In this document: positions 1-64,000 of the stretch, in pieces | Layout of the letters: the number at the start of each line of letters is the position of its first letter | How positions within the stretch are numbered: the first letter of the stretch is position 1 | Virus record (IMG/VR): IMGVR_UViG_3300045941_000223 | Coordinates: 1-64,000 of that record | Direction: 5' to 3' (one strand) | From: a virus | Length of the DNA: 64,000 nt | Program-made: the position numbers and the translations under genes | Notes under the pieces: generated by a model | Told to the model about the DNA's origin: nothing | Database searches by the model: none | Seen by the model: the letters and a program-made list of their open reading frames with translations, nothing else

Positions 1-200
1 CCGGGGGGGGGGATGTGGGAAATTTGATAGTTGCAAGTGAAACTTGACGCGGCGGCGGCCTAAAGTTGGTTCCCTTTTGAAAATTCGAAATTCGGTAATA
101 AAATCAATGGCTTGGATGTGAACCCCACTTCACAGTGGGCAGCGCCCACCTGAGCAATATCAATGGGTTACGACCCCCCGGAAGAATATTCTCTTTTAGA
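1..200. promoter_or_regulatory. Probable packaging (cos-like) region with two IHF consensus sites
   Basis: Non-coding, relatively AT-rich, just upstream of terS. WATCAANNNNTTR matches at 102-114 (AATCAATGGCTTG) and 158-170 (TATCAATGGGTTA). G-run at the window start. Confidence 0.55.
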
Positions 201-214
201 GGCATGGAGATACC

Positions 215-652
215 GTGGACATACAGCATGGAAAGCGCTCTTCAGCGGCACACGGCGTGGTTGCAGTGGTGGTTCCCGGCCAGAGACCGGAGCCTCCGGA
301 GGGTTTGAGCCCGGAAGAGGCGGCTGAATGGCGGGCGATCGTGGCTCGAATGCCTTCGGACTGGTTCACCCGGGAGACGCACGGGTTGCTGGAAAACTAC
401 GTGAAGGTCACGTGTAATTTGCGGTGGGTTAACAGCTACATAACCGACTTTAGGTCGAAGCCGATGACCGGGCCGCGGGTTCTCCATCTGACCCGGATGC
501 TTCGGCTGCAGACCGGTCAGGCTGGGATGCTGGCGACGCTGGCGACCAAGCTGCGGATCACCAAGCAGACCCCGGATACCGCCCGGTCGGGTGAGAAGAA
601 CCGGGTTCACGGTCAGGCTCCCGAGCGGCCGTGGGCCAGCCGGGTGGCCTGA
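215..652 (+). CDS. terS: Terminase small subunit (P27-like)
   Basis: PEPPEGLSPEEAAEWRAIV...LATKLRITKQ pattern of P27-type small terminases; upstream of the large subunit; GGAG RBS. Confidence 0.8.
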   Translation: MDIQHGKRSSAAHGVVAVVVPGQRPEPPEGLSPEEAAEWRAIVARMPSDWFTRETHGLLENYVKVTCNLRWVNSYITDFRSKPMTGPRVLHLTRMLRLQTGQAGMLATLATKLRITKQTPDTARSGEKNRVHGQAPERPWASRVA

Positions 653-750
653 TGTGTGGTGGCAGGCTTGGACGACGCCCGAGATGGTCAGGGAACGGAC
701 GACGAAGCGGGCCCGGGTGGCGGCCGACGGTCTGATCCGGTCCCTGCCGC

Positions 751-975
751 ATGTTCGCGACTGGCTTCACCAGCACCGTGATGACCCCGCTGTTCACCGT
801 GCTGATCTTGGTCGCGGGGGTGAGCTTCGGGCTGGCGCTGGCGATGGCGATCCTGATCCAGCGACGGGAGGCCGAGCCACCGATGACTCCCGCGTCGGCG
901 TGGACGTGGATCATCATCGCCGGGATCTGTCTCGGCGGGGCGATCCTTGAGGCAATGCGGGCGGCGACGCAGTGA
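751..975 (+). CDS. Small membrane protein
   Basis: Two hydrophobic segments; coupled to the next ORF. Confidence 0.5.
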   Translation: MFATGFTSTVMTPLFTVLILVAGVSFGLALAMAILIQRREAEPPMTPASAWTWIIIAGICLGGAILEAMRAATQ

Positions 976-1175
976 CCTATTCCCCTGATCCCGAGTACGA
1001 GCTGGTCGAGTACAAGCCGACCAAGCGTGGGCGGCAGTGCGGCAAGTGCTGGATGAAGTTCGACTACAACGTCAACTACGGCTTCTACTGCCAGCAGGTC
1101 GATTGCCCGATGGGGTACGCCGGAAGCCGGTCGCCCGGGACAACGGCGGGTGCGACCGTGATCAGCCAATCATGA
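972..1175 (+). CDS. Small Cys-containing hypothetical protein
   Basis: CGKC...CQQVDC; GTGA/ATGA overlaps with neighbours. Confidence 0.55.
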   Translation: MTYSPDPEYELVEYKPTKRGRQCGKCWMKFDYNVNYGFYCQQVDCPMGYAGSRSPGTTAGATVISQS

Positions 1176-1363
1176 TCAGCAAATCAATGTCGGGCGAAGA
1201 GCTGGCCGCGATCGACGGCGGGCACTTCTACTGCGGCATCGTCCTCATGGACGGCAAGGTGATCGAGACCCCGCCGATCGTCGCCTACATGCGCGGCTGG
1301 AGCAGGGAACGCGTGACCAGCTACTGCCGACGCAAGGGCTGGAAATTCGGTGAGCGCACCTGA
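1172..1363 (+). CDS. Hypothetical protein
   Basis: MISKSMSG...GWSRERVTSYCRRKGW; coupled start. Confidence 0.55.
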   Translation: MISKSMSGEELAAIDGGHFYCGIVLMDGKVIETPPIVAYMRGWSRERVTSYCRRKGWKFGERT

Positions 1364-1628
1364 CACCGTCGAGATCGAGGTCGAGCTGGACCGCCGGGCA
1401 GGTGGTCCGATCTTCGAGTACGTCGTCCGTTTCCGCGGATCGGGCAAGCTGCTGTGCCGATCGGTGCTGCCGTTCTTCGGTGCGTGCCGGGCGCTGGCCG
1501 AGCAGGGTTACCCGCCGTCCACCCGGGTGGAGATGTGGCGGCCGGGCATGCGGCATTGGGATCTCGCCGGTCACATCGGCGGGGCCGAGTGGTTCCCCAA
1601 CAAACCGGAGCTGCCGTTCGTACCATGA
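1350..1628 (+). CDS. Hypothetical protein
   Basis: ORF overlapping the terL start (ATGA). Confidence 0.55.
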   Translation: MSAPDTVEIEVELDRRAGGPIFEYVVRFRGSGKLLCRSVLPFFGACRALAEQGYPPSTRVEMWRPGMRHWDLAGHIGGAEWFPNKPELPFVP

Positions 1629-3139
1629 GCGAAGCCGAGAAAGTCGCGAAGTGGATTGGGGACTACTGCTACGTTCCTGAAGGTCGCTTCTTGGGCCAGC
1701 AGGTCAAGCTGCAGGACTGGCAAATTGATCTGCTTGTCGAGATTTACGACCGGCCGGGCGGTTGCCGCCGGGCGATCCTTTCCATCCCGCGCAAGAACGG
1801 CAAGACCGCGTTCTCGGCGTTCCTTCTGCTGGCCCACCTGATGGGCCCGCGCATGGTGCCGAACTCGCAGCTCTACTCGGCGGCGCAATCGCGCGAGCAG
1901 GCGGCGCTGATCTTCTCGCTGGCCTCGAAGATGTGCCGGATGAACCCGCGGCTGAACGAAGTCGTGGTGATCCGCGATTCGCTCAAGGAGCTGTTCGTTC
2001 CGGAGGTCGGCGTCAAATACAAGGCGCTCTCGGCCGAAGCCTCCACCGCCTACGGCCTGTCGCCGGTGTTCATCGTCCATGACGAGCTGGGGCAGGTCCG
2101 CGGACCCCGCTCGGCGCTGTACGAAGCGCTGGAGACCTCGACCGGCGCGCAAGAGAATCCGTTGTCGCTGGTGATCTCCACGCAGGCACCGAACGACGGC
2201 GATCTCTTGTCCATCCTGATCGACGACGCGCTCGCCGGGAACGATGCGCGCACGTTCTGCCAGCTCTATACCGCGCCGCTCAATGCCGACCCGTTCGCGA
2301 TCGAAACCATTCGCATGTGCAATCCGGCGCTCGGCACCTTTCAGAACGAGCAGGAAGTGCTGGCGATGGCCGCCGACGCCAAGCGCATGCGGGCGCGCGA
2401 GCCGGAATTCCGCAACCTCGTCCTCAATCAGCGAGTCGAGGCGCTGGCGCAATTCGTCAGCCCGTCCGACTGGAAACTGTGCGACGCCGAGCCGGTCGAG
2501 CTGGACGACACCATGCCGATCTACGCCGGGCTCGATCTCTCGGAGGTCTCCGATCTCACCGCGCTGGTTTTGATCGGCAAGGTCGGCAAGGTCTGGCAGG
2601 TGTGGCCGACGTTCTGGCTTCCGGAAGTCGGGCTCGCCGACAAGGCCCGCGCCGATCACATCCCGTACGACCTCTGGCACCAGCAGGGCTTCCTGAAGAC
2701 CACGCCCGGGCGCGCGATCAGTTACGAGCACGTCGCGCACGATCTCCGAAAAATCTGCGACTCGTATCGAGTCAAAAAGATCGGCTTCGATCGCTGGAAC
2801 TACAAGCACCTGAAGCCGTGGTTGCTGCACGCTGGCTTCGTCGAGGACAAGCTCGAAGAGCAGTGGGTCGAGTTCGGGCAGGGAACGCAGAGCATGTCGC
2901 CCGCGTTGCGTGATCTGGAAAGCCTGATCGCCAATGCGGAGCTGGCACACGGCAACAACCCGGTGCTGACCATGTGCGCGATGAACTCGGTGGTCGAGGG
3001 CAAGGACAAGGCCAACCGCAAGCTCTCCAAGTCGCGATCGACCGGCCGCATCGACGGCATGGTGGCGCTCGCCATGGCGGTCGGCGTGGTGCCGGTCGCC
3101 GACAAGGCGGGCGTCGATATCGCGGCGCTGATCGGATGA
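1625..3139 (+). CDS. terL: Terminase large subunit
   Basis: Walker A IPRKNGKT, Walker B FIVHDE, ISTQ coupling motif, nuclease GLDLS...FDRWN...IDG; likely start ATG 1625. Confidence 0.95.
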   Translation: MSEAEKVAKWIGDYCYVPEGRFLGQQVKLQDWQIDLLVEIYDRPGGCRRAILSIPRKNGKTAFSAFLLLAHLMGPRMVPNSQLYSAAQSREQAALIFSLASKMCRMNPRLNEVVVIRDSLKELFVPEVGVKYKALSAEASTAYGLSPVFIVHDELGQVRGPRSALYEALETSTGAQENPLSLVISTQAPNDGDLLSILIDDALAGNDARTFCQLYTAPLNADPFAIETIRMCNPALGTFQNEQEVLAMAADAKRMRAREPEFRNLVLNQRVEALAQFVSPSDWKLCDAEPVELDDTMPIYAGLDLSEVSDLTALVLIGKVGKVWQVWPTFWLPEVGLADKARADHIPYDLWHQQGFLKTTPGRAISYEHVAHDLRKICDSYRVKKIGFDRWNYKHLKPWLLHAGFVEDKLEEQWVEFGQGTQSMSPALRDLESLIANAELAHGNNPVLTMCAMNSVVEGKDKANRKLSKSRSTGRIDGMVALAMAVGVVPVADKAGVDIAALIG

Positions 3140-3249
3140 AAATCGCCGCGGTGCGATAAATTTATGAAGGTGCTCAAGCCGATCGTCACGCTGATCGGAG
3201 CTGCGTTGCTCACCATGCTGGTGTTGTTCATCTTGCTGGGAGTACGGCC

Positions 3250-3465
3250 ATGATCACGGCACTGATACAATTGGTAATCTATCTGATCGTCCTTGGCGTG
3301 GTCGCGTGGTTGCTGGTCTACCTGATCGATCACGTGCCGATGCTGCAGCCGTTCGCGCAGGTGGCGCGCACCATCATCATGGTGGTCTGCGTGCTGATCG
3401 CCATCCTTCTCCTTCTGCAATTCGTCGGCCTGATCGACGGCGGGGCCCGCTTCCCGCGCCTCTGA
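3250..3465 (+). CDS. Two-TM membrane protein (holin-like candidate)
   Basis: Two long hydrophobic helices, 71 aa. Confidence 0.6.
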   Translation: MITALIQLVIYLIVLGVVAWLLVYLIDHVPMLQPFAQVARTIIMVVCVLIAILLLLQFVGLIDGGARFPRL

Positions 3466-3531
3466 GTCGCGGGTAATTCCCAAGGGCGAGTACCCGCGGC
3501 TGGCACCAGCGCCCGATATCATGCGTCCGGA

Positions 3532-3939
3532 ATGACGGCGACCCAAATTCCGCTCAAGCAGGATTTCACCGTCTACGGCGGCGACGGCGTCTCCTATCTG
3601 TTCACCTTCCTGCAGTCCGGCAGCGTACCGATGGCGCTCGAAGGAACGTGGCTGGCGCAGGTGCGCGACAAACCATCGCCGCTCGGCAAGGTGATCTGCA
3701 CGTTCGAGATCGACGGCAGCGAGATGGCCAACGGCAAGCTCTATCTCTCGCTCAGCGGTGAATCGACCAGCTACATCGCCGCCATCGGCCGCGCCTATTG
3801 GGATCTCGAACAGATCATGCCCGACAGCCACCCCCGCACGTGGTACAGCGGCATGATCTGGGGCAAGGCCGGGATCAGCCGGGTCGAGCCGGTACCGACC
3901 CGGATCGGTGCGGTACCGCCACGCCTCCGGAGAGCGTGA
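3532..3939 (+). CDS. Virion accessory protein (Ig-like/BppU-like adaptor)
   Basis: GD...F....L.G.W.AQVR...G.L.LSL....T...YWDLE pattern resembles baseplate-upper-like domains. Confidence 0.55.
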   Translation: MTATQIPLKQDFTVYGGDGVSYLFTFLQSGSVPMALEGTWLAQVRDKPSPLGKVICTFEIDGSEMANGKLYLSLSGESTSYIAAIGRAYWDLEQIMPDSHPRTWYSGMIWGKAGISRVEPVPTRIGAVPPRLRRA

Positions 3940-4412
3940 TGCCCACCGCCACCATCGAAGTCATCACCAACGTCGTCACCACCGGACCGCAAGGACCGCG
4001 CGGACCAGCCGGGCCGCAAGGTCCGCCCGGTCCGCCCGGCCCAGCCGCATCCAACGGTGTGCTTTCGGCGCAATATTCCGCCAAGGTGACGACGACGGAG
4101 GCGGAATATCCCGGCGACGGCAAGGTTGTCTGGAATACAGCGGCGCAAGGCGACGCCACCGAGATTTACATCTCGCAAAAGACAAGCGGCAACACCGATA
4201 TCAGTCACGCGCTTGCGGCTGTGCAAGCTGGCCAGCAATTGACGATACAGCGCAAAACCGACGCGGAAATCATCGCGCGCTACACGGTCAATGCCGTCAG
4301 CGATCACGGCACATGGTTTACCTTCAGCGTATTGCCGGGAAGCAATTCGGGATTGCCTTTCGGCGGCGGCGACGCGCTGATCATTGCTCTGAGCGCACAA
4401 CCGATCGCGTGA
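3939..4412 (+). CDS. Short collagen-repeat fibre-like protein
   Basis: MPTATIEV...GPQGPRGPAGPQGPPGPPGP followed by a beta-rich domain. Confidence 0.65.
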   Translation: MPTATIEVITNVVTTGPQGPRGPAGPQGPPGPPGPAASNGVLSAQYSAKVTTTEAEYPGDGKVVWNTAAQGDATEIYISQKTSGNTDISHALAAVQAGQQLTIQRKTDAEIIARYTVNAVSDHGTWFTFSVLPGSNSGLPFGGGDALIIALSAQPIA

Positions 4413-4416
4413 CGCC

Positions 4417-4923
4417 GTGCGATCATCTCTCCCGACACCATCACCCGCGCCCAGCTCGCTCGCGCAGATTCGCGCCGAGCAGGCCAAGGAGCTGGAGAAT
4501 GCCGCCGTGCGCGACAAGCTCTATGCGTACACGCTCGCCGAGGTCGGCGGGCAGGGCGATCAGGCACGACAGGCGTTCATGGAAACCATCCTGAACCGCG
4601 CCGCCTCGCGCGGGCAGTCGATCAGCAAGACCTTGTCCGGCAGCTACTTCCCGAAGGCGACCCACAACAAGGCGGCGCGCGGCGTCACCGACAAGCAGCG
4701 CGCCGAGCTGCAGCCGCTGCTCGATGACGTTCTCGCCGGAAGCAACATCACCGACTACGCCACCGGCAACGCGTCCGGGCCCGAGTACGCATTCGGCAGC
4801 AGCGGATACTTCGGGCAGGGCAAGGGTCGCGGCGTCACCGCGGGCTTCGGCGGCGAGGTCTTCGGTGTCGAAGAGGTCGATGTGGCGTGGGCCGAGCGCG
4901 TCTCTGAAAGCGACGTGGCGTGA
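4417..4923 (+). CDS. Cell-wall hydrolase-like protein (SleB/Hydrolase_2-like)
   Basis: TLAEVGGQGDQARQAFMETILNRA resembles the catalytic Glu...NR signature. Confidence 0.5.
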   Translation: MRSSLPTPSPAPSSLAQIRAEQAKELENAAVRDKLYAYTLAEVGGQGDQARQAFMETILNRAASRGQSISKTLSGSYFPKATHNKAARGVTDKQRAELQPLLDDVLAGSNITDYATGNASGPEYAFGSSGYFGQGKGRGVTAGFGGEVFGVEEVDVAWAERVSESDVA

Positions 4924-5990
4924 TCTTCTGGATCGCTCCCGAGTACGGCAATATGTGCATCGACAACTGCTCGCTGAGCGCGCTCGATCTGTCGTCGATC
5001 GATCCCACCATCCGCATGGTGCAGTGGCAGGAAAATGCCGGGCGCATCGAACGCAAAACCGGTCCGGCATTGCGCGAGGTCTTTCTCGATCCGATACCCT
5101 ATCTGCCGTCGTTCGACCTGTTCATCACCACGCTGAACGGGCAAGCGCCGCCGATCACGCTCGATCAGGCCAAGAAGATCAAGATCGATCTCAATCGCGC
5201 CATCTTCGACGCCAAGCGACAGGCACCGATCGAATATCTCGCGAAGACATGGGACGCGACCGACGACGAAGTGACCGCGATGAATAGCGAGCTGTCGATG
5301 GTCTCGGCACTGAGCGGCGGCGGCTCTGCGACCGATATCATCACGCTGTCCAACAACCTGAACCAACTCGCCTTCGAAGTTAACAGCCGCGTGGTCGCGC
5401 CCGGCAACAATGCCGATGGCAACATCTGCCAGCAGGTGAACTTCAATGTACGGGGCGCGGTCAATACCATCGTCGATCAGGCGAATTATTCGCTCGCCTA
5501 CAACAAGTCGCTGGTGATCGGCGCGGTCAATGCCGACGTGGTGACGCCGCTCAAGGACAACACCTTCCCGAAGATCCAAGGAAAGTTCGATGCGTACGAA
5601 ACCCGGTTCGAAGCGGCGAGCTGGCCCGGCGGCGTGCCCGGCGACTATCCACCCGATCCGCCCAACATCACGCCGATCAACGACGGGGTATATATTCCGA
5701 GCGGAATCACACAGCTTGCCGCCGCGCTGAGCGCCCCGCCCGGCATGACCAACGTCACCGTACCGGCAGGCGGCGGCGATCCGGCTGATACGACCATCGA
5801 GTGGTATGCGCTCGGCGAGCTGACGCCCACCGTGCTCACGGTCGTGGAGTTCTCCGGGCTGATCAACACCATCAGCGCGCGACGGGCAGTGCTGGCGCAG
5901 ACGCAGCGCACCAAGCGCGCGGAAATTCTCGCATGCAGCACAGTCGCACAAGTAATCGCCATCGACCTCGCCAGCGGCTGGCCGACGTAA
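4920..5990 (+). CDS. Tail-fibre-associated protein
   Basis: N-terminal IRMVQWQENAGRIE and C-terminal AEILACSTVAQVIAIDLASGWP resemble tail-fibre assembly proteins. Confidence 0.55.
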   Translation: MIFWIAPEYGNMCIDNCSLSALDLSSIDPTIRMVQWQENAGRIERKTGPALREVFLDPIPYLPSFDLFITTLNGQAPPITLDQAKKIKIDLNRAIFDAKRQAPIEYLAKTWDATDDEVTAMNSELSMVSALSGGGSATDIITLSNNLNQLAFEVNSRVVAPGNNADGNICQQVNFNVRGAVNTIVDQANYSLAYNKSLVIGAVNADVVTPLKDNTFPKIQGKFDAYETRFEAASWPGGVPGDYPPDPPNITPINDGVYIPSGITQLAAALSAPPGMTNVTVPAGGGDPADTTIEWYALGELTPTVLTVVEFSGLINTISARRAVLAQTQRTKRAEILACSTVAQVIAIDLASGWPT

Positions 5991-6009
5991 GGCGGCGGCG
6001 GCGCTACCT

Positions 6010-7962
6010 GTGCGATCGGCACTGGCCCGGACTGCGGGTCAGATTGAGACCACACTGTTGCACGCTCCGAACAGAAATCTCTGGAAGATAGCCAGCGCGC
6101 AGGCGCTGGCGAGGCTCGATCGTCCGCAGCAATGGGCGGTCGCGCAGGCGAAGGCGAAGAAGATCCTTGGCATCTCGCTGCTCGGTCCTGACGTGGTCGA
6201 GTTGCGGGAGTTCGATCCCAACCAGCCACGCGACGAGCACGGCCGCTGGACGGACACCGGGGCAGGCGACGGTGGCGGGCTCGCCGAAGACACGCCCGGG
6301 GGATACGAGCCCGAGCTAGATCCGGAAGTCGTCAACGTCGGCGGCGACAAGTGGAACAAGGACACCGCCGTCCATCTGGAGCGCGAGTACCAGATGGCCA
6401 AGCCGAAGCTCAGCAAGATCGAGAGCGAGGCGGTCGGCAAGTATCCACGGGGCAAGCCGCCATCGCAGCTTCTGGAGTGGAGCGAGCTGAGCAAGGACGA
6501 CCGAGAAGATGTCAAGAACCAATGGATGGAGAAGCAGGTTCCGTTCTACCACAAGAACGAGGTCGGTCACTGGAAGGCAAATGACGGGGTCAGCGACGCC
6601 AAGGACAAGGTGACCGACGACTTCAACGACCGGACGACGATGATTTGGGCCGCAAAGGCGATCAACGAGTATTTCGAGGAAATGGAATCGAAGCTGACCG
6701 AGCAGGCCGACCGACCTTCCGACAGCGCCGAGGTTCAGGCAGCGCTGCACGCCGAGATCCCGTTCGAGGCCGCACAGCTTCTCGATGCCGTCCGTCTGGA
6801 ATATGACCGGGACGCCGACGACCCGGCAATCACCGTCAAATGGGACGACAGCAAATTGCAGGAACCGGCGTACGGTCCAAAGCCGGGCGCTCTGTTTGAT
6901 CCAGATCAGCAACGATTGCCCGGCATCGAAGAGCCGAAGAAGCCGGATATGTCCAAGCTGCTGACCGATAAATACCGCAAGGATCTGGCCGCGCAGATCG
7001 AGCTTGCGGCATTTGAGGAAGTCAAGGATGTGCGCGATGCGATGGAGCCGCCGGAATATCTGCTGGATGCCGCAAAGGAGGCCGCCGACGCCGATTGGGA
7101 AGGCTTGAGCGATAACAGCAAGTTGTCCTACGCCCAAAACTTCGCCGCGGACGAAGAGACGAGGAACCCGCCGGTGCCATGGGTCCGGGCGGTTCCGGAG
7201 AGCTACGATCCGCTCAATGAGACGGTCGGGTTGGACTACAAAGATACGCAAGGCATGGCGCGGCACATGAGCATCGAGCGGGCCGCCGATCTGCTGATCG
7301 AGCGCGACATAGTCAACCCGGCCAATCGCATCGATATCGTCAAGCGCATCGCCTCCATCGATCGCAAGCTGTGGGAAGATTGGAAATCAAGCTCGACCAC
7401 TCAAAACGGCAAGCTGCTGCAGATCGCGGTCGCGGATGAATTGAACGGCCGTCTCAATATGAAGACGCGCGACACCATGAATCAAATGGAGACGAAGACC
7501 TACGCCAACAAGCAATTCAAAGAGATCGGCGGCTACGCGGGCGTGCGCGCCTACGTGCGCGCGAAGTGGGAAACCACGCAATTCATGCTCGACAAGGCCG
7601 ATGTCAAGGAGCTGAGCCTGTACCGCTCCATCGATCTCGACATGGATACTCTCGGTCCGCATCTGACGAAGTCGAAAGAGATCGGTGGCCATCATTACCT
7701 GCCGAGCATCGCGGTCCAGCGCAACGGTGCGGCTTCGACCACCATCGACAGCAAGGTGGCCAACGATTGGGGCGACGGGCAGACGCGCGTCGTGCTCCGC
7801 GCGCTGGTGCCGCGCACCGCGGCGGTGTCGGTCCCGGCCTACGGCGTGAACATCCAGAGCGAGCATGAGGTCGTGATCGCAGGCACCGCGTGGAAGGGCT
7901 GGGACGCGTGGCACCGTCGCGCCCCGAGCCTTCTTGAGATCGAGCTGCAGCGGGCCGCCTGA
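6010..7962 (+). CDS. PRD-GRWT-tagged effector 1: C-terminal R-S-E ADP-ribosyltransferase-like
   Basis: FDPNQPRDEHGRWTD at 6211; LYRS...ASTT...SEHEVV motifs at about 7618-7875. Confidence 0.75.
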   Translation: MRSALARTAGQIETTLLHAPNRNLWKIASAQALARLDRPQQWAVAQAKAKKILGISLLGPDVVELREFDPNQPRDEHGRWTDTGAGDGGGLAEDTPGGYEPELDPEVVNVGGDKWNKDTAVHLEREYQMAKPKLSKIESEAVGKYPRGKPPSQLLEWSELSKDDREDVKNQWMEKQVPFYHKNEVGHWKANDGVSDAKDKVTDDFNDRTTMIWAAKAINEYFEEMESKLTEQADRPSDSAEVQAALHAEIPFEAAQLLDAVRLEYDRDADDPAITVKWDDSKLQEPAYGPKPGALFDPDQQRLPGIEEPKKPDMSKLLTDKYRKDLAAQIELAAFEEVKDVRDAMEPPEYLLDAAKEAADADWEGLSDNSKLSYAQNFAADEETRNPPVPWVRAVPESYDPLNETVGLDYKDTQGMARHMSIERAADLLIERDIVNPANRIDIVKRIASIDRKLWEDWKSSSTTQNGKLLQIAVADELNGRLNMKTRDTMNQMETKTYANKQFKEIGGYAGVRAYVRAKWETTQFMLDKADVKELSLYRSIDLDMDTLGPHLTKSKEIGGHHYLPSIAVQRNGAASTTIDSKVANDWGDGQTRVVLRALVPRTAAVSVPAYGVNIQSEHEVVIAGTAWKGWDAWHRRAPSLLEIELQRAA

Positions 7963-9443
7963 TGGTCGAGACTCTGAAGGTCGATATTCTGCAGACGGAG
8001 CTGGAGCAGAATCTGCCCTACTGGCTCGATCCGTCGCAGAAGAACGCCGAGCGGCACGCCGAGATCCGCGCCAAGCACCGGCAGCGATGGCTCGACGAGC
8101 AGAAGCGCGAGAAAGGCTGGAAGCGGGCCAAGCAGGACGCGTGGTTGCTGCTCCGCAAGTATGACGAAAGCGAGCACCCGCGGGACGAACGCGGACGCTG
8201 GACCGATGCAGGCGGCGGTGACGGTGGTAAGCCCGACGTTGGCACCGGCTCCGAGAAGTCCAAGGGCGACTGCATGTCGGCCGCCTACAAATGGATCAAG
8301 GAGCATCCGGAGGAAACGCTGGTCCACGGCATGGTCACCAGCGACGGCAAGCGCTTCCCGCACGCGTGGGGTGAGGACAATGACGGCAACGTCCACGAGG
8401 TCAGCAACGGACAGAACGTGGTCGTGCCGCGGGCCGAGTACTACGAGCGCTTCGAGGTCAAGCCGGACGATCCCGCCGAGTATCACCGCTACACGCACAC
8501 CGAGGCGCTGGTCCAGTCGGTGCGGGCAGGGCATTATGGCCCATGGGATATCAGCGAGGAAACGGTCGATCTCGATCGGCTCGAAGAGAGCACCGGCGGC
8601 GGCTACCGCAAGCCCGGCAAGAAGCCCAGCGATCTATCGGATTTTCTCGGCAAGGAACGGGTGCAGATTTCCGACAATGTGGACGATCCTCACAACCTGA
8701 TCAAGAATTGGAACAAGTACATCGGCATGGACCCGGAAGAGTTCGCCGATAGTTTTTTCGGCGCGAGGTACAAGCCGCAAATGACGGTCAGCTACGGTGC
8801 GGGTCAAATCTATGTCGATGCCTTGCTGCAGAATCCAAGGACCGGAGAACATCTCGCATCGGTGTCGCGGTTTATCAACGGTCCGAAGAACCGGGCCACC
8901 GCATCGTTCTTCGAGGTTGACTCGGCTCAGCAGGGCAAGGGCATCGGCAAGCAGGTGACCGCCAGTAACGTGAAAATGTACGCAGACCTTGGCATCACCG
9001 AGGTTCACGCACGCTGCAACATCAATGTAGGCGGATATGCGTGGGCGAAGTACGGCTACGTGCCACGCGATCGAGAGGCATGGGAGGAATTGGCCGATAA
9101 GGTTCAGGAAAAGCTCGAAAACATGGACGAAGATGATGTCTCGGACCAAGAGCGCGAAACGATCATCGAGCTAATCGACAATCCAGATCCCAAGGCGGTG
9201 TGGGCGATTGCTGATTCCGAGGTCGGCAAGGAGCTGCTGACCGACACCGAGTGGGACGGCGTGCTCGACCTGACCGACAAGGAAGTGCTCGAACGGCTGA
9301 ACGCCTACATCGGCACCAACATCAAGCCGGTGAAACCGAAGCCTTTCGACGACGAAGACGACGATGATGATTTCGACCGGCCGGTGACGGTCAGGCCGGG
9401 CGATGAAGATGATGATGACGATGACGATCGCATCGACCCATAA
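7962..9443 (+). CDS. PRD-GRWT-tagged effector 2: Cys-His peptidase/transglutaminase-like + GNAT
   Basis: YDESEHPRDERGRWTD at 8160; GDC...LVHG...HAW; QQGKGIG acetyl-CoA motif and VGGYAWAKYGY; acidic tail. Confidence 0.75.
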   Translation: MVETLKVDILQTELEQNLPYWLDPSQKNAERHAEIRAKHRQRWLDEQKREKGWKRAKQDAWLLLRKYDESEHPRDERGRWTDAGGGDGGKPDVGTGSEKSKGDCMSAAYKWIKEHPEETLVHGMVTSDGKRFPHAWGEDNDGNVHEVSNGQNVVVPRAEYYERFEVKPDDPAEYHRYTHTEALVQSVRAGHYGPWDISEETVDLDRLEESTGGGYRKPGKKPSDLSDFLGKERVQISDNVDDPHNLIKNWNKYIGMDPEEFADSFFGARYKPQMTVSYGAGQIYVDALLQNPRTGEHLASVSRFINGPKNRATASFFEVDSAQQGKGIGKQVTASNVKMYADLGITEVHARCNINVGGYAWAKYGYVPRDREAWEELADKVQEKLENMDEDDVSDQERETIIELIDNPDPKAVWAIADSEVGKELLTDTEWDGVLDLTDKEVLERLNAYIGTNIKPVKPKPFDDEDDDDDFDRPVTVRPGDEDDDDDDDRIDP

Positions 9444-11232
9444 GACCGGTGAGCTGTTCTACGTCGATGACGCAGGCGAGCGGCAGGACGCTTCGCTGCA
9501 TCAGGAAATCCTCGACGAAGGCGATCATCTCCGCGCGCTCGCGGTCTCGCGCAAGGTCATGCGGCGGCTCGGGCTCGATCCCGACGTGCTGCTCAAGCAG
9601 AAGGCATTCGATCCGTCGCAGCCGCGCGACGAGCACGGGCGATGGACCGATACCGGCGGGTCGGACGACAGCCTCGCCGAAGATACGATCGGCGGCTACG
9701 ACCGCATCCCCGGGCTTCCGCCCGGCACCAAGATCCGCGATCCGAGTGACAGCATCGCCACCGCGCTCAATCGCGACGCGTTCGATATGACCGCCGAGAA
9801 GAAAGAGCGCGGACCGTTCGACGACGGCGACACCTACCATCTGACCATCACGTCGAAGCTCGCTCCCGGCATCGAGCCATTCGAATCTCGGCCGGGCCAG
9901 ACCCGCTACTATGATCCCCGGCTGGCGCGTCTGGAAACCATCGACGCCGGGACAATCATAGAGAGGACTTATGCGAGACCGAAAGACACAGACGCGACGG
10001 AAATCCAGCCGCTCGAAGGCGAGAAAATCATCTATCGCGGCATCTCGGCGGAAGAGTACCAAGCGATCCTCGAAACCGGCAAAGTCTCGTCGAAGGGCGA
10101 ATACAACATCGGTGAGGACCAGCGAGGACTGACCTACTGGACGACAAAGCCCAACACGGCGGCGTCCTACGCCAGCGGCTTCGCTCCATGGCAATTCGCG
10201 CCAACCTTCACCAAGCCCGCCTACGTGATCGCCGCCCGCATGCCGGAAGAAACCCGCGAGGTTCCCGGCACCGGCGAGAACGAGGTCGGCGTCGCCCGCC
10301 CGATCGAGCGGAGCGAGCTGCTGGCGGTGTGGCGGGGCGATGTCTACTCGCACACGCCGGGCGAGATCGATCTGAAGCAGATCGGCTCTTCCGATACCTA
10401 CCGGATGGGCTCGGCCTCACATCCGAACAGCCCCGTGGTCTGGAGCCGGGAAGATCAGGGTCTCGCCGAGGACACGGTTGGCTATGCCAACCCTGCCGAA
10501 GAGACCACCGAGAAGGCCACGGTCGGCGGCCGGACCTACCCGGTGCGCGACAACAAGAACCACGTGATTGATACCTCCCGCATGCGCGGGGCGGCGATCG
10601 TCTATGACGACAACACGGTGTCGATCCTGCACGTCACCGACACCCCGGAGCGGGTCGAGCAAGGGCTGAACGATGCGCCCGAGGATCTGACCACCGCCTT
10701 CGGCAACGTCGGCGACGATCTCGGCGCTGGCTTCTACGGTTCCGCAGTGCCGCAAATCTGGATGTCACGATCGGCGGGCAAGTGGGACTTCCTGTCGAGC
10801 ATGACCAGCGCGCAGAAGCAGGACTACGTGACCTACCTGCGCGGCAAGATCGAACAGCAGCGCTCGGTGAAGTACATCACCGCCAACGAGTACGAGCGCG
10901 CGGTCCGCGATCTCGGATACTTCGAGAGCGGGCAGACCGACTACATCACATGGTCCGCCGAGCAGCCCTACAACATCGAGTCGTGGAAGCCCGAGACGCT
11001 GGCCACGCTCGGCATCACCCCCGGCAAGCAGCCCGAGGTCATGGACATTCGCCTGCGGGGGAGGTTCGTCGATCTCACGGCCGGGGGCTTCCGGCAGTCC
11101 GACGTGGAAGAGCTGCAGAAGCGCGGGTACGACGGTGCCTACGTGCAGGGCTCATTCTCGTACACCCCGCAATTCGTGATCTGGAACAAGGCGGCGATCA
11201 CCGAGATCAAGCGCTCCAAGCATGCCCGTTGA
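9421..11232 (+). CDS. PRD-GRWT-tagged effector 3: two ADP-ribosyltransferase-like domains
   Basis: FDPSQPRDEHGRWTD at 9607; IYRGIS...YWTT...A..YA...ENEVGV; second domain HVT...LGAGFY...GYDG...QFVIWN (ART-PolyVal-like). Start uncertain (9403-9421). Confidence 0.65.
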   Translation: MTIASTHKTGELFYVDDAGERQDASLHQEILDEGDHLRALAVSRKVMRRLGLDPDVLLKQKAFDPSQPRDEHGRWTDTGGSDDSLAEDTIGGYDRIPGLPPGTKIRDPSDSIATALNRDAFDMTAEKKERGPFDDGDTYHLTITSKLAPGIEPFESRPGQTRYYDPRLARLETIDAGTIIERTYARPKDTDATEIQPLEGEKIIYRGISAEEYQAILETGKVSSKGEYNIGEDQRGLTYWTTKPNTAASYASGFAPWQFAPTFTKPAYVIAARMPEETREVPGTGENEVGVARPIERSELLAVWRGDVYSHTPGEIDLKQIGSSDTYRMGSASHPNSPVVWSREDQGLAEDTVGYANPAEETTEKATVGGRTYPVRDNKNHVIDTSRMRGAAIVYDDNTVSILHVTDTPERVEQGLNDAPEDLTTAFGNVGDDLGAGFYGSAVPQIWMSRSAGKWDFLSSMTSAQKQDYVTYLRGKIEQQRSVKYITANEYERAVRDLGYFESGQTDYITWSAEQPYNIESWKPETLATLGITPGKQPEVMDIRLRGRFVDLTAGGFRQSDVEELQKRGYDGAYVQGSFSYTPQFVIWNKAAITEIKRSKHAR

Positions 11233-13027
11233 TCCGCACCCGCAAGAGACCCGTACCGATTTCATGAACCGGTGCTGCTTCGAAACCGGTCGCGCCGAGC
11301 CCGGGTGGAGCAACGACGCCGTGGCGGCGGCCTGCTTCAGCGCATGGGGGCGCTCGCGCGCCAACAAGCAGGCGGCATGGCAAAACGCTCGGGGAAGGGC
11401 CATATCTACCCTGCGGTTCGACCCGAACCAGCCGAGAGACGAATATGGCCGATGGACCGACGCAGGCGGATCAGGACTTGCTGAAGGACTTGACGAAGGA
11501 AGACCGGGAGCTGGTGCTGTCCACGGTGAAAAATCACCCCGGCCTTTCGATCGAAGAAGCCCTACGGATGTTGAAAGCAGCCGGAATGTAGTCGCGGTCT
11601 GGACCCGCGGCAGTCACACATTCCATGAGCTGAACGCTGACGGTGCCGGGCGCTTCAGCGTCGCCATCCAATCGGCCAAACATTCCAATCCGTACGGGGC
11701 GTCGGTCCACGCCTACCCGACCAGAGCCTACGAGTACATGCGGACGTTCGTGTCGCCGAACGGCGACTACGGCTTCGCCCTCAAGGGCGACGATATCGTC
11801 TCGCTGTTCAAGAACCCGAACTCGGATCAGCCCGGTGTGGCTGGCGCGGCGATCGACCTCGCCGTACAGCAAGGCGGCCGACGCGCCGACGCATTCGATA
11901 CCGTCCTGCCGGACCTCTACGCCAAGCACGGCCTGCGGGTGGTCGCGCGCCTCGCGTGGGACGACAAGGAAGCACCGCCCGGCTGGGACAAGAAGACCTA
12001 CCAGAAGTTCAACAACGGCGAGCCGGACGTGGTGTTCATGGTCTACGACCCGGCCTCGACGACCTATACCGCTGGGCAGGGCGAGCGGGTGGACGAGTAC
12101 GACGACGGCAAGGCGACGCAGGACCGGGAGCTGGAGGCGATCGACGCCGCCAAGCCACCGGAACCGCCGCCGCCACCGAGACCGGAGCAGCCGCGGTTTG
12201 GATTCGGGGAGGCCGATCCCAAGCTGGAGATCAACCGGCAGATATCGGCCGATTACGTGCTGCGAGAAGGCAGGCGCACCGACACCGAGCACCTGCGCTG
12301 GATCGATCTGGCCACCGGCGAGCTGTCACCGGAGATCGAGGAAGGTACCGAAAAGGAAGTCGGCTTCGGGCCCGAGCTGGGAAAGGCGCTGGACGATCCG
12401 TCCCGCGCGATCGAGGTTGATCACAATCACCCGAACTCCAGCCCGCTCTCGGTGCAGGATCTGGCCATTCTCAGCACCAAGCCGGGATGTTACGGCGTGC
12501 GGGCGCTCGGCCACGACGGCAGCATCTATGCCGCCAGCCGACCAGCGAGGCATGACATTCGTGGCGCATTCAAGAAGGCGAGGGGGGCGCAGTACACCGA
12601 CGCCGACGAGTTTCTGGTCGATGAGATCACGTCGGAAAAGATGGAGCCGGATCGGGGTACGAAGATTTTCTTCCATGCCGTCAGCGATGCGCTCGGACGC
12701 AACGGCTGGTTCGATTACGGCTTCCGCCTCGCGCCCGATCTCCAGCGCGATATCGATCGGCTGAGCAAGGAGTACAACGCACTGGTCGCCGACATGCAGA
12801 AACGCGCCGGGCCGCCGCCGACGTTCGCAGGCAGATCGATCGATATCGATTGGGAGAAGTACCCGGTGCCGAATGCCTTCATCGATCCGCCCGGCGAGTA
12901 CGAGCCGCTGGACGAGTGGATCAGCTATCGGAAGGAACTCGACGAGCTGAGCCATCTCCCCGGCATCGAGCCGTTCAAGCAGGAAGCCGACGAAATCATC
13001 GAGCGCAAGCGGAGGCAGCAGAAATGA
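11222..13027 (+). CDS. PRD-GRWT-tagged effector 4: capsid-like N-domain + GNAT-like + JAB/MPN
   Basis: FDPNQPRDEYGRWTD at 11417; DIVSLF...GGRRADAFDTVLPDLYAKHGL; HNHPNSSPLSVQD JAB motif at about 12422. Confidence 0.7.
   Translation: MPVDPHPQETRTDFMNRCCFETGRAEPGWSNDAVAAACFSAWGRSRANKQAAWQNARGRAISTLRFDPNQPRDEYGRWTDAGGSGLAEGLDEGRPGAGAVHGEKSPRPFDRRSPTDVESSRNVVAVWTRGSHTFHELNADGAGRFSVAIQSAKHSNPYGASVHAYPTRAYEYMRTFVSPNGDYGFALKGDDIVSLFKNPNSDQPGVAGAAIDLAVQQGGRRADAFDTVLPDLYAKHGLRVVARLAWDDKEAPPGWDKKTYQKFNNGEPDVVFMVYDPASTTYTAGQGERVDEYDDGKATQDRELEAIDAAKPPEPPPPPRPEQPRFGFGEADPKLEINRQISADYVLREGRRTDTEHLRWIDLATGELSPEIEEGTEKEVGFGPELGKALDDPSRAIEVDHNHPNSSPLSVQDLAILSTKPGCYGVRALGHDGSIYAASRPARHDIRGAFKKARGAQYTDADEFLVDEITSEKMEPDRGTKIFFHAVSDALGRNGWFDYGFRLAPDLQRDIDRLSKEYNALVADMQKRAGPPPTFAGRSIDIDWEKYPVPNAFIDPPGEYEPLDEWISYRKELDELSHLPGIEPFKQEADEIIERKRRQQK
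11445..11591 (+). CDS. Overprinted 48-aa ORF nested in effector 4 (+1 frame)
   Basis: MADGPTQADQDLLKDLTKEDRELVLSTVKNHPGLSIEEALRMLKAAGM*; GAGAG upstream; helical pattern. Confidence 0.55.
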   Translation: MADGPTQADQDLLKDLTKEDRELVLSTVKNHPGLSIEEALRMLKAAGM

Positions 13028-14136
13028 CCGCCACCGTCGATGGACGCCCGGCCACGCTGGCCTACTTCAAGGGCGAGTTCGATCCGGCGAGCGAGGCCGA
13101 CGCCACCTTGGTGCAAATCACCTTCATGGACGCCCGCGGCGGATCGCACTTCTACGTGCCCGATCCCGCCAAGCGCGAAGCCGAGAAGCGATCGATCCAA
13201 TGGAAGCGGGCCAAGGCCAGAGCGCAGGTGTTGCTGCGCGAGTTCGACGAGAGCAAGCATCCGCGCGACGAGCGCGGACGCTGGACGGACGGCGGGGGCG
13301 GCGACGACAGTCTCGCCGAGGACACCGAGAGCGGGTACGGGAAGAACCCGACCGCCACCGAGATTTACGAGAGCTACAAAACGCCGACGATGGAAGAAGT
13401 GCGGGCGCGGCTGAGCCCGCGTGATATCGAAGAGATCGATCAGGCCAAGCGCGATATGGAAGGTCGCATTCCGACCATGGCGCAATTCAAGCAACCGGAC
13501 GGCAAGTACACTCCGGAACGCGTGGCAGTGCACGCCGACATTATCAAGAACAAGATGAAGCTGTTCAGCCCGGAGAACATTGCCAAGTACACGCCACCAG
13601 CAGGCGAGAAGCCATTGGTGACGCTGGTCGGTGGGCGACCAGCCAGCGGCAAAACCACGTCGCTACCGGCTGAAATTATGGAATCGAGCCTATATATATC
13701 CGCAGACGACGTGCAGGAACATTTGCCCGGATACGAGCCCCGGCTGGCTGGCCTGTTCAACGGCGAGGCGCAAGAGATTGGCGATCGTATCGAAGAGATG
13801 GCCCGCGAGCTGAAGATCAACGTCATCTTCGATTCGACTATGAAGACGCAAAAAACCGCCGCCGGGCGGCTTGCGGCCTACCAGCAGGCGGGTTACGAGG
13901 CGGACGGGTACTTCGTCAGCACGTCGCCGATCGAATCGGCCGTGCGGACGGTCGGCCGGTTCCGGCACAAGAAGGGCGACTACAGCGGGCGGTTCGTGCC
14001 GCCGGAAGTGACGATCGCCAGCACGACCAACGAGAAGACATTCGACTCGCTGAAGTCGGAGTTCCGGAGCTGGAAATTGTTTGATAACAACGGGGACAAG
14101 CTCAAGCTGGTCGCCGAAGGTGGAAAAGGGAAGTAG
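13024..14136 (+). CDS. PRD-GRWT-tagged effector 5: zeta-toxin-like P-loop kinase
   Basis: FDESKHPRDERGRWTD at 13243; GGRPASGKTT, ISADD, NVIFDSTM, GRFVP motifs. Confidence 0.8.
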   Translation: MTATVDGRPATLAYFKGEFDPASEADATLVQITFMDARGGSHFYVPDPAKREAEKRSIQWKRAKARAQVLLREFDESKHPRDERGRWTDGGGGDDSLAEDTESGYGKNPTATEIYESYKTPTMEEVRARLSPRDIEEIDQAKRDMEGRIPTMAQFKQPDGKYTPERVAVHADIIKNKMKLFSPENIAKYTPPAGEKPLVTLVGGRPASGKTTSLPAEIMESSLYISADDVQEHLPGYEPRLAGLFNGEAQEIGDRIEEMARELKINVIFDSTMKTQKTAAGRLAAYQQAGYEADGYFVSTSPIESAVRTVGRFRHKKGDYSGRFVPPEVTIASTTNEKTFDSLKSEFRSWKLFDNNGDKLKLVAEGGKGK

Positions 14137-14139
14137 GCC

Positions 14140-14319
14140 ATGAAGCCATTGCCAAAGCGCACCGACCGCGGGCCGCTCATCGTCGAGACGCCAGCCGGTC
14201 CGCTCTACGCGGACGACACCTATGGCGAGGGATTTAACCCTCCGAAGCCGGATGATCCGTTGATGCAGGCGATCAGGCAGGGGATCGCCGAGGACAAGGC
14301 CAAGGCCGGGAAGTCCTAG
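14140..14319 (+). CDS. Small protein downstream of the zeta-like gene (candidate antitoxin)
   Basis: 59-aa ORF MKPLPKRTDRGPL...AGKS*, 3 nt after the zeta-like stop; below the ORF-track cutoff. Confidence 0.5.
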   Translation: MKPLPKRTDRGPLIVETPAGPLYADDTYGEGFNPPKPDDPLMQAIRQGIAEDKAKAGKS

Positions 14320-14519
14320 GCCGCGTTGGCCGTGGTTTCGGTCTCTTTGCTCTCCCAGCAGGCCAGATGACCGTTCCATCGGATCGTATGGTTACCGAAC
14401 ATCACGCGGACCTCGCGCAAGGTCAGGTTGGCGGGAACCAACCCCATCAGCGTGCCGTTCGCTCCGACGACTTTAACGAGCCGGGCCGTCACCGGTCCGT
14501 CTCTGATCAGGCGGGTCAT
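14316..14519 (-). CDS. Hypothetical protein
   Basis: Strong GGAGG RBS, directly downstream of a repeat promoter. Confidence 0.6.
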   Translation of the reverse strand: MTRLIRDGPVTARLVKVVGANGTLMGLVPANLTLREVRVMFGNHTIRWNGHLACWESKETETTANAA

Positions 14520-14543
14520 TAGTCTTACCTCCCTTCCAATACT

Positions 14544-14573
14544 AATATAGGGCGTAATGGCCTACATTTCAAG
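14544..14573 (-). promoter_or_regulatory. Sigma70-type promoter with TAGG-N9-CCTA operator
   Basis: CTTGAAA-N17-TATATT on the - strand; dyad 14548-14564. Confidence 0.8.
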
Positions 14574-14831
14574 ATGCCGCTCGTAATCCATCCTCGCCAC
14601 GTCTTCCGGCGAATGCTTCTTGCGCACCATCAGCCGCAGCAGCATGGCGGTGGCGCGCGGGATCGGGGCCTCGCCCAGCGCCCAGCGCCGCGACGTGCGC
14701 GGGCCGACGCCGATGAACCTGCCCGCCTGAACTTGATTCAGGTCGAGCGCGTCGATCGCTTCTCGGTACTGTTCTTTGGTCATGACGCGCTTCGCGGTCT
14801 TCTTCTTGGTAGCGGTCTTGCGCTTGGCCAT
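14562..14831 (-). CDS. Xre/Cro-like HTH regulator
   Basis: LDLNQVQAGRFIGVGPRTSRRWALGEAPIP helix-turn-helix; flanked by operator copies. Confidence 0.85.
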   Translation of the reverse strand: MAKRKTATKKKTAKRVMTKEQYREAIDALDLNQVQAGRFIGVGPRTSRRWALGEAPIPRATAMLLRLMVRKKHSPEDVARMDYERHLEM

Positions 14832-14854
14832 GGGAACCTCCGCATCTGCGGCAA

Positions 14855-14884
14855 CTCCTAGGACGTAATGGCCTAGCTCGCAAG
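14855..14884 (-). promoter_or_regulatory. Promoter/operator copy upstream of the HTH gene
   Basis: CTTGCGA-N17-TAGGAG (weak -10); dyad 14859-14875. Confidence 0.7.
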
Positions 14885-15478
14885 AGCCTGCTCAGGGTTG
14901 TGAACACATCGCCGGACGAGTTCCTGATGCAAGAGATCGGACATATCCCAGCTCCCGCCGTTGATCCGGCGATCGGTCGCTCGGTCGATGTAGGGGCCGA
15001 ACCCGCTGGAATGCAGCAGCTTGAACTCGGCAGGGTTAACGCCGTGCCTGCGGCAGGCGGCCTCGAACGCCCGGCGGCCGAACTCTTCGGAGTACTTCCG
15101 GTCGGTAAATACATAGTCGGAGCCGAACCGGACCTTCTCGGCCCTGAACGAAGGCTGCAGCTCCGATCGGGACTCGACCATGCCCATGGAACTCGCGGTG
15201 CCCTTGGTCTCGGCGAACGTCGCCGAACCGTCCGGCATCAGCCATGCGTACTTCGAGTACTTCAGGTCGATCATGCCGTCGAAGCCGCCACCGGCGTAAG
15301 CGTTGGTGACCGCCTCGACCATCTTGGTGGTCGGGCCGTCCGTCCAGCCGACTCGGATCGAGGCTCCACCGGAGTAGGTGTGCGATCGGACCGAGAATTT
15401 GACGCCCGGGAATGCCTTCTTCAGGGCGACCCGGATCAGCTTGGCAGTCTCGGCGCAGCTCAGGTAGCGGGTAGTCAT
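14873..15478 (-). CDS. LPD29-like domain protein
   Basis: YLSCAETAKLIRVALKKAFPGVKFSVRS..YSGGASIRVGWTDGPT. Confidence 0.75.
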   Translation of the reverse strand: MTTRYLSCAETAKLIRVALKKAFPGVKFSVRSHTYSGGASIRVGWTDGPTTKMVEAVTNAYAGGGFDGMIDLKYSKYAWLMPDGSATFAETKGTASSMGMVESRSELQPSFRAEKVRFGSDYVFTDRKYSEEFGRRAFEAACRRHGVNPAEFKLLHSSGFGPYIDRATDRRINGGSWDMSDLLHQELVRRCVHNPEQALAS

Positions 15479-15660
15479 TTCGTTCCTTTCGTCATGGTGA
15501 AGGGATAGGCCAGCGCGGTCAGGTAACCGTCGCGGGCAGCGAGGATGGCAGCACCAGCATCGGTTATGTCGAGAGCGCAGGCATCGCACCGCTCGATCGC
15601 TTCGCGGCCATCGGCTCGCTCGACAATCAGGTAGCGCTTGTCGTGGCAGGTATCGCACAT
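15475..15660 (-). CDS. Small Zn-finger-like protein
   Basis: CDTC...IERCDAC. Confidence 0.55.
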   Translation of the reverse strand: MCDTCHDKRYLIVERADGREAIERCDACALDITDAGAAILAARDGYLTALAYPFTMTKGTK

Positions 15661-15674
15661 CAGATGATCTCCCT

Positions 15675-15893
15675 TCACTCTTCGTTCGCGCCCCAATCGC
15701 AGCCGTGCTCTTTCGCCTTCTTGGCGGCGAAGCGATCGGCGGCGCGGCGGGCTTCGGCGTAGTCGCGGTAGGCGTCGCCCTCGACGCCCCACTCGAACTC
15801 GCCCTGATCGAAGATGTCGTTGCCTTCGTCGTCGAGCCCGTAGACGTGGATCTGGCGCTGCAGGCGGTTCACATCGACGTAGACATAGGTCAT
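15675..15893 (-). CDS. Hypothetical protein
   Basis: MTYVYVDV..., GAGAGG RBS. Confidence 0.55.
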   Translation of the reverse strand: MTYVYVDVNRLQRQIHVYGLDDEGNDIFDQGEFEWGVEGDAYRDYAEARRAADRFAAKKAKEHGCDWGANEE

Positions 15894-15907
15894 GTCAGTC
15901 CTCTCGC

Positions 15908-16069
15908 TTAAAACCGGATCTCGAAGTCGATCTCGCCGTTGCGTTCCGGCGTCTTCTCCGGAGGCGGCACCGGGATCGGGAGGTAGAGCGGCAGTCGCCG
16001 TTCCTCGAACTCGCGGTCTTCGCGCTCGCGGCGGCGGCGCAGCTCTTCGATCATCCAACCGGGCAACAT
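15908..16069 (-). CDS. Hypothetical protein
   Basis: MLPGWMIEELRRRRERE...; coupled to the upstream ORF. Confidence 0.55.
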   Translation of the reverse strand: MLPGWMIEELRRRREREDREFEERRLPLYLPIPVPPPEKTPERNGEIDFEIRF

Positions 16070-16200
16070 CAGTAGACCTCCGTTCCGGGCACCAGCCACT
16101 TGCTGCCGCCCCAATAGTCCACGACGAACAGACCAAACTCGGTGTATTCGAGGTAGATCCAGAGCTTCTTCTTCAGCTCTGCCTTCCAGATAGTCTTCAT
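16069..16200 (-). CDS. Small hypothetical protein
   Basis: MKTIWKAELKKK...; start uncertain. Confidence 0.45.
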   Translation of the reverse strand: MKTIWKAELKKKLWIYLEYTEFGLFVVDYWGGSKWLVPGTEVY

Positions 16201-16330
16201 GGTTCTTTCCAGATGTGCGGGGCTCGGGAGGTTCGTGCCTCCCGTCCCCATCTTGGACGCGGCGGTTCGCCCCGCGCCTGCGGGAAGGATGGTTCCGACT
16301 TCGGTCTTGGCCATTTCTCCCTCCACCATA

Positions 16331-16368
16331 CATATAGGGCGTAATGGCCTATAGGGCAAGGGGGCCTA
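16331..16368 (-). promoter_or_regulatory. Promoter with two abutting TAGG-N9-CCTA boxes
   Basis: Boxes at 16335-16351 and 16352-16368; CTTGCCC-N17-TATATG. Confidence 0.8.
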
Positions 16369-16647
16369 CGGACTATCTTGGACGTGCATGGCAATATGTT
16401 CCAATTCCGCAATTATCTTGTGAATAACGGTCAGCCGGGCACGATGCTCGGCAAGCGCTTCGTTGATGGCCGTTGGTCCGGACGGGTAGTAGTCGCGCCC
16501 GTTGGGCGCGCTGGCGGCTATCGCCTTCTCGGCCTCGCGAAGGGCGTGGATCGCGGCGATGTAGCCGTTGAAGAGATCGTCCCGGTGCGTGCCGTTCAGG
16601 TGGACGACCGGCAGGGTTAAGGCGTGCAGCGAGTTTCTAATCAGCAT
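16366..16647 (-). CDS. Hypothetical phage protein
   Basis: PVVHLNGT...PNGRDYYP. Confidence 0.65.
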   Translation of the reverse strand: MLIRNSLHALTLPVVHLNGTHRDDLFNGYIAAIHALREAEKAIAASAPNGRDYYPSGPTAINEALAEHRARLTVIHKIIAELEHIAMHVQDSP

Positions 16648-16828
16648 CGATCGGCTCGTCGCTCCAGTAATTGGGGTCGGTCAGCACGTCCGGCCGGTAA
16701 CCGGCCATCTTGCGCTTGTGGCAGACCACGCAGGTCCGGCAGAGCGGAATCCCGCGGGCGTCGTATGCCCATGTGGACGGTCGGCCAGAGCCGCAGGGGC
16801 AGGGGCTGGCTCGGTAGCGGTCGGTCAT
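16637..16828 (-). CDS. Small Zn-binding protein
   Basis: CPCGSG...DARGIPLCRTCVVC. Confidence 0.65.
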   Translation of the reverse strand: MTDRYRASPCPCGSGRPSTWAYDARGIPLCRTCVVCHKRKMAGYRPDVLTDPNYWSDEPIDAD

Positions 16829-17061
16829 GCTTTCCACCTTCTCTTTGTCAGCTCTTGCGCCTGATCGAGCAGGCCGCGTTCCTTCAGCAGGAAGTAGGGC
16901 AACTTCTCGATTTCGTGGAGCGGCAGCGCGGCGAGCGGCTTGCCTGCATCGAAGTAGCAGCGCGGATGCGCGTAGTGCCGGGTGCCGTACTTGACCAGCT
17001 CGTCGGACGGCACCATCGGCCCCTTGCAGAACCGGCAGCTATTCCAGCGCTCGCGCCACAT
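16825..17061 (-). CDS. Small Zn-finger-like protein
   Basis: CRFC...KYGTRHYAHPRC. Confidence 0.6.
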   Translation of the reverse strand: MWRERWNSCRFCKGPMVPSDELVKYGTRHYAHPRCYFDAGKPLAALPLHEIEKLPYFLLKERGLLDQAQELTKRRWKA

Positions 17062-17064
17062 CGC

Positions 17065-17250
17065 TCAGTACTCCGACGTTCCGTCCGCGTATTCCTTGCG
17101 GACCAGCACGTGCAACGCCTCGATCTCGTCGTCGCTGTACTTGTTGGTCATCCACGCCAGAGCTTCAGCGAGATGCTTGATGCCCTCGCGCACCACCCGC
17201 TCGCCTTCGTATCCGGCGTTCTCGACCACGGTGTAGGTCTTTGGTTTCAT
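17065..17250 (-). CDS. Hypothetical protein
   Basis: GGAGG RBS; part of a coupled run. Confidence 0.6.
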   Translation of the reverse strand: MKPKTYTVVENAGYEGERVVREGIKHLAEALAWMTNKYSDDEIEALHVLVRKEYADGTSEY

Positions 17251-17262
17251 CCATCCCTCCGT

Positions 17263-17658
17263 TCAGAAGCTGAAGTCGTGGTACTTGGCGCGCTCGCCGA
17301 TCCGCAGGCCGTAGCCTCCGGTCTTGACCAGCCGCCCGGTCTTCTCATTGCGGGCGACTTCGTCCCACATGCCGTGCTTGTTCATCTTGAACAGGTGGAC
17401 GCGGCCGTTCTCGTTGGGCTCGAACAGGTAGGTCTGGCTCTCGCTGAACCCGTTCTTGTCGGTCCGGGTGGCGTTGTCCTCGCGCACCGTGAGCACCGTC
17501 GCGCCGCGCTCGCGGGCGATGCCGATCACCGTGCCGGGGTAGCGGTCGGTCCAAGACAGCATGGTCGCGCCCATGCCGACCGTTGCGTCGGGCTGGCCCT
17601 TCACCGCGCGGGCCAGAACGTGGTTCGTCAAAGAGCCGGTCTGTGTTCCGAGTTTCAT
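17263..17658 (-). CDS. Hypothetical phage protein
   Basis: VGMGAT...WTDRYP...YHDFSF. Confidence 0.7.
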   Translation of the reverse strand: MKLGTQTGSLTNHVLARAVKGQPDATVGMGATMLSWTDRYPGTVIGIARERGATVLTVREDNATRTDKNGFSESQTYLFEPNENGRVHLFKMNKHGMWDEVARNEKTGRLVKTGGYGLRIGERAKYHDFSF

Positions 17659-17673
17659 CGCTTCCTTCTCCCT

Positions 17674-18471
17674 TCACTCTGCAGCAAGGTCTGCGGTCTT
17701 CACCCGCATGACCACCGTCTGCTTCTCGCCGTTGTATTCGCCGTGCTCTTTCACGGTGGCAGTCAGCAGGAACTTCTCGCCCTTCTCGGCGTGGAACCGG
17801 GGGGTCTTGCTCACGATCGCGTTCCCGGCGGCGTCGCGCATGGTCACGATCCAGACCGTTTCCTCGCTATTGCGGAACCCGAACGCGGCCCGCGCGTAGC
17901 TCGCGACCCGCTCGACCGTGACCGCGGCGGTGATCCGCTCGCCGACCTTGCCGACGTGGCCGCTCGCGGCCTTGACGGCGTCTTCGGTGGCGATCCGCTC
18001 GATCGCGGCGGCGAGCGCGGCAGCCTGCTTCTCGGTCAGCTCGGCCTTCTCATGCGCCTTGCGCAGCACGTCGGCGATGAATTCGTTCCGGCCCTTGAAG
18101 GCTTCCGCCTTGGCCAGCAGCTCGCCGTAGGTTTCGAGGAAGCCCGCCCGCTTAGCGTCGGCTTCCGCGGCGGCGGCGGCGGCCAGCTCGGCGGCGACCG
18201 CGGCCTTCTTCGCCGCCCGCTTCGCGGCGGTGGCGTTCAGCTTGGCCAGCTCGGCTTCGGTGTAGAGCCGGACGGTTTCGAGACCCTTGTGGCCGGTGCC
18301 GCCGCAGCCGTAGCAGGTCCAGCCGGTGGCCGCCCAAACGTCGGCACCGCCAGCGCCACCGCAGCGGTGGCAGGTCCGGTGCCTCTGAAAGGCGGGCTTA
18401 CCCTTGCCGGTGAGGTAAACGGCACCGCCGTGGGCGGTGCCAGCTCGGGTGAACAGGGCGGCGGTGGTCAT
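17674..18471 (-). CDS. Zn-finger + OB-fold-like protein
   Basis: CHRCGG...CYGCGGTG; C-terminal HVGKVGER...ATVKEHGEYNGEKQTVVMRV. Confidence 0.7.
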   Translation of the reverse strand: MTTAALFTRAGTAHGGAVYLTGKGKPAFQRHRTCHRCGGAGGADVWAATGWTCYGCGGTGHKGLETVRLYTEAELAKLNATAAKRAAKKAAVAAELAAAAAAEADAKRAGFLETYGELLAKAEAFKGRNEFIADVLRKAHEKAELTEKQAAALAAAIERIATEDAVKAASGHVGKVGERITAAVTVERVASYARAAFGFRNSEETVWIVTMRDAAGNAIVSKTPRFHAEKGEKFLLTATVKEHGEYNGEKQTVVMRVKTADLAAE

Positions 18472-18486
18472 TTTCCCTCCACCCCT

Positions 18487-18516
18487 TATATAGGGCGTAA
18501 TGGCCTATCCCGCAAG
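18487..18516 (-). promoter_or_regulatory. Promoter/operator copy
   Basis: CTTGCGG-N17-TATATA; dyad 18491-18507. Confidence 0.8.
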
Positions 18517-18524
18517 GGGTGCTT

Positions 18525-18833
18525 TCACTCTACTTTCTCGAAGCCGAACCGGGCAACCTTCCAGACTTCCCGGGTGGCAAGGTCGATCGCCACGTCGCCG
18601 ACCGACATGCTGGTATGCCGCAACCCGAGCGCCTTGATCATGCCGAAGGCTTCGCCGTTGGGCGACCAGCGCTCGCCCTGCATCTCGACGAACACCGCTT
18701 CGAGGTTGTCCGCTTCGATCTCGCGCAGGCGGATGTGGGTCTTACCGAGATCGGCCGCGATCGGCTTGCCGAGCCCGCAGATGCCGTCGCGGAAGTGCTC
18801 GGGCCGCATGTACCAGACTTCGAACTTGCGCAT
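18525..18833 (-). CDS. YodL-like domain protein
   Basis: HTSMSVGDV...GFEKV signature. Confidence 0.65.
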   Translation of the reverse strand: MRKFEVWYMRPEHFRDGICGLGKPIAADLGKTHIRLREIEADNLEAVFVEMQGERWSPNGEAFGMIKALGLRHTSMSVGDVAIDLATREVWKVARFGFEKVE

Positions 18834-18836
18834 CGC

Positions 18837-19166
18837 TCAGTACTCCGCTGCCAGCATGATGGTCAGCACCCGGCCCGTGACCTTGGGATCGGCAGGGTCT
18901 TCGCTGCCGTACTCGAATGCCTTGTCGTAGTAGTCGATCTTGAAGAACGCCTTCTCGCCGTTGACCTCGATCGCGCCGAAGTCGTGCTCGCCGTACGGGT
19001 CGTCGCCGTCCGTGAAGTCCTTGAACTCGCGCACCTTGGTCAGGAAGTCCTCGCGCTTGTCGTGGTCGCGGATGCCTTCGGTGAGAACCACCCGGCCGAG
19101 CTGCGGCAGGAACGTGCCGCGCAACAGGTCGTTCAATTCGCGGATCTTGGCAGTCTTGTCGGTCAT
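18837..19166 (-). CDS. DUF3768-family protein
   Basis: IRELNDLLR...DPYGEHDFG...FFKIDYYD...RVLTIMLAAEY. Confidence 0.85.
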   Translation of the reverse strand: MTDKTAKIRELNDLLRGTFLPQLGRVVLTEGIRDHDKREDFLTKVREFKDFTDGDDPYGEHDFGAIEVNGEKAFFKIDYYDKAFEYGSEDPADPKVTGRVLTIMLAAEY

Positions 19167-19354
19167 CGGTCACCTTTCTTGATGGCGTCTTGCCGTTCAG
19201 TTTCGAGTCGGAACATGCGGGCGTTCAGGCTGTATGCCTCGCCGCTGAGCCCGCCGTTGAAGCAGGACGTTCGCCTGATGCCCTTGGCGCGCATCTCGGC
19301 GCGGGTCTCGCGTAGCTCTCGGTTGATCTCTTTGAGCGTGCGGTTGCCGAACAC
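19163..19354 (-). CDS. Hypothetical protein
   Basis: Coupled ORF with RBS. Confidence 0.55.
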   Translation of the reverse strand: MFGNRTLKEINRELRETRAEMRAKGIRRTSCFNGGLSGEAYSLNARMFRLETERQDAIKKGDR

Positions 19355-19403
19355 GTCGTGTCCTTTCAGGTGTGACCGCCGGGCGAACCCGGCGGCCGGT
19401 GGT

Positions 19404-19847
19404 TCAGTCCATCCGAGATCCGGCGTAGGCTTTGACGCCCAGCTCGGTGGTCAGCACTTCCGCCATCGCGCGGGCGGCGGCTTCCTTCCGCTCCAGCGAC
19501 TGACCGAAGTCAGAGATCCAGATATCGACGCCGCCGCGGTAGGCCGCCCGGGCCAGCTTGTTCTTGACCAGCCACTTGGCGAAGCTCGACGTGCCGGGAT
19601 AGACCGTTACCCACGCGAACCCGCAGACCCCTTCCGCTTCGTACCAGCGGTTGCCGCCCTCGACCGGCTTCCCGGCGAGATCGGCGTCGAACACGACCAT
19701 GGCGCGGGGCTTGGCGGCCTCGCCCGCGGCCTTGGCGGCGGCGGCGGCCTTGGCGTAGGCGGCCTCGAAGGCGGCGTAGCGGGCCTTGCGGGCCTTGGTT
19801 TCCGCGGCGATCTTCTCGCGGAGCGAACCATATTCAACGGCAGTCAT
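19404..19847 (-). CDS. Hypothetical phage protein
   Basis: GVCGFAWV...QSLERKEAAARAMA...SRMD. Confidence 0.7.
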   Translation of the reverse strand: MTAVEYGSLREKIAAETKARKARYAAFEAAYAKAAAAAKAAGEAAKPRAMVVFDADLAGKPVEGGNRWYEAEGVCGFAWVTVYPGTSSFAKWLVKNKLARAAYRGGVDIWISDFGQSLERKEAAARAMAEVLTTELGVKAYAGSRMD

Positions 19848-19923
19848 TCGTCCTTCCCTTTCCGGAGAGCCGGGCGTGTCACGCGGTGGCCACCGCCATC
19901 CGGCTCTCCCTCTCTCCACTACT

Positions 19924-19961
19924 TATATAGGGCGTGGTGGCCTATAGGGCAAGGGGGCCTA
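19924..19961 (-). promoter_or_regulatory. Promoter with two abutting TAGG-N9-CCTA boxes
   Basis: Boxes at 19928-19944 and 19945-19961; nearly identical to 16332-16368. Confidence 0.8.
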
Positions 19962-20531
19962 TCCGGTGACGACCAACAAATTTTCGCGGGCTCGGGCGGT
20001 CAGCCGGTAGAGCACGTAGTCGTTCCGGAACAGAACCTTCCGGCCACGCTTCACGACCGTGAAGGTGTCGATCTTCGCCCCGTTGCGGAACTCCATCGGC
20101 GCGGGGAGCTTGACGACCATCCCGGCCCGGAGCTTGGGGGCGGCCTTGCGCCGGTCGATGTTGGCCCGGCAGCGAGCGCGCCAGTCGCGTGCGTACTTGG
20201 CACCGTCGCCCTTGGCGTCGTCGGCGATCGGCGACAAGAAATCGAGGACCGCGGCGGGCGCGGTGCTCTCGACCGGGCCCATGAACTCGTCCATGTCCTT
20301 CCAGCCGAAGTTGTAGTCGCCCTTGGCCCACTTGGTCAGGAGCACCAGCGCGACCCGAACCTTGCCGTTGGCGTCCGGCACCAGCCGGGCTTCCTTCTCG
20401 GCATCAAGCTCGATGACGGCGTAGAACACCCCGGCCTTGGTGGCCGTGGCCTTGAACTTCATCCCGAACTCGCGCTCGAACCAGTCGGCGGTGGTCACGC
20501 CCTTCGGGCGGTAGGTATACGTCCAACCCAT
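19959..20531 (-). CDS. DUF6927-like protein
   Basis: MGW...FYA...FGWKDMDEFMGP...A.DWRARC. Confidence 0.7.
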   Translation of the reverse strand: MGWTYTYRPKGVTTADWFEREFGMKFKATATKAGVFYAVIELDAEKEARLVPDANGKVRVALVLLTKWAKGDYNFGWKDMDEFMGPVESTAPAAVLDFLSPIADDAKGDGAKYARDWRARCRANIDRRKAAPKLRAGMVVKLPAPMEFRNGAKIDTFTVVKRGRKVLFRNDYVLYRLTARARENLLVVTG

Positions 20532-20547
20532 CAGCTTGCTTCCTTCC

Positions 20548-20763
20548 TCACATGAGCACCCGGTTCCCAGCCACCTTGGCGGTGGCGAGCGGGATCAGCG
20601 CAGCGACCGAGAAATTGACCATGGCGCGGTGCTTGGTTCTGACCCGCTTTGCGTGAGCAACCGCCGCGGCGTCCTTGGCGGTTGCGAACTTCCAGATGTC
20701 GCCGTTGGCGTCCTTGAGCCAACCAGCAACACCACCGATGACCGTCCAGATTCCGAAGAACAT
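20548..20763 (-). CDS. Hypothetical protein
   Basis: MFFGIWTVIGG...; the frame is open further upstream to 20973. Confidence 0.5.
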   Translation of the reverse strand: MFFGIWTVIGGVAGWLKDANGDIWKFATAKDAAAVAHAKRVRTKHRAMVNFSVAALIPLATAKVAGNRVLM

Positions 20764-20977
20764 CGCTCTTGGGCCGCGGGCCGGGGGCTCAAATCGGCAG
20801 TCGGACCGGTCTCGTAGCGGGGGCTCTAGATCCCGCGTTCCTGCCGCTGCCGTCAGACGGAGGGGAGGTTGTGTGGCCCGGTGCGTAGGCAATCCCGTCT
20901 CCCCGGACCCCAAGCACGCATCCTCAGTCCGTTCCGCAATCTCTTCCGGCCTTTCCGGCTTCCCTCCTTCCACTACT

Positions 20978-21023
20978 TATATAGGCCATGGTGGCCTACT
21001 TTCAAGTAGGGCGTGGGAGCCTA
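20978..21023 (-). promoter_or_regulatory. Leftward promoter plus two operator boxes at the divergence with the capsid gene
   Basis: CTTGAAA-N17-TATATA; dyads at 20982-20998 and 21007-21023. Confidence 0.8.
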
Positions 21024-21048
21024 GCGGAAATAAAAGTAGGAGAGTTCC

Positions 21049-23304
21049 ATGCCGATGAAGCCAAAGGATGGCGAGAGCCGATCGGATTTTCTCAGCCGCT
21101 GCGTCCCCGAGATGATGGGTGACGGGAAGCGCGAGAAGGATCAGGCGGTCGCAGCCTGCATCAGCATGTACGGGCAGAAGGGATACCTCGAAGCGGGCGG
21201 GCACTGTGAGCCAGAGCCCGGCGAGGACTACAACGATTTCATCGAACGCTGCATCGATGAAGGTGGCGACGAAGAAGAGTGCCACCTGATCTGGGAAGAC
21301 GAGGGCGAGAAGTCCGCCAGCGGCCGTCGCCTCAAGCACAAGACGCACGCGTCGCCGAGCGAGAGCGGGATGATGTTCATCCTGAGCGACGACACGCCCG
21401 ATCGGATGGGCGACGTGATCGTGGCCGAGGGCTGGGATCTTACGAACTTTCGAAAAAATCCCGTGGCTCTCTTCAATCACAATCCGGATTTTGTGATCGG
21501 CATGTGGAAGTCGTTGTGGATCGAAGGCAATTCTCTGCGCGGGCATCTGCAGCTCGCGCCCGAGGGAACCTCCGCTCGCATCGACGAGATCCGCAAGCTG
21601 GTCGATGCAGGAATCTTGCGTGCCACTTCGGTCGGCTTCCGTCCGATCGACAGTGAACCGCGCAAGTCGTCGGAGCCGATGGGCGGCATCACCTACAAGC
21701 GTTGCGAGCTGATCGAGACCTCACTGGTCGCGGTGCCAGCCAACCCCAACGCTCTGGCGGTCGCCAAGTCACTCCGCGTTTCGTCCGGGACGATCGATCT
21801 CGTTTTTGCCAAGCACGGCAAGGGAAACGGGAACGCTCGCCGGGGCGCTCACGGCAAGCACGCCGACACGTCTCGAAGTGGAAAGTCCAAAGCCATGACT
21901 ACACTGGCGCAACGCGTCACAGACGCACAGGCCCGGTTGCTGAACTTGCGTGACCAGCTCACCGAGCATCTGAAGTCCGTCGATGACACTGCCGTCACCG
22001 ACGAGCAGATCACGCTCACCAACGAACTCAATGCCAAGATCACGCAGGAAGAGAAGGGGCTTGGCGCTCTGCGTGACGCCGAAGCGAGGCTGGCCAGCGC
22101 GGCCAACAACGCCAGCGGCGGCGGCGACGGCGGTAACGGTGGCGGCACCGTCGTGAAGAATGGCGGCAGCGTCGATACCGCCAAGCGGCCGTTCGGCCTG
22201 CCGGTGCGCAAGATGGACCCGCTCGAATATCTCGTTCGCGCGGGCACCGTGCGCTATATGTCGAAGGTCACCGGCGACAGCATCGACGTTTGCCGACAGA
22301 AGATTTACGGCAACGACGAAGCCACCAAGGTGATCGTCGATTACTGCGCCAAGGCGGCAAGCGCTCCAGCGTTGACCACGGTTGCGGGCTGGGCGGCCGA
22401 GCTGGTCCAGCAGGTCAACGCGTCGTTCATGGAAACCCTGCAGCCGCAGGCGGTGTTTCCGCAGTTGTCGGCACTCGGCATGTCGCTGAGCTTCGGGCGC
22501 AACGGTCGCATCGCCGTTCCGACTCGGGCGGCGACGCCGACCATCGCGGGATCGTTCGTCGGTGAAGGTCAGCCGATCCCGGTCCGTCAGGCCGCATTCT
22601 CGTCGGTGCTCTTGACCCCCAAGAAAATGGCCGTGATCACCAGTTGGTCCAGAGAGATTGACGAGCATTCGGTGCCCGCGATCGAGGGCTTGCTGCGCAA
22701 CGCGATCCAAGAGGACACCGCGGTGTCGATCGACTCGGTGCTGCTCGACAGCAACGCGGCGACCGCCATCCGTCCGGCTGGCATTCGCAACGGCGTGGTC
22801 GGTCTCACGCCGACCGCGGGCGGCGGGTTCGCCGCACTGGTGGGCGATATCAAGCAGCTCACCGGCGCACTGCTGACGGCCACCAACGGCAACATCCGCA
22901 ACATGGCCTTCATCATGAACCCGCAGCAGGCGCTGAGCATCAGCCTGATCCAGCCACCAGTCCCGGGCGGGCTGTTCCCGTTTGCCGACGAAGTGGCGGC
23001 CGGGCGGTTGCGCGGTGCCAAGCTGATCACGTCCGGCACCGTGCCGGTCTCCACCGTGATCTGCATCGACGCTGCGGACTTCGTGGTGGTCGGAGGCGAA
23101 GCCCCTCGCTTCGAGATCAGCGATCAGGCGACGCTTCATATGGAGGATACGACTCCGCTGCCGATCGTCGCGGGCACCACCGCTGCCGATCCGACGCGTT
23201 CGTTGTGGCAGACGGATTCGCTCGCTCTGAGGCTCATCCTTCCTCTGAATTGGGCTCTCAGGCGCACCGGCACCGTCTCTTGGCTCACCGCGGTCACGTG
23301 GTGA
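21049..23304 (+). CDS. Prohead protease (HK97/S78-like) fused to major capsid protein
   Basis: DRMGDVI...NPVALFNH...SVGF...ETSLVAVPANPNA; coiled-coil delta-like region; HK97-fold motifs FVGEGQPIP, LTPKKMAVI, SLWQTDSLALR. Confidence 0.93.
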   Translation: MPMKPKDGESRSDFLSRCVPEMMGDGKREKDQAVAACISMYGQKGYLEAGGHCEPEPGEDYNDFIERCIDEGGDEEECHLIWEDEGEKSASGRRLKHKTHASPSESGMMFILSDDTPDRMGDVIVAEGWDLTNFRKNPVALFNHNPDFVIGMWKSLWIEGNSLRGHLQLAPEGTSARIDEIRKLVDAGILRATSVGFRPIDSEPRKSSEPMGGITYKRCELIETSLVAVPANPNALAVAKSLRVSSGTIDLVFAKHGKGNGNARRGAHGKHADTSRSGKSKAMTTLAQRVTDAQARLLNLRDQLTEHLKSVDDTAVTDEQITLTNELNAKITQEEKGLGALRDAEARLASAANNASGGGDGGNGGGTVVKNGGSVDTAKRPFGLPVRKMDPLEYLVRAGTVRYMSKVTGDSIDVCRQKIYGNDEATKVIVDYCAKAASAPALTTVAGWAAELVQQVNASFMETLQPQAVFPQLSALGMSLSFGRNGRIAVPTRAATPTIAGSFVGEGQPIPVRQAAFSSVLLTPKKMAVITSWSREIDEHSVPAIEGLLRNAIQEDTAVSIDSVLLDSNAATAIRPAGIRNGVVGLTPTAGGGFAALVGDIKQLTGALLTATNGNIRNMAFIMNPQQALSISLIQPPVPGGLFPFADEVAAGRLRGAKLITSGTVPVSTVICIDAADFVVVGGEAPRFEISDQATLHMEDTTPLPIVAGTTAADPTRSLWQTDSLALRLILPLNWALRRTGTVSWLTAVTW

Positions 23305-23415
23305 TTTGGCAAACGGTTTGGCAAACGGAACATTTTGTTCGCGTTTGTTCGCTTTGCGTACAGCTCCGTGTGCCAAATCTGATCTGAACTTCGAACGATC
23401 GGAAAGGAGATCATC

Positions 23416-23700
23416 ATGGCCGATCAAGCAGAGACCGCGGCGAGGAAAGTCATCGCGGAAAACAAGGCAGCCCGCACAGCGGCGGTGAAGGAGGGCAACC
23501 CGGCAGAGGGGAGCACGCCGACGCCGACGCAGGAAGAGAACGATCTCGCCAAGCTCGGCGTGGTCGTTGATCCGAAGGCCGACGACGGTTCCGGACCGGA
23601 GATGCAGATGCAGATGGTCCGGCGGACAGTCGAGGCCAAGCCAGCGCAGGCTGGCTACGCCACCCGCAGCGTCGCACCAGCTTCAAAGCCGAAGGAATGA
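23416..23700 (+). CDS. Hypothetical head-associated protein
   Basis: PTPTQEENDLAKLG; AGGAG RBS. Confidence 0.7.
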   Translation: MADQAETAARKVIAENKAARTAAVKEGNPAEGSTPTPTQEENDLAKLGVVVDPKADDGSGPEMQMQMVRRTVEAKPAQAGYATRSVAPASKPKE

Positions 23701-25157
23701 GCAGAGTTCGTAGGCTCATATCTCGTCTCGGCGGCGCGTTGGTTCAGCGCGCCGCCGAAGGCGAATATCGCCCCGGTCCGTACCATCTTCCGGTCACGGG
23801 CGGCTGGCTCAGCGCCGAGGCCGGTCAGTACTGGAATTGGTGGCAGAACGGATACGATGTCGAAAGCCGATCGAGTCAGTCGGCCATGGTCGAGGCGTGC
23901 GTCTCGGCCTACGCACAGACCGTTGCAATGTGCCCGGGGGATCACTGGCGCGCGAACACCAAGGGCGGACGCGACCGGATCATCAACTCGTCGCTCTCGC
24001 GCGTGCTGCGCAAGCCGAACTACTACCAGAGCATGAGCGACTTCATGCTCAATGCCACCCGCTCGCTCTATCTCGACGGCAATGCCTATGCGCTGGCGGT
24101 GCGCAATGATCGCTACGAGATCGTCGAATTGCACCTGATGGACCCGCGCCAGTCCACTCCGATGGTCGCGCGCCAGACCGGCGATGTGTTCTATCGCTTG
24201 GGCGGCAATGACGTGATCGATTACCGGCTCGGCTATCAGCTCGGTTACGAAGAGACGCTGGTGCCGATGCGCGACGTGCTGCACATCCGGCTGCACAGCG
24301 GCAAACGGCATCCGCGCCCGTTGTTGGGCGAGTCGCCATTGACTGCGGCGCTGGCCGATCTGGCGGCATCGTCGGCGATCCTCGATCAGCAGATCCAGTT
24401 CTACATGAACCAAGCGCGGCCGAGCGCCGTGCTGTCCACCGATCTGGTGCTCTCGCCCGAGCAGACGGCGGCGCTGCGGGATCGCTGGAACGAGCAGGCC
24501 AAGGGGCTGTGCTCCGGTGGCGTTCCGATCCTGACCGCCGGGCTGAAGGTGCAGCCGTGGGGGCAGAGCCCGAAGGACTCCGAGCTGGCGGAAGTGATGA
24601 AGCTGACCGATCAGAAGATCGCGCTCGCCTTCCGCGTTCCGTTGCAGATCCTTGGGCTCGGCGGACCGGCATCGTCCACCGAGATGATGATGCAATCGTG
24701 GATCGCCACCGGTCTCGGCTTTGCGCTGAACCACATCGAGGAATCATTCGGCCTGCTGTTCGAGTTGCGCGGTCAGCCCGACGAGTACGTGGAGTTCGAT
24801 ACCGCAGCATTGCTGCGCACCGCCTTCAAGGATCGCATCGACGCGCTGGTGCGCGGTGTGCAGGGCGGCGTCATGGCTCCGAACGAGGCCCGAAATCTCG
24901 AAGGCTACGATTCCGTACCGCATGGATCGGAGCCGAGAGTGCAGCAGCAGGTTGTCCCGCTTTCGGCTGCGGCAGCAATTCCTGCCGCGCCGCCGTCACC
25001 CGGACAGCCGTCGTCTGCTGCGCAGAAGATCACCGAAGAGAAGCCCGAACCCAAGCCCGAGCCGAAACCGGCGAAGGACTATGCAAATGACCTCCAACGG
25101 GAAATCCGAAACATTCGGTCAGCCGCCGAGCGAATCGCACGCCGACGTACTGCTTGA
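23697..25157 (+). CDS. Portal protein (HK97 family)
   Basis: VEACVSAYAQTVA, GNAYA, VLHIR, GESPL, IALAFRVP, PNEARNLEG. Confidence 0.93.
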   Translation: MSRVRRLISRLGGALVQRAAEGEYRPGPYHLPVTGGWLSAEAGQYWNWWQNGYDVESRSSQSAMVEACVSAYAQTVAMCPGDHWRANTKGGRDRIINSSLSRVLRKPNYYQSMSDFMLNATRSLYLDGNAYALAVRNDRYEIVELHLMDPRQSTPMVARQTGDVFYRLGGNDVIDYRLGYQLGYEETLVPMRDVLHIRLHSGKRHPRPLLGESPLTAALADLAASSAILDQQIQFYMNQARPSAVLSTDLVLSPEQTAALRDRWNEQAKGLCSGGVPILTAGLKVQPWGQSPKDSELAEVMKLTDQKIALAFRVPLQILGLGGPASSTEMMMQSWIATGLGFALNHIEESFGLLFELRGQPDEYVEFDTAALLRTAFKDRIDALVRGVQGGVMAPNEARNLEGYDSVPHGSEPRVQQQVVPLSAAAAIPAAPPSPGQPSSAAQKITEEKPEPKPEPKPAKDYANDLQREIRNIRSAAERIARRRTA

Positions 25158-26682
25158 TGCGTGGCGCGAGGCGCTGGCTGGCATCCTCGAAGAAGAGCGG
25201 CGCGAGTGGCGTCGCGAACGCGAGCTGATCGAAGAGCAGTCGCGGCGGATGATCGCCGAGCTGCGCATTGAATTCACCGCCCTGCATTCGAACTTCGTCA
25301 GCGGCGTCACCGAGCTGATGAAGTCGGTGCGCGACGGTATCGATGGACAACCGGGGGCGGCAGGTGCGGAAGGTCCGGCAGGACCGGAAGGACCGGCGGG
25401 AGCTGCGGGGGAGAGGGGCCCGGCTGGCGAGCGCGGCGACGCTGGCCCGCCGGGTCTTCCCGGCGAGAAAGGCGACAAGGGTGAGCCCGGCGAGATCGGT
25501 GAGCAGGGAGAGCCCGGTGAGTGGGGTGAGAAGGGCGAGCCCGGCGCAACCGGCGAGAAGGGATTGCCCGGTGAGAAGGGCGAGCGTGGCGACAAGGGCG
25601 AGCGCGGCGACAAGGGCGATCGTGGCGACCCCGGGCCGCAGGGTCTGGTCGGCCTGATCGGCGCAGTCGGCGAGCGCGGCGAGCGCGGTGACAGAGGCGA
25701 GAAGGGCGAACTCGGTCCGCAGGGCGTGCGCGGCGAGCGCGGCGAGAAGGGTGAGAAAGGCGAGAAGGGTGTGCAAGGTGCGCCCGGTATGCCCGGGGTG
25801 CGCGGCGACAAAGGCGAGCGCGGCGAGAAGGGTCTGCCCGGCGACAAGGGCGAGAATGGTCTGAACGGCGTCGGCGAGAAGGGCGAGCGCGGCGAACGTG
25901 GCGAGAAGGGCGAGCGCGGCGATATCGGTGCGCAGGGCCCGGTCGGACTGATCGGCACCAAGGGTGATCCGGGTGAGCGTGGCGAGAAGGGCGAGAAAGG
26001 CGACCGTGGCGATGTCGGTCTGCAGGGCCTGATCGGTCCGATCGGCACCAAGGGCGACAAGGGCGAGCGCGGCGAGAAGGGTGATCCGGGCCCGCGTGGT
26101 GAGCATGGCCAGCGCGGTGAGAAGGGTGAGCGTGGCGAGCAGGGCATCCGCGGCGAGCGCGGCGAGCTGCCGCCGGTGCGCGAATTCAAGTCCGGGCAGG
26201 TGACCTATCGCGGCGAGTGCATCACGCACGCGGGCGCGACGTGGCAGGCTCGCAAGGATACCGGTGCCTGTCCGCCGCATGCCGACTTCGTCTGTCTGGC
26301 ACTGGCCGGGCTCGACGGCGCGAGCCCCGAGATCCGCGGCACCTATTCCGATGAGATCGCCGACTACAAGCGGCTCGATATCGTGGTGCTCAATGGCGGC
26401 TCGTTCATCGCCCGCAAGGATCGCCCCGGGCCGTGCCCGGGTCCGGACTGGCAACTGATTGCCCGGCAGGGCCAGCGTGGCGACAGGGGCGAGAAGGGCG
26501 AGCGCGGTCAGGTCGGACCGGTCGGCGCGATGGGCGTGGCCGGGAAGGATGCCCCGGCCGTCACCGGCTGGCAGCTCGACCGCAAGACCTTCACCGCCAC
26601 CCCGGTGATGAGCGACGGCAGCCCCGGACCGCGGCTGGAGCTGCGGGCGCTGTTCGAGGAATTCGAGACCGAGATCCGATGA
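25081..26682 (+). CDS. Collagen-like (Gly-X-Y) virion protein
   Basis: About 270 aa of G-X-Y triplets (25336-26166) plus C-terminal repeats; N-terminal coiled coil. Confidence 0.85.
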   Translation: MQMTSNGKSETFGQPPSESHADVLLDAWREALAGILEEERREWRRERELIEEQSRRMIAELRIEFTALHSNFVSGVTELMKSVRDGIDGQPGAAGAEGPAGPEGPAGAAGERGPAGERGDAGPPGLPGEKGDKGEPGEIGEQGEPGEWGEKGEPGATGEKGLPGEKGERGDKGERGDKGDRGDPGPQGLVGLIGAVGERGERGDRGEKGELGPQGVRGERGEKGEKGEKGVQGAPGMPGVRGDKGERGEKGLPGDKGENGLNGVGEKGERGERGEKGERGDIGAQGPVGLIGTKGDPGERGEKGEKGDRGDVGLQGLIGPIGTKGDKGERGEKGDPGPRGEHGQRGEKGERGEQGIRGERGELPPVREFKSGQVTYRGECITHAGATWQARKDTGACPPHADFVCLALAGLDGASPEIRGTYSDEIADYKRLDIVVLNGGSFIARKDRPGPCPGPDWQLIARQGQRGDRGEKGERGQVGPVGAMGVAGKDAPAVTGWQLDRKTFTATPVMSDGSPGPRLELRALFEEFETEIR

Positions 26683-26812
26683 CAATCCCGTTGGGTCGTG
26701 GGCGGCTGAACATCCGGCGCGAGACCGCGACCGTGATGTTCTCCGAACGGTATGGGCTGGTACCGAGCATCGTCGTTCTCGGCTTCCGGTTCACTTGGCG
26801 AAAGAAGCGCTG

Positions 26813-27466
26813 ATGGCCGACGTAACCGTCAAGATCCTGCAGGCGGCCAGCTCCTACGCGTTCATGACGCTGGAAGAGGCCAAGACCTTTCTCGGCATTC
26901 CGGCGGTCGATACCAGCGGCGACGCCCAGCTCCAGATGCTGATCGACCAGCAGTCGGCGTGGCTCGCCACCGAGGCCAACCGGCAATTCGCCTACGAGCA
27001 CGTGCGCGAGACGTGGCGCTGGATCGATTGCCCGCCGCAGAGCCCGCGCATCTATCTCACGCACTGGCCGGTCAAGGAGGACGATATCGAGAGCGTCGAG
27101 TCGCCGGAAGGCGTGGTGCTCGATCCCAGCATGTACGAGATCGAGGAAGAGAGCGGCAAGATCACCATCCTCGACGGCATGTGGGAATCGCCGACCGTTA
27201 TCACCTATTGGGGCGGATATCTGCTGCCGATCGAGGCCCCGGCGGCACTCAAGCAAGCGCTCGGCATCGCGCTGCGCAGCGCCCGCACCGAAGCCGCGCA
27301 GGCCGCGGTCGCCGGTATCCGCTCGCTCAGCCACAAGGAAGCGCGGGTGATGTTCTTCGACCCGAACGCCCGTGGCGGCAGTGGGGCGACCGGCGGCGGC
27401 TTGACCACGCAGCAGATGAGTTCAGTGAAGAGCCTGCTCAGCCACTACATGCGGTATCCGGTCTGA
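26813..27466 (+). CDS. Head-tail connector (gp6-like)
   Basis: MTLEEAKTFLGI...D..L..LI; ITYWGGY..P.ALKQA; LLSHY. Confidence 0.75.
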   Translation: MADVTVKILQAASSYAFMTLEEAKTFLGIPAVDTSGDAQLQMLIDQQSAWLATEANRQFAYEHVRETWRWIDCPPQSPRIYLTHWPVKEDDIESVESPEGVVLDPSMYEIEEESGKITILDGMWESPTVITYWGGYLLPIEAPAALKQALGIALRSARTEAAQAAVAGIRSLSHKEARVMFFDPNARGGSGATGGGLTTQQMSSVKSLLSHYMRYPV

Positions 27467-27927
27467 TGGCTGACGGCATCCCGGTCCCGGGCATTCTGAT
27501 CGTGGTCGATAACGCTCCGGTCGGCGAGCAGGTCACCGACCTGATCAACTACCTGAACTATGAATTGCCGGAAGGCATCGTGCGCGAAATGCGGACGTGG
27601 GAAACCGAGGACATGAACCGGCAGTATCCGAACTCGGAAATGTTGGCCGGGCAGGAAGCCTCAGTCCCGGTCCTGACGCCGCGGATGGCGAGCGTCGGTC
27701 ATGGGGAAACGGGAGGCGGGGATTTCGTTCCGCCCCGCCAATATCAGACGCGCGTCTGGCCGCGCTCGCGCAAGGACTTATTGCGGGCCCGCGGCAGCAA
27801 GTTCCGCCCACGTGTCCGCCAGCGCGTTGGCATACGCCGACCGATCCTGCGACCGCAGATGTGGGACATGCTGGTCGATCGCATGCGGACATTGCTCAGC
27901 AAGACGATTGATCTCGCATGGCGGTAG
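27466..27927 (+). CDS. Neck/tail-completion hypothetical protein
   Basis: Coupled TGATG start; RPILRP motif; position. Confidence 0.55.
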   Translation: MADGIPVPGILIVVDNAPVGEQVTDLINYLNYELPEGIVREMRTWETEDMNRQYPNSEMLAGQEASVPVLTPRMASVGHGETGGGDFVPPRQYQTRVWPRSRKDLLRARGSKFRPRVRQRVGIRRPILRPQMWDMLVDRMRTLLSKTIDLAWR

Positions 27928-28280
27928 ATTTCGGAACGCTGATCTATGCGCCCAATTTCGATATGTGGGCGATCCCGGTGACGTTCTATCCGATCGTCTC
28001 GATCCCACTGCAGGGCAGCTACGCCGCCCGCGGGATCTTCGACACCCGGCAGCTCGACGTGCTGGCGCTCGACGGATCGATCGTGTCGGAGCAGCGCACC
28101 ATCCTCGATATCCTGAACTCGGAATTCTCCGTCATCCCGATGCAGGGCGACCGAGTCGATATCCCGACCGACAGTAATCACCAAGTCCACGGCATGTTCG
28201 AGATCACCGACGCGTCCTACAACGCAGGCGGCGAAACCACGCTCACGCTGAAGGAAGTGATGGTTCGCCAGTCGCCGTGA
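27918..28280 (+). CDS. Head-tail joining protein (FII-like)
   Basis: ARGIFD...P.QGDRV...GGETTLTL. Confidence 0.7.
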   Translation: MAVDFGTLIYAPNFDMWAIPVTFYPIVSIPLQGSYAARGIFDTRQLDVLALDGSIVSEQRTILDILNSEFSVIPMQGDRVDIPTDSNHQVHGMFEITDASYNAGGETTLTLKEVMVRQSP

Positions 28281-28981
28281 GCATCAGCGACGATCAGAGC
28301 TACACGTTGATTCTGCGCGACGTGTTGTTCGCCAAGGTCGCGGTGTTGCCGCCGTTCGCCACCTTCACCAAGCGGCGCACCAAGATGGTGCCGGTGCAGC
28401 CGCATCTGCTGCCCTATCTCGGGGTCTACATCATCGACGAGAGCATGGTGCCGGACGGCGACTTCAACGCCGGGAACATCCGCTTCAATCACACCGCGCG
28501 CATCGGCTTCTCGGTGATCATGGCCAACAATGATCAGGTCGTTCTCGAAACCAAACTGGATGCTGCTTTTTGGGCGATCATGAATGGTGTCTGGAAAGAC
28601 CCGTGGCTCACCAACATGCTCGACACCACGCGCTACGGGCAGACGCATCCGAGCAATCCCGACAACACCCGGCTTGAAGGCGTCACCCGCGGCAGTCGCA
28701 AGCACGTATTCGGCAACGCCGGTCTGAACAACGAGATGCCGATCGGCGAGCTGCAGTACGACGTTTCGATCTTCTACCGGACCATCTTTGCGCCGGTGAT
28801 CACCGACGATCTGCTCTTGATCCACGTCGAAACCGCGTTCCCGTCCGGCGGCACGCCCGACGAGATCGCCGCGGTCCAGCAGGTCATCGCCAAGTACGAG
28901 TTCTCTCCGATCGGCACCGATTCCGTGGCGCTGGTGGCGGTCGAGCAACCTGACAGCGCCGCGTTCTCAGGCAGCACATAG
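28277..28981 (+). CDS. Tail terminator-like protein
   Basis: LPYLGVY; position before the sheath. Confidence 0.55.
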   Translation: MSISDDQSYTLILRDVLFAKVAVLPPFATFTKRRTKMVPVQPHLLPYLGVYIIDESMVPDGDFNAGNIRFNHTARIGFSVIMANNDQVVLETKLDAAFWAIMNGVWKDPWLTNMLDTTRYGQTHPSNPDNTRLEGVTRGSRKHVFGNAGLNNEMPIGELQYDVSIFYRTIFAPVITDDLLLIHVETAFPSGGTPDEIAAVQQVIAKYEFSPIGTDSVALVAVEQPDSAAFSGST

Positions 28982-28992
28982 GAGGCAGCGTC

Positions 28993-29292
28993 ATGCCCGA
29001 GCAGGCACAGGACGAGCACAGCAAGATGGTGCGCGAACGTGAAGTCCGTCGTCGCGAGCGGCTGAAGGAGATGACCCGGGTGAGCCAGATTCAGCGGGTG
29101 AAGGTCATCCCGGCCACCGACGAAATCCGCAAGTACGTGAAGCATCCGACCGGCATCAAGTTCGGCAAGTCGGGACCGGCGGAATGGCCGATGGACGGCT
29201 TCACCCGAAAACGGATTCGGGAGGGCGCGGTCAAGCTCGAAGGCGAACCGGCGAAGGCAGCGGCCGAGAAGCGTGCGCCGCGCGCCAGCTAA
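28993..29292 (+). CDS. Small pre-sheath protein (DUF2635/Mu gp38-like)
   Basis: WPMDGFTRKRIREGAV; position. Confidence 0.6.
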   Translation: MPEQAQDEHSKMVREREVRRRERLKEMTRVSQIQRVKVIPATDEIRKYVKHPTGIKFGKSGPAEWPMDGFTRKRIREGAVKLEGEPAKAAAEKRAPRAS

Positions 29293-29332
29293 ACGGAACG
29301 GGAAACAAGCACGAATAGAACAGGAGGCATGA

Positions 29333-30943
29333 ATGCCTATCTCATTTGCTCAGATCCCACAGGAAATCAAAGTCCCGCTCTATTGGGTCGAGGTCGATCC
29401 GAGCAAGGCGGGGCTTCCGACCATCCGCCAGCCCGCGCTCTTGGTCGGCTCGATGCTCTCGACCGGCACGGCACCGCCGAACCAGCCGATTGCGATCGGC
29501 ACGCAGGCGCAGGCCGACGACCGCTTCGGACAAGGCTCCGAGCTGGCCAATATGTTCAAGAGCTTCTTCCACAACCAGTTCTCCGGAGAGGTATGGGGAG
29601 CTGGCGTTCCCGAGACCTCGCTGGGTGCCGGTACGCTTCAAGCGGCGAGTGGAACGATCGTCGTCACCGCGCCGCCGACCGCAGCCGGAACGATCCACTT
29701 GTACGTCGCGGGTGAGCACATCCCGATCAACTGCGGTCCGTCAGACACGATCGATGCCATCGCAGCCTTCATCGCGGAAGCGATCAACGACGATCTCAAT
29801 CTGCCGGTGTCGGCGACTGTCGCGACTGCGACGGTGACGGTGACGTGCCTGTGGAAGGGCATCACCGGCAACGATATCTCGCTGATGCTGAACTACTTCG
29901 GTGCGATCGGCGGACAGGAAGGTCCGCAGGGGCTGGTGCTCACCATGCCTGCGACTGGCTACCTCACTGGTGGCAACGGCGTTCCGGATTGGAACCCCGG
30001 ACCACCCCCGGCCGATCCCACCGTGATCGACAATATGGGCGAGCAGGAATTCGAGTATGTCGCGCTCGCGTGGACCGACACCGAAACGCTGCAGGCGTGG
30101 GATCTGGAGTACGGCTTCACCGACAACGGCCGGTGGGGCTGGCGTCGTCAGCTCTTCGGCCACATCTTCACGGCCAAGCGTGGCCTCTACTCCGATCTGA
30201 TTACGTGGGGCTTGAACCCTGCGATGGGCCGTAACTCGGGCGTGATCTCGACGATGGCGGTCGAGACGAAGAGCCCGACGCCGGTGTACGAGTGGGCCGC
30301 GGCTTACACCGCCAAGGCACAGCGTGCGCTGATCAACGACCCGGCGCGACCGCTGCAAACGCTGTCGCTCACTGCCGTCAAGCCTGCACCGTTGCACGAC
30401 CGGTTCAGCTTCGTGGAGCTGAACTCGCTCGCGGGCAGCGGGTTCGCAATTCAGAAGGCGGGATCGGACGGCTATCCGATGATCGCCCGGGAGCAGACGA
30501 CGTACCAATGGAACTTGTACGGTCAGGGCGACGACGCCTACGAGCTGGTCACCACGTTGGCCACCTTGGCGAAGCTGCTACGCAATCAGCGGCACGCAAT
30601 CACCACCAAGTTCCCGCGACACAAATTGGCCAACGATGGCACTAGATTTGGGCCCGGCCAAGCAATCGTGACGCCGGGAATAATCAAGGGCGAGTTGATC
30701 GCACAGTATAGGCAGGACGAATACAATGGTCTTGTAGAAGATACACGCAATTTCAAGCGTCATCTTCTGGTGGAAAGAGACCCGAATAACCCCAACCGGG
30801 TAAATGTACTGTATCCGCCTGACTTGATCAACCAGCTCCGGATCTTCGCGGTGCTGGCGCAATTCCGCCTGCAGTACGACCGCGGCATCGATGTCGAGAT
30901 CATCGGCCCGCTGACTTCGACCGCGATCACCGGTCGGCTCTAA
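29333..30943 (+). CDS. Tail sheath protein (Mu gpL-like)
   Basis: IPQEIKVPLYWVEVD, FGQGSELA, DPARPLQTL, FPRHKLANDG, PPDLINQLRIFA. Confidence 0.95.
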   Translation: MPISFAQIPQEIKVPLYWVEVDPSKAGLPTIRQPALLVGSMLSTGTAPPNQPIAIGTQAQADDRFGQGSELANMFKSFFHNQFSGEVWGAGVPETSLGAGTLQAASGTIVVTAPPTAAGTIHLYVAGEHIPINCGPSDTIDAIAAFIAEAINDDLNLPVSATVATATVTVTCLWKGITGNDISLMLNYFGAIGGQEGPQGLVLTMPATGYLTGGNGVPDWNPGPPPADPTVIDNMGEQEFEYVALAWTDTETLQAWDLEYGFTDNGRWGWRRQLFGHIFTAKRGLYSDLITWGLNPAMGRNSGVISTMAVETKSPTPVYEWAAAYTAKAQRALINDPARPLQTLSLTAVKPAPLHDRFSFVELNSLAGSGFAIQKAGSDGYPMIAREQTTYQWNLYGQGDDAYELVTTLATLAKLLRNQRHAITTKFPRHKLANDGTRFGPGQAIVTPGIIKGELIAQYRQDEYNGLVEDTRNFKRHLLVERDPNNPNRVNVLYPPDLINQLRIFAVLAQFRLQYDRGIDVEIIGPLTSTAITGRL

Positions 30944-31001
30944 GTTTTCCGGTCATCGGAAAACTTCCCTCACCACTCAAATACTGTCGGAGTAACGAAC
31001 C

Positions 31002-31388
31002 ATGGCACAGAGATTTGCCGGGATCGCCTTCCTGTTCGTGGACGGCGTCCAACTTGCACTTCGCGGCAACTTCACCGTGAGCCCGTCGCCGATCGAGCGC
31101 ACTATGATCGCCGGTCAGGACCGGGTTCACGGCTATCAGGAATTGCCGCGCGTGCCCTACATCGAGGGCGACGTTTCCACGGTGCCCGAGCTGAACATCG
31201 AAGACCTCGATGGACAGACCGACGTGACCGTGATCGCGCAGCTCGCCAACAACAAGCAGTACACGCTGTTCGGCGGGACGTGCAAAGCCGCACTCGAAGC
31301 CAACACCCGCGACGGGCAGATGCGCGTGCGCTGGGAAGGCTTGATCTGCGACGAGATCGACCTAGGCCCGACCGCGGGCGCGGCGTAA
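31002..31388 (+). CDS. Tail tube protein (Mu gpM-like)
   Basis: AGIAFLFVDG...GQDRVHGYQELP..PYIEG. Confidence 0.9.
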   Translation: MAQRFAGIAFLFVDGVQLALRGNFTVSPSPIERTMIAGQDRVHGYQELPRVPYIEGDVSTVPELNIEDLDGQTDVTVIAQLANNKQYTLFGGTCKAALEANTRDGQMRVRWEGLICDEIDLGPTAGAA

Positions 31389-31398
31389 AGGAGGCGTC

Positions 31399-31800
31399 AT
31401 GAACAAGCCGCAACCACGCGAGGGCTTCGTCGCCGACGAGCCGACGCAGGTCGATCTGCAGACACTGGAGCGGGAGCCGGTCATCGAGCCGCTTCCCGCA
31501 GAAGTGTGGCCGGTCAAGGTCAAGCTGATGCACCGCGCCATTCGCAACAACAGTGGCGAGGAAACCCGCGAGCTTTCGTTCCGCGAGCCGACCGGCGGCG
31601 ATATCAATCGCTACGGCAACCCGGTGCGGGTCAATCAGGAAGGCGACGTGGTCATCGACGAGCGCAAGATGACCACCATCATGGCCGCCCTGTCGGGCGT
31701 GCTGCAACCGCTCATCGAACGCATGGACCCGCGCGACTGGAATTCGTGCGCGTATCGGTTACGCGGTTTTTTTCTTCCAGATCCACAGGCGTGGCTCTAG
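31399..31800 (+). CDS. Tail assembly chaperone
   Basis: LSFREPTGGD...MDPRDW; position; ends in a slippery GGTTTTTTT. Confidence 0.85.
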   Translation: MNKPQPREGFVADEPTQVDLQTLEREPVIEPLPAEVWPVKVKLMHRAIRNNSGEETRELSFREPTGGDINRYGNPVRVNQEGDVVIDERKMTTIMAALSGVLQPLIERMDPRDWNSCAYRLRGFFLPDPQAWL

Positions 31801-31970
31801 ACGACGAGAACATCATTATCGACTGCTATCGTCTAGCGCGCTGGTATCACCAGCCTCCGGATCTTTTCCTGAACATGCCTGTGAGTACGGTGCGGCTGCA
31901 CTTGCTGCGCACGATCCAGCTCGCGCGGATCATGCGACGCGAGGCAGCGGACAGCGAAGACAATGCCTGA
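31765..31970 (+). CDS. -1 frameshift extension of the tail assembly chaperone (G-T type)
   Basis: GGTTTTTTT at 31765-31773; the -1 frame is open to 31970 (LARWYHQPPDLFLNMP). Confidence 0.75.
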
Positions 31971-34860
31971 ATTCCAAGAGCTGAAGATCACCGTCTCGCT
32001 GCAGGACAATCTCAGCGCCGTGCTGGCTGAGATCAAGAAGCACATTGCCGAAATGCAGCATGTCAAGGGACATGACAAGCTGGGCGAGGAAGCGAGGAAG
32101 ACCGGCGAGCAAGTGAAGAGCCTGACGCATCACACCGGTCTGCTGGGGTTTGCGCTCGGCTACGCAACCAACGTGATCTGGGGCGCGCTCGATGAATTCA
32201 AAAAGAAGGCGGTGGATCTGGTCGCTAATACCAGCAAGTTGCGGAGCTGGGCCGAGGGCATGTCCGACTTTGCGCAACTGGCCAGACGACTTGGCGTGCA
32301 TCAGGGCGAGTTCAAGGCCGTGCATGATCAACTGATCCTGCAAGGCTTCACGTCGCCGCAGGCTAAGGAATTCATGGCGCAGATGGCCAGCATAACGGAC
32401 AAGATCAAATACAGTCCGCAATTCAACGAGATCAGAACGAAGATGCTCTCGTTCGCTGGCACGAACGTGGAGCTGTTCAACAAGCTGAAGGACTTGCTCG
32501 ACGAGTACGAGATCGCTGACACCTACGAGAAAAAAGCCAACGTCATCATCCGGTCGGTGCAAGCGGTCCGCGACAATCTCTTGAAACAGCCGGGCATGGC
32601 CCCGGAAACGGCAGCGAGAGCAGCGAGGGTATTCGCCGAGCAGGCGTGGGGTGTTGGTCCAGAAGTGGTCGGCATGAGCAGGCTGCTCGTCGAGCACTCC
32701 AGAGAGTATCTGGACAACATGGGGCGGATGGTCGTCGAAGCCGAGAAATACATGAAGGTGATGCACAATCTGGAGTACCAGACGCAACGGATCTCCGATG
32801 TGTTCATGCGCCTCAAATTGGCGATCTTCGTGATACCCGAGGAATGGAATGCCAAAGCCTACGAGAAGACGGCCGATCTGCTGGAATGGCTCACGTTGGA
32901 GCTATCACCAGAGGAAAGAAAGAAGCTCGAAGAGCGGTTCGGTGAGAAGTTGCGCGAGCGCACGCAGCAGCAGCGACCGCAGCGACCACCGGGGGCACCG
33001 CGCGGTGGGATGCCGTGGCGCTTCATGGGACTCGCCGACGAGAATAAGAAGCTGATCGAGCTGCACGATCAGGTGAAGGAGAGCGCCGACTACTTTCAGA
33101 TCATAACCAACGATCCGCGCCGCAGGGCACTCGGTCTGCTGTCAACACAGATGGGCGGGCTGGGCGCTGGGCTCGGCGGCGGCGACGGCTTCGGCGGCGG
33201 TGGCGGTGGCGGTGGTGGCCGCACCGGCACCGGAGCTGGCGCTGGCTATGGTGGCGGTGGACCACCGACGCCGCACTCGGGGGCCGCGCCGGGGAGCCGC
33301 GAGCAGGCATCGTCCGGCGGCGCTTCTGGTGGCGGGACGCCGTACTACTATGGCGGCAAGGTCACGATCGGCGACAAAGAATTCAATTATGGCACCGGCG
33401 GCGGTGGGCGCGGTGCACTCCCGTACGGGACTTACTCGGTCAACATCGGCACCGGCGACATTGGGCCGCTCGGCAGATCACGGCTCGGCTCGGTCGCTAC
33501 CATCGGCGGCTTGGGCGGCGTCGTCAACGACCCGCGCTATCCGGGCGCACCGCGACAAGGGATTCAGATTCACGCATCAAGCAGCCAAGACCTCGATCGA
33601 TTGTATACCGCCGGATGTTTCGCGGTGCCGAAGTCGCAGTGGCCAGCCTTCAAGCAAGCGCTCTTGGAGGAATCCAAGAAGGGGCCATTGTCGATAAATC
33701 TTGATCGAAGCGGGAGCGCGAGGATCGGGCCGACTTCGAGTATCACGGCTGCGAACCAGAAAGGTCACAATGCGCCGCAGGGCGGCGCGGAGGGCGAAAG
33801 CGATCCGATGGTTCTGCCGTGGAATTCATCCCATCCCGGTGGCGGTGCCTCTTGGGAGGCGCGGCAGACGCCACGCTACTATCGCGGCAAGGTCACGATC
33901 GGCGGGAAGGAGTTCGACTACGGCACCGGTAACATTGGTCGTGGCGCTGTTCCATGGGGAACCTACCCGATCAATATCGGTGCCAATGACATTGGGCGGA
34001 AGGGTAGGAAACTTGGCTCGGTTGCGACTCTCGGAGGTTTGAACGGGATCATCAACGACCCACGCTATCCCGGTGCACCGCGGACCGGAGTTCAGATCCA
34101 CGCGTCAAGCAGCGCAACTCTCGATCGATTGTATAGCGAGGGATGCTTTGCGGTGGCGCGGGCACAGTGGCCAGACTTCAAAGCCGCGCTCTTGGAAGAG
34201 GCGAAGAAAGGGCCATTGTCGATCAATCTTGATCCGAGCGGGCGCGCGATCATCGGCGAAACTTCGGAAGTTACGGCTCAGGCCAGTCGCAGTGGTGGGT
34301 TCGACGAAGGTGGTACGACCGGGCTTGAATTGTCCCGCGCTGGTCCACGCGGCATCTCAGCACGCGCGTCCGAGATTGCATCAGAACGTCAGCAGATGGC
34401 GGCGACCCGCTTCATGGCGAGCGAGGGCGGAAGCGGGACATACACTCCGTCACCCGAGCAGCAGCAACGCATGCAGAAAATCAGCGATGTCCTGCCGCGC
34501 TCGGCCAACGTGATCGATCTGAGACCGTATTCAAATGTCACCAATCCATTTCTACGCAAAGGTCTGATGGCGCGCGGAGGATGGAGCACCGAAGAGCGGC
34601 TACGCGCCGATTTTGAAAGAAGGATGGCCAAAGAGCACGAAGAGATGGCCGAAGAGATGCGGCGTGAGCTGGACCGCGACATGGGCACCGAGATCGACGG
34701 CGGCGAGGTTGAGGCTGGTGGCAATGTCGATGTTGAGATCCCGCCGGGTGTTGGCGCACCTGCGTCGCAGAACCTGTTCTCTCCGGTGCCGTTGAACCGG
34801 CAGACCATGATGGATCAGACGCCGAGAGGGCGGCCTTCACAGATTCCCGAGGCTGAATAG
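31963..34860 (+). CDS. Tape-measure-like protein 1 with two tandem L,D-transpeptidase/Tlde1-like domains
   Basis: Helical N-half; Gly linker; duplicated domain with G(I/V)QIHASS...LY(T/S).GCFAV. Confidence 0.75.
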   Translation: MPEFQELKITVSLQDNLSAVLAEIKKHIAEMQHVKGHDKLGEEARKTGEQVKSLTHHTGLLGFALGYATNVIWGALDEFKKKAVDLVANTSKLRSWAEGMSDFAQLARRLGVHQGEFKAVHDQLILQGFTSPQAKEFMAQMASITDKIKYSPQFNEIRTKMLSFAGTNVELFNKLKDLLDEYEIADTYEKKANVIIRSVQAVRDNLLKQPGMAPETAARAARVFAEQAWGVGPEVVGMSRLLVEHSREYLDNMGRMVVEAEKYMKVMHNLEYQTQRISDVFMRLKLAIFVIPEEWNAKAYEKTADLLEWLTLELSPEERKKLEERFGEKLRERTQQQRPQRPPGAPRGGMPWRFMGLADENKKLIELHDQVKESADYFQIITNDPRRRALGLLSTQMGGLGAGLGGGDGFGGGGGGGGGRTGTGAGAGYGGGGPPTPHSGAAPGSREQASSGGASGGGTPYYYGGKVTIGDKEFNYGTGGGGRGALPYGTYSVNIGTGDIGPLGRSRLGSVATIGGLGGVVNDPRYPGAPRQGIQIHASSSQDLDRLYTAGCFAVPKSQWPAFKQALLEESKKGPLSINLDRSGSARIGPTSSITAANQKGHNAPQGGAEGESDPMVLPWNSSHPGGGASWEARQTPRYYRGKVTIGGKEFDYGTGNIGRGAVPWGTYPINIGANDIGRKGRKLGSVATLGGLNGIINDPRYPGAPRTGVQIHASSSATLDRLYSEGCFAVARAQWPDFKAALLEEAKKGPLSINLDPSGRAIIGETSEVTAQASRSGGFDEGGTTGLELSRAGPRGISARASEIASERQQMAATRFMASEGGSGTYTPSPEQQQRMQKISDVLPRSANVIDLRPYSNVTNPFLRKGLMARGGWSTEERLRADFERRMAKEHEEMAEEMRRELDRDMGTEIDGGEVEAGGNVDVEIPPGVGAPASQNLFSPVPLNRQTMMDQTPRGRPSQIPEAE

Positions 34861-37782
34861 TTGCCTGAATTCGAAGAGCTGCGGATTTCTGTCCAACTGG
34901 TCGATAACGCATCGCCCGGGTTGGTCCGGCTGCGGTCGGAGATCGCATCGTTGGCATCGGGTGAAGTCCTGAAGAAGCAGGATTCGTTCGGCAAGTCGTG
35001 GGCGGATCTCGGCACCAAGGTCAAGGATTTCGCCGAGAACGCCAAGTCGCTGGGCACCGAGTTGCGTACGCTGGGTGTTCGCTTTGCTCTGCCGGTGGTC
35101 GGGCTCACCTTGCTCGCCCGCTGGATCATCAATACCAGAGAAGCGGCGTCGGCATTTGCCTCCGAGCTGTCCGGCATCGCTCGCACCGCCCGTTCGGTCG
35201 GAATGGATTCGGTCCATTTCAAGACTCTGACCGACAACCTCCAGCGTTTGGGATTGTCGCTGGAGACCTCGCAGAAAGCCGCTGCCGGATTCGCCGAAGC
35301 GCGCGGCAAGCTCATGGAAAGGGGCAACGAGCTTCACCAACAACTGATGGAGATGACCAAGGGTATTCCCGGCGCAACGCACAACATGCGGCAGTTCATC
35401 GAAACCTTCATCAGCATGTCCGACCGCCCGGAAGCGTTCAACATGATGATGGAGTCCGGGCTGAGCATCCGCAAAAAAATCGAGGATCAATTCGGCTCAG
35501 AGGCGGCGGCAAGATTCCATCGTCAATTCCTCGACTTTCTGACCGGCGGCATGGGGGCGGCGATAGCCGGGCTCGATCCCTCCGGAAGAATCAAGCCGCT
35601 GACCGAAGCTCAAAAAAAGGCGCAGGAAGAAGCCTTCAAAAACTCCCAAAAGATTTCGCAGGCCAACAAGGAGACGGAAGCCGCTGCAAAGCGAGCGGAA
35701 GAGGTCGCGCTGAGATTGGCGGTCGATGTTTGGGCCCCGCTCATCACTGGCATGAACACCGGGCTGGAAAAGGTCGCCAATCTGGTCGAGCGGATTGACC
35801 GGGTGGTTCGCAACTGGAAATGGCTCGGCGGCGGCGGCAATGAGGGCAGGCCCGATGAGGGCAAGCCGGTACGGTTCATGAGTGCTGGCATGGGGGAGCC
35901 GCTGCCGGATGTCGGTGGCAACGAGATCCCCGGCGGTACCGGACCCGGCACGTTGTTCGACGCGCTGAAAGAGTACCGCGATCTCGGGCGCTCGCGGATC
36001 GAGGATCGACGCACCGGCATGGGCGCACCGGCAGGCGAGCAGGGCGATGTGACCCAGCAGCTCACCGAGCAATTCAGGCGCTTGAACGAGTACCTGATGC
36101 TGCTGGTGCCACAGGGCAAAGGGCTCGGCCTGCTCTCGACGGAGATGGGCGGGCTCGGCAAAGGCTTCGGCACCGGCGGTGGTGTTGCTTCGCCGATGGG
36201 CGGCGGCGGTGGTGGGTTTGGTGGCGGCGGTGGCGGCGGCGGCGGTGGCGGGTTTGGCGGCGGCGGCGGCGGCGGCGGTGGTGGAGGCGGTGGAGGCGGC
36301 GGCGGTGGGCGTCCACCCGGGGCGCTCGATCCGAGCCACTTCGTCGATCCAGCGAAGCCCAGCGCGGTGGGCGTCACCGAACCGCAGAAAGGCGTGTTCG
36401 GCTTTGATCCGACCACCGGTCAGCCGCTGGCGATCGATCCCGGGACGTTAGCGCCGAAGCCGCCTGCTGGAAGCGTGACCCAACCACCGAAGGGCGGCGG
36501 CGGTGGTGGCGGTGGTGAGGGTATGCGCCGCGGTGACGCGCCTCCCGGTACGGACGCGCCGGGTATTTACAACAAGCTGCTCACAGCATTTCAGAATTCG
36601 AAATTGGTCGGCGTCGTGCCGCCTGATGGTGCGCGGTTTGGGATCACGACAGGATCTGCCGAAGAGTGGGCGCGGTTCGCTACTTCAATTGCCAACGAGG
36701 AGTCGAGTTTCAAGCCGTGGACTAAGAACGAGTACGGGGAGCGCTCCTATGGAATCTTCCAGTACGATCACTCGCAAGTGCCGGGAGGAAATGCATTCAA
36801 TGTAGATGCGTCGATTAGTGCGTTTGTCAGGGATGCTGAAACTTCGGTGAGAGAAGGAGGCATTCGCGATGCTCGCGGTGGCAAGGGCGGCAGAAGTCTA
36901 CTGGCTCGGCGGTTTTCGACTATTGGCAACCATCCCGAGCGCGCAATAAGAAGTTTGCCATTGGCTGGACGTGTGGGCGTAACGGCAACAGGCGGCCGTG
37001 GCCCCGTCACCGCTGATCCAGCCAAGCCGTTCCCGTGGACACCATCGACTGCAGGCGGCGCTGGCGGCGGTGATGTCATCAATCGCGATATCAGTCATCT
37101 CTCGCAAGGTCAGGCCAACGTCGGAGCATTCAATCAAGCTGTGAAGGGGCTGGTCGTTCATCACACTTCCGGTCGCGGGACGCCCGAAGGTGTCGCGACG
37201 ACGTTTCAGCAGCGCGGCTACCCAGCGCAATTCATCATCGATCGCGAGGGCAACATTGTCCGCTATCTGCCGGAAGGTGCGAGCGGCGCGCATGTCAAAC
37301 CCGGACAGGGCATTGGCAAGGGACTCGGCAATTGGAATTTGGAGGGCGTCGAGGTCATCGCAAGAAACGAAAAAGATGTTTTGCCAATTCAGCGCGAGGC
37401 CGTTGCCCGTCTGCTTGCCGAACGTGCTGCAAGGCACGGCTACGATCCCAAAACAGGTGTTTTCGGTCACGGCGAAATAAATCCGCACAAGGAACGCAAC
37501 GAAGGCTCGACTGCCCAAATGATTCGGGAAGGCAAGATAGCCATTCCGGATCGCGCGGTGCTCGATCGTGCGCAAGGCCGTGAGATCACTTCCAAGGTCA
37601 ACGCCACCGGCAAATTGGATGTTACCGTGCGCGCTCCGAAACGGACGCGCGTCGGCGTCAAGGGCTCTGGCGTGTTCGCCAAGACCGAGCTGGACCGTCA
37701 GACGACAATGCCAACGACACCACGTCAGAGCGCTCGCCAGAGCGAGAACGCTTCCATGGCAGAGCCAGAGTGGCAGGAGTGA
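34861..37782 (+). CDS. Tape-measure-like protein 2 with lysozyme/SLT-like and amidase_2 domains
   Basis: TTG start; paralogous N and C termini; EESSF...YGIFQY; LVVHHT...FIIDREG...GAHV...GVEV...FGHGE. Confidence 0.75.
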   Translation: MPEFEELRISVQLVDNASPGLVRLRSEIASLASGEVLKKQDSFGKSWADLGTKVKDFAENAKSLGTELRTLGVRFALPVVGLTLLARWIINTREAASAFASELSGIARTARSVGMDSVHFKTLTDNLQRLGLSLETSQKAAAGFAEARGKLMERGNELHQQLMEMTKGIPGATHNMRQFIETFISMSDRPEAFNMMMESGLSIRKKIEDQFGSEAAARFHRQFLDFLTGGMGAAIAGLDPSGRIKPLTEAQKKAQEEAFKNSQKISQANKETEAAAKRAEEVALRLAVDVWAPLITGMNTGLEKVANLVERIDRVVRNWKWLGGGGNEGRPDEGKPVRFMSAGMGEPLPDVGGNEIPGGTGPGTLFDALKEYRDLGRSRIEDRRTGMGAPAGEQGDVTQQLTEQFRRLNEYLMLLVPQGKGLGLLSTEMGGLGKGFGTGGGVASPMGGGGGGFGGGGGGGGGGGFGGGGGGGGGGGGGGGGGGRPPGALDPSHFVDPAKPSAVGVTEPQKGVFGFDPTTGQPLAIDPGTLAPKPPAGSVTQPPKGGGGGGGGEGMRRGDAPPGTDAPGIYNKLLTAFQNSKLVGVVPPDGARFGITTGSAEEWARFATSIANEESSFKPWTKNEYGERSYGIFQYDHSQVPGGNAFNVDASISAFVRDAETSVREGGIRDARGGKGGRSLLARRFSTIGNHPERAIRSLPLAGRVGVTATGGRGPVTADPAKPFPWTPSTAGGAGGGDVINRDISHLSQGQANVGAFNQAVKGLVVHHTSGRGTPEGVATTFQQRGYPAQFIIDREGNIVRYLPEGASGAHVKPGQGIGKGLGNWNLEGVEVIARNEKDVLPIQREAVARLLAERAARHGYDPKTGVFGHGEINPHKERNEGSTAQMIREGKIAIPDRAVLDRAQGREITSKVNATGKLDVTVRAPKRTRVGVKGSGVFAKTELDRQTTMPTTPRQSARQSENASMAEPEWQE

Positions 37783-37785
37783 TGC

Positions 37786-38433
37786 ATGGCCACCATCATT
37801 GAAGCTGGCAGGGGCCGTGGGCCGCATCGTCTTAAATCCTATTGGCGCGACAAGCTGGTACCGGCACATTTCCGCGGCGCGATGTTCCATGTCGAAGCTG
37901 GCGGCAAGTCGTCCGGAAGAAGAACCGTCGTCCATGAATTCCCCAAGCGCAACGTCCCTTATGCGGAGGACATGGGTAGGCGTGCAGTCGAGTGGAGTGT
38001 GCGCGGCTATCTGATCTGCTTCGTCGATGACACCGAAAGCGAACTCTACCGGCGAGACTACACGCTCCAGCGCGAGAAGGTGATCGCTGCGCTGGAGCAG
38101 GACGGGTATGGCCCGCTGCAGCTTCCGCTGCTGCCGCCGATGACGGTGATGTGCCAGCGCTACCGCGTCACCGAGGAAGAAAAGCTCGGCGGCTATTGCG
38201 TGTTCGACATGGAGTTCGTCGAGTTCGGCAAGCCGCCGCTCGCCGGGCCGCCGATGAGCGACGCGCAGCTCAAGGCGCAATCCGATGCACTGAAGGCGCG
38301 GACCATCCAAGCGCTCGCCAACTACGACACCGAGCTGCTGGGCCGCAAGACGACGCCGACCCCTGCGGGTCCGAGCGTGCCGATCTCGGAGATCATTCCG
38401 ATCGGGCCAACGATCCCCGGTCCCGGTCCCTAA
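37786..38433 (+). CDS. Mu gpN-like DNA circularisation protein, N-terminal part
   Basis: WRDKLVPAHFRG..F...GRRTVVHEFP...EDMGR. Confidence 0.85.
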   Translation: MATIIEAGRGRGPHRLKSYWRDKLVPAHFRGAMFHVEAGGKSSGRRTVVHEFPKRNVPYAEDMGRRAVEWSVRGYLICFVDDTESELYRRDYTLQREKVIAALEQDGYGPLQLPLLPPMTVMCQRYRVTEEEKLGGYCVFDMEFVEFGKPPLAGPPMSDAQLKAQSDALKARTIQALANYDTELLGRKTTPTPAGPSVPISEIIPIGPTIPGPGP

Positions 38434-38489
38434 AGCTCGTCCTTCCTTCGCATCTTTTCATCTCTGGCCACACAACATGGGAGGTCACC

Positions 38490-38867
38490 ATGGCCGTCAA
38501 CTATTCAACCACGCTCAAAGGCAACCGCATGCAGGCGGTGCTCGACGAGATCGACTCGCACGCGAGCCCCGCCATCCTGCAGATCCTGCAGAGCCCCAGC
38601 ACCGTGCTGGCGGTCATCACCTTGTCCGATCCGTCGTTCACCCGTTCTGGCTCGGTGCTCACCATGGCGGGCACACCACGATCCGACACATCGGCCGACG
38701 CCAGCGGCACCGCCAATCTTGCCAAGATCCTCAAGGGCGATGGGACCAGCGTGGTGGTTGACGGGCTCACGGTCGGCACTGCCGCGAGCGATATCATCCT
38801 GAACAGCACAACGATCACGGCGGGCCAAACCATTACCATCACGTCGGGAACGATCACTCACGCCTGA
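38490..38867 (+). CDS. Small virion structural protein
   Basis: MAVNYSTTLK...ADASGTA...GLTVG...ITITSGTITHA; GGAGG RBS. Confidence 0.7.
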   Translation: MAVNYSTTLKGNRMQAVLDEIDSHASPAILQILQSPSTVLAVITLSDPSFTRSGSVLTMAGTPRSDTSADASGTANLAKILKGDGTSVVVDGLTVGTAASDIILNSTTITAGQTITITSGTITHA

Positions 38868-38883
38868 TCGAGGCCCCTGAGCC

Positions 38884-40881
38884 ATGGCTCACATCCTCGC
38901 GGATCGCGTCCGCGACACCACCACGACGAACGGCGTCGGTGCCGTCACGGTCAGCGGCACCGCGCCGATACGTCATCGCACGTTCAGTGCTGTGGCCACG
39001 GCTGATGGCGACACGTTCCCGTACGTGATCGTCCATCGGACTGCGAACGAGTGGGAAACTGGTCTCGCGACCCGCGTGTCGGCCAACGTCTACGCCCGCA
39101 CCATTATCTATGCGCCGAACCCCGGCACGCCGGTGGACTTTTCGTCGGGCGACAAGGACATGGCGCTGGTCTTCACTTCCAACCCGACGCACGCCAACAC
39201 CATCGAACTCGGCCACCCGACCGACACGACGCTTGCGCGAAGTGCCGCCGGTAGGGTGTCGGTCGAGGGCTTGGACTTGCTGATCGGCAGCGATATCGCT
39301 GGCAAGGCCGATCTGGCGTCACCGGTCTTCACCGGCGATCCGCGGGCCCCGACGCCTGCGACGGCCGACAACGACACGAGCGTTGCGACCACTGCATTTG
39401 TGAAGGCGCAGGGGTATCTCGTCTCCAGCGACATTACGGGGAAGGCCGATCTCGCCAGCCCGATATTCACTGGCGATCCGAAAGCGCCCACGCCGACGAC
39501 GGCGGACAACGACACGAGCATCGCGACCACCGCCTTCGTCAAGGCGCAAGGCTATTTGGTGTCGAGTGATCTGACGCCCTATGCGTTGGACACTGACTTG
39601 GCAAACTACCAGCCGCTCGATGCAGAGCTGACGGCGGTCGCCGGATTGTCATCGAACGGCCTGATGGCGAGGACGGGAGCCGGTACCGCTGCCGCGCGCT
39701 CGATCGCTGGACCGGCGGCAGGCATCACGGTCTCCAATGCGGATGGCGTCAGCGGCAACCCGACGCTGGCACTGGCCAACGATCTCGCGGCGTTGGAGGC
39801 GCTGGCGGGAACGAACACGATCTACTACCGGTCGGGAGCGGATGCGTGGAGCGCCGTGACCATCGGCGGCAACATGACGTTCGCGGGAGGCGTACTGAAC
39901 TCGACCGCCGGTGGCGGTGGAGCGCCAACGAATGCTCAGTATGTTGTGCTGGCGCTCGATGCGACGCTGACTGATGAGCGGTTGTTGGCGTTCGGCACCG
40001 GGATATCGCTGACGGACGGTGGAGCTGGTGCCAGCGCCACCATCAACCTCGATGCCGATCTGGTGTCGTGGGCGGGCATCACGCGCGCAGCCGGTTTCGA
40101 CACATTCGTGGCGACGCCGTCGTCCGCCAATCTTGCGGCTTTGGTCACCGGCGAGACCGGCACCGGAGCGCTGATGTTCGGCACGTCGCCGGTGATCACC
40201 ACCGACATTACGATCCCGAATACCGGGCTGCATCTATTCGACACGGATGCCTCGCATGACCTGATCGTCAAGCCGGGCTCGAATCTAACCGCTGATCGCA
40301 CGTTCACGGTTGTCACTGGCGATGTTGATCGCACGTTGACGCTCACCGGCAACGTCACTTCGAATCAGGATGTATCGACGACTGGCACTCCGACGTTCGC
40401 GTCGATCACGTTGTCAAACGGTCAGATTGTCTTTCCGGCATCACAGGTCGCGAGCGCGGGCGCGAACACGCTCGACGACTATGAAGAAGGGACATGGACG
40501 CCGACCGTCACGTTTGCGACCCAAGGCGATAGGAGCATCGCAAGCCCAGGAATCGTCGGCTGGTACGTCAAGGTCGGCGGAATGGTGATGGCCGGTGGTC
40601 AGGTGTCCGGCACAATGAATTACACAACGTCGGGTGGAAACATACGCCTGCAGACCTTCCCGTTCACGCCGAGCCAGACGGCGATCGGAACGATCTTGAA
40701 CGGCGGGATGACGATCACCGGCTACACGCACGTCCAACTGATGCTGCAGGGGAGCAACACATACGCAGAATTTTATGCAAGCGATCCGGCGAACAATAAG
40801 GCCATCACGCCGTGCTCAGTTACGAACTTGCCGAACGGCAGGGCCTTCGATTTCAGATGGACCATGACCTACAGGGTGTGA
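38884..40881 (+). CDS. Fibre-like virion protein
   Basis: ADRVRDTTTT.G.G start; 2x KADLASP.FTGDP.APTP.TADNDTS.ATTAFV; LDDYEEGTWTP. Confidence 0.8.
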   Translation: MAHILADRVRDTTTTNGVGAVTVSGTAPIRHRTFSAVATADGDTFPYVIVHRTANEWETGLATRVSANVYARTIIYAPNPGTPVDFSSGDKDMALVFTSNPTHANTIELGHPTDTTLARSAAGRVSVEGLDLLIGSDIAGKADLASPVFTGDPRAPTPATADNDTSVATTAFVKAQGYLVSSDITGKADLASPIFTGDPKAPTPTTADNDTSIATTAFVKAQGYLVSSDLTPYALDTDLANYQPLDAELTAVAGLSSNGLMARTGAGTAAARSIAGPAAGITVSNADGVSGNPTLALANDLAALEALAGTNTIYYRSGADAWSAVTIGGNMTFAGGVLNSTAGGGGAPTNAQYVVLALDATLTDERLLAFGTGISLTDGGAGASATINLDADLVSWAGITRAAGFDTFVATPSSANLAALVTGETGTGALMFGTSPVITTDITIPNTGLHLFDTDASHDLIVKPGSNLTADRTFTVVTGDVDRTLTLTGNVTSNQDVSTTGTPTFASITLSNGQIVFPASQVASAGANTLDDYEEGTWTPTVTFATQGDRSIASPGIVGWYVKVGGMVMAGGQVSGTMNYTTSGGNIRLQTFPFTPSQTAIGTILNGGMTITGYTHVQLMLQGSNTYAEFYASDPANNKAITPCSVTNLPNGRAFDFRWTMTYRV

Positions 40882-40884
40882 GCG

Positions 40885-41208
40885 ATGGAAAAGTTGACGC
40901 TGATCGGGCAGATCGAGTTGACGGCCAATGCCGTCCAAGTCCGGTTGCATCTGACGATTATGGATGGCGAGAACAAATTGAGCGAACAGTACCACCGGTT
41001 CGCTCTTGACAGCGAAGCAGACGTGCAGGGCACCTATGATTCGGTCAACGCGCATCTCCAATCAATGGGCTGGTCGCCAATGTCGGCGGCGCAGATGACT
41101 GAGATTTCTAACGTCTATACGAATTGGCAGGAGAGTTTGGTTGCGGCTGGTGTGGAAGCGCAGAGGGCGACGGCGCAGACAACGGTGAAGTCGAAGACGA
41201 AGCGTTAA
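40885..41208 (+). CDS. Fibre-associated small protein
   Basis: VQVR...YHR pattern following a YEEGTWTP-type fibre. Confidence 0.6.
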   Translation: MEKLTLIGQIELTANAVQVRLHLTIMDGENKLSEQYHRFALDSEADVQGTYDSVNAHLQSMGWSPMSAAQMTEISNVYTNWQESLVAAGVEAQRATAQTTVKSKTKR

Positions 41209-41219
41209 AAGAACGCTCG

Positions 41220-44200
41220 ATGTCAATCACCGATCTCGGTTCGCTCGGCGCGACCGGCAGCACCGGCAACAATCAGGCTTCGCTTGCGCTTACGACGACG
41301 CAGGCGTGCTCGGTCGGCGATCTCGTCGTCGTTGTCGTCGCGGTTGATAACCGACTCGGTACTACACCGGCTGACGACGACGAAGTGTCGGGTGTCGCCG
41401 ACAATGCGGTCGGTAGTGAGAACGTATGGTCGAAGGCGGTCGGCTGGAGCTACGGCGGCGCGAGCCCGGCGGTGCAGGGCGGCGCGGCGGTCGCGATCTG
41501 GTATTCGGTCCTCAAAACCGCGCTCCCGACCGGGCGGACGATCACCGCGAGCTTTACCAGCAGCGGCACGTCCGATGCGACCGGCCTGACGGCGCGACGG
41601 TTCGGGACTGGCGGCCCGATCGGGGTCGTTGCCACCAACACCGGCGTTGTCAGTGCTGGACAGCCCGGATCGCTCGACGCGACGACTCCGAACCTTGAAC
41701 ACCTTCGCGTCCGCGGTATTGCGGGCGAGGTCGGCAACAACACATCGCTGACGCCGACCACCAACTGGACAGCATGGGCAAATGGCAACAGCGCAACATC
41801 CGGCACGATCGCCGAGATGTGTGCCCGGGCGGAAAGCCGGATCGTCACCGGCACCAGCGGGGCGTCGAACCCGACTTGGGTCGCGTGCGACATTGCCAAC
41901 GCCTACGTCGCTTTCCAAGAGATCATCAGTGGCGACCTAGATGCAACCGATGACCAAGATGTTGCGTCCTTCGACGGTGAGGTCACGACGCCAGCGGTCG
42001 AGGGCGACCTTGCCGCGACCGACGATCCGGACACTGCTTCGTTCGCTGGCGAAAGCATCTTCAATGCCGTTCTCGGCGCAACCGATGATCCCGACACTGC
42101 CGAGTTCGATGGCGATGTCACCAGCCCCATTGTTCTCGCCGAGACCGCCGACGATCTCGGCATTGCAACCACGGCTATCGCGGTCGCAGCAATTGCCAGC
42201 GAGAGCGGCGGCGGGATTCTCGCGGCGCTGGCAGCGACCGATGCGCCGGACACTGCTTCGTTCGCAGGCGACGTTACGGCGGGTATCATCGATGGCACGC
42301 TGGCGGCGACTGACGCTCCCGATGTTGCCGCTCTCAATGGATCGGCTGCATGGAATGCAGTGCTGGCGGCCAGCGAAGCGCCGGACGTGGTCGCATTCTC
42401 TGGCCAGAGCGTTGCACAAGGAACGCTGGCGGCCACCGATGCTCCGGACGTTGCCGCCTTCTCCGGAACAGCAGTCAACAATGGCACACTGGCCGCGACC
42501 GAGCAGGCGGACACCGCAGCTCTTGCCGGATCGGTTTATTGGGCCGCAACACTGGCGGCAACTGAGCAGGCGCTGGACACCGCGGCCTTCTCAGGCGGCA
42601 TTGTGGCCACTGGTACGCTGGCGGCGAGCGACGTGCTCGATACCGCGGCGCTGTCCGCAAGCGTGTATTTCTCATGCTCGCTGGCCGTCACCGAGGCACC
42701 TGACACTGCCGCATTCGCCGGGAACGCTGAATGGCGGGCGGTACTGGCGGCGACTGAAGCGCTGGATGTTGCGGCTCTGGCCGGAAAGGTCGAGTGGATT
42801 GCAACACTGGCGGCCACCGAGACCGCGCTCGATACCGCCGCCTTTGTCGGTCAGAGCGTTGCGCAAGGAATACTGGCCGCTACTGAGCAGGTGCTGGATA
42901 CCGCGGCCTTTACCGGCCAGAGCGTCGCACAAGGAACGCTCGCCGCTACGGAACAGTACGACGTTGCCGCCTTCTCCGGAACAGCGGTTGCCACCGGCAC
43001 ACTGGCCGCAACCGAAGCCATCGATCAGGCGTCCTTCATCGGCGAGGGCGTGGCGCTTGAGAGCAGCGGCACCCTCGCTGCGGTCGAACAGGCAGACGGT
43101 GCGGCGCTTGCCGGGCAGATCGAGTGGCTGGCGACGCTGGTTGCATCCGATACGCCGGATGTTGCAGCTCTGGCCGGTTCCGTTGCATGGAACGCCACGC
43201 TGGCGGCGACCGAGGCGCTGGATGTTGCGGCTCTGGCTGGCACCGTCCACTGGACGGCGACCCTCGCGGCCACCGAGACCGCGCTCGATACCGCCGCGCT
43301 TGCTGGTTCTGTCTATTGGGGTCTGACGCTCGCCGCCAGCGAGGCGGCCGATACGCTCTTCATGACCGCCGACGTTGTCTCGCCCGGCGGCATACTGAAT
43401 GTAGTCGAGGCGGCGGACACCGCGGCGGGCACCGGCAGCGTCTACTGGCCGGGCCACCTGCAGGTCACAGAGGCACCGGACACTGCCGCATTCTCTGGAA
43501 CGATCGTCGCCACCGGCACCCTCGCCGCCACCGAGGCTGTGGACAGCGCAGCCTTCTCGGGCACGATCGTTGCGACCGGTGTGCTGGCGGCCACCGATGC
43601 TCCCGATGTCGTGGCGTTCACCAGCACGGCGGTTGCGACTGGTGCTCTCGCTGCCACCGACGCGCCGGACGTGGCGGCGTTCTCTGGAAAGGCGGTCGCC
43701 ACCGGCACATTGGCGGCCACCGACGCCCCCGACGTTGCCGCGTTTTCCGGCACGATCGTCGCTACCGGTACGCTGGCCGCAAGCGAGGCGATCGATACCG
43801 CTGCCTTCGTCGGCAATCTCGTCCCGATCTCGACCGGTGTGCTGGCGGCAACCGACGCGCCCGATCAGGCGGCCTTCAGCGGGTTGGCGCTCGATGTCCT
43901 CACCGGCACGCTGGCTGCGACCGAAGCTCGGGACGTTGCCGCGTTCTCCGAATCCCCGCCGCTGCCCGGCATCCTGCAGGCCAGCGAAGCGCCGGACGGC
44001 ATCTTCATCGTCGGTCACATCGATATCCTCGAACCGATCGAGTGGACGCACATGGTCAAGAGCCAAGCACAGGAAGCAGCCCGCATCGTGCAGCGGGCCT
44101 TGCGCGAGCTGCTGTGGGTTTCGCCCACCCGCGGGCGGCCGGGATCGGACCTTCGGACGCAATGCGGCGACGTGATCACCCACGCCGCGCTGCTGATCCA

Positions 44201-44720
44201 GAAGAACCTGATCGGCGAGCCGCTGGCCGAATGCTTCGATCTGGCGGTCACCGCTGGCATCACGCAAAAGAAGCTCGCGCACGTGCGCAAGACGGTGGTG
44301 GCCGACACGGCGGTCAGCGTCGGTGCAGTCACCGTGAAGCACCATCTGACGTGGATGATCATGGCGGCCGAGTGCCGGGTGATCGCCGACATGCGGTTCT
44401 TCAGCCGCGAGGACGCGGTCAAGCTGAAGGACGATATGAACGCCGCCTTCAACGAGGCCGAGATCATCGCCGCCGACCAGATGGACGAAGCGAGCTACAT
44501 GGCGCTGGTCAAGCTGCACGCGGCACTCACCTTCCACCTGATCGAGACCGCGCGGCCCTTGCCGCGAGTGGTGGCGTGGCGGTTCGGCAAGCCGATGTCC
44601 ACCCGCATCGTCGCTCAGCGGCTGTACTACGACGCCGCCCGCGCCGACGAGCTGCGGCGTGAGAACAAGGTCGTCCACCCCGCATTCATGCGCAACTACG
44701 GAAGAGGCTTGTCGCTGTAA
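41220..44720 (+). CDS. Long repeat protein fused to a Mu gpN-like C-terminal domain
   Basis: About 30 repeats of about 21 aa, GTLAAT(D/E)APD(V/T)AAFSG; C-terminal IVAQRLYYDAARADELRRENKVVHPAFM. Confidence 0.75.
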   Translation: MSITDLGSLGATGSTGNNQASLALTTTQACSVGDLVVVVVAVDNRLGTTPADDDEVSGVADNAVGSENVWSKAVGWSYGGASPAVQGGAAVAIWYSVLKTALPTGRTITASFTSSGTSDATGLTARRFGTGGPIGVVATNTGVVSAGQPGSLDATTPNLEHLRVRGIAGEVGNNTSLTPTTNWTAWANGNSATSGTIAEMCARAESRIVTGTSGASNPTWVACDIANAYVAFQEIISGDLDATDDQDVASFDGEVTTPAVEGDLAATDDPDTASFAGESIFNAVLGATDDPDTAEFDGDVTSPIVLAETADDLGIATTAIAVAAIASESGGGILAALAATDAPDTASFAGDVTAGIIDGTLAATDAPDVAALNGSAAWNAVLAASEAPDVVAFSGQSVAQGTLAATDAPDVAAFSGTAVNNGTLAATEQADTAALAGSVYWAATLAATEQALDTAAFSGGIVATGTLAASDVLDTAALSASVYFSCSLAVTEAPDTAAFAGNAEWRAVLAATEALDVAALAGKVEWIATLAATETALDTAAFVGQSVAQGILAATEQVLDTAAFTGQSVAQGTLAATEQYDVAAFSGTAVATGTLAATEAIDQASFIGEGVALESSGTLAAVEQADGAALAGQIEWLATLVASDTPDVAALAGSVAWNATLAATEALDVAALAGTVHWTATLAATETALDTAALAGSVYWGLTLAASEAADTLFMTADVVSPGGILNVVEAADTAAGTGSVYWPGHLQVTEAPDTAAFSGTIVATGTLAATEAVDSAAFSGTIVATGVLAATDAPDVVAFTSTAVATGALAATDAPDVAAFSGKAVATGTLAATDAPDVAAFSGTIVATGTLAASEAIDTAAFVGNLVPISTGVLAATDAPDQAAFSGLALDVLTGTLAATEARDVAAFSESPPLPGILQASEAPDGIFIVGHIDILEPIEWTHMVKSQAQEAARIVQRALRELLWVSPTRGRPGSDLRTQCGDVITHAALLIQKNLIGEPLAECFDLAVTAGITQKKLAHVRKTVVADTAVSVGAVTVKHHLTWMIMAAECRVIADMRFFSREDAVKLKDDMNAAFNEAEIIAADQMDEASYMALVKLHAALTFHLIETARPLPRVVAWRFGKPMSTRIVAQRLYYDAARADELRRENKVVHPAFMRNYGRGLSL
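41930..44010 (+). repeat. Coding tandem repeats (about 63-70 bp unit)
   Basis: Recurrent ctggcggccaccga...gacgttgccgccttctccgg units. Confidence 0.85.
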
Positions 44721-46111
44721 TGTCCGATTTCAGGCTCGATCTCGACGAGGTCGTCGTCACCGGCGACGATCCGTCGCGTCTGCAGGACGAAGGCACGCCC
44801 GGCAACCCGCGGCAGCAAACGTCGTCGTCCATACCCAACAGCAGCGGCAGAGCAGAAGGCATTGGCGGCCAGCAGGATTGGCCGAGCCGCGATGAAGTGG
44901 CGGTGCTCGAAGTCAACAATGTCAGGTATGAAAATTGGACTTCGGTGTGGGTGCAGCACCGCATGATGGAATGGTGGCCGCTTTTCCGGTTCACGTGCGC
45001 TGAATATTCGCCGGTGCCACCAGCGTGGCCGCAACTGCAATTCAAGCCGGGCGACACCTGCAAGATTTGGCTCGGCGGCTACTTGGCGTTGGCAGGCCGC
45101 ATCCTTGTCCGGCAGACGGCCTACGACGCCGACAATCATCAGGTGCTGCTGATCGGAGTAGGTCACCAGTGGTGTGGCTCGCGTGCTTCGATCATTCACA
45201 AGGATGGCAATTTCGACAACAAGGATTTCATGACGATCGCGAACGAAGTATTCGCCCCGTTCGGCAGCAAGTTCATTCCGAGAGGCCAGCCGGATATGGA
45301 GCCATACGAGGAAGCGCAAGCGGGCCGGGGCGAAGTGACCGCTGACTTCATTGAACGGCTCGCTCGCTTCCGCGATGTGATCCTAGGTGTCGATCCAAAC
45401 GACCCCGCCGGTAAAAACTACGTGGCGTTCTGGCCGCATATCCAGAAGAGCGACATTGGGTTGATCGAGGGCGAGAACATTCTGCGCTGCCAGTGCACCA
45501 TCAAGATCAACGATATGTTCAATCCGTACTACGCCGAAGGCGGGAGCAACGGTAACGACGAGAAGAACGGCAGGAAGGCGTCCGAGATGGGAGCCCGCGC
45601 CGATGGCGTGCTGCCATGCTATTCGCCCCTGCTCATTCCGGCCGAGATGCCGGTAGCGAACGATGGCCAGCTCCAGAAGCGCGTCAACCAAGAGCGGGAT
45701 CTTCGCGACTACGCGATCTTCGAAGCCAACGTGACCGTCGCCGGATGGCTGCGCAATCGCGCCACCGGACTGTGGAAGGCCGGTGACTACGTCTACGTCT
45801 GGTCGCCGATGGCGATGATCGACCAGCTCATGGGCATCAAGACCGTCACGTTCTCGCAGGACACCAACGCCGGTACGACCACCACGCTGGAGCTGGTGCA
45901 GCCGGGCCTTCTGAACAATCAGATTGCCGCCGACCCCGGCAAGACCGGAGTGCGAAAGCCCGGCACTTCGACCGGCACCACCAACGATCCAGCGCCGCCG
46001 ACGCCGATCGAGCCGGTCCCGGCACCGAACCAGCCCGATCCAAACCAGCCGCTGCCCGGCGAGAGCATACCGGGCACGCCCGGCATCGGCGGTATGGGCG
46101 GCGCTCCATAA
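44720..46111 (+). CDS. Baseplate hub (Mu gpP/gp44-like)
   Basis: YENWTSVWV, KPGDTC.I, LIEGENIL, VTVAGW..GLW. Confidence 0.85.
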   Translation: MSDFRLDLDEVVVTGDDPSRLQDEGTPGNPRQQTSSSIPNSSGRAEGIGGQQDWPSRDEVAVLEVNNVRYENWTSVWVQHRMMEWWPLFRFTCAEYSPVPPAWPQLQFKPGDTCKIWLGGYLALAGRILVRQTAYDADNHQVLLIGVGHQWCGSRASIIHKDGNFDNKDFMTIANEVFAPFGSKFIPRGQPDMEPYEEAQAGRGEVTADFIERLARFRDVILGVDPNDPAGKNYVAFWPHIQKSDIGLIEGENILRCQCTIKINDMFNPYYAEGGSNGNDEKNGRKASEMGARADGVLPCYSPLLIPAEMPVANDGQLQKRVNQERDLRDYAIFEANVTVAGWLRNRATGLWKAGDYVYVWSPMAMIDQLMGIKTVTFSQDTNAGTTTTLELVQPGLLNNQIAADPGKTGVRKPGTSTGTTNDPAPPTPIEPVPAPNQPDPNQPLPGESIPGTPGIGGMGGAP

Positions 46112-46127
46112 ACCCAACGGAGGCAGC

Positions 46128-46976
46128 ATGTTTCGACAGACCCCATTGACCAGCGGTTTCTACGCCTACAACGGCGGCGGCGCGCGGTGCCTGATCGACA
46201 CCGCCGACGATGGCCATTTCATGCAGGAGTCGAAAAGCACATTCATGCGCGGCGAGCAGCGATCGAAGATCGAGTCGCCGCAGAACTACGGCTTCACGTC
46301 GGTGGTCGCCAAGGCCACCAAGGACAAGCAGGGCCGGATCACCGGCAGCGCCGAAGGCTTCGTCTCGTTTATGGGCAGCAGTCGGTCGTTCCCGGTGATC
46401 ACCGTGATGGACGATCGGCGGCATCGCCTGCGCGATCTCAAGGAAGGCGACGTGGCGCTCTTCCGCGGCAAGGACGATCAGAACCAGATTCACCTGAACG
46501 AGGACGGCGGCTTCTGGTCGAACCGCAACGACCGCAAGACCCGCATCCAGATGGTCAAGAAAAAAGAGAAACAGGAACAGGGCGGCCCACAAAGCCAGCC
46601 AACCGTGAGCGCGCTTGCCAATGGTGGCGGTGGCGGCGGCAGCGGTGGTGGCGGCAGCAGCAGCGGTGGCCAGAGCGAGAGCGAGGACTTCCAGCAGGAA
46701 AAGCTCGAAGGCCAGCAGGCGCAGTACAAGGAAGAATCGAAGACCTACCTCGAACTCGACGGCGACAACAACATTCTGGCCAAGCGCGGCGAGGGGCACC
46801 AGAAGACCGAGGACAACAAGATCCAAGGCTACTGGAAGGACGAGACCCACTCCTATCAGGTCACCGACAGGCACATCCACATTCGCTTCAAGCAATTCCG
46901 GGTGTGGATCGACGAGACCGGCATCTGGAGCACGATCCCGATCCAAGTGAAGCAAGACCCGATGGACCATGCCTGA
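46128..46976 (+). CDS. Baseplate spike (Mu gp45-like)
   Basis: QNYGFTS, DDRRHRLRDLKEGDVAL. Confidence 0.85.
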   Translation: MFRQTPLTSGFYAYNGGGARCLIDTADDGHFMQESKSTFMRGEQRSKIESPQNYGFTSVVAKATKDKQGRITGSAEGFVSFMGSSRSFPVITVMDDRRHRLRDLKEGDVALFRGKDDQNQIHLNEDGGFWSNRNDRKTRIQMVKKKEKQEQGGPQSQPTVSALANGGGGGGSGGGGSSSGGQSESEDFQQEKLEGQQAQYKEESKTYLELDGDNNILAKRGEGHQKTEDNKIQGYWKDETHSYQVTDRHIHIRFKQFRVWIDETGIWSTIPIQVKQDPMDHA

Positions 46977-47472
46977 CATTCGGTTCGTTCAGTCGGGAAC
47001 CTTCCCGACCGTCACCGCGGTCAGCGTCGATTGGCTGCTGCTCGGCGACGGCTCACTCGACGAGACCGAGGCGCTGGCCACCGCGGTGATCGTGGCGCTC
47101 GGCACCGACCGGCTGGCCGAGCCCGGCGAACGCCTGCCAGATCCGGACTCGGTCGATCGGCGCGGCTGGTGGGGCGACCTCGACGCCGAGCAGATATGGG
47201 ACGGCTGGCCGATCGGCTCGCGGCTGTGGCTGCTCATGCGCGAGAAGATCACCGGGGCGGAAGCCTACCAAGGCGCGACCATCACCCGGGTCGAGCACTA
47301 CATCCGCGAAGCGCTGCAGCCGTTCATCGATCGCCGCGTCGCCTCGCAGTTGGAAGTGCGCGTCACGCGCGTCAATCAGGAACGCATCGACGCACTGATC
47401 CGGATGTACCGCGGTCCGGATATCGAGATCGAGCTGCGCTATCAGATCCTGTGGGAAGACATAATGGAATGA
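46969..47472 (+). CDS. Baseplate protein (Mu gp46-like)
   Basis: LATAVIVALGTDR...RRGWWGD...GSRLWLL.REK. Confidence 0.9.
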   Translation: MPDIRFVQSGTFPTVTAVSVDWLLLGDGSLDETEALATAVIVALGTDRLAEPGERLPDPDSVDRRGWWGDLDAEQIWDGWPIGSRLWLLMREKITGAEAYQGATITRVEHYIREALQPFIDRRVASQLEVRVTRVNQERIDALIRMYRGPDIEIELRYQILWEDIME

Positions 47473-47478
47473 TCGGCC

Positions 47479-48567
47479 ATGCCATGGGCAACCCCAACTC
47501 TTACCCAAGTTCGTGAGCTGGTTCGTGACCAGATCCGCGGATCGTTGCCGGGCGCTGACGCAGCGATCCCGAACTCGGTGCTGCGCGTCATGTCCGACAA
47601 TCAGGGCGCGCTCTGCCACTTGGTTTTGCAGTACATCGACTGGCTGTCGCTGCAGCTCTTGCCTGACACCGCCGAGACCGAATGGCTCGATCGGCACGGC
47701 GATATCTGGCTGGTCAATTCCGATGGCAGTACCGGCCGCAAGGTCGCCACCTTGGCGCAAGGGACCGCCACCTTCACCAGCATCGACGGCGGCATCATCG
47801 TTCCGGCCGGGACGCGGCTGATCCACGGCAACGTCGAGTACGAGACCATCCAAGAGTTTGTGGTGGCGTCGGGTCAGGTGCCGACCCCGGGCGAGATCCG
47901 CGCGCTCGATCCCGGGGTCATCGGCAACCTCGTCCCCGGCGATTCGCTGGCGATCTCCACCACCGTCGCCGGGGTGGACGGCACCGCGGTGGCGATCGAT
48001 GTGGACGGCGGCGTCGATGAAGAGAGCGACGACGACCTGCGCATCCGGGTTCTGGAGCGCATCCGCCAGCCGCCGCAGGGCGGTGCCGCGCACGACTACG
48101 TGCGATGGGCGAAGGCGGTGCCGGGCGTCACCCGCGCGTGGTGCGAGCCGCTGGAGATGGGAATCGGCACCGTCACCGTGCGCTTCATGATGGACGAGCT
48201 GCGCGCCGACAACGACGGCTTCCCGTTCGAGAGCGATTGCGAGACGGTCGCAGAGTACATCGACACGCAGCGTCCGGTGGCCGTGAAGGACTTCTTCGTC
48301 GTGGCACCGCTCAAACAGCGCATCGACATTCTGATCAACAACCTTAATCCGAGCACCGACGCGGTGAAGGCCGAGATCAAGAACTCGATCGAGCAGATGC
48401 TGTTCGACAAGGCCAAGCCCGGCCAGACGATCTACGCGGCATGGAAATACTGCGCGATCATGGAATCGCCCAACGTGGTGTCGTTCTCATTCCCAACATC
48501 GGCCGATGACGTGATGCCGAGCCCCGGGCACATGGCCGTGCTCGGCGATATCGTCTATGGCACATAA
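47479..48567 (+). CDS. Baseplate J-like (Mu gp47)
   Basis: LPDTAETEWLDRH, GGVDEESDDDLR.R, PPQGGAAHDYVRWA. Confidence 0.93.
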   Translation: MPWATPTLTQVRELVRDQIRGSLPGADAAIPNSVLRVMSDNQGALCHLVLQYIDWLSLQLLPDTAETEWLDRHGDIWLVNSDGSTGRKVATLAQGTATFTSIDGGIIVPAGTRLIHGNVEYETIQEFVVASGQVPTPGEIRALDPGVIGNLVPGDSLAISTTVAGVDGTAVAIDVDGGVDEESDDDLRIRVLERIRQPPQGGAAHDYVRWAKAVPGVTRAWCEPLEMGIGTVTVRFMMDELRADNDGFPFESDCETVAEYIDTQRPVAVKDFFVVAPLKQRIDILINNLNPSTDAVKAEIKNSIEQMLFDKAKPGQTIYAAWKYCAIMESPNVVSFSFPTSADDVMPSPGHMAVLGDIVYGT

Positions 48568-49291
48568 CCAGACGCCAGTCGTCATTGAGCGCGATCGGCA
48601 CATCCGTCGCTACGGCGAGGACTACACCGACGCATTCGTCGATCTTCTGCCGCGCGGCAAGATATGGTCCCGCTCGCCCGGCTCGACCATCTACGGCGTC
48701 TGCCGCGGCCTCGCGTGGTTTTGGGAATATGTCGATGGCCGCGCCGCCGACCTTCTGGAACGCGAGAGCGATCCGCGTCTGACCACCGAGCTGCTTCCCG
48801 AGTGGGAGCGCGCATGGGGCCTGCCCGATCCATGCTTCCCGTCCACCACCGATATCGAATCGCGTCGCAAGATGCTCGTCATGGTGATGACGTGGCTCGG
48901 CGGCCAGTCGCGCGAATACTACAAGAAGGTGATGGAGTGGGTCGGCTACGAGGATATCGAGATCGCGGACTTCGGCGAGTACGCGCCGTTCATGGCCGGG
49001 ATCTCGCAGGTAGGCGACACGCGGCCGACGCAAGATCCGACCAAGAACCAGAATTTCCGCTGGTACATCGGCCCGCCCGAGCAGCGTTTCTACTGGTACA
49101 TCCGCCCCGGCACGGTTGGCCTGCGATGGTTCCGCGCGGGCTCGGGACAGGCGGGCGTCGATCATCACCTTGAGTTCGCCGTTCCCGAAGAGTTGGAGTG
49201 CCTGCTCAATCGGTGGAAGCCCGCACACACCGACCTCATCATGGACTTCTCGCAGATGGCGTTCGGTGGACCCATGCAGGGTACGCCGTAG
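48557..49291 (+). CDS. Baseplate protein (Mu gp48/YmfQ-like)
   Basis: LLPRG..W, ELLPEWERAWGLPD.C, LECLLNRWKPAHT. Confidence 0.9.
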   Translation: MAHNQTPVVIERDRHIRRYGEDYTDAFVDLLPRGKIWSRSPGSTIYGVCRGLAWFWEYVDGRAADLLERESDPRLTTELLPEWERAWGLPDPCFPSTTDIESRRKMLVMVMTWLGGQSREYYKKVMEWVGYEDIEIADFGEYAPFMAGISQVGDTRPTQDPTKNQNFRWYIGPPEQRFYWYIRPGTVGLRWFRAGSGQAGVDHHLEFAVPEELECLLNRWKPAHTDLIMDFSQMAFGGPMQGTP

Positions 49292-49389
49292 CGGGAGCCC
49301 GGCATCTGATCATTGGGTTTCATCGGTCCTGACCGTTCCGGCGAACGGCTGGCTGTAAATCTAAACCTATCAACGACGGGACTGAAGCC

Positions 49390-51099
49390 ATGAAATACGT
49401 GCAGCCCTACGGCATCTCCGATCCGAACGCGCCCTACATCAATGGCGACCCGTCGATCGGACGGCAGGGCAGCATTCCGCCTGCTGCCGCGTTCGAGCAC
49501 CCGATGCGCGAGCTGGTGGCGATCATCACCAGAAGTTTCGTCACGCCCAGCGATACCGATCTCGAACAGGTGGCGAAATCGATCCGCTCGCAGCGGATGA
49601 ATTATGCGGAGGATACCGGGTCGGCCAACACCATCTCATGCTCGTTCGCTCCACCGATCACCAGCTACACGGTCGGCCTGCCGCTGCGCGTCAAGATCAA
49701 GGTCACCAACACTGGCGCGGTCACCATCAATGCCGGTGCCGGGAGCGCGCAGGTCAAGCGTCCGAATGGATCGCAGCTCTCGGCTGGCGATCTCACCGCT
49801 GGCGGTCTGGCCGAGCTGGTCTACGACGGCACCAGCTTCATCCTGATCAATTTCGGCGGCACCGGCGGCGCTGGCACCACCAATAACTACTTCGTCTACA
49901 TTCCGTACGCGGTCGATTCCGGTGCGGCGAACACCGTGACGGTCAGCTATTCACCACCCGCCGGTGCGCCAGCAATCTCGCTGGCCGCCGGTCTGGCGAT
50001 CCTGATCAAGATCAACAACACCAACACCGGGCCGACCACGCTCAATATCAACGGCTTGGGTGCGAGGCCGGTGTTCGCGCAGGGTGGCGGGGCGCTGCTG
50101 CCATCCGATGTGGTAGCAGGCGATACCTGCTTGTTCATCTACGACGGCACGCAATTCTGGATCTCTCCCAACATCACGATCACCGCGAATTGCACGATCA
50201 ACGTCGCCAACAATACCGACCTCGACAACGCCTTCAGAAATCTCGGCCGCAAGCGCATTCCGCCGAACATCACGGTGACGATCAAGCTCGCTGGCGCGGC
50301 AGCCCCAAACCCGAAAATCTTCACGCCGTTCACGACATATCACACCAATGCCGATCGCATCGTAGTCGAAGGCACGATGAACGGGGCGGTGCCGACCAAG
50401 AATGACTTCTACAAGACCGGCAATCCGAGCGACACCAGCAACAATCTCGCGATGCTGCGCGGTCGCTACGGCACCGAGATCCAGTTCACCAACGCGGCGT
50501 CAATCCTGACCGGCGGGTCCGGACTGGTGGCAATCAATCACACCGGCCCCGGCAAGATCACCATCAAGAATATTCTGATCACCGGCGCGAATTCCTATGG
50601 CGGCATATCTGGCACGCTCGGTGCGATCGGTCCGGAGCATGGCTGCGGCATGATCTGCGACGGCGTCAGCGTGTGGGGCGGTGGCTACAATGCGTTCGCG
50701 GTTGCGCAGGGCACTCTCGACTGCAGCAAATGCTTTTCGGCCAACAGTTGGGGCAGCGGCTTCTACTGCTACGGCGGCAGCACAATGTCGCTCTACGATT
50801 GTGGGGCGTACGGCAATGCGCAGGACGGGATGCAGTCCGGTGTCGGCTCGATGCTCTATCTCTACCAGAACAACGAGAGCATGAGGAATCTCTGGAATGG
50901 ACTGTCGGCGTGGGCAGGTAGCACCGCACTGCTGAAGAACCAAAATGGCGTCATCAACAACAGTGGTTCTTATTTCGATATCAACGCGACCGACATTTCT
51001 TCCATCACCATCAACAGCTCGGTCGGCAACACGTGGACCACAACGACTCCAGCGACCGGCGTGGTCGGCAATTTCGGGTCGCTGATCCGAATTTACTAG
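49390..51099 (+). CDS. Tail fibre/spike with beta-helix-like C-terminus
   Basis: MKY..PYG..DPNAPYINGDP; repeated YA.D.G.AN...NTG..T.N modules; pectate-lyase-like repeats. Confidence 0.8.
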   Translation: MKYVQPYGISDPNAPYINGDPSIGRQGSIPPAAAFEHPMRELVAIITRSFVTPSDTDLEQVAKSIRSQRMNYAEDTGSANTISCSFAPPITSYTVGLPLRVKIKVTNTGAVTINAGAGSAQVKRPNGSQLSAGDLTAGGLAELVYDGTSFILINFGGTGGAGTTNNYFVYIPYAVDSGAANTVTVSYSPPAGAPAISLAAGLAILIKINNTNTGPTTLNINGLGARPVFAQGGGALLPSDVVAGDTCLFIYDGTQFWISPNITITANCTINVANNTDLDNAFRNLGRKRIPPNITVTIKLAGAAAPNPKIFTPFTTYHTNADRIVVEGTMNGAVPTKNDFYKTGNPSDTSNNLAMLRGRYGTEIQFTNAASILTGGSGLVAINHTGPGKITIKNILITGANSYGGISGTLGAIGPEHGCGMICDGVSVWGGGYNAFAVAQGTLDCSKCFSANSWGSGFYCYGGSTMSLYDCGAYGNAQDGMQSGVGSMLYLYQNNESMRNLWNGLSAWAGSTALLKNQNGVINNSGSYFDINATDISSITINSSVGNTWTTTTPATGVVGNFGSLIRIY

Positions 51100-51108
51100 G
51101 AGAGTGGC

Positions 51109-51399
51109 ATGAAAGTGTACGTCTACGCTGCGACGATCACCGATATCAATCCGCGAGTAGGCGCAACCTATCCGCTGGGAGCCGTCGTTCCGGACGACGC
51201 TCACGGTATAGGAATGACCGTGCTTTACGTTGCGGATCAGGCGGTGTTCGTCAAACCGCTGGAGATGGGGTCCGGCACAGAAGGGCGAATGTTCTTGGTC
51301 GAAAACTGGCGGGATTTCGAGCTGGAGCCGCCGGTGCAGCAACAATTCAAGAAGAAAGCGGCACCGGTGCCAGAGGCCGAGGCGTCGTCCGAGGACTAA
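51109..51399 (+). CDS. Hypothetical protein
   Basis: AGGAG RBS. Confidence 0.6.
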   Translation: MKVYVYAATITDINPRVGATYPLGAVVPDDAHGIGMTVLYVADQAVFVKPLEMGSGTEGRMFLVENWRDFELEPPVQQQFKKKAAPVPEAEASSED

Positions 51400-51402
51400 C
51401 GA

Positions 51403-51828
51403 ATGTCCAACCTGCTCGCCATGCCGTTGTGCTCGCTGGTGATCGAGACCGGCAACAACGAGGACTGGATCGACAGCATCAAGTTCGTGATCGATGTCGA
51501 TGAAGATCCACAACCACAGCTCGATCTTACCGGGATCGATTTCGAGATGGAGGTTCGTCGCACGCCGGACGACGTGGAAGTGATCCTCGCCGCCTCGACC
51601 GCCAACGGCACGCTGATGATCGGCGACGCGCCCGATACCGGCTTCCTGATCATTCAGGTTCCCTTAGCCGACATGAAGGACAAGAAGGCCGGGAAGTACG
51701 TCGCCGATATCGTCGGCATGGACGGCGAGTTCACCCGCGCGGTCGCGCAGATCGAGCTGGTCATTCTCGAAGGGGTTACCAAGAAGCCGGTGAACAAGCG
51801 CATTGTCGTGCAAGGACCGGAAACATGA
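51403..51828 (+). CDS. Virion adaptor-like protein (Ig-like)
   Basis: LDLTGIDFEMEVR...G.YVADIV; resembles 3532..3939 in type. Confidence 0.6.
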   Translation: MSNLLAMPLCSLVIETGNNEDWIDSIKFVIDVDEDPQPQLDLTGIDFEMEVRRTPDDVEVILAASTANGTLMIGDAPDTGFLIIQVPLADMKDKKAGKYVADIVGMDGEFTRAVAQIELVILEGVTKKPVNKRIVVQGPET

Positions 51829-53291
51829 CGATCCTCAGTATCGCGACTGTTTCCCGCAACCCGGCGGTTGCCGGTGACGGTCTGCTGGTGCCGTCAGCTA
51901 TTGGCGTTGCCGCGCCGTACGGCACGCCCGGGCCAATGGTAGGAGGTACCAGCACCACGCCGGTCATGGTCGAGATCGGGGCCAAAGCATTCATCATCAA
52001 TGAACTCGGCCGGGTGTTTGTCGTCGGCCAGCGGGTGCGCGCCAGCGCGGTCGGCGTTAGCGATGTCTGGATGGAAGGCGTCGTCACCGAATGGCTCAGC
52101 AACGAGCGGCGGCTGACGATCGATGTCGATCTCATGTTTGGCGCTGGCGAATATGCCGAGTGGGCGATCGGGGTCACCGGCGAGCCGGGGCATATCGGAG
52201 CAACCGGGCCGACCGGACCGCAGGGCGCAACGGGACCGCAGGGACCAATCGGCCCAACCGGGCCATCCGGGTTCAACGGAGGGACGATCACCGGCGATCT
52301 GACGATCGACAAGGCAACGCCGCGAATCTCGCTGCAAGCGCCGTTCGGCGGTGGGCAAAATCAGAGCCGAGGAATCCGGGGCCGCGATGCCACCGGGCTC
52401 AATCGCTGGATCGTTCAATTCGGCGATGCCGCGGTCGAGAGCGGCGGGAATACTGGATCTGACTTCACCATCAATCGCTACACCGATGCCGGGGCACCAC
52501 TCGGCCTCGATGTCATGAAGGTGGTGCGCAGCACCGGCGCGATCACCTTCAACTACCCGGTCACGATCACCGGGGCGGTCACTGTCGGCGGGCAGCTCCA
52601 CGCATCCGCAGGACCGATCACGCTCAATCAGGCCGCGGCATCGTCGCCACAACTGACGACCAACTGCTTCGGGCTGCAAGTCGCTGGCACCACCGCGCCG
52701 TTTTCCTACCAGATGCGCTTCAACGATTGGGGCCTGCAGTGGGTCATCGGCACCGGCAGGCTGGAGTACTTCGATTACGCCGGGGCAATCCTGTTCAGCG
52801 TCAACGCCAGCGGCGTCCTCGCGGTCTCCGGTGACGGCGTGAAGCCGGGTGGCGGAAGCTGGTCGGCTCCTTCCGACGAGCGCGTCAAGACCGTCACCGG
52901 CGAATACCAGCACGGCATGGTCGAGCTGCGGGAGCTGCAGCCGGTCGTCTACACGTACAAGGGCAACGACACGCTCGAAATCCCGCAGGGCGAAGTGCCG
53001 TACAAAAATTCGCCCAACTATCAACCAGCCGTGGCAGGCAGGGAATTCGTCGGTCTGATTGCGCAGGATACCGAGCAGGCGCTTCCCGAGCTGGTCAGGA
53101 AAATATCTGGCTACATCGACGGCGCACTGATCGGCGACCTGCGGGTCATGGACACCACGCCGCTGATCTTCGCGCTCTTGAATGCCGTCAAGGAGCTGGA
53201 CGCGCGGGTGCAGGGGCTGGAGAGCGGCACTGCACCGGAAGCGACGGAAGCAACCGCACCGGAAACGAAGAAGGCCAAGAAGAAGAGGTAG
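51825..53291 (+). CDS. Tail fibre with C-terminal intramolecular chaperone (S74-like)
   Basis: Short collagen stretch; SDERVK cleavage motif, L.PV.Y.Y, GLIAQD, LLNAVKELDARV. Confidence 0.85.
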   Translation: MTILSIATVSRNPAVAGDGLLVPSAIGVAAPYGTPGPMVGGTSTTPVMVEIGAKAFIINELGRVFVVGQRVRASAVGVSDVWMEGVVTEWLSNERRLTIDVDLMFGAGEYAEWAIGVTGEPGHIGATGPTGPQGATGPQGPIGPTGPSGFNGGTITGDLTIDKATPRISLQAPFGGGQNQSRGIRGRDATGLNRWIVQFGDAAVESGGNTGSDFTINRYTDAGAPLGLDVMKVVRSTGAITFNYPVTITGAVTVGGQLHASAGPITLNQAAASSPQLTTNCFGLQVAGTTAPFSYQMRFNDWGLQWVIGTGRLEYFDYAGAILFSVNASGVLAVSGDGVKPGGGSWSAPSDERVKTVTGEYQHGMVELRELQPVVYTYKGNDTLEIPQGEVPYKNSPNYQPAVAGREFVGLIAQDTEQALPELVRKISGYIDGALIGDLRVMDTTPLIFALLNAVKELDARVQGLESGTAPEATEATAPETKKAKKKR

Positions 53292-53544
53292 GCCATGGCT
53301 TGCCGAGCCTGTGAGGAAACGCGCCGGGTGATCGCCAGCGTCTGGCGGCGGATCAACGTCCGGCGGCAACAGAAGACGCGTCCGCCGGTGCCGACGCGCG
53401 CCAAGCCGACCACGGTCAACGTGCGGCCTCGCCGCTGGCCGCCGCGCTAAACAAGCATCGACACATTGAACCATTTGGTGACCAGCGTGCGCCAAGCGCG
53501 TGCGATCAGGAACGTCTTCCTCACGATCGTCTCGGCCACGGCCA

Positions 53545-53873
53545 TGATGTTCACGTGGGTCGTCGTCAATGAGGTCGATGCTGAACAGCAATCACTGACG
53601 CCGCTGACCACCTTCCCGAAGATCAAGATGCCGACCTGCATCAGCGCCCCGATGCGTGACAAGGTTCGCGGCCTGACCCTCGACGGGCTCGATCAAGCGC
53701 TCAAGAACCGGATGGACAAGCTGTTCGACAGTTGGATGAAGGACGACGCCGATCAGCCGCGGCGCGCACAGCGCGGGCTGGACCAAGCGATCCGCGCCTA
53801 CGTCGGGTCTCGCTACTTGATGTCCGCATGGGACCCGCCGATTTGCCCGGACATGCACGGAGAAAGTCAATGA
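53545..53873 (+). CDS. Hypothetical membrane-anchored protein
   Basis: Hydrophobic N-terminus; start uncertain (53466 or later). Confidence 0.5.
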
Positions 53874-54166
53874 GCGAGGATCGATCGCCAAACACTCTGG
53901 TCGGAGCCGCAGGGCAGACTGCAAGCGAGGTTGTGCAAGGCTTGGGTCAGCAGCCGGTTCTGCTCGGCCTGATAGTCCTGAACATCATCTTCATCGCGAC
54001 AGGTGGTTGGTTCCTGCATGAGCTGCGGGCAGGAGCCGGTCAGCGGATGGATATGCTCATTGAACGCTGCTTGCCGAAGAGCGTCAGCAGCACCGAGATC
54101 CCATTGCCGATCCCCAAGCCGCCTGAAATCGCGTCCGCGCCGCTGCCGCCGGTACCAACGGAGTGA
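53870..54166 (+). CDS. Single-TM protein (holin/lysis candidate)
   Basis: QPVLLGLIVLNIIFIATGGWFL; upstream of the endolysins. Confidence 0.55.
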   Translation: MSEDRSPNTLVGAAGQTASEVVQGLGQQPVLLGLIVLNIIFIATGGWFLHELRAGAGQRMDMLIERCLPKSVSSTEIPLPIPKPPEIASAPLPPVPTE

Positions 54167-54169
54167 TCT

Positions 54170-55096
54170 ATGGCGTCGAAACGCAAGCCGCCCAAGCGCA
54201 AGCCTAAACCGAAAACCAAACCGAGGGAGGCGCAAGCCATGCCCGTATCGAGATTAGGACACTTGCCGAAGTTGAAGGTGCCCGCTTCGAGCACGCCACC
54301 GTGGCTATCGACCATGAGGGCGATCAGCGGATGGACCGAAGTGCCCGGCGAAGCCGACAACCCGAAGATCGTCGGTATGGCCGAGTCGATCGCACAGAAT
54401 TTTCCAGAGATGGAGTCGTACTGCGATCAGTACCAGCACGACTCGACTCCGTGGTGCGGTCTGACCGTCGCCTATTGCATGTCGGAGAACGATATCCGGC
54501 CGGTGTTCGGCCCGACCGACACCGATAAATTCCTTTGGGCGCAGGCGTGGATCGATTGGGGCTTCCCGATCGAGCCGACGCCGGGCTGCGTGATGATCTT
54601 CACGAGAGAAGGCGGCGGCCACGTCACGCTGCTGGAAGAGATCACCAGCTCGGGCGCGTGGAAGTGCCGCGGCGGAAACCAAAGCGACATGGTGAACGTC
54701 GCAACGTACACGTCCGGTCTGCTCGGCGCGGTCTGGCCGCCCGGCTACCGGCCGCCGGTGCCGGTCAAGCCGCCGATGCTCGAAAAGGGTGATACCGGAC
54801 GGTGGGTCGGGATTGCGCAGAAGCTGCTCAATGCCAACGGCGCAACGCCGGTGCTCGACGTGGACAGTGACTTCGGTCCGGCGACCGACACCGCCACCCG
54901 CGAGTTCCAGCGTGAAAGCGATCTCACCGTCGATGGGGTCATCGGTCCGGATACGTGGAAGGCGTTGGCCGCGGGCGTGATCCTGCCGCCCGACCCGGAC
55001 ACGGTCACCGCCGAAGAGGTCGTCAGCGAGATCATGACGGCGATCGAGCCGGTGATGACCGAGATTTTGAACAAGTACACGTTCACGATGGAGTAG
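54170..55096 (+). CDS. Endolysin 1: TIGR02594/CHAP-like Cys-His domain + PG-binding domain
   Basis: PPWL, PWCG, GGGHV, GGNQSD; VDSDFGPAT..A.REFQ....VDGVIGPDTW. Confidence 0.88.
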   Translation: MASKRKPPKRKPKPKTKPREAQAMPVSRLGHLPKLKVPASSTPPWLSTMRAISGWTEVPGEADNPKIVGMAESIAQNFPEMESYCDQYQHDSTPWCGLTVAYCMSENDIRPVFGPTDTDKFLWAQAWIDWGFPIEPTPGCVMIFTREGGGHVTLLEEITSSGAWKCRGGNQSDMVNVATYTSGLLGAVWPPGYRPPVPVKPPMLEKGDTGRWVGIAQKLLNANGATPVLDVDSDFGPATDTATREFQRESDLTVDGVIGPDTWKALAAGVILPPDPDTVTAEEVVSEIMTAIEPVMTEILNKYTFTME

Positions 55097-55100
55097 TCCG

Positions 55101-55874
55101 ATGGCAACGATCAATCGAAGAGTGCTCGATATCAGCCACCACAATTCGATCAGCGATTACGACGCCATCAAGGACGCCGGGATCATCGGCATCATCCACA
55201 AGGCGACGGAGAGCGATCACTTCATCGACGACGACTACGAGCCGCGCCGCAAGGAGTTCATCAAGCGTGGATTCCTGTGGGGCGCGTACCACTTCCTGCG
55301 GCCCGGGAACATGGTCGAGCAGGCGCGCTTCTTCCTCGACGTGGCGGGCAGCGATCCGTCGTATCTCTACTGCCCGGACCATGAGGACGACGGCGTCAGC
55401 CTGTCGGATCTCAAGGAGTTCTGCAGAGAGATCGAAAGATTGACCGGCCGCACCGGCGCGCTCTACAGCGGCCACGTCATCAAGGAACAGCTCTCGGGCA
55501 GGGACGACTATCTCGCCACGTGGCGGCTGTGGCTCTGCCACTACTCCAACACCCCGAGCTGGCCGACCTCGACGTGGCCGCAATGGTATTTGTGGCAGTA
55601 CGGCGACGGGACTGCCGGGCCACCGCCGCAGGGCTGTCCCGGCGTCACTGGCGGCGTTGATGTCAACTCATGGAACGGCACCGACGACGAGCTGCGATCG
55701 AGCTGGTCGGGCGGCGGCGGGGTGCCGATCGACCCGACAGTCCCGGTGCCGACCGAGGTCGTGCTCGAACAGCTCACCACGCAGATGCGGCCGGACATGG
55801 TCAGCGCCTTGAAGCCGTACAACATCAAGCGCAACGAGCCGCCGCCTGCGGAGCCGTACCATGGCGACTCGTGA
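55101..55874 (+). CDS. Endolysin 2: GH25 lysozyme
   Basis: LDISHHN, HKATE, GAYHF, DHE, LWQY, VDVN. Confidence 0.92.
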   Translation: MATINRRVLDISHHNSISDYDAIKDAGIIGIIHKATESDHFIDDDYEPRRKEFIKRGFLWGAYHFLRPGNMVEQARFFLDVAGSDPSYLYCPDHEDDGVSLSDLKEFCREIERLTGRTGALYSGHVIKEQLSGRDDYLATWRLWLCHYSNTPSWPTSTWPQWYLWQYGDGTAGPPPQGCPGVTGGVDVNSWNGTDDELRSSWSGGGGVPIDPTVPVPTEVVLEQLTTQMRPDMVSALKPYNIKRNEPPPAEPYHGDS

Positions 55875-56058
55875 CGCTCTGCGCGAAGGGCTCGATCTCG
55901 GCCTGAAGAACTACGTCGCCAAGCTGGCGGAAGTGCTGATCACCAGCACCGGGGCCGACGACGGCGAGCTGGTGGAGCACTTCAAGAGCGGACTGGATAA
56001 AGCGATCCGCCGCCACGCGAAGGCGGCGGCGGCGCTCGACGAGATGGACGGTCTTTAG
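55861..56058 (+). CDS. Hypothetical protein
   Basis: Last gene of the rightward operon. Confidence 0.5.
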   Translation: MATRDALREGLDLGLKNYVAKLAEVLITSTGADDGELVEHFKSGLDKAIRRHAKAAAALDEMDGL

Positions 56059-56073
56059 ACCGTTCTAAGGAGC

Positions 56074-56274
56074 CTACTCCCCACCTTGCCCCGGGCGGTT
56101 CCCGGGGCTTTTGTTTTTCCGGTGGGCGAAGATGTGAGAGAGTCTTTTCGGGACAACGACCAGACTGTTGCAGAGTTCACAGCACCGCTTGCCGGGCTTC
56201 ACCGGATCGGCGTTGTGGCCATATCCCTCATAGGTCTCGCGGCAGATCACGCAGCGTTTCGGTTTTTCGGTCAT
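56074..56274 (-). CDS. Small Zn-finger protein
   Basis: CVIC...GHNADPV...CCELCN..VVP.R. Confidence 0.65.
   Translation of the reverse strand: MTEKPKRCVICRETYEGYGHNADPVKPGKRCCELCNSLVVVPKRLSHIFAHRKNKSPGNRPGQGGE
56088..56118 (+). terminator. Intrinsic terminator of the late operon
   Basis: GCCCCGGG-CGGTT-CCCGGGGC followed by TTTTGTTTTT. Confidence 0.85.
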
Positions 56275-56507
56275 GAGGTCACCAGCGTCAGAACGTAGGG
56301 CTCATTTTCGTCGAAGCGCTGGATGATCGCCAGCGCGTAGGGGCGGTTGGCGTGCCACAGCGAGCGCACCGACAGCCCGCACGCCCAGCCGCCGGGCTCG
56401 AACTTTGAGCGGTTCGGTCGATGGTGCTCGGCGGCGACCCGTTCGAGCCAGTCGTAGGAAGCCTCGACCGCTTCGTGGAGTTCGGCATACTCATGCTGCT
56501 CGATCAC
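56271..56507 (-). CDS. Hypothetical protein
   Basis: Coupled GTGA overlaps. Confidence 0.5.
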   Translation of the reverse strand: MIEQHEYAELHEAVEASYDWLERVAAEHHRPNRSKFEPGGWACGLSVRSLWHANRPYALAIIQRFDENEPYVLTLVTS

Positions 56508-57012
56508 GCCCCGGCCTCCATCGGCTCCCCATCGCGCCAACGCTCGACCGAGATCCACGGCCGGGCCGCCTTGATCAGCATGGTGCCGCTGATGTGCTGG
56601 ACCAGCCCGTAGCCGGTGGTGTGCATCAGGGCGAACCATGGGGCCTTCTCGTCGCTGGCGATCTCGATCACGTGCAGGCCGTGGCCGTTGCCGACCGGCG
56701 CGAACCTCCCCTTGGACGACGCCAGATGCGGGCAGGTCTGCAGCGCGTATACCGCGCATTCGCGATGCATCGGCGGGTCGATGAACAGTCCGTTCTCGAC
56801 GCACAGCGGGCCGCCGACGAAGTGGATGTGCTTTGCCCAGCCGCTCGCCGCACATGCCGCACAGCCGGTTGCGGATGCACTTGGCCAGCCGTTCCTGATC
56901 CGACCGTGCGGAAGTCCGGCACCCCGTCCTTGTCCACCAAGGTGACGAAGGTGATCGGGTAGCCGCGCCGATCGCGCGGGCGGGCGAGCATGCGAGCCGG
57001 GATCTCGGTCAC
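56504..57012 (-). pseudogene. Conserved-looking Cys-rich protein broken by two +1 insertions
   Basis: Removing one base at 56900-56901 and one at 56832-56834 gives PDFRTVDQERLAKCIRNRLCGMCGERLGKHIHFVGGPLC...HRECAVYALQTCPHL. Confidence 0.7.
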
Positions 57013-57254
57013 GCGGTCTCCAGCTCGTCCAGTATCCGATTGGTCGCCCACGTCTTGCACTCGCGCACGGTATCGAATGTGAGCCTGCCGTGCCCGCCCT
57101 GTACGCCCCGCAGGCGGTCGCGCACCGAGTAGGTGTCAGGGTAGACCGTGCTCCGGTAGTTCGGGCTGATCTCGAAGCGCCCTTCCACGCTTCGCCAGTA
57201 TCCACGTTCGTCCGCGACAGCGCCCGGAGCGAGGTTGATCCATTTCAGCTTCAA
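57009..57254 (-). CDS. Hypothetical protein
   Basis: GGAGG RBS; coupled. Confidence 0.55.
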   Translation of the reverse strand: MKLKWINLAPGAVADERGYWRSVEGRFEISPNYRSTVYPDTYSVRDRLRGVQGGHGRLTFDTVRECKTWATNRILDELETA

Positions 57255-57445
57255 GCGTTACCTCCCTTCGTCCGTTCGAGCATGTCGTTGGTCTCTTTGG
57301 TGATCCTCTCCATCACCGGGCCGTGCTTGCCGCACCATCCATCGCGGACCGCCCGGCGTCTGCACTGCTTGCCGTTGTTGAACATCGCGCAGCAGCGCTT
57401 GACGCCTTCCGCTTCCAGCTCGCGCCATGTCTTCTTCTCGGTCAT
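57251..57445 (-). CDS. Small Zn-binding protein
   Basis: RCCA....GKQCRR...WCGKH. Confidence 0.6.
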   Translation of the reverse strand: MTEKKTWRELEAEGVKRCCAMFNNGKQCRRRAVRDGWCGKHGPVMERITKETNDMLERTKGGNA

Positions 57446-57957
57446 GCCGCTTCCTTTCCCTCTCCGTAGACCGCCAGTGCCCGCGCCCGCAGCTCGGCGT
57501 CGCCGCGCGTCATGACCGCCAGCAGCTCGGCCTTCTCGGGCAGGAAGACCGCGGCGAAGCCGGGGTCGTGCTCGACGATGTCCTTGGCGTTGTCGAGCAG
57601 GTCGGCGTACTTGATGGTGTGGGCGGCGGCGTCGGCACCGGCGAGGTTCATCAGGTCGAGCCGCTTCCGCCGCGCCCGGTTGCCGTCAACCCCGGTCTTC
57701 GAGATCCTGGTCAGCCAGAGCACCAGATTGGCCACCCGGTTGCCGAAGCCGTGAACCAGCTCGGCGTAGGTGACGTTGGTGTCTTCGAGGGTGTCGTGCA
57801 GGAAGGCGGCGGCGACCATCTCGGCGTCGTCGGTCCGCTCGGCGACCAGCCCGGCCACCCGGATCAGGTGGTTCACGTAGGGCTCTTCGGTGTACTTCCG
57901 GACGTGTCCCGCGTGGGCTTCCGTCGCGAACCGAAGTGCTCTGTTTACGAGGTCCAT
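57442..57957 (-). CDS. HD-domain (p)ppGpp hydrolase-like protein (SAH/MESH1-like)
   Basis: AHAGHVRK...PYVNH...LHDTLEDT...IKYADLLDN. Confidence 0.85.
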   Translation of the reverse strand: MDLVNRALRFATEAHAGHVRKYTEEPYVNHLIRVAGLVAERTDDAEMVAAAFLHDTLEDTNVTYAELVHGFGNRVANLVLWLTRISKTGVDGNRARRKRLDLMNLAGADAAAHTIKYADLLDNAKDIVEHDPGFAAVFLPEKAELLAVMTRGDAELRARALAVYGEGKEAA

Positions 57958-58073
57958 TTCACCACAACCAGAGTGCCATCGTGACGGCGGCAACGAACCA
58001 GAACGCATTGTCGAAGCCCGCAGCCGTCATCACAGCCACAGCCGTCTTTTTCATCGCTTCTCCCTCCACCCTA

Positions 58074-58102
58074 TATATAGGTCTTTATGGCCTACTTTCA
58101 AG
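58074..58102 (-). promoter_or_regulatory. Promoter/operator copy
   Basis: CTTGAAA-N17-TATATA; dyad 58078-58094. Confidence 0.8.
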
Positions 58103-58258
58103 GGGTGCTTTGGGACGCTCGCCGTACAGGGTGACGATCGCTCGGGCGATCTCCAGTGCGAGCTGGTCGCGCTTGGCCGGGTCGAACGGGACGACCACGG
58201 CGTGCAGGGTATCCTTGCCGTCTTGGACGGTGACGGTGAGGTAGACTTTCTCGGTCAC
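58085..58258 (-). CDS. Hypothetical protein
   Basis: Coupled ORF ending inside the operator. Confidence 0.5.
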   Translation of the reverse strand: MTEKVYLTVTVQDGKDTLHAVVVPFDPAKRDQLALEIARAIVTLYGERPKAPLESRP

Positions 58259-58683
58259 GGCTTCACCGTCAGCTTGCGGCACAGCTCTTCGTTCGGCCGA
58301 TCGCGACAGAACGTCACCAGTGCGTCTTCCACTTCCTTCCGGGTGATCCCTCGCGGATTCGGTTCTACGTCATCCAGCACGTCCGGACGCACGCGTGGGG
58401 GTGGCGGCGGGCGGCCACCCGGCCACCGGTACCACGGCGCGACCGAGTTCTGCCGCAGCTCGCGTTGCCAGAACCAGAACTCCGGGGGCGCGGGCATGAG
58501 ATCAGGCCAGCCCGGGCCCGGCGGCTGAACCCGCACGAACGGCACCGGCGGGCCGAGGTAGCCAGCCCGCGGTGCGTAGGTAAACATGCCGAACCGGCCG
58601 AGGTTGGGTCCGGGCTGGATTTGAGCCGTGGCGGCGGTCGAGCAGATCAGCGCCAGTGCGGCGGCGAACAGGTGACGGATCAT
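58255..58683 (-). CDS. Secreted Pro-rich hypothetical protein
   Basis: Signal-peptide-like MIRHLFAAALALICSTAATA-Q. Confidence 0.6.
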   Translation of the reverse strand: MIRHLFAAALALICSTAATAQIQPGPNLGRFGMFTYAPRAGYLGPPVPFVRVQPPGPGWPDLMPAPPEFWFWQRELRQNSVAPWYRWPGGRPPPPPRVRPDVLDDVEPNPRGITRKEVEDALVTFCRDRPNEELCRKLTVKP

Positions 58684-58777
58684 GATGCCAACCACATCAG
58701 CAAACAGATCGCTTCCGGCATCACGTTCCACATCAGCACGTAGAAAATATCGCCGATGGCGCGCAGGATCAGGCGGG

Positions 58778-59008
58778 TCATGCTTCGTCCATGGCGAAGT
58801 CGGTGGCCTGCTCCAGCGTCTTGAACGCCCGGCCGGTGCCCTCGACCGCGTACAGCGGGCCAAACCGGGAGCCCACGCGCCTGATCCGGCGGCCGTTGAC
58901 CACCGCGACCGCGGTGGACTTGAAGTGCTCTTCCTGCAGCCGGTTGTACTCTTGCGGCCCGACGCGATCGATCAGCGCAGCTCGGGCAACAGGATCGTTC
59001 CAATTCAC
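58778..59008 (-). CDS. Hypothetical protein
   Basis: Coupled run. Confidence 0.6.
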   Translation of the reverse strand: MNWNDPVARAALIDRVGPQEYNRLQEEHFKSTAVAVVNGRRIRRVGSRFGPLYAVEGTGRAFKTLEQATDFAMDEA

Positions 59009-59256
59009 GGTGTCTGCTCCAGCGCCGAGCGCACCTTTTCCTTGGCGGCTCGCAGGCCGATCATGCCAATTCGCGGGTACAGGGCGGCGGCCGGGTGCTC
59101 GCTGTGGAATTCGTAGTTCAGATATTTTCGATGATCGCAGCTAAAGGCCACAAGCTGTCCGATCTTCTCGCCATCCACATGCACATCGACGTAATCGGAC
59201 CAGCCGCGCCAGCCACTCTTGAACGGCTCGGACTTGCTGTAGGTGATCTTTTTCAT
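59005..59256 (-). CDS. Hypothetical protein
   Basis: Coupled run. Confidence 0.55.
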   Translation of the reverse strand: MKKITYSKSEPFKSGWRGWSDYVDVHVDGEKIGQLVAFSCDHRKYLNYEFHSEHPAAALYPRIGMIGLRAAKEKVRSALEQTP

Positions 59257-59573
59257 GCGCTTCCTTTCGTTGGCATGCGCTCGGCGAGCTTGCTGCGCCA
59301 TACGTCCAGCTCTTGCGCGATCAGATCCATGCGGCGCAGATCGGCGGTGGTCGGGTCTTCGCCGGGGTCGAGCATGTTCATGATGCTCGCAAAGGTGTGC
59401 TCGGCACCGGCCATGTAGGCCAGTCGCATCTCGGTGTACTGCACCAGCGGCGCATTCTTGGGGATGACGAAGTGGGCGAACGCCGCGAAGCCCGCCTCGA
59501 TCAGCTTGCCTTCGTCGGCCAGCTTCTTGGTCACACCGGTCGCGATCTCTTCAACCTGCTTCGTCTTGTCCAT
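59253..59573 (-). CDS. Hypothetical protein
   Basis: Q..EMRLAYMAGA..F...LDPGEDPT..DL.RM. Confidence 0.65.
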   Translation of the reverse strand: MDKTKQVEEIATGVTKKLADEGKLIEAGFAAFAHFVIPKNAPLVQYTEMRLAYMAGAEHTFASIMNMLDPGEDPTTADLRRMDLIAQELDVWRSKLAERMPTKGSA

Positions 59574-59619
59574 GGCACTCTCGAAAAGGTTGGGCGGCGG
59601 GGATCGCCGCCCCTGATGG

Positions 59620-59829
59620 TCATCGACCGTTGTTGGTCTTCTTGCGTGATGCGGCGCGCGGGGTCGGCGCGGACGCGACTGGTGCCGGTTGAATCGGCAT
59701 CTTCTGGTAGTAGTAGCCGTCCGGTCGCGACATGAGCCGCGGCTGGAGCCCGGGGTGGTCGTTGACGTACTGCGCCTCTGCGCCGGACACGGCGACAAGG
59801 ACGAAGGCGATGGTAGCAAGCAGTCTCAC
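59620..59829 (-). CDS. Small secreted protein
   Basis: Signal-peptide-like MRLLATIAFVLVAVSGAEA-Q. Confidence 0.55.
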   Translation of the reverse strand: MRLLATIAFVLVAVSGAEAQYVNDHPGLQPRLMSRPDGYYYQKMPIQPAPVASAPTPRAASRKKTNNGR

Positions 59830-59907
59830 TGTTCAGCTCTCCCTCTGGTTCCACCACGTTTTGAAGAACCGGCGTTGTCGCGGTGGCCGACAGGCCGGAT
59901 TGGTTGG

Positions 59908-60150
59908 TCATCTCGGCTTCAGGCTTGACGATCCGGTCTTGTTGCCCCGCGAGTCGTAGAAGGTGGTCGTCCCGCCGATCGTCGTTGCCGATCCTGTCTT
60001 GTTGCCGCGGGCATCGTAGACGTTGGTGGTGGTTCCGGCCGACGACGGCGACAGCGTGGTCGCCGACCCGGTCTTGTTGCCGCGGGCGTCGTAGAAGCTC
60101 TCGGCGTTGGCAGTGGCGACAAGGGCGAGCAGGAACAGCAGGGTCTTCAT
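59908..60150 (-). CDS. Small secreted repeat protein
   Basis: Signal peptide plus 3x YD(A/S)RGNKTGS. Confidence 0.7.
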   Translation of the reverse strand: MKTLLFLLALVATANAESFYDARGNKTGSATTLSPSSAGTTTNVYDARGNKTGSATTIGGTTTFYDSRGNKTGSSSLKPR

Positions 60151-60548
60151 TCGTCTTCATCCTCAAGGTTGTCAGTGCGTTTGAAATTGGCGAACGCCTT
60201 GATACGGCGGCCGACCGATTCCAGTTGCTTGAACGATGCCTCCCACAGAGTGACCTGATGGGCGACCTGCTCGGCGTGCTCGCGCAATGCCTGATTGGTC
60301 TCGATCAGGCCGATGATCAGCTTGTAGAGCACCGCGACTTCCGCTTCGGTCATCGCTCGCGGCTGCGCCAGCTTCAGTAACTCCGGGCGGTTGGTCAGCA
60401 TGCCCGGCAGCAGATCCTGCGGTACGGCCAGCGCCTCGACGAACTCGTTCCATGATTTCAGCCGGGTCTTGGCCGACAGCTCGGTGATTTGGTCATCCAG
60501 CCGCTCGGTCGCGGTCGGCGGGCGCATCTTGGTCAACGGTTCCGTCAT
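60147..60548 (-). CDS. Hypothetical coiled-coil protein
   Basis: ORF with RBS; coupled. Confidence 0.6.
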   Translation of the reverse strand: MTEPLTKMRPPTATERLDDQITELSAKTRLKSWNEFVEALAVPQDLLPGMLTNRPELLKLAQPRAMTEAEVAVLYKLIIGLIETNQALREHAEQVAHQVTLWEASFKQLESVGRRIKAFANFKRTDNLEDEDE

Positions 60549-60682
60549 CCCTCTTCCCTTCCTTCATGTCGCCGTAGCAGTCTTGCCAAATCTCCCGGCT
60601 GCGCCGTGATCGCTCTTCCCGGCTCAGCTTGCAGACGCGCATCTCTTCGGCCAGCGCGGCCATCATCACGTGATAGGACCGG

Positions 60683-61036
60683 TCACGCGCCGCCTTGCTC
60701 TGCAGCTTCTTCGGCATTCTTGTTGCCTCCACATTTCCAACACGCGACCCGCGTGGGCACAGTGTCCGGACCGATGAATGCGGTGCCAGCTATGCGCTGA
60801 AACCTACCGGCCCTGATCCAGCCGGTGCCGATGCACACGTCGCAGACGACCGGGCGCTCGTACAGCGGCTTGCCCATCTCGACCACGATCGCCTCGCGCG
60901 ACGGGCTCACGCCCTTGGCGTAGTGCTCCGCGGCCTCGCGGGTGATGAACGTCCCATGCGTGGCCATCACGTAATCGCCCGGGGTGTCTTCGTCCTTGCG
61001 ATCGTCGCGGCAGATGACGATGTAGCGGTAGGTCAC
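60683..61036 (-). CDS. Hypothetical protein with Zn-ribbon
   Basis: CDVCIGTG...CWKCGG. Confidence 0.55.
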   Translation of the reverse strand: MTYRYIVICRDDRKDEDTPGDYVMATHGTFITREAAEHYAKGVSPSREAIVVEMGKPLYERPVVCDVCIGTGWIRAGRFQRIAGTAFIGPDTVPTRVACWKCGGNKNAEEAAEQGGA

Positions 61037-61572
61037 GCTGCGCCTCTCTGTTCTCTGGCCATCTGCACCATTCGAAACACTTCAGCCGATGTTCTGCTCG
61101 GGATCGCCGTCCCGCGTTCTTCGACCCACTCGGGGGTCATCGGCGGGGCGAGCACCACCATGCCGTCATCGGTGCCCCAGCGCACGATCGTTCCGATTCC
61201 TTCGGCGGCCCGGCGGGTGATGAAGGCACGCACGGCATCGGTGCGCCACGCGTCGCGGTAATCCGGATCGACCCACATCTGCACCACTTCCACGACCGCG
61301 ACGCTCGCGCCGGTATCGTCGCGGCGGACTTCGATCGAGTCGGGAATCATGTCGATGACCACGTGCGACCGGTCGGGGCGCTGCTGGTCGTACGTATCGG
61401 CACCGGTCAGCCATCGGCAGGACCACAGCGCGCAGGGCTGCGGACGGCGGCGGTAGATCATGCAGCCCTTGCCGCGCCGCTGATGCTCGCAGCGGGTATT
61501 GGCACCCTTGCGCAGCTCGGGCAGCGGCATCAGCTTGCAACAGAGTTGGCAGTCGCCGCAGGCGCGGGTCAT
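61033..61572 (-). CDS. YkgJ-like Cys-cluster protein
   Basis: CGDCQLCC...CEH...C.IY..RP..C..W.C.W. Confidence 0.75.
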   Translation of the reverse strand: MTRACGDCQLCCKLMPLPELRKGANTRCEHQRRGKGCMIYRRRPQPCALWSCRWLTGADTYDQQRPDRSHVVIDMIPDSIEVRRDDTGASVAVVEVVQMWVDPDYRDAWRTDAVRAFITRRAAEGIGTIVRWGTDDGMVVLAPPMTPEWVEERGTAIPSRTSAEVFRMVQMAREQRGAA

Positions 61573-61841
61573 GTGATCACGAAATCCGGGTCCGGCGGGT
61601 TGTCGTTGTCGGCGAACCACTTCTTCTCGACCAAGAGATCGGTGGCCAGCTCGCAGGCTTCGGCGTAGTCCGGGTTGCATTCCTCGCCGCCGAGATAGGA
61701 CCAGCACGCCACGAACAGCGGCTCGAAGCCGACCTGCCAGCCGACGAGAACGGCGTGCGGCGGCATGTCCTTCAGCTCGCGTTCCGCCAGCGCGTCATCG
61801 ACGCAGTAGGCAACGTAGGGCAGGGCCTGCTCGCGGGTCAT
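61569..61841 (-). CDS. Hypothetical protein
   Basis: Coupled run. Confidence 0.55.
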   Translation of the reverse strand: MTREQALPYVAYCVDDALAERELKDMPPHAVLVGWQVGFEPLFVACWSYLGGEECNPDYAEACELATDLLVEKKWFADNDNPPDPDFVIT

Positions 61842-62044
61842 GGCGTCTCCAGCTTGCGCAAACGCTCGCCGAAGCGATTGTGCTGCTTGTGCATCGCGCG
61901 GACTTCATCGACCAGCCCGCGCAGAGTGTTGTCCTGCCGCAGCACCATCGCGGTCAGCACGTTGATATCGTCGCGGATAGCGTTGATCCCAGCGATGATC
62001 CGCTCATTCTGTTGCGCTAGAAATTCCAGACTGATCTCGGTCAT
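61838..62044 (-). CDS. Small coiled-coil protein
   Basis: MTEISLEFLAQQ.ERI...RLRKLE. Confidence 0.6.
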   Translation of the reverse strand: MTEISLEFLAQQNERIIAGINAIRDDINVLTAMVLRQDNTLRGLVDEVRAMHKQHNRFGERLRKLETP

Positions 62045-62241
62045 CGCATACCTCGATTGGTGCGGTACTTCGCGGCCCGGCGCTCGTTCTCGGTCGCCTT
62101 GTTGCCGATGGCGATCAGCATGTTGGTGACCGCCTCCGCGACCGTCTCTCCGCGGATGTAGGCGGCCTTCAGCGCCTTCTCGGCGATGCCGGATGTGGCC
62201 AGATCGGCCAGAACCGCTTCGCGCCATTCGTAGTAGGTCAT
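62041..62241 (-). CDS. Hypothetical protein
   Basis: GGAGG RBS directly after a repeat promoter. Confidence 0.6.
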   Translation of the reverse strand: MTYYEWREAVLADLATSGIAEKALKAAYIRGETVAEAVTNMLIAIGNKATENERRAAKYRTNRGMR

Positions 62242-62259
62242 GAAAGTTCCTCCATCCCT

Positions 62260-62289
62260 GATATAGGGCTTGGCGGCCTACGTTTCAAG
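62260..62289 (-). promoter_or_regulatory. Promoter/operator copy
   Basis: CTTGAAA-N17-TATATC; dyad 62264-62280. Confidence 0.8.
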
Positions 62290-62548
62290 GGGTGCTTTCG
62301 CCAAGCAGCTCGGCAACGTCGGCTGCAAACCGCGCCACACCGAGATCCAGCGGCGTCTTGGCGACTGGCGACAATTCGTTGAACACCTTGCGTCGCCGGT
62401 CTCGGTTCTCGCCCAAGGCCCGGCCAGCGATGAACCGGCGCAAGTCGGATGCAGCCAGCGTGCGGGAGATTTCGCCCTTTTCGAGCTGGTAGGCGACGAA
62501 GGTTACGGCGTCGCGAAATTCAAGATCGGAGAGTGGATTGATGTTCAT
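62285..62548 (-). CDS. Hypothetical protein
   Basis: Stop TGA lies in the -35 box. Confidence 0.55.
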   Translation of the reverse strand: MNINPLSDLEFRDAVTFVAYQLEKGEISRTLAASDLRRFIAGRALGENRDRRRKVFNELSPVAKTPLDLGVARFAADVAELLGESTP

Positions 62549-62750
62549 CCTGCACCTTCATGTCCTTCACGTCGGCGACCGCAGCGGCGAAGTCCGGCCG
62601 GATCGGTCCCTCGCGGGTCTTGGACCACGCCATGTATCCGTCGTTGCGGCAGAGAATCGCGTAGTCGATCTCGCCGCTCATGAGTTCGTGCGTGGTGGGG
62701 TTCAGCTTGAACCGGGTCTTCTTGGATATCTCTGAAAGCGGGTGCTTCAT
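62520..62750 (-). CDS. Hypothetical protein
   Basis: Coupled run. Confidence 0.5.
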   Translation of the reverse strand: MKHPLSEISKKTRFKLNPTTHELMSGEIDYAILCRNDGYMAWSKTREGPIRPDFAAAVADVKDMKVQDEHQSTLRS

Positions 62751-62932
62751 TCCACCGGTTCCTTCGGTGCTGCCGCGGAAATGTCCACGCCGTTGGCGTA
62801 CTCGGTCGCCAGATCGTGCAGGCGACTCAGAACTTCCCTGTCCTTTGCGTGCGGAAAATGATGGGCGGCCAAGCGCAGGAACAGCTTGAGATCCTGACCA
62901 AGGCGGCGCAATTCAATCTGTTCTGGCGTCAC
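62747..62932 (-). CDS. Hypothetical protein
   Basis: Coupled run. Confidence 0.5.
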   Translation of the reverse strand: MTPEQIELRRLGQDLKLFLRLAAHHFPHAKDREVLSRLHDLATEYANGVDISAAAPKEPVE

Positions 62933-63143
62933 GGATGAAATCCTTTCCGGTTGGCGTCAGCTTCAGTTGCCAGATGGTGCGGTGCCTGCCGCGCAGGGCG
63001 TCCGGCTCTATGTCAAGCTCGGCCTCGACGAGACCGCGTTCCCTCAGTCGCTTGATGGCCACGTGATATCGCCACTTGATGCGGCGCGTCGCATCCTCGC
63101 GACCGGCGAATCCGAACAGAAGGTTCCTTTCGGTTCTCGTCAC
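62913..63143 (-). CDS. Possible winged-helix protein
   Basis: IKRLRERGLVE...LKLTPTGK. Confidence 0.5.
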   Translation of the reverse strand: MTRTERNLLFGFAGREDATRRIKWRYHVAIKRLRERGLVEAELDIEPDALRGRHRTIWQLKLTPTGKDFIRDARTD

Positions 63144-63523
63144 GAATCAGGCTCCGGGTTAAGCTGCTCCAACTCGTTGCCATGCTCGGTCTCGGGCGAC
63201 TCGATCTCGTCGATGGTGTCGAGCGCGGTGGTGTCGTAGCTCTCCCAATCGCTCTTCCAGCTCTCGTAGTTCTGACCGGCGTCGCTCTCGGTCCACTTCT
63301 CCGATCGCTCGCCGATGTAGGTGTCCATCTCGCCGACGATCTCGTCGCGGAAGCTCTCGATATCGGAGACCACCGCGTTGTAGGTTTCGATCGCTGGGTT
63401 CAGTAGGTCGCTGATCATCGCGTTGACCTCGACCAGCTTCTTGTCGATATCGGCCGCGGCGATCGTCAGCCGGGCGACCAGATCCGCGCGGGTCTTTTCC
63501 TGTTCCTTGGTCAGCTTCTTCAT
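63140..63523 (-). CDS. Acidic helical hypothetical protein
   Basis: MKKLTKEQ...ERSEKWTESDAGQ.Y..W...W. Confidence 0.65.
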   Translation of the reverse strand: MKKLTKEQEKTRADLVARLTIAAADIDKKLVEVNAMISDLLNPAIETYNAVVSDIESFRDEIVGEMDTYIGERSEKWTESDAGQNYESWKSDWESYDTTALDTIDEIESPETEHGNELEQLNPEPDS

Positions 63524-63753
63524 CGGTGTTCCTCCATGAGCACGGCGATCGAGCGAAGTTGCTGGCCGATCAGCGCGGTGCCGCAATCGAAGGCGGCGGC
63601 CTGCATGAATGCGGCGACCAGCTCGGGGTGCTGCTTGGCAGTGCCGTTGCCGAATTGCACGTCGATCCGCTTGATGGCCTCGATCATGTAATGCTCGGCG
63701 GTCATGCAGGCTTGCTCCATGAGCATGTCGCCGGTCAGGCTGGTGTCGATCAT
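63520..63753 (-). CDS. Hypothetical protein
   Basis: ID..FG.G.A..HPELVAAFMQAAA.D. Confidence 0.65.
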   Translation of the reverse strand: MIDTSLTGDMLMEQACMTAEHYMIEAIKRIDVQFGNGTAKQHPELVAAFMQAAAFDCGTALIGQQLRSIAVLMEEHR

Positions 63754-64000
63754 CAGAACGGAACCTCGTCCTCTTCGATCGTGCGCAGGGGTCGCAGCTT
63801 GGCGGGCAGCGGTACCGGCACCGGGTCGCCGTTCTCGTCGTAGTCCCAAGCCTCGACGTGGCAGGCTTCGCCATCGGCGTTCATGGCACGGGCTTCGGCT
63901 TCAGCCGCCGCCAGCGTGGCGTACCACGTGCCGCCGCTGTGGCCGTCGTTGGTGACCACCAGCCAGAACCGGCCGTCCGGGCGCTCGTCGTCCTTACCGA
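63753..64000 (-). CDS. Hypothetical protein (5' end outside the window)
   Basis: Open frame ending EDEVPF. Confidence 0.5.
   Translation of the reverse strand, partial: GKDDERPDGRFWLVVTNDGHSGGTWYATLAAAEAEARAMNADGEACHVEAWDYDENGDPVPVPLPAKLRPLRTIEEDEVPF

Follow-up and report, generated by a model that had tools for sequence, protein, structure and literature searches.

The question raised by this locus is why five consecutive genes of one phage, encoding different enzyme modules, should each carry a copy of the same short peptide (the tag). The window is a 64,000-nt stretch, positions 1 to 64,000 of IMG/VR record IMGVR_UViG_3300045941_000223, and the genome analysed is the complete 77,254-bp genome of this uncultured phage. 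From 6010 to 14136 on the plus strand five translationally coupled ORFs follow one another, with overlaps of 1, 41, 11 and 4 nt between successive genes, and each contains one tag copy and one or two modules. The array sits downstream of the terminase, i.e. among virion and packaging genes:

1454..3139, plus strand: large terminase, context (phrog_9, 5e-117)
6010..7962, plus strand: effector gene 1 (ORF, 650 aa)
7962..9443, plus strand: effector gene 2 (ORF, 493 aa)
9403..11232, plus strand: effector gene 3 (ORF, 609 aa)
11222..13027, plus strand: effector gene 4 (ORF, 601 aa)
13024..14136, plus strand: effector gene 5 (370 aa, counted from the ATG overlapping the gene 4 stop)
14140..14319, plus strand: 59-aa ORF coupled to the zeta gene (gene 5), candidate immunity or antitoxin partner
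21049..23304, plus strand: prohead protease (S78)-scaffold-major capsid polyprotein with two N-terminal Cys-pair mini-domains, context
23697..25157, plus strand: portal protein, untagged, context (phrog_12, 3e-79)

The 59-aa ORF matched no family model. A terminator-like hairpin lies just past it, at 14318-14338.

The pattern (F/Y)D-x3-4-PRDE-x-GRWTD is present in all five proteins at residues 65-73, with the F/Y codons at 6211, 8160, 9607, 11417 and 13243. The first-pass annotation had placed five overlapping or coupled tagged genes at these positions, and ORFs, regular expression and profile all confirm it:

6211..6255, plus strand: tag copy 1, FDPNQPRDEHGRWTD (profile E 3e-16)
8160..8207, plus strand: tag copy 2, YDESEHPRDERGRWTD (profile E 4e-14)
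9607..9651, plus strand: tag copy 3, FDPSQPRDEHGRWTD (profile E 2e-17)
11417..11461, plus strand: tag copy 4, FDPNQPRDEYGRWTD (profile E 2e-15)
13243..13290, plus strand: tag copy 5, FDESKHPRDERGRWTD (profile E 1e-13)

The residues invariant among the five copies are L-x3-D-x3-4-P-R-D-E-x-G-R-W-T-D-x-G. A profile built from 132 tags and searched against all six frames of the genome at E<=10 matched exactly the five array copies and nothing else (E 2e-17 to 1e-13), while the expression RD..G[RK][WFY], applied to six frames of the 77,254 bp, returned the five tags and one unrelated out-of-frame match. At the DNA level the copies vary at synonymous sites (Arg as CGC, CGG or AGA; GAG or GAA; GGC, GGA or GGG), which indicates that the peptide is kept by selection and not by recent homogenisation of DNA; recent gene conversion as the source of tag identity is ruled out by the same differences. 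They also bear on the idea that the tag is mainly a recombination seam for module swapping, with little function as a peptide. Modules do move freely from one tagged protein to another, and the tag is always where they join, but an invariant peptide in five synonymously different copies, protein-level conservation across phyla and DNA too diverged to guide homologous exchange make this the least probable of the explanations considered here.

Two features beside the tag had been remarked on earlier. The W-x-x-A-(K/R/Q) helix ahead of it is present in four of the five array genes and is not general among other tags, and the basic residue just before F/Y is common elsewhere as well, with K at -1 or at -2 in about one third each of 127 tags from other phages. 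In both AF2 models (genes 1 and 3) the tag is disordered (pLDDT 37-52), as expected for a linear motif. It had been asked at the outset whether the tag is part of a described domain; residues 1-100 of the five proteins, and with them the tag, drew no match from Pfam-A, NCBIfam or PHROG models, and no PDB chain gave a significant match to it. No description of the motif was found in the literature on polyvalent proteins, MuF toxins and NAD-ADPr, and the tag is apparently previously undescribed.

Behind the tag the proteins differ. Gene 1 encodes a helical leader, the tag, LAEDT, a long helical domain (aa ~100-400) and a C-terminal ART-like domain (aa ~400-646). Its AF2 model has a mean pLDDT of 80.5, confident over the payload and low over aa 1-100, and in VIA structure comparison aa 400-639 aligned with R-S-E ADP-ribosyltransferases (Z 4.9, rmsd 4.5, 153 residues aligned), to which all of the best 20 matches belong. 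The candidate ART residues, LYRS...ASTT...SEHEV, were read from sequence and alignment. The payload had no match in cultured phages. In gene 3 the leader, tag and LAEDT are followed by a beta-rich region and an ART-fold domain (aa ~100-360), then by a second LAEDT and a further module (aa ~370-609), the putative second ART-like domain of the original annotation; pLDDT is ~90 over aa 100-350 and poor beyond 355. Structure comparison of aa 205-360 with Tpt1 gave Z 10.4 (rmsd 2.1, 86 aligned), and of the ART domain with LT and TreX Z 9.2 and 9.0, respectively; among the matches listed, 31 chains had Z>=8 and all 50 were of the ART fold. Here the candidate ART residues, taken likewise from sequence and alignment, are IYRG...S.G...ENEVGV.

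Gene 2 consists of a leader, the tag, a Cys/His region (aa ~99-195; a putative Cys-His peptidase), a GNAT-like domain (aa ~230-455) and an acidic tail. It is a probable GNAT, judging from weak GNAT matches in a profile search of PDB (E 0.05) and from the acetyl-CoA-type motif QQGKGIGK. Gene 4 begins with a Cys-pair mini-domain leader (aa 1-44), followed by the tag, a conserved module (aa ~100-300), which is putatively GNAT-like, and a C-terminal module which contains HNHPNSSPLSVQD, a JAB/RadC-like motif (HNHP...S..D) read by eye, and which is probably a JAB peptidase. Nothing in PDB or Pfam matched gene 4, and a word search for homologues of its C-terminal half returned only itself. Gene 5 has a leader, the tag, LAEDT and a zeta-toxin kinase domain, which matches Pfam Zeta_toxin (PF06414) at 1.2e-22 (80.8 bits against a cut-off of 22.3) over aa 247-405 when numbered on the 428-aa ORF; AAA_33 matched as well, and the P-loop reads GGRPASGKTT. 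Otherwise, Pfam, PHROGs and NCBIfam gave only two uninformative PHROGs for the five proteins, and phmmer and profile searches of PDB sequences found no match for genes 1, 3 and 4 and the weak GNAT for gene 2. The initial payload calls thus hold to different degrees: zeta stands by Pfam and the ART fold of gene 3 by structure (Z 10.4), gene 1 is ART-like (Z 4.9), the GNAT of gene 2 is weak and the JAB of gene 4 is a call by motif.

These modules are not confined to the array. In relatives they are found fused in one protein between the terminase and the protease-capsid gene, fused homologues being L009, L006, P0068 and P0105. The gene 1 payload is 41% identical to the part of P0105 that lies behind a lambda-type portal and a tag; the gene 5 module shares 41% identity with the C-terminal module of P0068 (1423 aa), likewise preceded by a tag, and P0068 unites gene 3 and gene 5 modules. 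Gene 2 modules recur in tagged proteins of L008, L022, L011, L045 and L006, and the first module of gene 4 is 45-52% identical to tagged proteins L009, L006, L011, P0004 and P0042. This arrangement suggests that the array is an unfused "polyvalent protein". Like the polyvalent proteins (Iyer, Burroughs, Anand, de Souza, Aravind 2017, PMC5512222; PMC9503650), it is encoded with virion genes and has a repertoire of ART, GNAT, zeta-like kinase and JAB-type peptidase, to which the array's relatives add ParB, 2H and InPase; its modules also occur inside bona fide giant multi-module proteins. The difference is that polyvalent proteins hold 2-15 modules, whereas the array splits its modules over five coupled genes with one or two each. 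ARTs whose genes adjoin head genes and polyvalent proteins are both taken to be packaged in the virion, and injection is predicted for the latter (PMC5512222, PMC9503650); phi24B gp47 was found in virions by proteomics (doi 10.64898/2026.04.10.717836). A reiterated header tag is not mentioned in the text of PMC5512222 or PMC9503650. Not all polyvalent proteins carry the tag: aa 194-321 of gene 3 are 49% identical to the "large polyvalent protein" of the Planktothrix cyanophage Pag-Yong1, which is without it, so packaging of such proteins does not require the tag.

The survey of tag context by HMM, proposed with the original annotation, was carried out and recovered 5,558 tagged protein clusters; a giant protein can carry as many as 10 copies. 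At 76 viral loci the tagged genes have head-gene neighbours: terminases, capsid proteins, protease-capsid fusions and portals from several families. The general form of the tag is ~20 residues, (K)(F/Y)(D/N/S)Px(Q/E)PRDExGRW(T), followed by a Gly-rich linker. Modules nearly always have the tag in front of them and hardly ever at their back: of 254 tagged proteins, 123 have their first tag no more than 60 aa from the N-terminus (29 of these no more than 20 aa), only 4 have their last tag as near as 60 aa to the C-terminus, and by HMM 5 of 991 tags are near a C-terminus. Spacing from tag to tag has a median of 250 aa, about one domain. Among cultured phages, N-terminal tags are found in Mycobacterium phage Damien gp10 (MSFNPRQPRDRFGRW...) and Nocardia phage P3.1, in both between portal and capsid genes. 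A tblastn search of cultured phages with the tag, too insensitive for this purpose, gave nothing at E<=1 and, at E<=10, only matches of E 2-9, the actinophage ones being real tags on inspection. Close relatives of our phage share the order terminase, tagged genes, protease-capsid, portal. The domains most often found on tagged proteins are MuF (10 of 78), DUF7178 (7 of 78) and portal (7 of 78), with prohead protease too; in other phages the tag directly follows the HPNCRC end of the MuF domain, and direct fusions to the protease-capsid polyprotein also occur. The link to the capsid interior that had been suggested is therefore supported, by tagged genes of relatives between terminase and protease-capsid and by payloads fused behind portals, as in P0105. 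The accompanying suggestion of a separate, MuF-independent system is not, because in other phages this tag is often found behind MuF, portal and prohead-protease domains.

A tag that heads thousands of enzyme modules fused to or beside head proteins probably marks proteins which are carried in the capsid and injected. Our favoured explanation, although we hold it tentatively and at a little under even chances, is that the array is an unfused polyvalent protein, carried in the capsid and delivered together with the DNA, in which the tag is a loading header read in trans. The five genes would supply enzymes directed at the host (a zeta kinase, two ART-fold proteins and, probably, a GNAT and a JAB peptidase), produced along with the head genes. 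The tag would be a header belonging to the module behind it, and an untagged, conserved component of the assembling head would recognise it in trans and so take the module into the prohead. That the proteins are packaged in the virion and injected, and that the tag docks them, is our inference, which for loading draws on gene context and fusions. As to MuF, its absence here had been noted before and was confirmed: the five proteins had no Pfam match to it at E<=0.1, and PF04233 (Phage_Mu_F) matched nowhere in six frames of the whole genome, while control genomes did match. DUF7178 as a local partner of the tag is ruled out, as it is absent from the genome. Tagged head proteins are also absent from the genome by profile search, the portal and the protease-scaffold-capsid polyprotein both being untagged.

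In weighing loading, we counted in its favour N-terminal polarity, N-terminal constraint, head context, fusions, disorder, the shared leader of gene 4, the published view of polyvalent proteins and the fact that, with neither MuF nor a tagged head protein in this genome, any reading of the tag has to be in trans. Counted against it were the redundancy of an address in portal-, MuF- and protease-fused forms, which nevertheless keep the tag, the tagged toxin-immunity pairs in Afipia/Xanthobacteraceae chromosomes away from phage genes, the untagged Pag-Yong1 homologue of gene 3, and the variety of portals (three families or more) and of protease types found with the tag, among which one conserved docking site is hard to see. 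The tag could, in a broader form of the same idea, be a universal cargo-loading peptide of tailed phages acting in trans, like an encapsulin targeting peptide; its reader would be something conserved in the portal or the procapsid interior, any carrier would be encapsidated and co-injected, and the five-gene array would be the simplest natural form, without tagged structural protein or MuF. We regard this broader form as possible but unlikely.

It is known that short portable peptides lying next to a flexible linker direct unrelated proteins into an HK97-fold shell, examples being the T4 capsid-targeting sequence of Alt (an ART) and the internal proteins, the C-terminal targeting tail of the HK97 protease and the cargo-loading peptides of encapsulins. 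The T4 peptide is ~10 residues long, phage-specific and removed at LxE by the T4-type protease. Our tag has no sequence similarity to any of these and, compared with the T4 peptide, is longer (~20 residues), conserved across thousands of phages and reiterated within proteins; removal at (L/I)xE by a T4-type (S77) prohead protease is not matched either, the protease in the protease-capsid polyprotein here being Peptidase_S78.

The T4 system, a capsid-targeting sequence with its LxE site, is also the likeness for another explanation, in which the tag is a processing junction: the prohead protease, or a JAB or Cys-His module, would cut leaders and modules apart at the tag inside the head, and the variable leader rather than the tag would be the address. 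The tag separates modules at every boundary of the giant polyvalent proteins, where release would be needed, and stands between portal, MuF or protease and cargo. A leader of 65-73 aa precedes each array tag, leader families recur among the segments ahead of tags, and a match at E 1e-8 shows the gene 4 leader and the N-terminal end of the protease-capsid polyprotein to be homologous. LAE followed by D is found behind the tag in four of the five array genes. Extreme N-terminal tags, with nothing upstream to cut from, are however no less conserved (median 36 bits for 62 tags, against 35 bits for 752 internal ones); the protease-scaffold-capsid polyprotein, which must be cut, has no tag, different protease families are found alongside it, and 15 conserved positions are many for a cleavage site. 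LAE[DG] follows only 7 of 920 tags (LAEDT in four), three of the seven being this phage's own proteins. This explanation is, in our opinion, somewhat unlikelier still. LAEDTxxGY as a general cut site is ruled out by the same rarity, and so is a universal element ahead of the tag: 828 upstream segments fell into 522 clusters, mostly the ends of preceding domains.

The signal might instead act during exit or after delivery, either as a pilot peptide threading modules into the portal or tail channel or as a motif that some conserved factor of the infected cell, for instance a chaperone, a protease or membrane machinery, would recognise. A universal partner is suggested by how strongly the tag is conserved among phages of Actinobacteria, Alphaproteobacteria and Firmicutes; its disorder and its place N-terminal to each module would fit, and orphan chromosomal tag-toxin pairs exist without capsid genes. 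We nevertheless consider this idea improbable, as the analysis turned up neither a candidate partner nor a known host-binding motif resembling the tag, and head-gene context accounts for the data without it.

Those pairs also bear on the idea that the proteins are not virion cargo at all but late-expressed cytoplasmic effectors or toxins of the lysogen, with the tag as a boundary element of the pre-toxin type that plays no part in the capsid. Tagged toxins with immunity-like partners occur in prophages or as orphans (L065, L058, L086, L089, L093), and for the Afipia/Xanthobacteraceae pairs of L093 phage genes are absent from the surrounding 4 kb; some tagged proteins have a Tox-REase-5 or GHH-like nuclease at the C-terminus and an immunity-like gene downstream, and in our phage a 59-aa ORF lies behind the zeta gene. 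Direct fusions to portal, MuF, prohead protease and protease-capsid polyprotein, and a conserved position inside the head module, speak against it, and we find it distinctly improbable. Pre-toxin motifs, VENN in CdiA and PxxxxDPxGL in Rhs, lie directly upstream of interchangeable toxin modules, and the tag resembles them in being short, conserved and immediately ahead of such modules, but it differs in sequence, recurs ahead of each module and is associated with the heads of phages instead of with secretion systems. The MuF polymorphic toxins of temperate phages (Jamet et al. 2017, PMC5576092) likewise tie variable toxin or enzyme domains to the head module, sometimes together with an immunity gene; the array differs in lacking MuF, and its one candidate for a cognate immunity gene is the 59-aa ORF. 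The words motif, linker and cleavage are absent from the text of PMC5576092.

For an unfused polyvalent protein with a loading header, five separate one-tag genes in a complete genome with no tagged head protein and no MuF make a clean test case, in which the tag, if it acts in assembly, must be read in trans. It is generally believed that phages inject enzymes to disarm or reprogram their hosts, and how most of these get into the head has, to our knowledge, been worked out in just a few model phages. A tag of ~20 residues heading more than 5,000 clusters of such modules would be a sequence handle for injected effectors in metagenomes and would give a testable mechanism of loading or processing; if the tag is portable, it may also offer a route for loading chosen proteins into phage heads.

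The five genes of the array lie on the plus strand between 6010 and 14136 and overlap by 1, 41, 11 and 4 nt, and each carries a single copy of the tag, (F/Y)D-x3-4-PRDE-x-GRWTD, beginning at residues 65-73, exactly where the first-pass annotation had placed it. A six-frame search with a profile of 132 tags found exactly five tags in the whole genome (E 2e-17 to 1e-13). The five DNA copies differ in synonymous codons, which indicates that the tag peptide itself is under selection; that it is a mere recombination seam seems to us very improbable. About 10 residues past the tag, genes 1, 3 and 5 have LAEDTxxGY, which recurs at the opening of the second half of gene 3. LAE[DG] follows the tag in 7 of 920 cases (LAEDT in four of the 920), three of the seven being this phage's own proteins, and we treat LAEDTxxGY as a local feature of this phage.

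The IMG/VR record behind the window is 77,254 bp long and complete by CheckV, and its first 64 kb make up the window. Its gene content is that of a contractile-tailed phage in which genes for sheath, tape measure and baseplate come after the portal, and its nearest prophage relatives are found in Bradyrhizobium, Afipia and Xanthobacteraceae genomes. A prophage of Bradyrhizobium sp. BRP22 (NZ_JADYVX010000002, about 109-117 kb) shares synteny with locus L020. The features of the window other than the tagged genes include:

1454-3139, large terminase
3798-4412, collagen-repeat, fibre-like gene, between terminase and effector array
14562-14831, minus strand, HTH-like gene, 89 aa
14873-15658, minus strand, LPD29 (large polyvalent protein associated domain 29) protein, Pfam 2.7e-24
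21049-23304, S78 prohead protease - scaffold - capsid polyprotein
23697-25157, portal
24856-26682, second collagen-repeat, fibre-like gene, directly after the portal

Two genes of 168 and 356 aa at 4417-5990 gave no family match. In phages with a 55-59% identical protease-capsid polyprotein the terminase is followed by the tagged gene(s), then by protease-capsid and finally by the portal. In the window a 6.7-kb block of small leftward genes (14316-21000, minus strand) stands between the tagged genes and the capsid gene and interrupts this otherwise conserved order.

A strict pattern search of IMG/VR retrieved 76 loci with the tag; when 1.84 billion cluster representatives were searched with the profile, 5,558 proteins had the tag at E<=1e-3 and 903 at E<=1e-10. 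In giant proteins, 2-3.8 thousand residues long, the tag occurs up to 10 times, and the median distance between tags is 250 residues. In 123 of 254 tagged proteins no more than 60 residues separate the N-terminus from the first tag (no more than 20 in 29 of them), and in four of the 254 no more than 60 separate the last tag from the C-terminus. C-terminal to the tag there is a Gly-rich stretch, and the segments upstream are heterogeneous, mostly the end of a preceding domain such as the HPNCRC end of MuF (Phage_Mu_F). From this polarity, the spacing, the Gly stretch and the heterogeneity upstream we infer a repeating unit of tag, flexible linker and one domain. Copies at the very N-terminus of a protein reach scores like those of internal ones (36 vs 35 bits). 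A longer variant, (R)(A/E)FDES(E/K)HPRVPAG-x-P-x-GG-x-F followed by a Gly run, occupies module boundaries alongside the canonical tag at two tag-carrying loci (L036, 5644-6600; L095, 2963-4510) and is missed by the strict pattern.

The tag falls outside every Pfam, NCBIfam and PHROG model, has no significant match among PDB chains and goes unnamed in the literature searched. Residues 82-100 of PDB 9RKU chain Af contain SQPRDASGRFAYSGGPGSM, a weak match to the tag profile (E 0.45); this chain is a trimeric protein from the baseplate core of Agrobacterium phage 7-7-1 (PMC12796354). If real and resolved, the match would be the sole structure with the tag motif in place. Culturable examples of the tag are gp10 of the cluster H Mycobacterium phage Damien (L082, 5995-6768), which starts with it as MSFNPRQPRDRFGRW..., and a protein of Nocardia phage P3.1 (L083, 5007-5717), which starts with MARRKFNPRQPRDLRGRW... 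Past the tag both are very basic and of low complexity, and their annotation as 'capsid maturation protease' looks doubtful.

The payloads proposed in the first-pass annotation were largely right, firmest for the zeta kinase of gene 5 and the ADP-ribosyltransferase (ART) fold of gene 3, modest for gene 1 and weak for gene 2. Pfam identifies gene 5 as a zeta-toxin kinase (1.2e-22). The AlphaFold model of gene 3, built on a 17-row alignment, is confident at residues 100-350 and poor over the C-terminal 240 residues; the 50 matches listed for its residues 205-360 are all structures of the ART superfamily (31 chains at Z>=8), the best being Tpt1 (Z 10.4), heat-labile enterotoxin (Z 9.2) and the Rhs toxin TreX (Z 9.0). 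The gene 1 model is confident from residue 100 onward and consists of a long helical domain and a C-terminal domain; every one of the 20 structures most similar to the latter is an R-S-E ADP-ribosyltransferase, at modest scores (Z up to 4.9 over about 150 residues); the R / S-T-T / E-x-E pattern is present in the sequence. Gene 2 has weak GNAT matches by profile search (E 0.05) and contains a QQGKGIGK motif. Module 1 of gene 4 is conserved in other tagged proteins and has no detectable known relative in the searches made; module 2 carries HNHPNSSPLSVQD, which may be read as a JAB/RadC-type metal site. The helical part of gene 1 (aa 108-380, window 6330-7150) splits the region homologous to the gene 2 GNAT-like part at loci L008, L022, L006, L017 and L045, and behaves like an inserted or separable domain.

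The link of the tag to the phage head comes from its fusions and neighbors. In 78 tagged proteins of viral contigs, Phage_Mu_F (10), DUF7178 (7) and portal (7) are the most frequent Pfam domains; next come InPase, ART-PolyVal, topoisomerase IB, DRAT, zeta toxin and prohead protease. Untagged neighbors found repeatedly encode terminases, portals from several families, protease-capsid fusions and capsid proteins. The system had been called MuF-independent, which holds for the genome of the window and fails for the tag in general, since elsewhere the tag is fused to MuF. Modules of the array also occur joined: tagged protein P0105 is a lambda-type portal followed by the tag and the gene 1 payload, one ORF at L009 combines module 1 of gene 4 with the gene 1 payload, P0068 has module 1 of gene 3, the tag and a gene 5-like zeta domain, and a giant ORF (L010/L013) repeats the tag and a domain resembling the gene 1 C-terminus at least nine times. 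As the same modules are found fused elsewhere, the array can be viewed as a polyvalent protein (as defined by Iyer et al. 2017) in disaggregated form. In that study and its 2022 sequel, polyvalent proteins and ARTs beside head genes were argued to be packaged and injected (PMC5512222, PMC9503650), and the polyvalent protein gp47 of phi24B was detected in virions by proteomics (2026 preprint, doi 10.64898/2026.04.10.717836). The capsid-cargo reading is plausible, with support from genomic context, and the tag as an address is put forward as a hypothesis. Action of the tag during or after ejection is improbable.

In six portal fusions the tag separates the portal domain from the module joined to it, and at L036 a tag-ParB module precedes the protease-capsid polyprotein itself. 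A processing junction, the main rival explanation and in our opinion an unlikely one, would account for retention of the tag in portal-, MuF- and protease-fused forms, as well as for the leaders upstream of the tag in the window genes. However, it leaves N-terminal tag copies unaccounted for, and the single polyprotein which this phage has to cleave is without the tag. In the AlphaFold models of genes 1 and 3 the leader is of poor confidence and the tag disordered (pLDDT 37-52). Residues 1-44 of gene 4 (11222-11353) are similar to the N-terminal part of the protease-capsid polyprotein (21049-21280), at 36% identity with E 1e-8, and less strongly to a second copy at its residues 54-76. This mini-domain, P-x-x-E-x-x-DF-x-x-RC ... 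AAC-x-x-x-(W/Y), is also present upstream of tags inside polyvalent proteins P0010, P0006, P0039 and P0078.

Chromosomes of Afipia and Xanthobacteraceae carry pairs of a tag-toxin and an immunity-like gene in regions free of phage genes (L093), and these count against a purely capsid role. A non-virion toxin role is quite improbable. The L093 pair (3890-4905, Afipia massiliensis DSM 17498 chromosome) is flanked by housekeeping genes. Small tagged proteins followed by a small ORF are present at L093, L086, L088, L089, L094 and L098, and such pairs also lie within prophage contigs L065 and L058; their layout is a short coiled leader or an N-domain of about 120 aa, the tag, and a small toxin-like C-terminus (for example ...DGHHFVP...).

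New here are the fully unfused form of the system, its freedom from MuF, the lack of a tagged structural protein and the mini-domain common to gene 4 and the protease-capsid polyprotein. The polarity and disorder of the tag, a conservation that does not fall off at the very N-terminus, and the lack of a tagged head protein or MuF in this genome lead us to favor, tentatively and at somewhat less than even confidence, a reading in which the tag would be the header of the downstream module, recognised in trans during head assembly.

Follow-up and report, generated by a model that had tools for sequence, protein, structure and literature searches.

The window analysed here comprises 64,000 nt (positions 1 to 64,000) of the IMG/VR virus record IMGVR_UViG_3300045941_000223. 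Between positions 6010 and 14136 it carries five contiguous + strand genes, E1 to E5, which abut or overlap one another (Table 1), the overlaps measuring 1 nt (E1/E2), 23 nt (E2/E3), 11 nt (E3/E4) and 4 nt (E4/E5, ATGA). These start and stop overlaps are consistent with coupled translation, and the contiguity of the genes bears out the initial annotation, in which the leader of each gene was described as abutting the preceding toxin domain. Programmed frameshifting at the E2/E3 overlap was considered and rejected, no evidence for it having been found; the overlap is a +1 reading of the poly-Asp tail, and this reading creates the ATG codons in it. As had been annotated, the sole free ORF in the cluster follows the last toxin gene. 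It encodes 59 aa, with no relatives in ~100 related loci, in the window or in the ESM Atlas, and with no family match; a resemblance to L3, noticed by eye, was dropped since the L3 HMM gave no detection.

Table 1. Genes, leaders and related features in the window.
Feature	Position	Strand	Description
E1	6010..7962	+	L1 6010-6201, tag 6202-6315, helical E1a ~6310-7209, E1b 7210-7959
E2	7962..9443	+	L2, tag 8154-8267, small domain E2a ~8247-8561, GNAT-fold module E2b-E2c 8562-9340, acidic tail to 9440
L2 (E2 leader, aa 1-64)	7962..8153	+	homologues directly after E1a+E1b modules
E3	9421 (or 9403)..11232	+	L3, tag 9598-9711, domains E3a 9721-10455, E3b 10456-11229
L3 (E3 leader, aa 1-59)	9421..9597	+	core motif E[FL]FYxxxxGxxxDxxLHxxIxxxGD
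E4	11222..13027	+	L4, tag 11408-11521, E4a 11522-12121, putative JAB-like motif domain E4b 12182-12841, extra tail E4c 12842-13024
L4 (E4 leader, aa 1-62)	11222..11407	+	Cys-pair mini-domain ETRTDFMNRC...AVAAACFSAW
E5	13024..14136	+	L5, tag 13237-13350, zeta-toxin-type kinase domain 13588-14064
L5 (E5 leader, aa 1-71)	13024..13236	+	N-terminal domain M..T.xGRPATxAY...KVxFxD
Free ORF, 59 aa	14140..14319	+	GC3 0.83; starts 3 nt past E5 stop
Prohead protease-major capsid polyprotein	21049..23304	+	phrog_617, phrog_80

In all five genes the leader is followed by a tag, [FY]DxxQPRDExGRWTDxGGG, whose fuller consensus reads ...LRxFDPsQPRDExGRWTDxGGGDxxLAEDTxGGY, with PRDE at aa 68-80. The whole record holds exactly five copies, every one inside the E1-E5 cluster, and the tag is the only block that the five genes have in common at the nucleotide level. 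A second GLAEDTVGY motif, without the tag, occurs at aa 347-355 of E3. The motif PRDE[HRY]GRW is present in 74 viral loci; a literature motif search found no earlier description of PRDExGRW. While the window genes have one to three domains each, split over five genes, relatives carry 2-9 modules per ORF, and the tag is repeated nine times in one 2912-aa ORF (L010), six times in L029 and three times in L013. In these giant covalent relatives up to nine ART modules are separated by the tag alone, with no leader-type units, and the end of an ART module lies only ~30-45 aa from the next tag. The tag would be a delimiter of cargo modules; it repeats between modules in the giant polyvalent relatives.

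Searches of Pfam, PHROGs and NCBIfam with E1-E5 returned Zeta_toxin for E5, phrog_2563 for E4 and otherwise at most a weak Acetyltransf_1 match for E2, and megablast and tblastn against cultured phages found no close relatives of the cluster. A toxin-type catalytic domain is C-terminal in three of the genes, namely E5 (Pfam Zeta_toxin, 1e-22, aa 189-347), E1 (ADP-ribosyltransferase, ART, fold) and E2 (GNAT fold). The AF2 model of E1b (aa 401-650 of E1; pLDDT 88) has the R-S-E ART fold, aligning over ~160 residues with VIP2, Vis, Certhrax and C3 ARTs at modest VIA-align Z values of 4.5-6.1, and R, S and E are conserved in all 18 aligned sequences; Foldseek alone gave no placement of this domain and the PDB sequence search no match. 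For E2 aa 201-493 (AF2 pLDDT 82) the top Foldseek matches are all GNAT acetyltransferases (5c82, E 9.4e-5, prob 1.0), and the PDB sequence match of E2b to GNAT is weak, like that to Pfam. The only matches of E2 in the cultured phages, both weak, are to Barnyard gp61 and, over aa 315-439, to the 'minor head protein' of Alteromonas phage R7M. The two domains of E3 are unassigned: Pfam gave no match for E3 and the PDB sequence search none for E3a, and relatives of E3a were found in L063 and P0184 only.

In E4, E4a is the domain that matches phrog_2563, and its relatives occur in L006, L009, L011 and L086. The putative JAB-like assignment of E4b is based only on the HxHPx6Sx2D motif (HNHPNSSPLSVQD); Pfam and PDB sequence searches gave no match for this domain, and it has a weak, free-standing relative of 208 aa in L034. 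E4 extends ~75 aa beyond the end of that relative, so the tail is an add-on, in agreement with the separate-looking unit that had been described after the JAB domain. No relatives of the tail were detectable. Its LPGIEP motif is also common to the E1a regions.

The leaders L1 to L5 are 59-71 aa long and each stands just before the tag. They had been described as completely different from one another, which is true for their first ~35-50 aa and not for the last ~20-25 aa, where they have a common basic helix-like stretch, W+RA+A+A..LL+; across this region and beyond it, identity is 67% between E2 and E5 (aa 45-87) and 55% between E1 and E3 (aa 45-105). L1 has no relatives among the ~100 related loci, and no cleavage-site consensus could be derived from the sequences.

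The linkage of the leaders to neighbouring genes was followed across about 100 related viral and prophage loci. L2 lies directly after an E1-type ART module in five of five loci (L009, L016, L093, L046 and the window) and L3 directly after an E2-type GNAT module, at the E2c end, in 11 of 11 non-redundant loci, counts that are inflated by shared ancestry because the linked loci all come from a single phage lineage (46-60% identity in the capsid polyprotein). In L063, judged by eye, L2 also follows an E1-type ART module. Homologues of L2 are free ORFs of ~60-75 aa in L009, L016 and L093 and are fused to the protease-capsid polyprotein in L046; L3, whose downstream fusion partner varies, is a free ORF of 63-73 aa in L006, L011 and L025. 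The free-standing L2 and L3 ORFs overlap the stop codon of the enzyme gene. A profile search of a large protein database added 28 further free-standing L3 small proteins, a single-sequence search with L3 having found none owing to its word-index limit. In another 27, longer proteins L3 either precedes, at the N-terminus, cargo of the zeta, E4a or E3a type or the protease-capsid polyprotein (P0185, P0186), or stands C-terminal to an E2 module (P0205), and in its N-terminal position L3 fronts at least five cargo types. The mean identity of L3 is 45%, against 48-55% for E2b/E2c, and its correlation with E2b and E2c (r = 0.76-0.78) is the same as that between E2b and E2c; judged by these values, L3 co-diverges with E2b/E2c as if it were part of the module.

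These linkages bear on the proposal of daisy-chained immunity made in the initial annotation, in which the leader of each gene would be the immunity protein for the toxin encoded upstream. Standalone leader homologues downstream of the matching toxin exist for L2 (ART) and L3 (GNAT), and to this extent the proposal is supported; for L4 and L5 it does not hold. L4 has a homologue within the window, at the N-terminus of the protease-capsid polyprotein that the phage itself encodes (38% over 47 aa, E 3e-5); this polyprotein has two L4-type mini-domains in its first ~95 aa, and L4 homologues stand at the polyprotein N-terminus in L006, L009, L011, L016, L017, L025, L037, L038, L046, L090 and L093. 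The L5 domain forms 442 clusters at 50% identity, where it nearly always occupies residues 1-50 and is free-standing or fronts diverse cargo, comprising Acb1, topoisomerase IB, zeta and DUF7178 by Pfam and phosphatase-like and 2H-phosphoesterase-like domains by eye from the fetched proteins. Tag variants often follow L5 in its clusters, and in L090 it is fused to the protease-capsid polyprotein. Its upstream neighbours vary, with no upstream linkage; an L5 pattern search returned five loci only, and an ESM Atlas search with L5 nothing usable.

The leader types L2, L3, L4 and L5 each occur also in frame at the N-terminus of protease-capsid polyproteins in related phages, fusions that could be gene-call artefacts if an internal start is used as well. 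As mobile mini-modules that in related phages also stand free or at the front of the capsid protein, the leaders look more like head-loading pieces than antidotes, although L2 and L3 are invariably accompanied by the enzyme gene just upstream.

Immunity could be confined to two of the leaders: L2 and L3 would be inhibitors of the upstream E1 ART and E2 GNAT, keeping the enzyme inactive in the producing cell; here, joined to the following gene, they would be set free or removed once in the head, and L4 and L5 would not be immunity units. We consider this unlikely. It would account for the position of L2 after E1b and of L3 after E2c whatever lies downstream, for the free ORFs at the enzyme stop codon and for the further free L3 proteins; moreover, the ART and GNAT fold classes, to which E1b and E2b belong, both include toxins having cognate inhibitors. 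An enzyme with a free small ORF just downstream, as seen for L2 and L3, is also the layout of MuF toxin-immunity pairs (PMC5576092). However, a leader fused inside these genes would not protect a lysogen, because E1-E5 are late-operon genes, and both L3 and L2 are found on protease-capsid N-termini. Nine ART modules of the same family stand in L010 without any such unit, the conserved core of the small unit is only ~25 aa, and E2 and L3 form a conserved syntenic pair with equal divergence rates and not a hypervariable cassette.

We regard it as similarly improbable that the leaders are functionless evolutionary leftovers, inter-module linkers of an ancestral polyvalent protein that was cut at variable points, and that recombination at the conserved tags, together with translational coupling, has carried them along. 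Covalent multi-tag giants do exist among the relatives, the tag is the sole nucleotide-level common block, the L3 unit lies on either side of the gene boundary when P0205, L011 and the window are compared, and L1 and the E4 tail are without any relatives, all of which would fit such an origin. What argues against it is that L3, L2 and especially L5, with its 442 clusters, keep strongly conserved motifs with invariant residues across 30-60% identity, which indicates purifying selection on the peptides themselves, and that the position of L3 is retained even in loci without a following tag (L082, L084, L086).

Even less probable, in our judgment, is that leader and tag act as cis pro-domains, masking their own downstream enzyme in a zymogen-like manner until cleaved in the head. 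The removal of propeptides by the prohead protease is well known for T4 internal proteins and for phiKZ/SPN3US ejection proteins (PMC7411985, PMC9026906), and the leaders stand at the N-terminus with a Gly-rich linker behind them. Against this, L3 precedes zeta, E4a-type and E3a-type cargo as well as the capsid polyprotein, and L5 precedes Acb1, topoisomerase IB and zeta; with the same leader type before unrelated enzymes, a specific fit to the active site is unlikely.

The reading that we prefer, while giving it slightly less than an even chance, sees in the leaders not a chain of antidotes but small, interchangeable N-terminal modules that serve, in a capsid cargo system built on the tag, as propeptides or docking elements inside the head. 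The operon order in relatives is TerL, tag genes, small leader unit, L4x2-protease-capsid and portal; in L038 a cargo protein with the tag is joined in frame to the front of L4-protease-capsid, and the tag proteins of Afipia prophages are encoded between the genes for prohead protease and capsid. From the homologies, linkages, fusions and folds observed we infer packaging, docking and cleavage as follows. The five enzymes would be late products of the head operon, brought into the procapsid by leader and tag, whose binding partner may be the preceding cargo protein or else the interior of the protease-scaffold-capsid polyprotein. Leader and tag may afterwards be trimmed off by the prohead protease, in the manner of the T4 capsid-targeting sequences and the phiKZ/SPN3US propeptides. 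L4 is the mini-domain with which the protease-capsid polyprotein starts, and L5 is a generic N-terminal cargo domain. The E1-type (ART) and E2-type (GNAT) modules would end in L2 and L3, respectively, as trailing units; with gene boundaries falling on either side of it in different phages, such a unit would come to be the leader of the next protein, a free ORF or a C-terminal domain. In this phage, L2 and L3 may link a cargo protein to the one before it.

A more specific form of cargo loading, to which as a whole we give a low probability, is a non-covalent daisy chain. Here the leaders, at least L2 and L3, would bind the C-terminal module of the upstream protein as the coupled genes are translated, so that the five enzymes would enter the procapsid as one tethered string, and the bound leader may also keep the upstream enzyme inactive up to cleavage near the tag by the prohead protease. 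Such a string would be the split-gene equivalent of a giant polyvalent protein.

The cluster can be set beside several known systems. In zeta-epsilon systems the antitoxin gene normally lies upstream of the toxin. E5 is similar in having a Zeta_toxin kinase domain with an adjoining small ORF, but this ORF is downstream and without epsilon similarity, upstream of the zeta domain are L5 and the tag, and relatives have L3 or L5 leaders fused to their zeta domain. Polyvalent proteins are encoded in phage head modules and their delivery with the DNA has been proposed (Iyer, Burroughs, Anand, de Souza and Aravind, 2017; PMC5512222). The enzyme repertoire (ART, GNAT, JAB/RadC-like, kinases) and the head-module location are alike, and the cluster relatives L010, L029 and L013 are true multi-domain giants, whereas here the genes are separate and coupled, each with its own leader; we did not find the PRDExGRW tag and the leader mini-modules described in that work. 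The MuF polymorphic toxins of temperate phages have downstream immunity genes (Jamet et al., 2017; PMC5576092). In the relatives of this cluster E1-type ART with L2 and E2-type GNAT with L3 look similar, each being a head-module protein with a C-terminal toxin-type domain and then a small coupled ORF. Differences are that the small unit is in many cases joined to the protein that follows or to the capsid polyprotein and that the pairs are conserved and not hypervariable; no Pfam Phage_Mu_F match was obtained in E1-E5 or in eight relatives, the weak match of E2 aa 315-439 to the minor head protein of phage R7M being the only link found. The cargo of the P1 Dar system loads in an ordered, dependent hierarchy (PMC9024508), and in T4 and phiKZ/SPN3US N-terminal signals common to several internal head proteins are removed by the prohead protease (PMC9026906, PMC7411985). 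The tag found in all five genes resembles the T4 capsid-targeting sequence in being part of an N-terminal signal common to several head-operon proteins. With a leader of 60-70 aa and a tag of ~35 aa, however, the putative signal is longer than the T4 sequence; it is modular and also occurs internally in polyproteins.

Phages carry enzymes in the head to disarm or take over the host on entry, and how such cargo is selected and loaded is, to our knowledge, little understood except in T4, P1 and the giant phages. The cluster and its ~100 relatives show a modular grammar of leader mini-module, shared tag and enzyme that is readable from sequence, and this arrangement occurs both in prophages of alphaproteobacteria (Bradyrhizobium, Afipia) and among many uncultured phages. 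Should tag and leaders turn out to be signals for loading or docking, injected effectors would become predictable, including anti-defence enzymes such as Acb1, and the signals would offer handles for putting chosen proteins into capsids. If L2 and L3 prove to be inhibitors, they would represent a new way of wiring toxin control into the head operon.

The five cargo genes E1-E5, with enzyme-like products, lie contiguously downstream of the terminase of a contractile-tailed phage, whose 77-kb IMG/VR virus record is mostly covered by the window. Their stop/start overlaps are 1, 23, 11 and 4 nt at E1/E2, E2/E3, E3/E4 and E4/E5, respectively. The C-terminal end of E2 is a poly-Asp tail (9403-9443) whose +1 frame reads MKMMMTM, a run of ATG codons, so that several candidate E3 starts fall in the E2/E3 overlap. 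Between the terminase and the cluster, an ORF at 3939-4412 (+) carries a collagen-like run, GPQGPRGPAGPQGPPGPPGP, and no counterparts of the four genes at 3250-5990 were found among the related loci (three-digit handles). A minus-strand block of small genes (14316-20531) separates the cluster from the protease-capsid gene, interrupting the head operon. The zeta gene is last of the cluster also in the relatives L048, L082, L084 and L086, where the reading frames suggest a similar convergent minus-strand gene after it. The G+C content is 63%, and since the nearest cellular matches (L093, a Bradyrhizobium prophage, and others) are prophages found in Bradyrhizobium, Afipia and Xanthobacteraceae genomes, the host probably belongs to the Bradyrhizobium/Afipia group.

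Positions of the cargo genes and of landmark phage genes in the window
Feature	Position	Strand	Remark
Large terminase	1622-3139		~56% identity to terminases of proteobacterial phages
E1	6010-7962	+	
E2	7962-9443	+	
E3	9421-11232	+	
E4	11222-13027	+	
E5	13024-14136	+	
59-aa ORF	14140-14319		begins 3 nt past E5 stop
Prohead protease-major capsid polyprotein, fused	21049-23304		head gene
Portal	23697-25157		head gene
Sheath	29333-30943		

All five cargo genes share a tag, LRxFDPsQPRDExGRWTDxGGGDxxLAEDTxGGY, in which PRDE falls at residue 68-80, and the whole record holds exactly five copies. A search with PRDE[HRY]GRW returned 74 viral loci, in many of which the motif is repeated inside one giant ORF: nine copies in a 2912-aa ORF of L010, spaced by 310-350 aa and each behind an ART-like module, six in L029 and three in L013, the gap from module end to next tag being only 30-45 aa. 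Judged from these sequences, the tag delimits modules, and it does so within a head operon. No description of it was found in the polyvalent protein paper (PMC5512222), whose theme is matched here but split into separate genes, nor by a literature motif search. A second GLAEDTVGY, without PRDExGRW, stands at the boundary of the two E3 domains (aa 347-355, window 10459-10485) and may serve as a linker or in processing, independently of the tag.

The gene order common to the closest relatives is terminase, tag genes, a small unit, protease-capsid polyprotein and portal. In L038 a single ORF (9638-12361) comprises the tag, ~400 aa of cargo, two mini-domains of the L4 leader type and then the protease-capsid polyprotein, by its translation a covalent, in-frame cargo-capsid fusion. 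Small proteins bearing the tag, with a leader made of a (M)RPDAxRWLRP repeat, are encoded in Afipia and related prophages (L098, L100, L101, L104 and L105, ~7700-8650 and 10060-11230). They sit between the capsid gene and an HK97-type prohead protease that is separate from it; the tag is thus not confined to phages with a fused protease-capsid. Taken together, these findings place the cluster among late head genes, which is consistent with packaged cargo.

Structures were predicted for two modules. E1b (E1 aa 401-650, pLDDT 88) gave R-S-E ADP-ribosyltransferases, e.g. VIP2, Vis, Certhrax and C3, as 13 of its 17 top matches among solved chains (VIA-align), with modest Z scores of 4.5-6.1 over ~160 aligned residues; the R, S and E residues are invariant across the family alignment. 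The core of E2 aa 201-493 (pLDDT 82) matches GNAT acetyltransferases (5c82, E 9.4e-5). E5 has a Zeta_toxin kinase domain (Pfam, 1e-22), while the E3 domains and the E4 'JAB' are putative, motif-based assignments. The extra unit that the initial annotation saw at the E4 end is real, extending ~75 aa beyond the end of the JAB-like domain's free-standing relative, and has no detectable relatives among the related loci. LPGIEP occurs in this tail (12980-12997) and in E1a (6970-6987); it is found in all E1a-type regions of relatives, mostly as [FY]DPxQxTLPGIEP, which resembles the tag start ([FY]DPxQPRDE), and the tail may represent a piece of an E1a-like region.

The leaders L1-L5, the 59-71 aa that precede the tag, had been said to differ completely and had been proposed to be immunity proteins fused to the next gene's N-terminus. 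The first 35-50 aa are indeed mutually unrelated, but the last 20-25 aa form a common basic stretch (W+RA+A+A..LL+). One profile per leader type, along with the body modules, was mapped across the full set of retrieved loci, and from this distribution the leaders are mobile mini-modules. L2 homologues always lie directly 3' of the E1a+E1b (ART) module, as a free ORF of ~60-75 aa (L009, L016, L093), fused to three L4 copies and the protease-capsid (L046), fused to tag-E2 (window) or, as a by-eye divergent copy, to another cargo (L063). L3 directly follows the E2c module end in 11/11 non-redundant loci. The loci that show these linkages all come from a single phage lineage, so the counts are not independent events. 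L3 is unfused, with the protease-capsid next, in L006, L011 and L025, and fused to tag+zeta (L048, L085), zeta without tag (L082, L084), E4a+zeta (L086), tag+other cargo (L008, L017) or tag+E3 (window). In a large protein database L3 stands alone in 28 proteins (47-92 aa, one of them from Bradyrhizobium barranii). In 27 longer ones it precedes zeta, E4a-type or E3a-type cargo or a protease-capsid polyprotein (P0185, P0186), or lies C-terminal to an E2 module (P0205). As it occurs as C-terminal domain, free ORF or next protein's leader, L3 is best explained, on sequence grounds, as a trailing unit of the E2 module with gene boundaries drawn at differing points.

The linkage of L2 and L3 to the type of enzyme encoded before them resembles MuF-type polymorphic toxin loci, where the immunity gene is a small coupled ORF travelling with the toxin (PMC5576092), and would suit these two leaders alone being inhibitors of the upstream enzyme, which we consider unlikely. 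Several observations speak against fused immunity as a general logic. L4 and L5 show no such linkage at all. L4 is homologous (38% identity, E 3e-5) to the N-terminal 47 aa of this phage's own protease-capsid polyprotein, which has two L4-type copies, and its homologues start this polyprotein in at least 10 relatives. L5, a widespread domain, occurs in 442 clusters at 50% identity and nearly always occupies residues 1-50, free-standing or ahead of tag variants and cargo, with variable upstream neighbours; it fronts non-toxin enzymes, its cargo including Acb1, topoisomerase IB, zeta and DUF7178 (Pfam) and, by eye, phosphatase-like and 2H-phosphoesterase-like sequences, and is fused to the protease-capsid polyprotein in L090. 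Each of the leader types, even L2 and L3, also fronts such polyproteins, which would put hundreds of copies inside the procapsid. Covalent giants have up to nine ART modules without such units in between, and because the genes are late-operon, a leader fused into them would leave a lysogen unprotected. E2 and L3 form a conserved syntenic pair, not a hypervariable cassette: L3 and the GNAT module have diverged equally fast (mean identity 45% vs 48-55%), and their distances correlate (r 0.76-0.78) as well as if both belonged to a single protein. L1 has no detectable relatives among the related loci or in the window; the small ORF reported after the last toxin does exist, and no relatives were detectable in related loci, the window or a further database search.

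That the leaders are functionless leftovers of polyprotein fission is improbable given their strong motif conservation, and cis pro-domains are more doubtful still, the same leader standing ahead of unrelated enzymes. We favour, with slightly less than even confidence in the whole mechanism, that leader and tag form the part of each cargo protein that would load it into the head; packaging, binding and cleavage are what we infer. L4 and L5 would be generic modules common to the protease-capsid polyprotein and many other cargo proteins, and the prohead protease may trim leaders off. L2 and L3 would be module-specific trailing units, carried in this phage on the next protein, which they may tether to the previous one.

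Follow-up and report, generated by a model that had tools for sequence, protein, structure and literature searches.

The window analysed here, a stretch of 64,000 nucleotides from the 77-kb virus record IMGVR_UViG_3300045941_000223, contains an array of putative effector genes, flanked by the large terminase and by the head genes, and a large capsid gene further downstream (Table 1); the portal is encoded at 23697–25157. The five effectors of the array share a PRDExGRWTD tag at residues 71–79, which is followed by LAE in four of the five, and the last gene of the array encodes a Zeta_toxin-like protein as judged by Pfam. The leaders in front of the tag are modular: the leader of effector 2 is also found on P0059, and it occurs as a stand-alone 73-aa gene directly upstream of the capsid fusion in locus L101. 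The stop codon of effector 3 and the start of effector 4 overlap by 11 nt, and an inverted gene block (14.5–20.9 kb) lies between the array and the capsid gene. Based on its domain matches, this capsid gene is an HK97-type prohead protease/major capsid fusion with both domains on one polypeptide, and its ATG is preceded by a strong AGGAG ribosome-binding site. The encoded protein matched phrog_617, phrog_80, and phrog_4523 in PHROGs and TIGR01554, TIGR01543, and NF045541 in NCBIfam, with the curated cut-off reached by TIGR01554 only.

Table 1. Coordinates of the effector array, effector 4, and the protease-capsid fusion in the window
Feature	Coordinates	Strand	Basis
Five tag-bearing effector genes	6010..14136	+	Array between large terminase and head genes
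Effector 4 gene, 601 aa	11222..13027	+	ORF: module, pre-tag helix, PRDEYGRWTD tag, GNAT-like domain, C-terminal domain
Effector 4 module copy, aa 1-48	11222..11365	+	Family profile and BLASTP; Cys18, Cys38, extra Cys19
Effector 4 pre-tag helix and PRDEYGRWTD tag (aa 71-80)	11366..11461	+	Regex matches; common to all five effectors
Effector 4 GNAT-like central domain, aa ~105-320	11534..12181	+	AlphaFold and Foldseek
Prohead protease-scaffold-major capsid fusion gene, 751 aa	21049..23304	+	Pfam, PHROGs, NCBIfam
Fusion module copy 1, aa 1-48	21049..21192	+	Family profile; AlphaFold helices; net charge 0
Fusion module copy 2, aa 52-88	21202..21312	+	Family profile; short loop; net charge -14
S78 (HK97-type) prohead protease domain	21403..21759	+	Pfam PF04586 Peptidase_S78, aa 119-237
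HK97-fold major capsid domain	22495..23088	+	Pfam PF05065 Phage_capsid, aa 483-680

The effector 4 module begins at the ATG (MPVDP, residue 1), as in most members of its family, and is in frame with the remainder of the gene; GC3 across the module was 0.83 in this frame, and the other frames gave 0.60 and 0.62. The public gene call (P0052) is 429 aa with a start at residue 173, which is too short, and it therefore lacks the module. Alignments with homologues of effector 4 begin between residues 21 and 66. The central domain has, as modelled, a GNAT-like alpha/beta fold: it was predicted by AlphaFold with pLDDT above 90 and matched many GNAT structures in Foldseek (probability 0.95–1.0, E-values from 2e-4 to 6e-3, and target TM-scores of about 0.5), and no Pfam match was obtained for it. 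The fold of the C-terminal domain is uncertain. The GNAT-like domain is also present in about 50 polyvalent-type proteins and is joined to Mu_F in P0083, and the PRDExGRWTD tag recurs in polyvalent homologues at the points where domains join. A MuF domain (PF04233/PF06152) was not found in effector 4 itself using Pfam, PHROG, and NCBIfam.

An earlier note on this DNA had proposed that effector 4 and the fusion share an N-terminal mini-domain with a Cys pair, present once in the former and twice in the latter, with the consensus P-x3-E-x3-DF-x2-RC...C-x3-(W/Y). All three of the quoted peptides are located where the note placed them, and each conforms to the consensus. When the N-termini were compared by BLASTP, effector 4 matched copy 1 of the fusion with E = 5e-9 and copy 2 with E = 3e-5. 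Smith-Waterman scores among the copies were 74, 50, and 53; shuffled sequences averaged 18–20 (standard deviation about 4), and none of 5000 shuffles scored as high. Searching all six frames of the window with the regular expression E...[DE][FYW]..[RK]C returned only the three copies, and a 27-row family profile had exactly three matches, at the same places, in the whole virus record (E = 3e-24 for copy 1, 4e-20 for effector 4, and 8e-11 for copy 2). E9, D13-F14, R17, the two Cys, and the aromatic residue four positions past the second Cys are retained in all three. Sequence comparison by BLASTP, shuffling, and profile thus confirms that the two-helix, two-Cys module of effector 4 is homologous to both tandem copies in the fusion. 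The possibility that the effector 4 copy is a recent duplicate of the start of its own capsid gene was rejected given an identity of 36% and nearest relatives in another subtype; the copy is closest to a 'PDW-loop' subtype (P0047, P0105, P0148), unlike those of its capsid.

In AlphaFold models, the module is a helix-loop-helix hairpin, with helices at residues 11–24 and 30–48 in copy 1 of the fusion, 61–70 and 75–91 in copy 2, and 11–21 and 31–63 in effector 4. Both Cys residues are invariant and located on facing helices. BFVD phage proteins, either unnamed or XkdF, superpose on the module at about 1 Å over 37–45 residues. Structure searches with the tandem model aligned one hairpin at a time and returned generic hairpins only (best Foldseek E-value against the PDB of 3.8; Z ≤ 5 in a wide VIA search). 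The coat-binding helix-turn-helix of the P22 type was absent from the Foldseek and VIA rows, where small hairpins match only generically. The conserved residues F14, C18, A33, C37, and W41 mostly build the core of the hairpin, and a conserved binding face is therefore not apparent.

The profile searches place the module in a large phage family that is so far unnamed and lacks a Pfam or NCBIfam model. This family consists of 3,443 clusters at E ≤ 1e-3. Its members are about 45 aa in length and occur as one to six tandem copies, almost always at the extreme N-terminus and mostly from residue 1. Searches of Pfam, NCBIfam, and PDB sequences yielded no match, and matches in PHROGs were weak and to families of unknown function. 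Among cultured phages, single modules gave no tblastn match and the N-terminal 260 aa of the fusion aligned through the protease part only; no description of this module was found in the literature. The main bearers are head-maturation proteases of unrelated families (S78, XkdF, ClpP/S49, and DUF2213) and protease-capsid fusions, with MuF proteins being rare. Peptidase_S78 accounted for 33 of the 68 top matches, which also included XkdF, ClpP, S49, DUF2213, and Mu_F, and a second sample of 54 bearers contained 17 S78 proteases, 11 capsid fusions, 5 DUF2213 proteins, and 2 XkdF proteins. Stand-alone module genes encoding 50–62 aa adjoin portal, scaffold, and capsid genes. As the family sits mainly on head-building proteases, carrying the module is probably a mark of proteins destined for the nascent phage head.

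The design of effector 4 was encountered a second time in contig G001, a related phage with the same gene order and with a portal and a capsid that are 65% and 47% identical, respectively. The phage of the window also has relatives among Bradyrhizobium prophages. Its first effector, encoded directly after the terminase gene, has two module copies followed by a PRDxxGRW tag and the effector, and its capsid fusion has three module copies. Strict DNA-pattern scans for other module-then-tag effectors yielded G001 alone in viral contigs and zero matches in metagenome contigs, such that the effectors of the window and G001 are the only two found. The earlier note had taken the module as a sign that the effector array is loaded into the virion. 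For effector 4 this idea gains ground, since the module is strongly tied to proteins at work within the head during its assembly and G001 repeats the order of module, tag, and effector beside a module-bearing fusion, making effector 4 a plausible head-internal protein. The idea does not extend to the whole array, because the other four effectors have no module and the feature common to all five is the PRDExGRWTD tag.

How the module might act was considered next to the evidence from related loci. The earlier note had interpreted it as a homotypic docking module that links cargo to the prohead scaffold/protease. On this view, the effector 4 module would pair directly with the modules of the fusion, perhaps through a shared metal site or disulfides, and thereby load the effector. 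Both phages with a module-bearing effector also have a module-bearing capsid fusion, as direct pairing would predict, but this co-occurrence in two genomes is weak evidence because about half of the related capsid fusions bear the module anyway. Arrays of up to six tandem copies suggest multivalent self-association, and the fact that both Cys of the hairpin are invariant in thousands of clusters hints at a chemistry that requires a second ligand pair. However, no second bearer was present in any of 117 related loci: exactly one bearing ORF was found in each of the 95 viral loci, and the 22 genome loci comprised 10 with one and 12 with none. With never two bearers per locus, the module in its usual job cannot depend on a pair of distinct bearers. 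Among close fusion orthologues the number of module copies ranges from 0 to 3, so the module is accessory and not needed for capsid assembly itself; the comparison of gene content between module-plus and module-minus orthologue loci is confounded by phage lineage. Single-copy bearers are as frequent as two-copy bearers (62 vs 67), and the effector 4 copy is nearest to a subtype other than that of its presumed partners. Finally, the model of the tandem copies comprises two good hairpins with a disordered linker and a pTM of only 0.44, so no confident hairpin pairing can be deduced from it, in line with the alignment of single hairpins in structure searches. Homology of the copies, on which the docking interpretation was built, stands, but homotypic docking itself is left unsupported, and we regard it as unlikely.

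The foreign subtype of the effector 4 copy would also be expected if the module were a by-product of recombination, namely a displaced 5' terminus from what was once a protease-capsid gene, captured in a cassette exchange and with no specific role. The effector genes of this lineage are located directly upstream of, and sometimes in frame with, the module-protease-capsid gene. Tagged effectors indeed run in frame into a module-protease-capsid ORF in P0032, P0039 (Pyr_redox_2), and P0118, and P0244 is another in-frame ORF of effector, module, protease, and capsid. The 11-nt overlap at the start of effector 4 mimics such a junction, and the inverted block now parts the array from the capsid gene. 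Several features are nonetheless unlike those of a decaying relic, and they render this origin quite improbable. Every family-defining residue is kept in the effector 4 copy, which scores 68.5 bits against the family profile versus 81.7 for copy 1 and 39 for copy 2 of the fusion, and its in-frame GC3 is 0.83. The leader has retained a length of about 70 aa, as in the other four effectors, and the two-copy effector of G001 is an independent case that follows the terminase gene and not another effector.

The Cys pair could alternatively bind a metal or form a disulfide in a sensing pro-domain that regulates or stabilises its bearer, without any role in targeting; for example, a protease could be kept quiet until assembly, or proteins could be stabilised outside the reducing cytoplasm. 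The two invariant Cys on facing helices are compatible with this function, as are the position of the module immediately upstream of the protease domain in most bearers and the identity of the in-frame partner in P0039, a pyridine-nucleotide disulfide oxidoreductase. Regulation of a protease does not account for the non-protease bearers, which are effector 4, the G001 effector, the MuF protein P0210 (whose relatives in viral contigs lack the module), and the HExxH protein P0245, nor for the stand-alone modules. In addition, a zinc ribbon or classical structural zinc finger has four Cys/His ligands, a number that the two conserved Cys of each module do not reach. A metal- or redox-sensing pro-domain is, in our view, distinctly unlikely.

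The reading that we favour, with about an even chance of being correct, is that the module is a prohead-interior association module and that effectors have reused it as one of a set of interchangeable leaders. It would keep its bearer in the core of the assembling prohead, either by binding a common head component (the capsid inner surface, the scaffold, or the portal) or by self-association. In this lineage, the module would have been recruited as one of several swappable N-terminal parts of about 45 aa in an effector leader with a fixed length of about 70 aa whose last elements are a helix and the PRDExGRWTD tag. Effector 4, consisting of a GNAT-like enzyme and a C-terminal domain, would then enter the prohead together with the protease-capsid polyprotein. 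The homology of the copies, the size of the family, the position of the module, the types of bearers, the hairpin fold, and the second phage of the same design are shown by the data; association through the module, a partner of the kinds listed, and a possible later removal of the leader are inferred. Support for association is also provided by the in-frame effector-module-protease-capsid ORFs and by P0083, in which the GNAT-like domain is joined to Mu_F, a known head anchor. Counting against it are the variable copy number among fusion orthologues, the core-forming nature of the conserved residues, and the existence of only two module-then-tag effectors; moreover, with the protease of the fusion already covalently bound to the capsid, targeting seems superfluous in that protein. 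A wider proposal is that the two-Cys hairpin serves tailed phages with unrelated protease types in general as a portable address-and-clasp, self-associating or metal-bridged, that brings the protease, MuF proteins, and, for some lineages, enzymes to be injected together in the core of the prohead. This generalisation we consider rather doubtful; if it is true, chosen proteins could be loaded into HK97-fold capsids.

To our knowledge, the choice of the proteins that are packed into the head and injected is understood in detail for a few models only, such as the T4 capsid targeting sequence (CTS), the P22 and HK97 tethers, and MuF fusions. The module described here is very common and un-annotated, being present on head proteases of thousands of uncultured phages and, in two or more related phages, on enzyme effectors. 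Should it prove to be a head-loading module, it would explain the recruitment of proteases from unrelated families, provide a sequence marker to predict virion-carried effectors in metagenomes, and supply a small tag with which proteins could be packaged into phage capsids. Even if it is not, the mis-called start of the effector 4 gene has been corrected and a new domain family has been defined that is worth a Pfam entry.

The proposed association module can be compared with several known loading systems. The CTS on the T4 proteins IPI–III and Alt is an N-terminal leader that directs these proteins into the prohead core and is then removed by the prohead protease through cleavage at an L/I-x-E site, and the proteins are present in virions. 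A fixed-length leader likewise precedes each effector here. The CTS, however, is a peptide of about 10 residues with no fold and no Cys, whereas the module is a folded 45-aa hairpin that is unrelated in sequence and is also found on the protease itself. Encapsulin cargo-loading peptides are portable tags that load enzymes into an HK97-fold shell; they differ from the module in being short and C-terminal, in operating in cellular nanocompartments without involvement of a protease, and in having no homology with it. The targeting tail of the HK97 gp4 protease and the helix-turn-helix of the P22 scaffolding protein are short terminal tethers to the inside of an HK97-fold shell that hold the protease or scaffold and also engineered cargo, and the P22 element is a small helical hairpin. 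Both are C-terminal and lack Cys, whereas the module is N-terminal with two Cys, and the structure searches described above gave no specific match between them. The MuF/SPP1 gp7 head-anchor domain is N-terminal and conserved as well, and it positions variable toxin or enzyme domains in the phage head (PMC5576092, PMC5512222). Effector 4 has no MuF domain, the two-Cys module is about a fifth of the size of MuF, and its main bearers are proteases and not portal-associated proteins. The two systems nevertheless meet in individual proteins: P0083 combines Mu_F with the GNAT-like domain of effector 4, and P0210 combines it with the two-Cys module.

The module that effector 4 shares with the protease-capsid fusion, a two-helix, two-Cys hairpin of about 45 aa at the N-terminus, is best seen as a putative head-interior association module that has been taken over, as one of a set of exchangeable leader heads, by tagged effectors of this phage lineage, a reading that we hold at about even confidence. 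Effector 4 begins MPVDPHPQETRTDFMNRC...AAACFSAW and the fusion begins MPMKPKDGESRSDFLSRC...AACISMY, with a second copy in the fusion at aa 52-88 (window 21202-21312). Effector 4 matched fusion copies 1 and 2 with E=5e-9 and 3e-5 (BLASTP), and the local alignment scores of the copies were 7-15 standard deviations over shuffles, with 0/5000 shuffles scoring as high, bearing out the shared Cys-pair mini-domain described in the earlier note. A search with a family profile recovered exactly these three copies and no others in the whole virus record (77,254 nt, rated complete by CheckV; window, 1-64000). The effector 4 copy is coding sequence, as its GC3 is 0.83 in frame versus about 0.6 in the other frames, and it begins at an ATG, like other family members; proteins homologous to what follows it align with effector 4 from residue 21-66. 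P0052, the publicly called gene product (429 aa), begins at effector 4 residue 173, so that it lacks not only the module and the tag but also part of the GNAT-like domain (window 11222-11737).

Features of the window and of related loci
Feature	Position	Strand	Remark
Large terminase	1454-3139	+	
Three genes	between terminase and effector array	+	no assigned function
Five effector genes	6010-14136	+	tag in each
Effector 4	11222-13027		601 aa
Inverted block of minus-strand genes	~14.5-20.9 kb	-	
Prohead protease-scaffold-capsid fusion	21049-23304	+	
Portal	23697-25157	+	
Collagen-repeat protein	25201-26682	+	Pfam Collagen, 4 stretches; directly 3' of portal
Tail sheath	29333-30943	+	
Effector 2 leader homologue, 73 aa	L101:9715-9936		Bradyrhizobium sp. 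BRP22 prophage
Stand-alone module genes, 50-62 aa	L094:10001-10186, L072:5728-5913, L074:9828-10013, L035:9715-9864		

A word-based search with the three window copies as queries resulted in 51 proteins. In nearly all of them the module is at residue 1 of a protease-capsid fusion or of a stand-alone S78 protease, and a second, acidic copy is usual. An exhaustive HMM search of 1.84 billion cluster representatives, based on a 27-row alignment, resulted in 3,443 proteins with E<=1e-3, of which 468 had E<=1e-10. In the best 145, almost all first copies begin at residue 1, and one (62 proteins), two (67), three (10), or four to six (6) copies are present. Peptidase_S78 was found in 33 of a first sample of 68 longer bearers (Pfam), which also contained XkdF-type S78_2, ClpP, S49, SDH_protease, DUF2213, capsid domains, and one Mu_F. 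A second sample, consisting of 54 viral-contig bearers of the 'MPTP' subtype, contained S78 (17), DUF2213 (5), capsid fusions of three kinds (11), and XkdF (2). In some contigs the module is a small gene of its own, next to genes for portal, scaffold, and capsid. The four such genes listed in the table are directly 3' of a ~745-aa portal-sized gene, or come after scaffold- and capsid-sized genes, and no S78 protease was seen nearby. No Pfam or NCBIfam model covers the module, its PHROG matches are weak and to families of unknown function, none of its relatives has a solved structure, tblastn did not detect it in cultured phages, and no description was found in the literature searched.

AlphaFold predicts a helical hairpin for each copy, and the confidence of the models is moderate to good. 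The two invariant Cys are predicted to lie mid-helix on facing helices, where the conserved Phe, Ala, and Trp beside them would form the hairpin core; that this Cys pair marks a metal or redox pro-domain seems to us quite improbable. In the family alignment, first copies are close to neutral in charge, and the copies that follow them, including that at window 21202-21312, are strongly acidic (net -8 to -20) and often have a shortened loop. Structure searches found no specific match.

The earlier note took the shared module for a homotypic dock between cargo and the prohead scaffold/protease; the homology stands, and the distribution of bearers does not favor docking. If two different bearers paired, genomes should often hold two. 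A single bearing ORF was found in each of 95/95 viral loci (a lower bound for whole genomes, as flanks were <=10 kb and many loci shorter), and a second bearer in 0/22 prophage loci with orthologues of the window fusion. These orthologues have two copies (L100, L101, L103), one copy, the acidic one only (L102, L104-107, L114, L121), or none (within L108-116), so the module is an accessory to this capsid type. Two tandem copies modelled together gave a pTM of 0.44 with a disordered linker, structure searches with this model aligned single hairpins, and, on this weak evidence, stable pairing in cis is not predicted. Direct docking of module copies to one another is unlikely.

The module is absent from 4/5 effectors, so that the array as a whole must rely on something else, most obviously the common tag plus the helix preceding it: P-R-D-E-x-G-R-W-T-D is at residue 71-79 in all five effectors, fixing the leader at about 70 aa. 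LAE follows shortly downstream in four of them, and the last effector is Zeta-toxin-like. A scan of viral contigs with a degenerate DNA pattern of module then tag found one further contig, G001, from a relative of this phage that has its gene order (portal 65%, capsid 47% identical). Its first effector, directly after the terminase gene, has two module copies before the tag, and its capsid fusion has three. G001 also keeps the collagen-repeat gene after the portal gene, and upstream of the terminase gene it has a second ORF of 373 aa with only the capsid domain (34% identical to that of the window fusion; reverse strand, about 324-1442 in the reversed sequence, L128/L129). The closest relatives of the effector 4 copy are of a PDW-loop subtype on other proteases (P0047, P0105, P0148) and are not its own capsid's copies, a difference that rules out recent internal duplication. 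An origin as a recombination by-product is also improbable, since the copy keeps all family residues and, at 68.5 bits, scores between the two capsid copies (81.7 and 39), and since the G001 effector bears two copies. The module would rather be a leader head, interchangeable with others on tagged effectors of this lineage. The effector 2 leader also occurs on the unrelated effector P0059 and, paralleling the stand-alone module genes, as a gene without tag or payload directly 5' of the capsid fusion in prophage L101, where it follows a 1141-aa tagged effector.

Single ORFs in relatives join a tagged effector in frame to module-protease-capsid (P0032, with an effector 4-like domain; P0039, with a pyridine-nucleotide disulfide oxidoreductase, Pyr_redox_2; P0118, with three tags; and P0244, cut by the contig end), which argues that such effectors would belong inside the prohead. 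The metagenome proteins P0039, P0032, and P0118 could be true polyproteins or ORFs with internal starts. The central domain of effector 4 is confidently modelled as GNAT-like and recurs in about 50 polyvalent-type proteins beside Zeta toxin, ADP-ribosyltransferase, NUDIX, and Mu_F, with the tag at domain junctions. At aa ~405-420 (window 12440-12480), in the C-terminal domain, HNHPNSSPLSVQD is, in our own reading, reminiscent of a JAB/RadC metal motif; this region had no Pfam match and an AlphaFold pLDDT below 50.

As a terminal element that would bring proteins into a shell of the HK97 fold, the module is comparable to the T4 capsid targeting sequence, to MuF-anchored toxins, to the HK97 and P22 tethers, and to encapsulin loading peptides. 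It belongs to none of these, and no MuF domain was found in effector 4 (Pfam, PHROGs, NCBIfam). The T4 sequence and the encapsulin peptides are short, whereas the module is a folded, Cys-bearing hairpin, and it is N-terminal, in contrast to the C-terminal elements among these systems.
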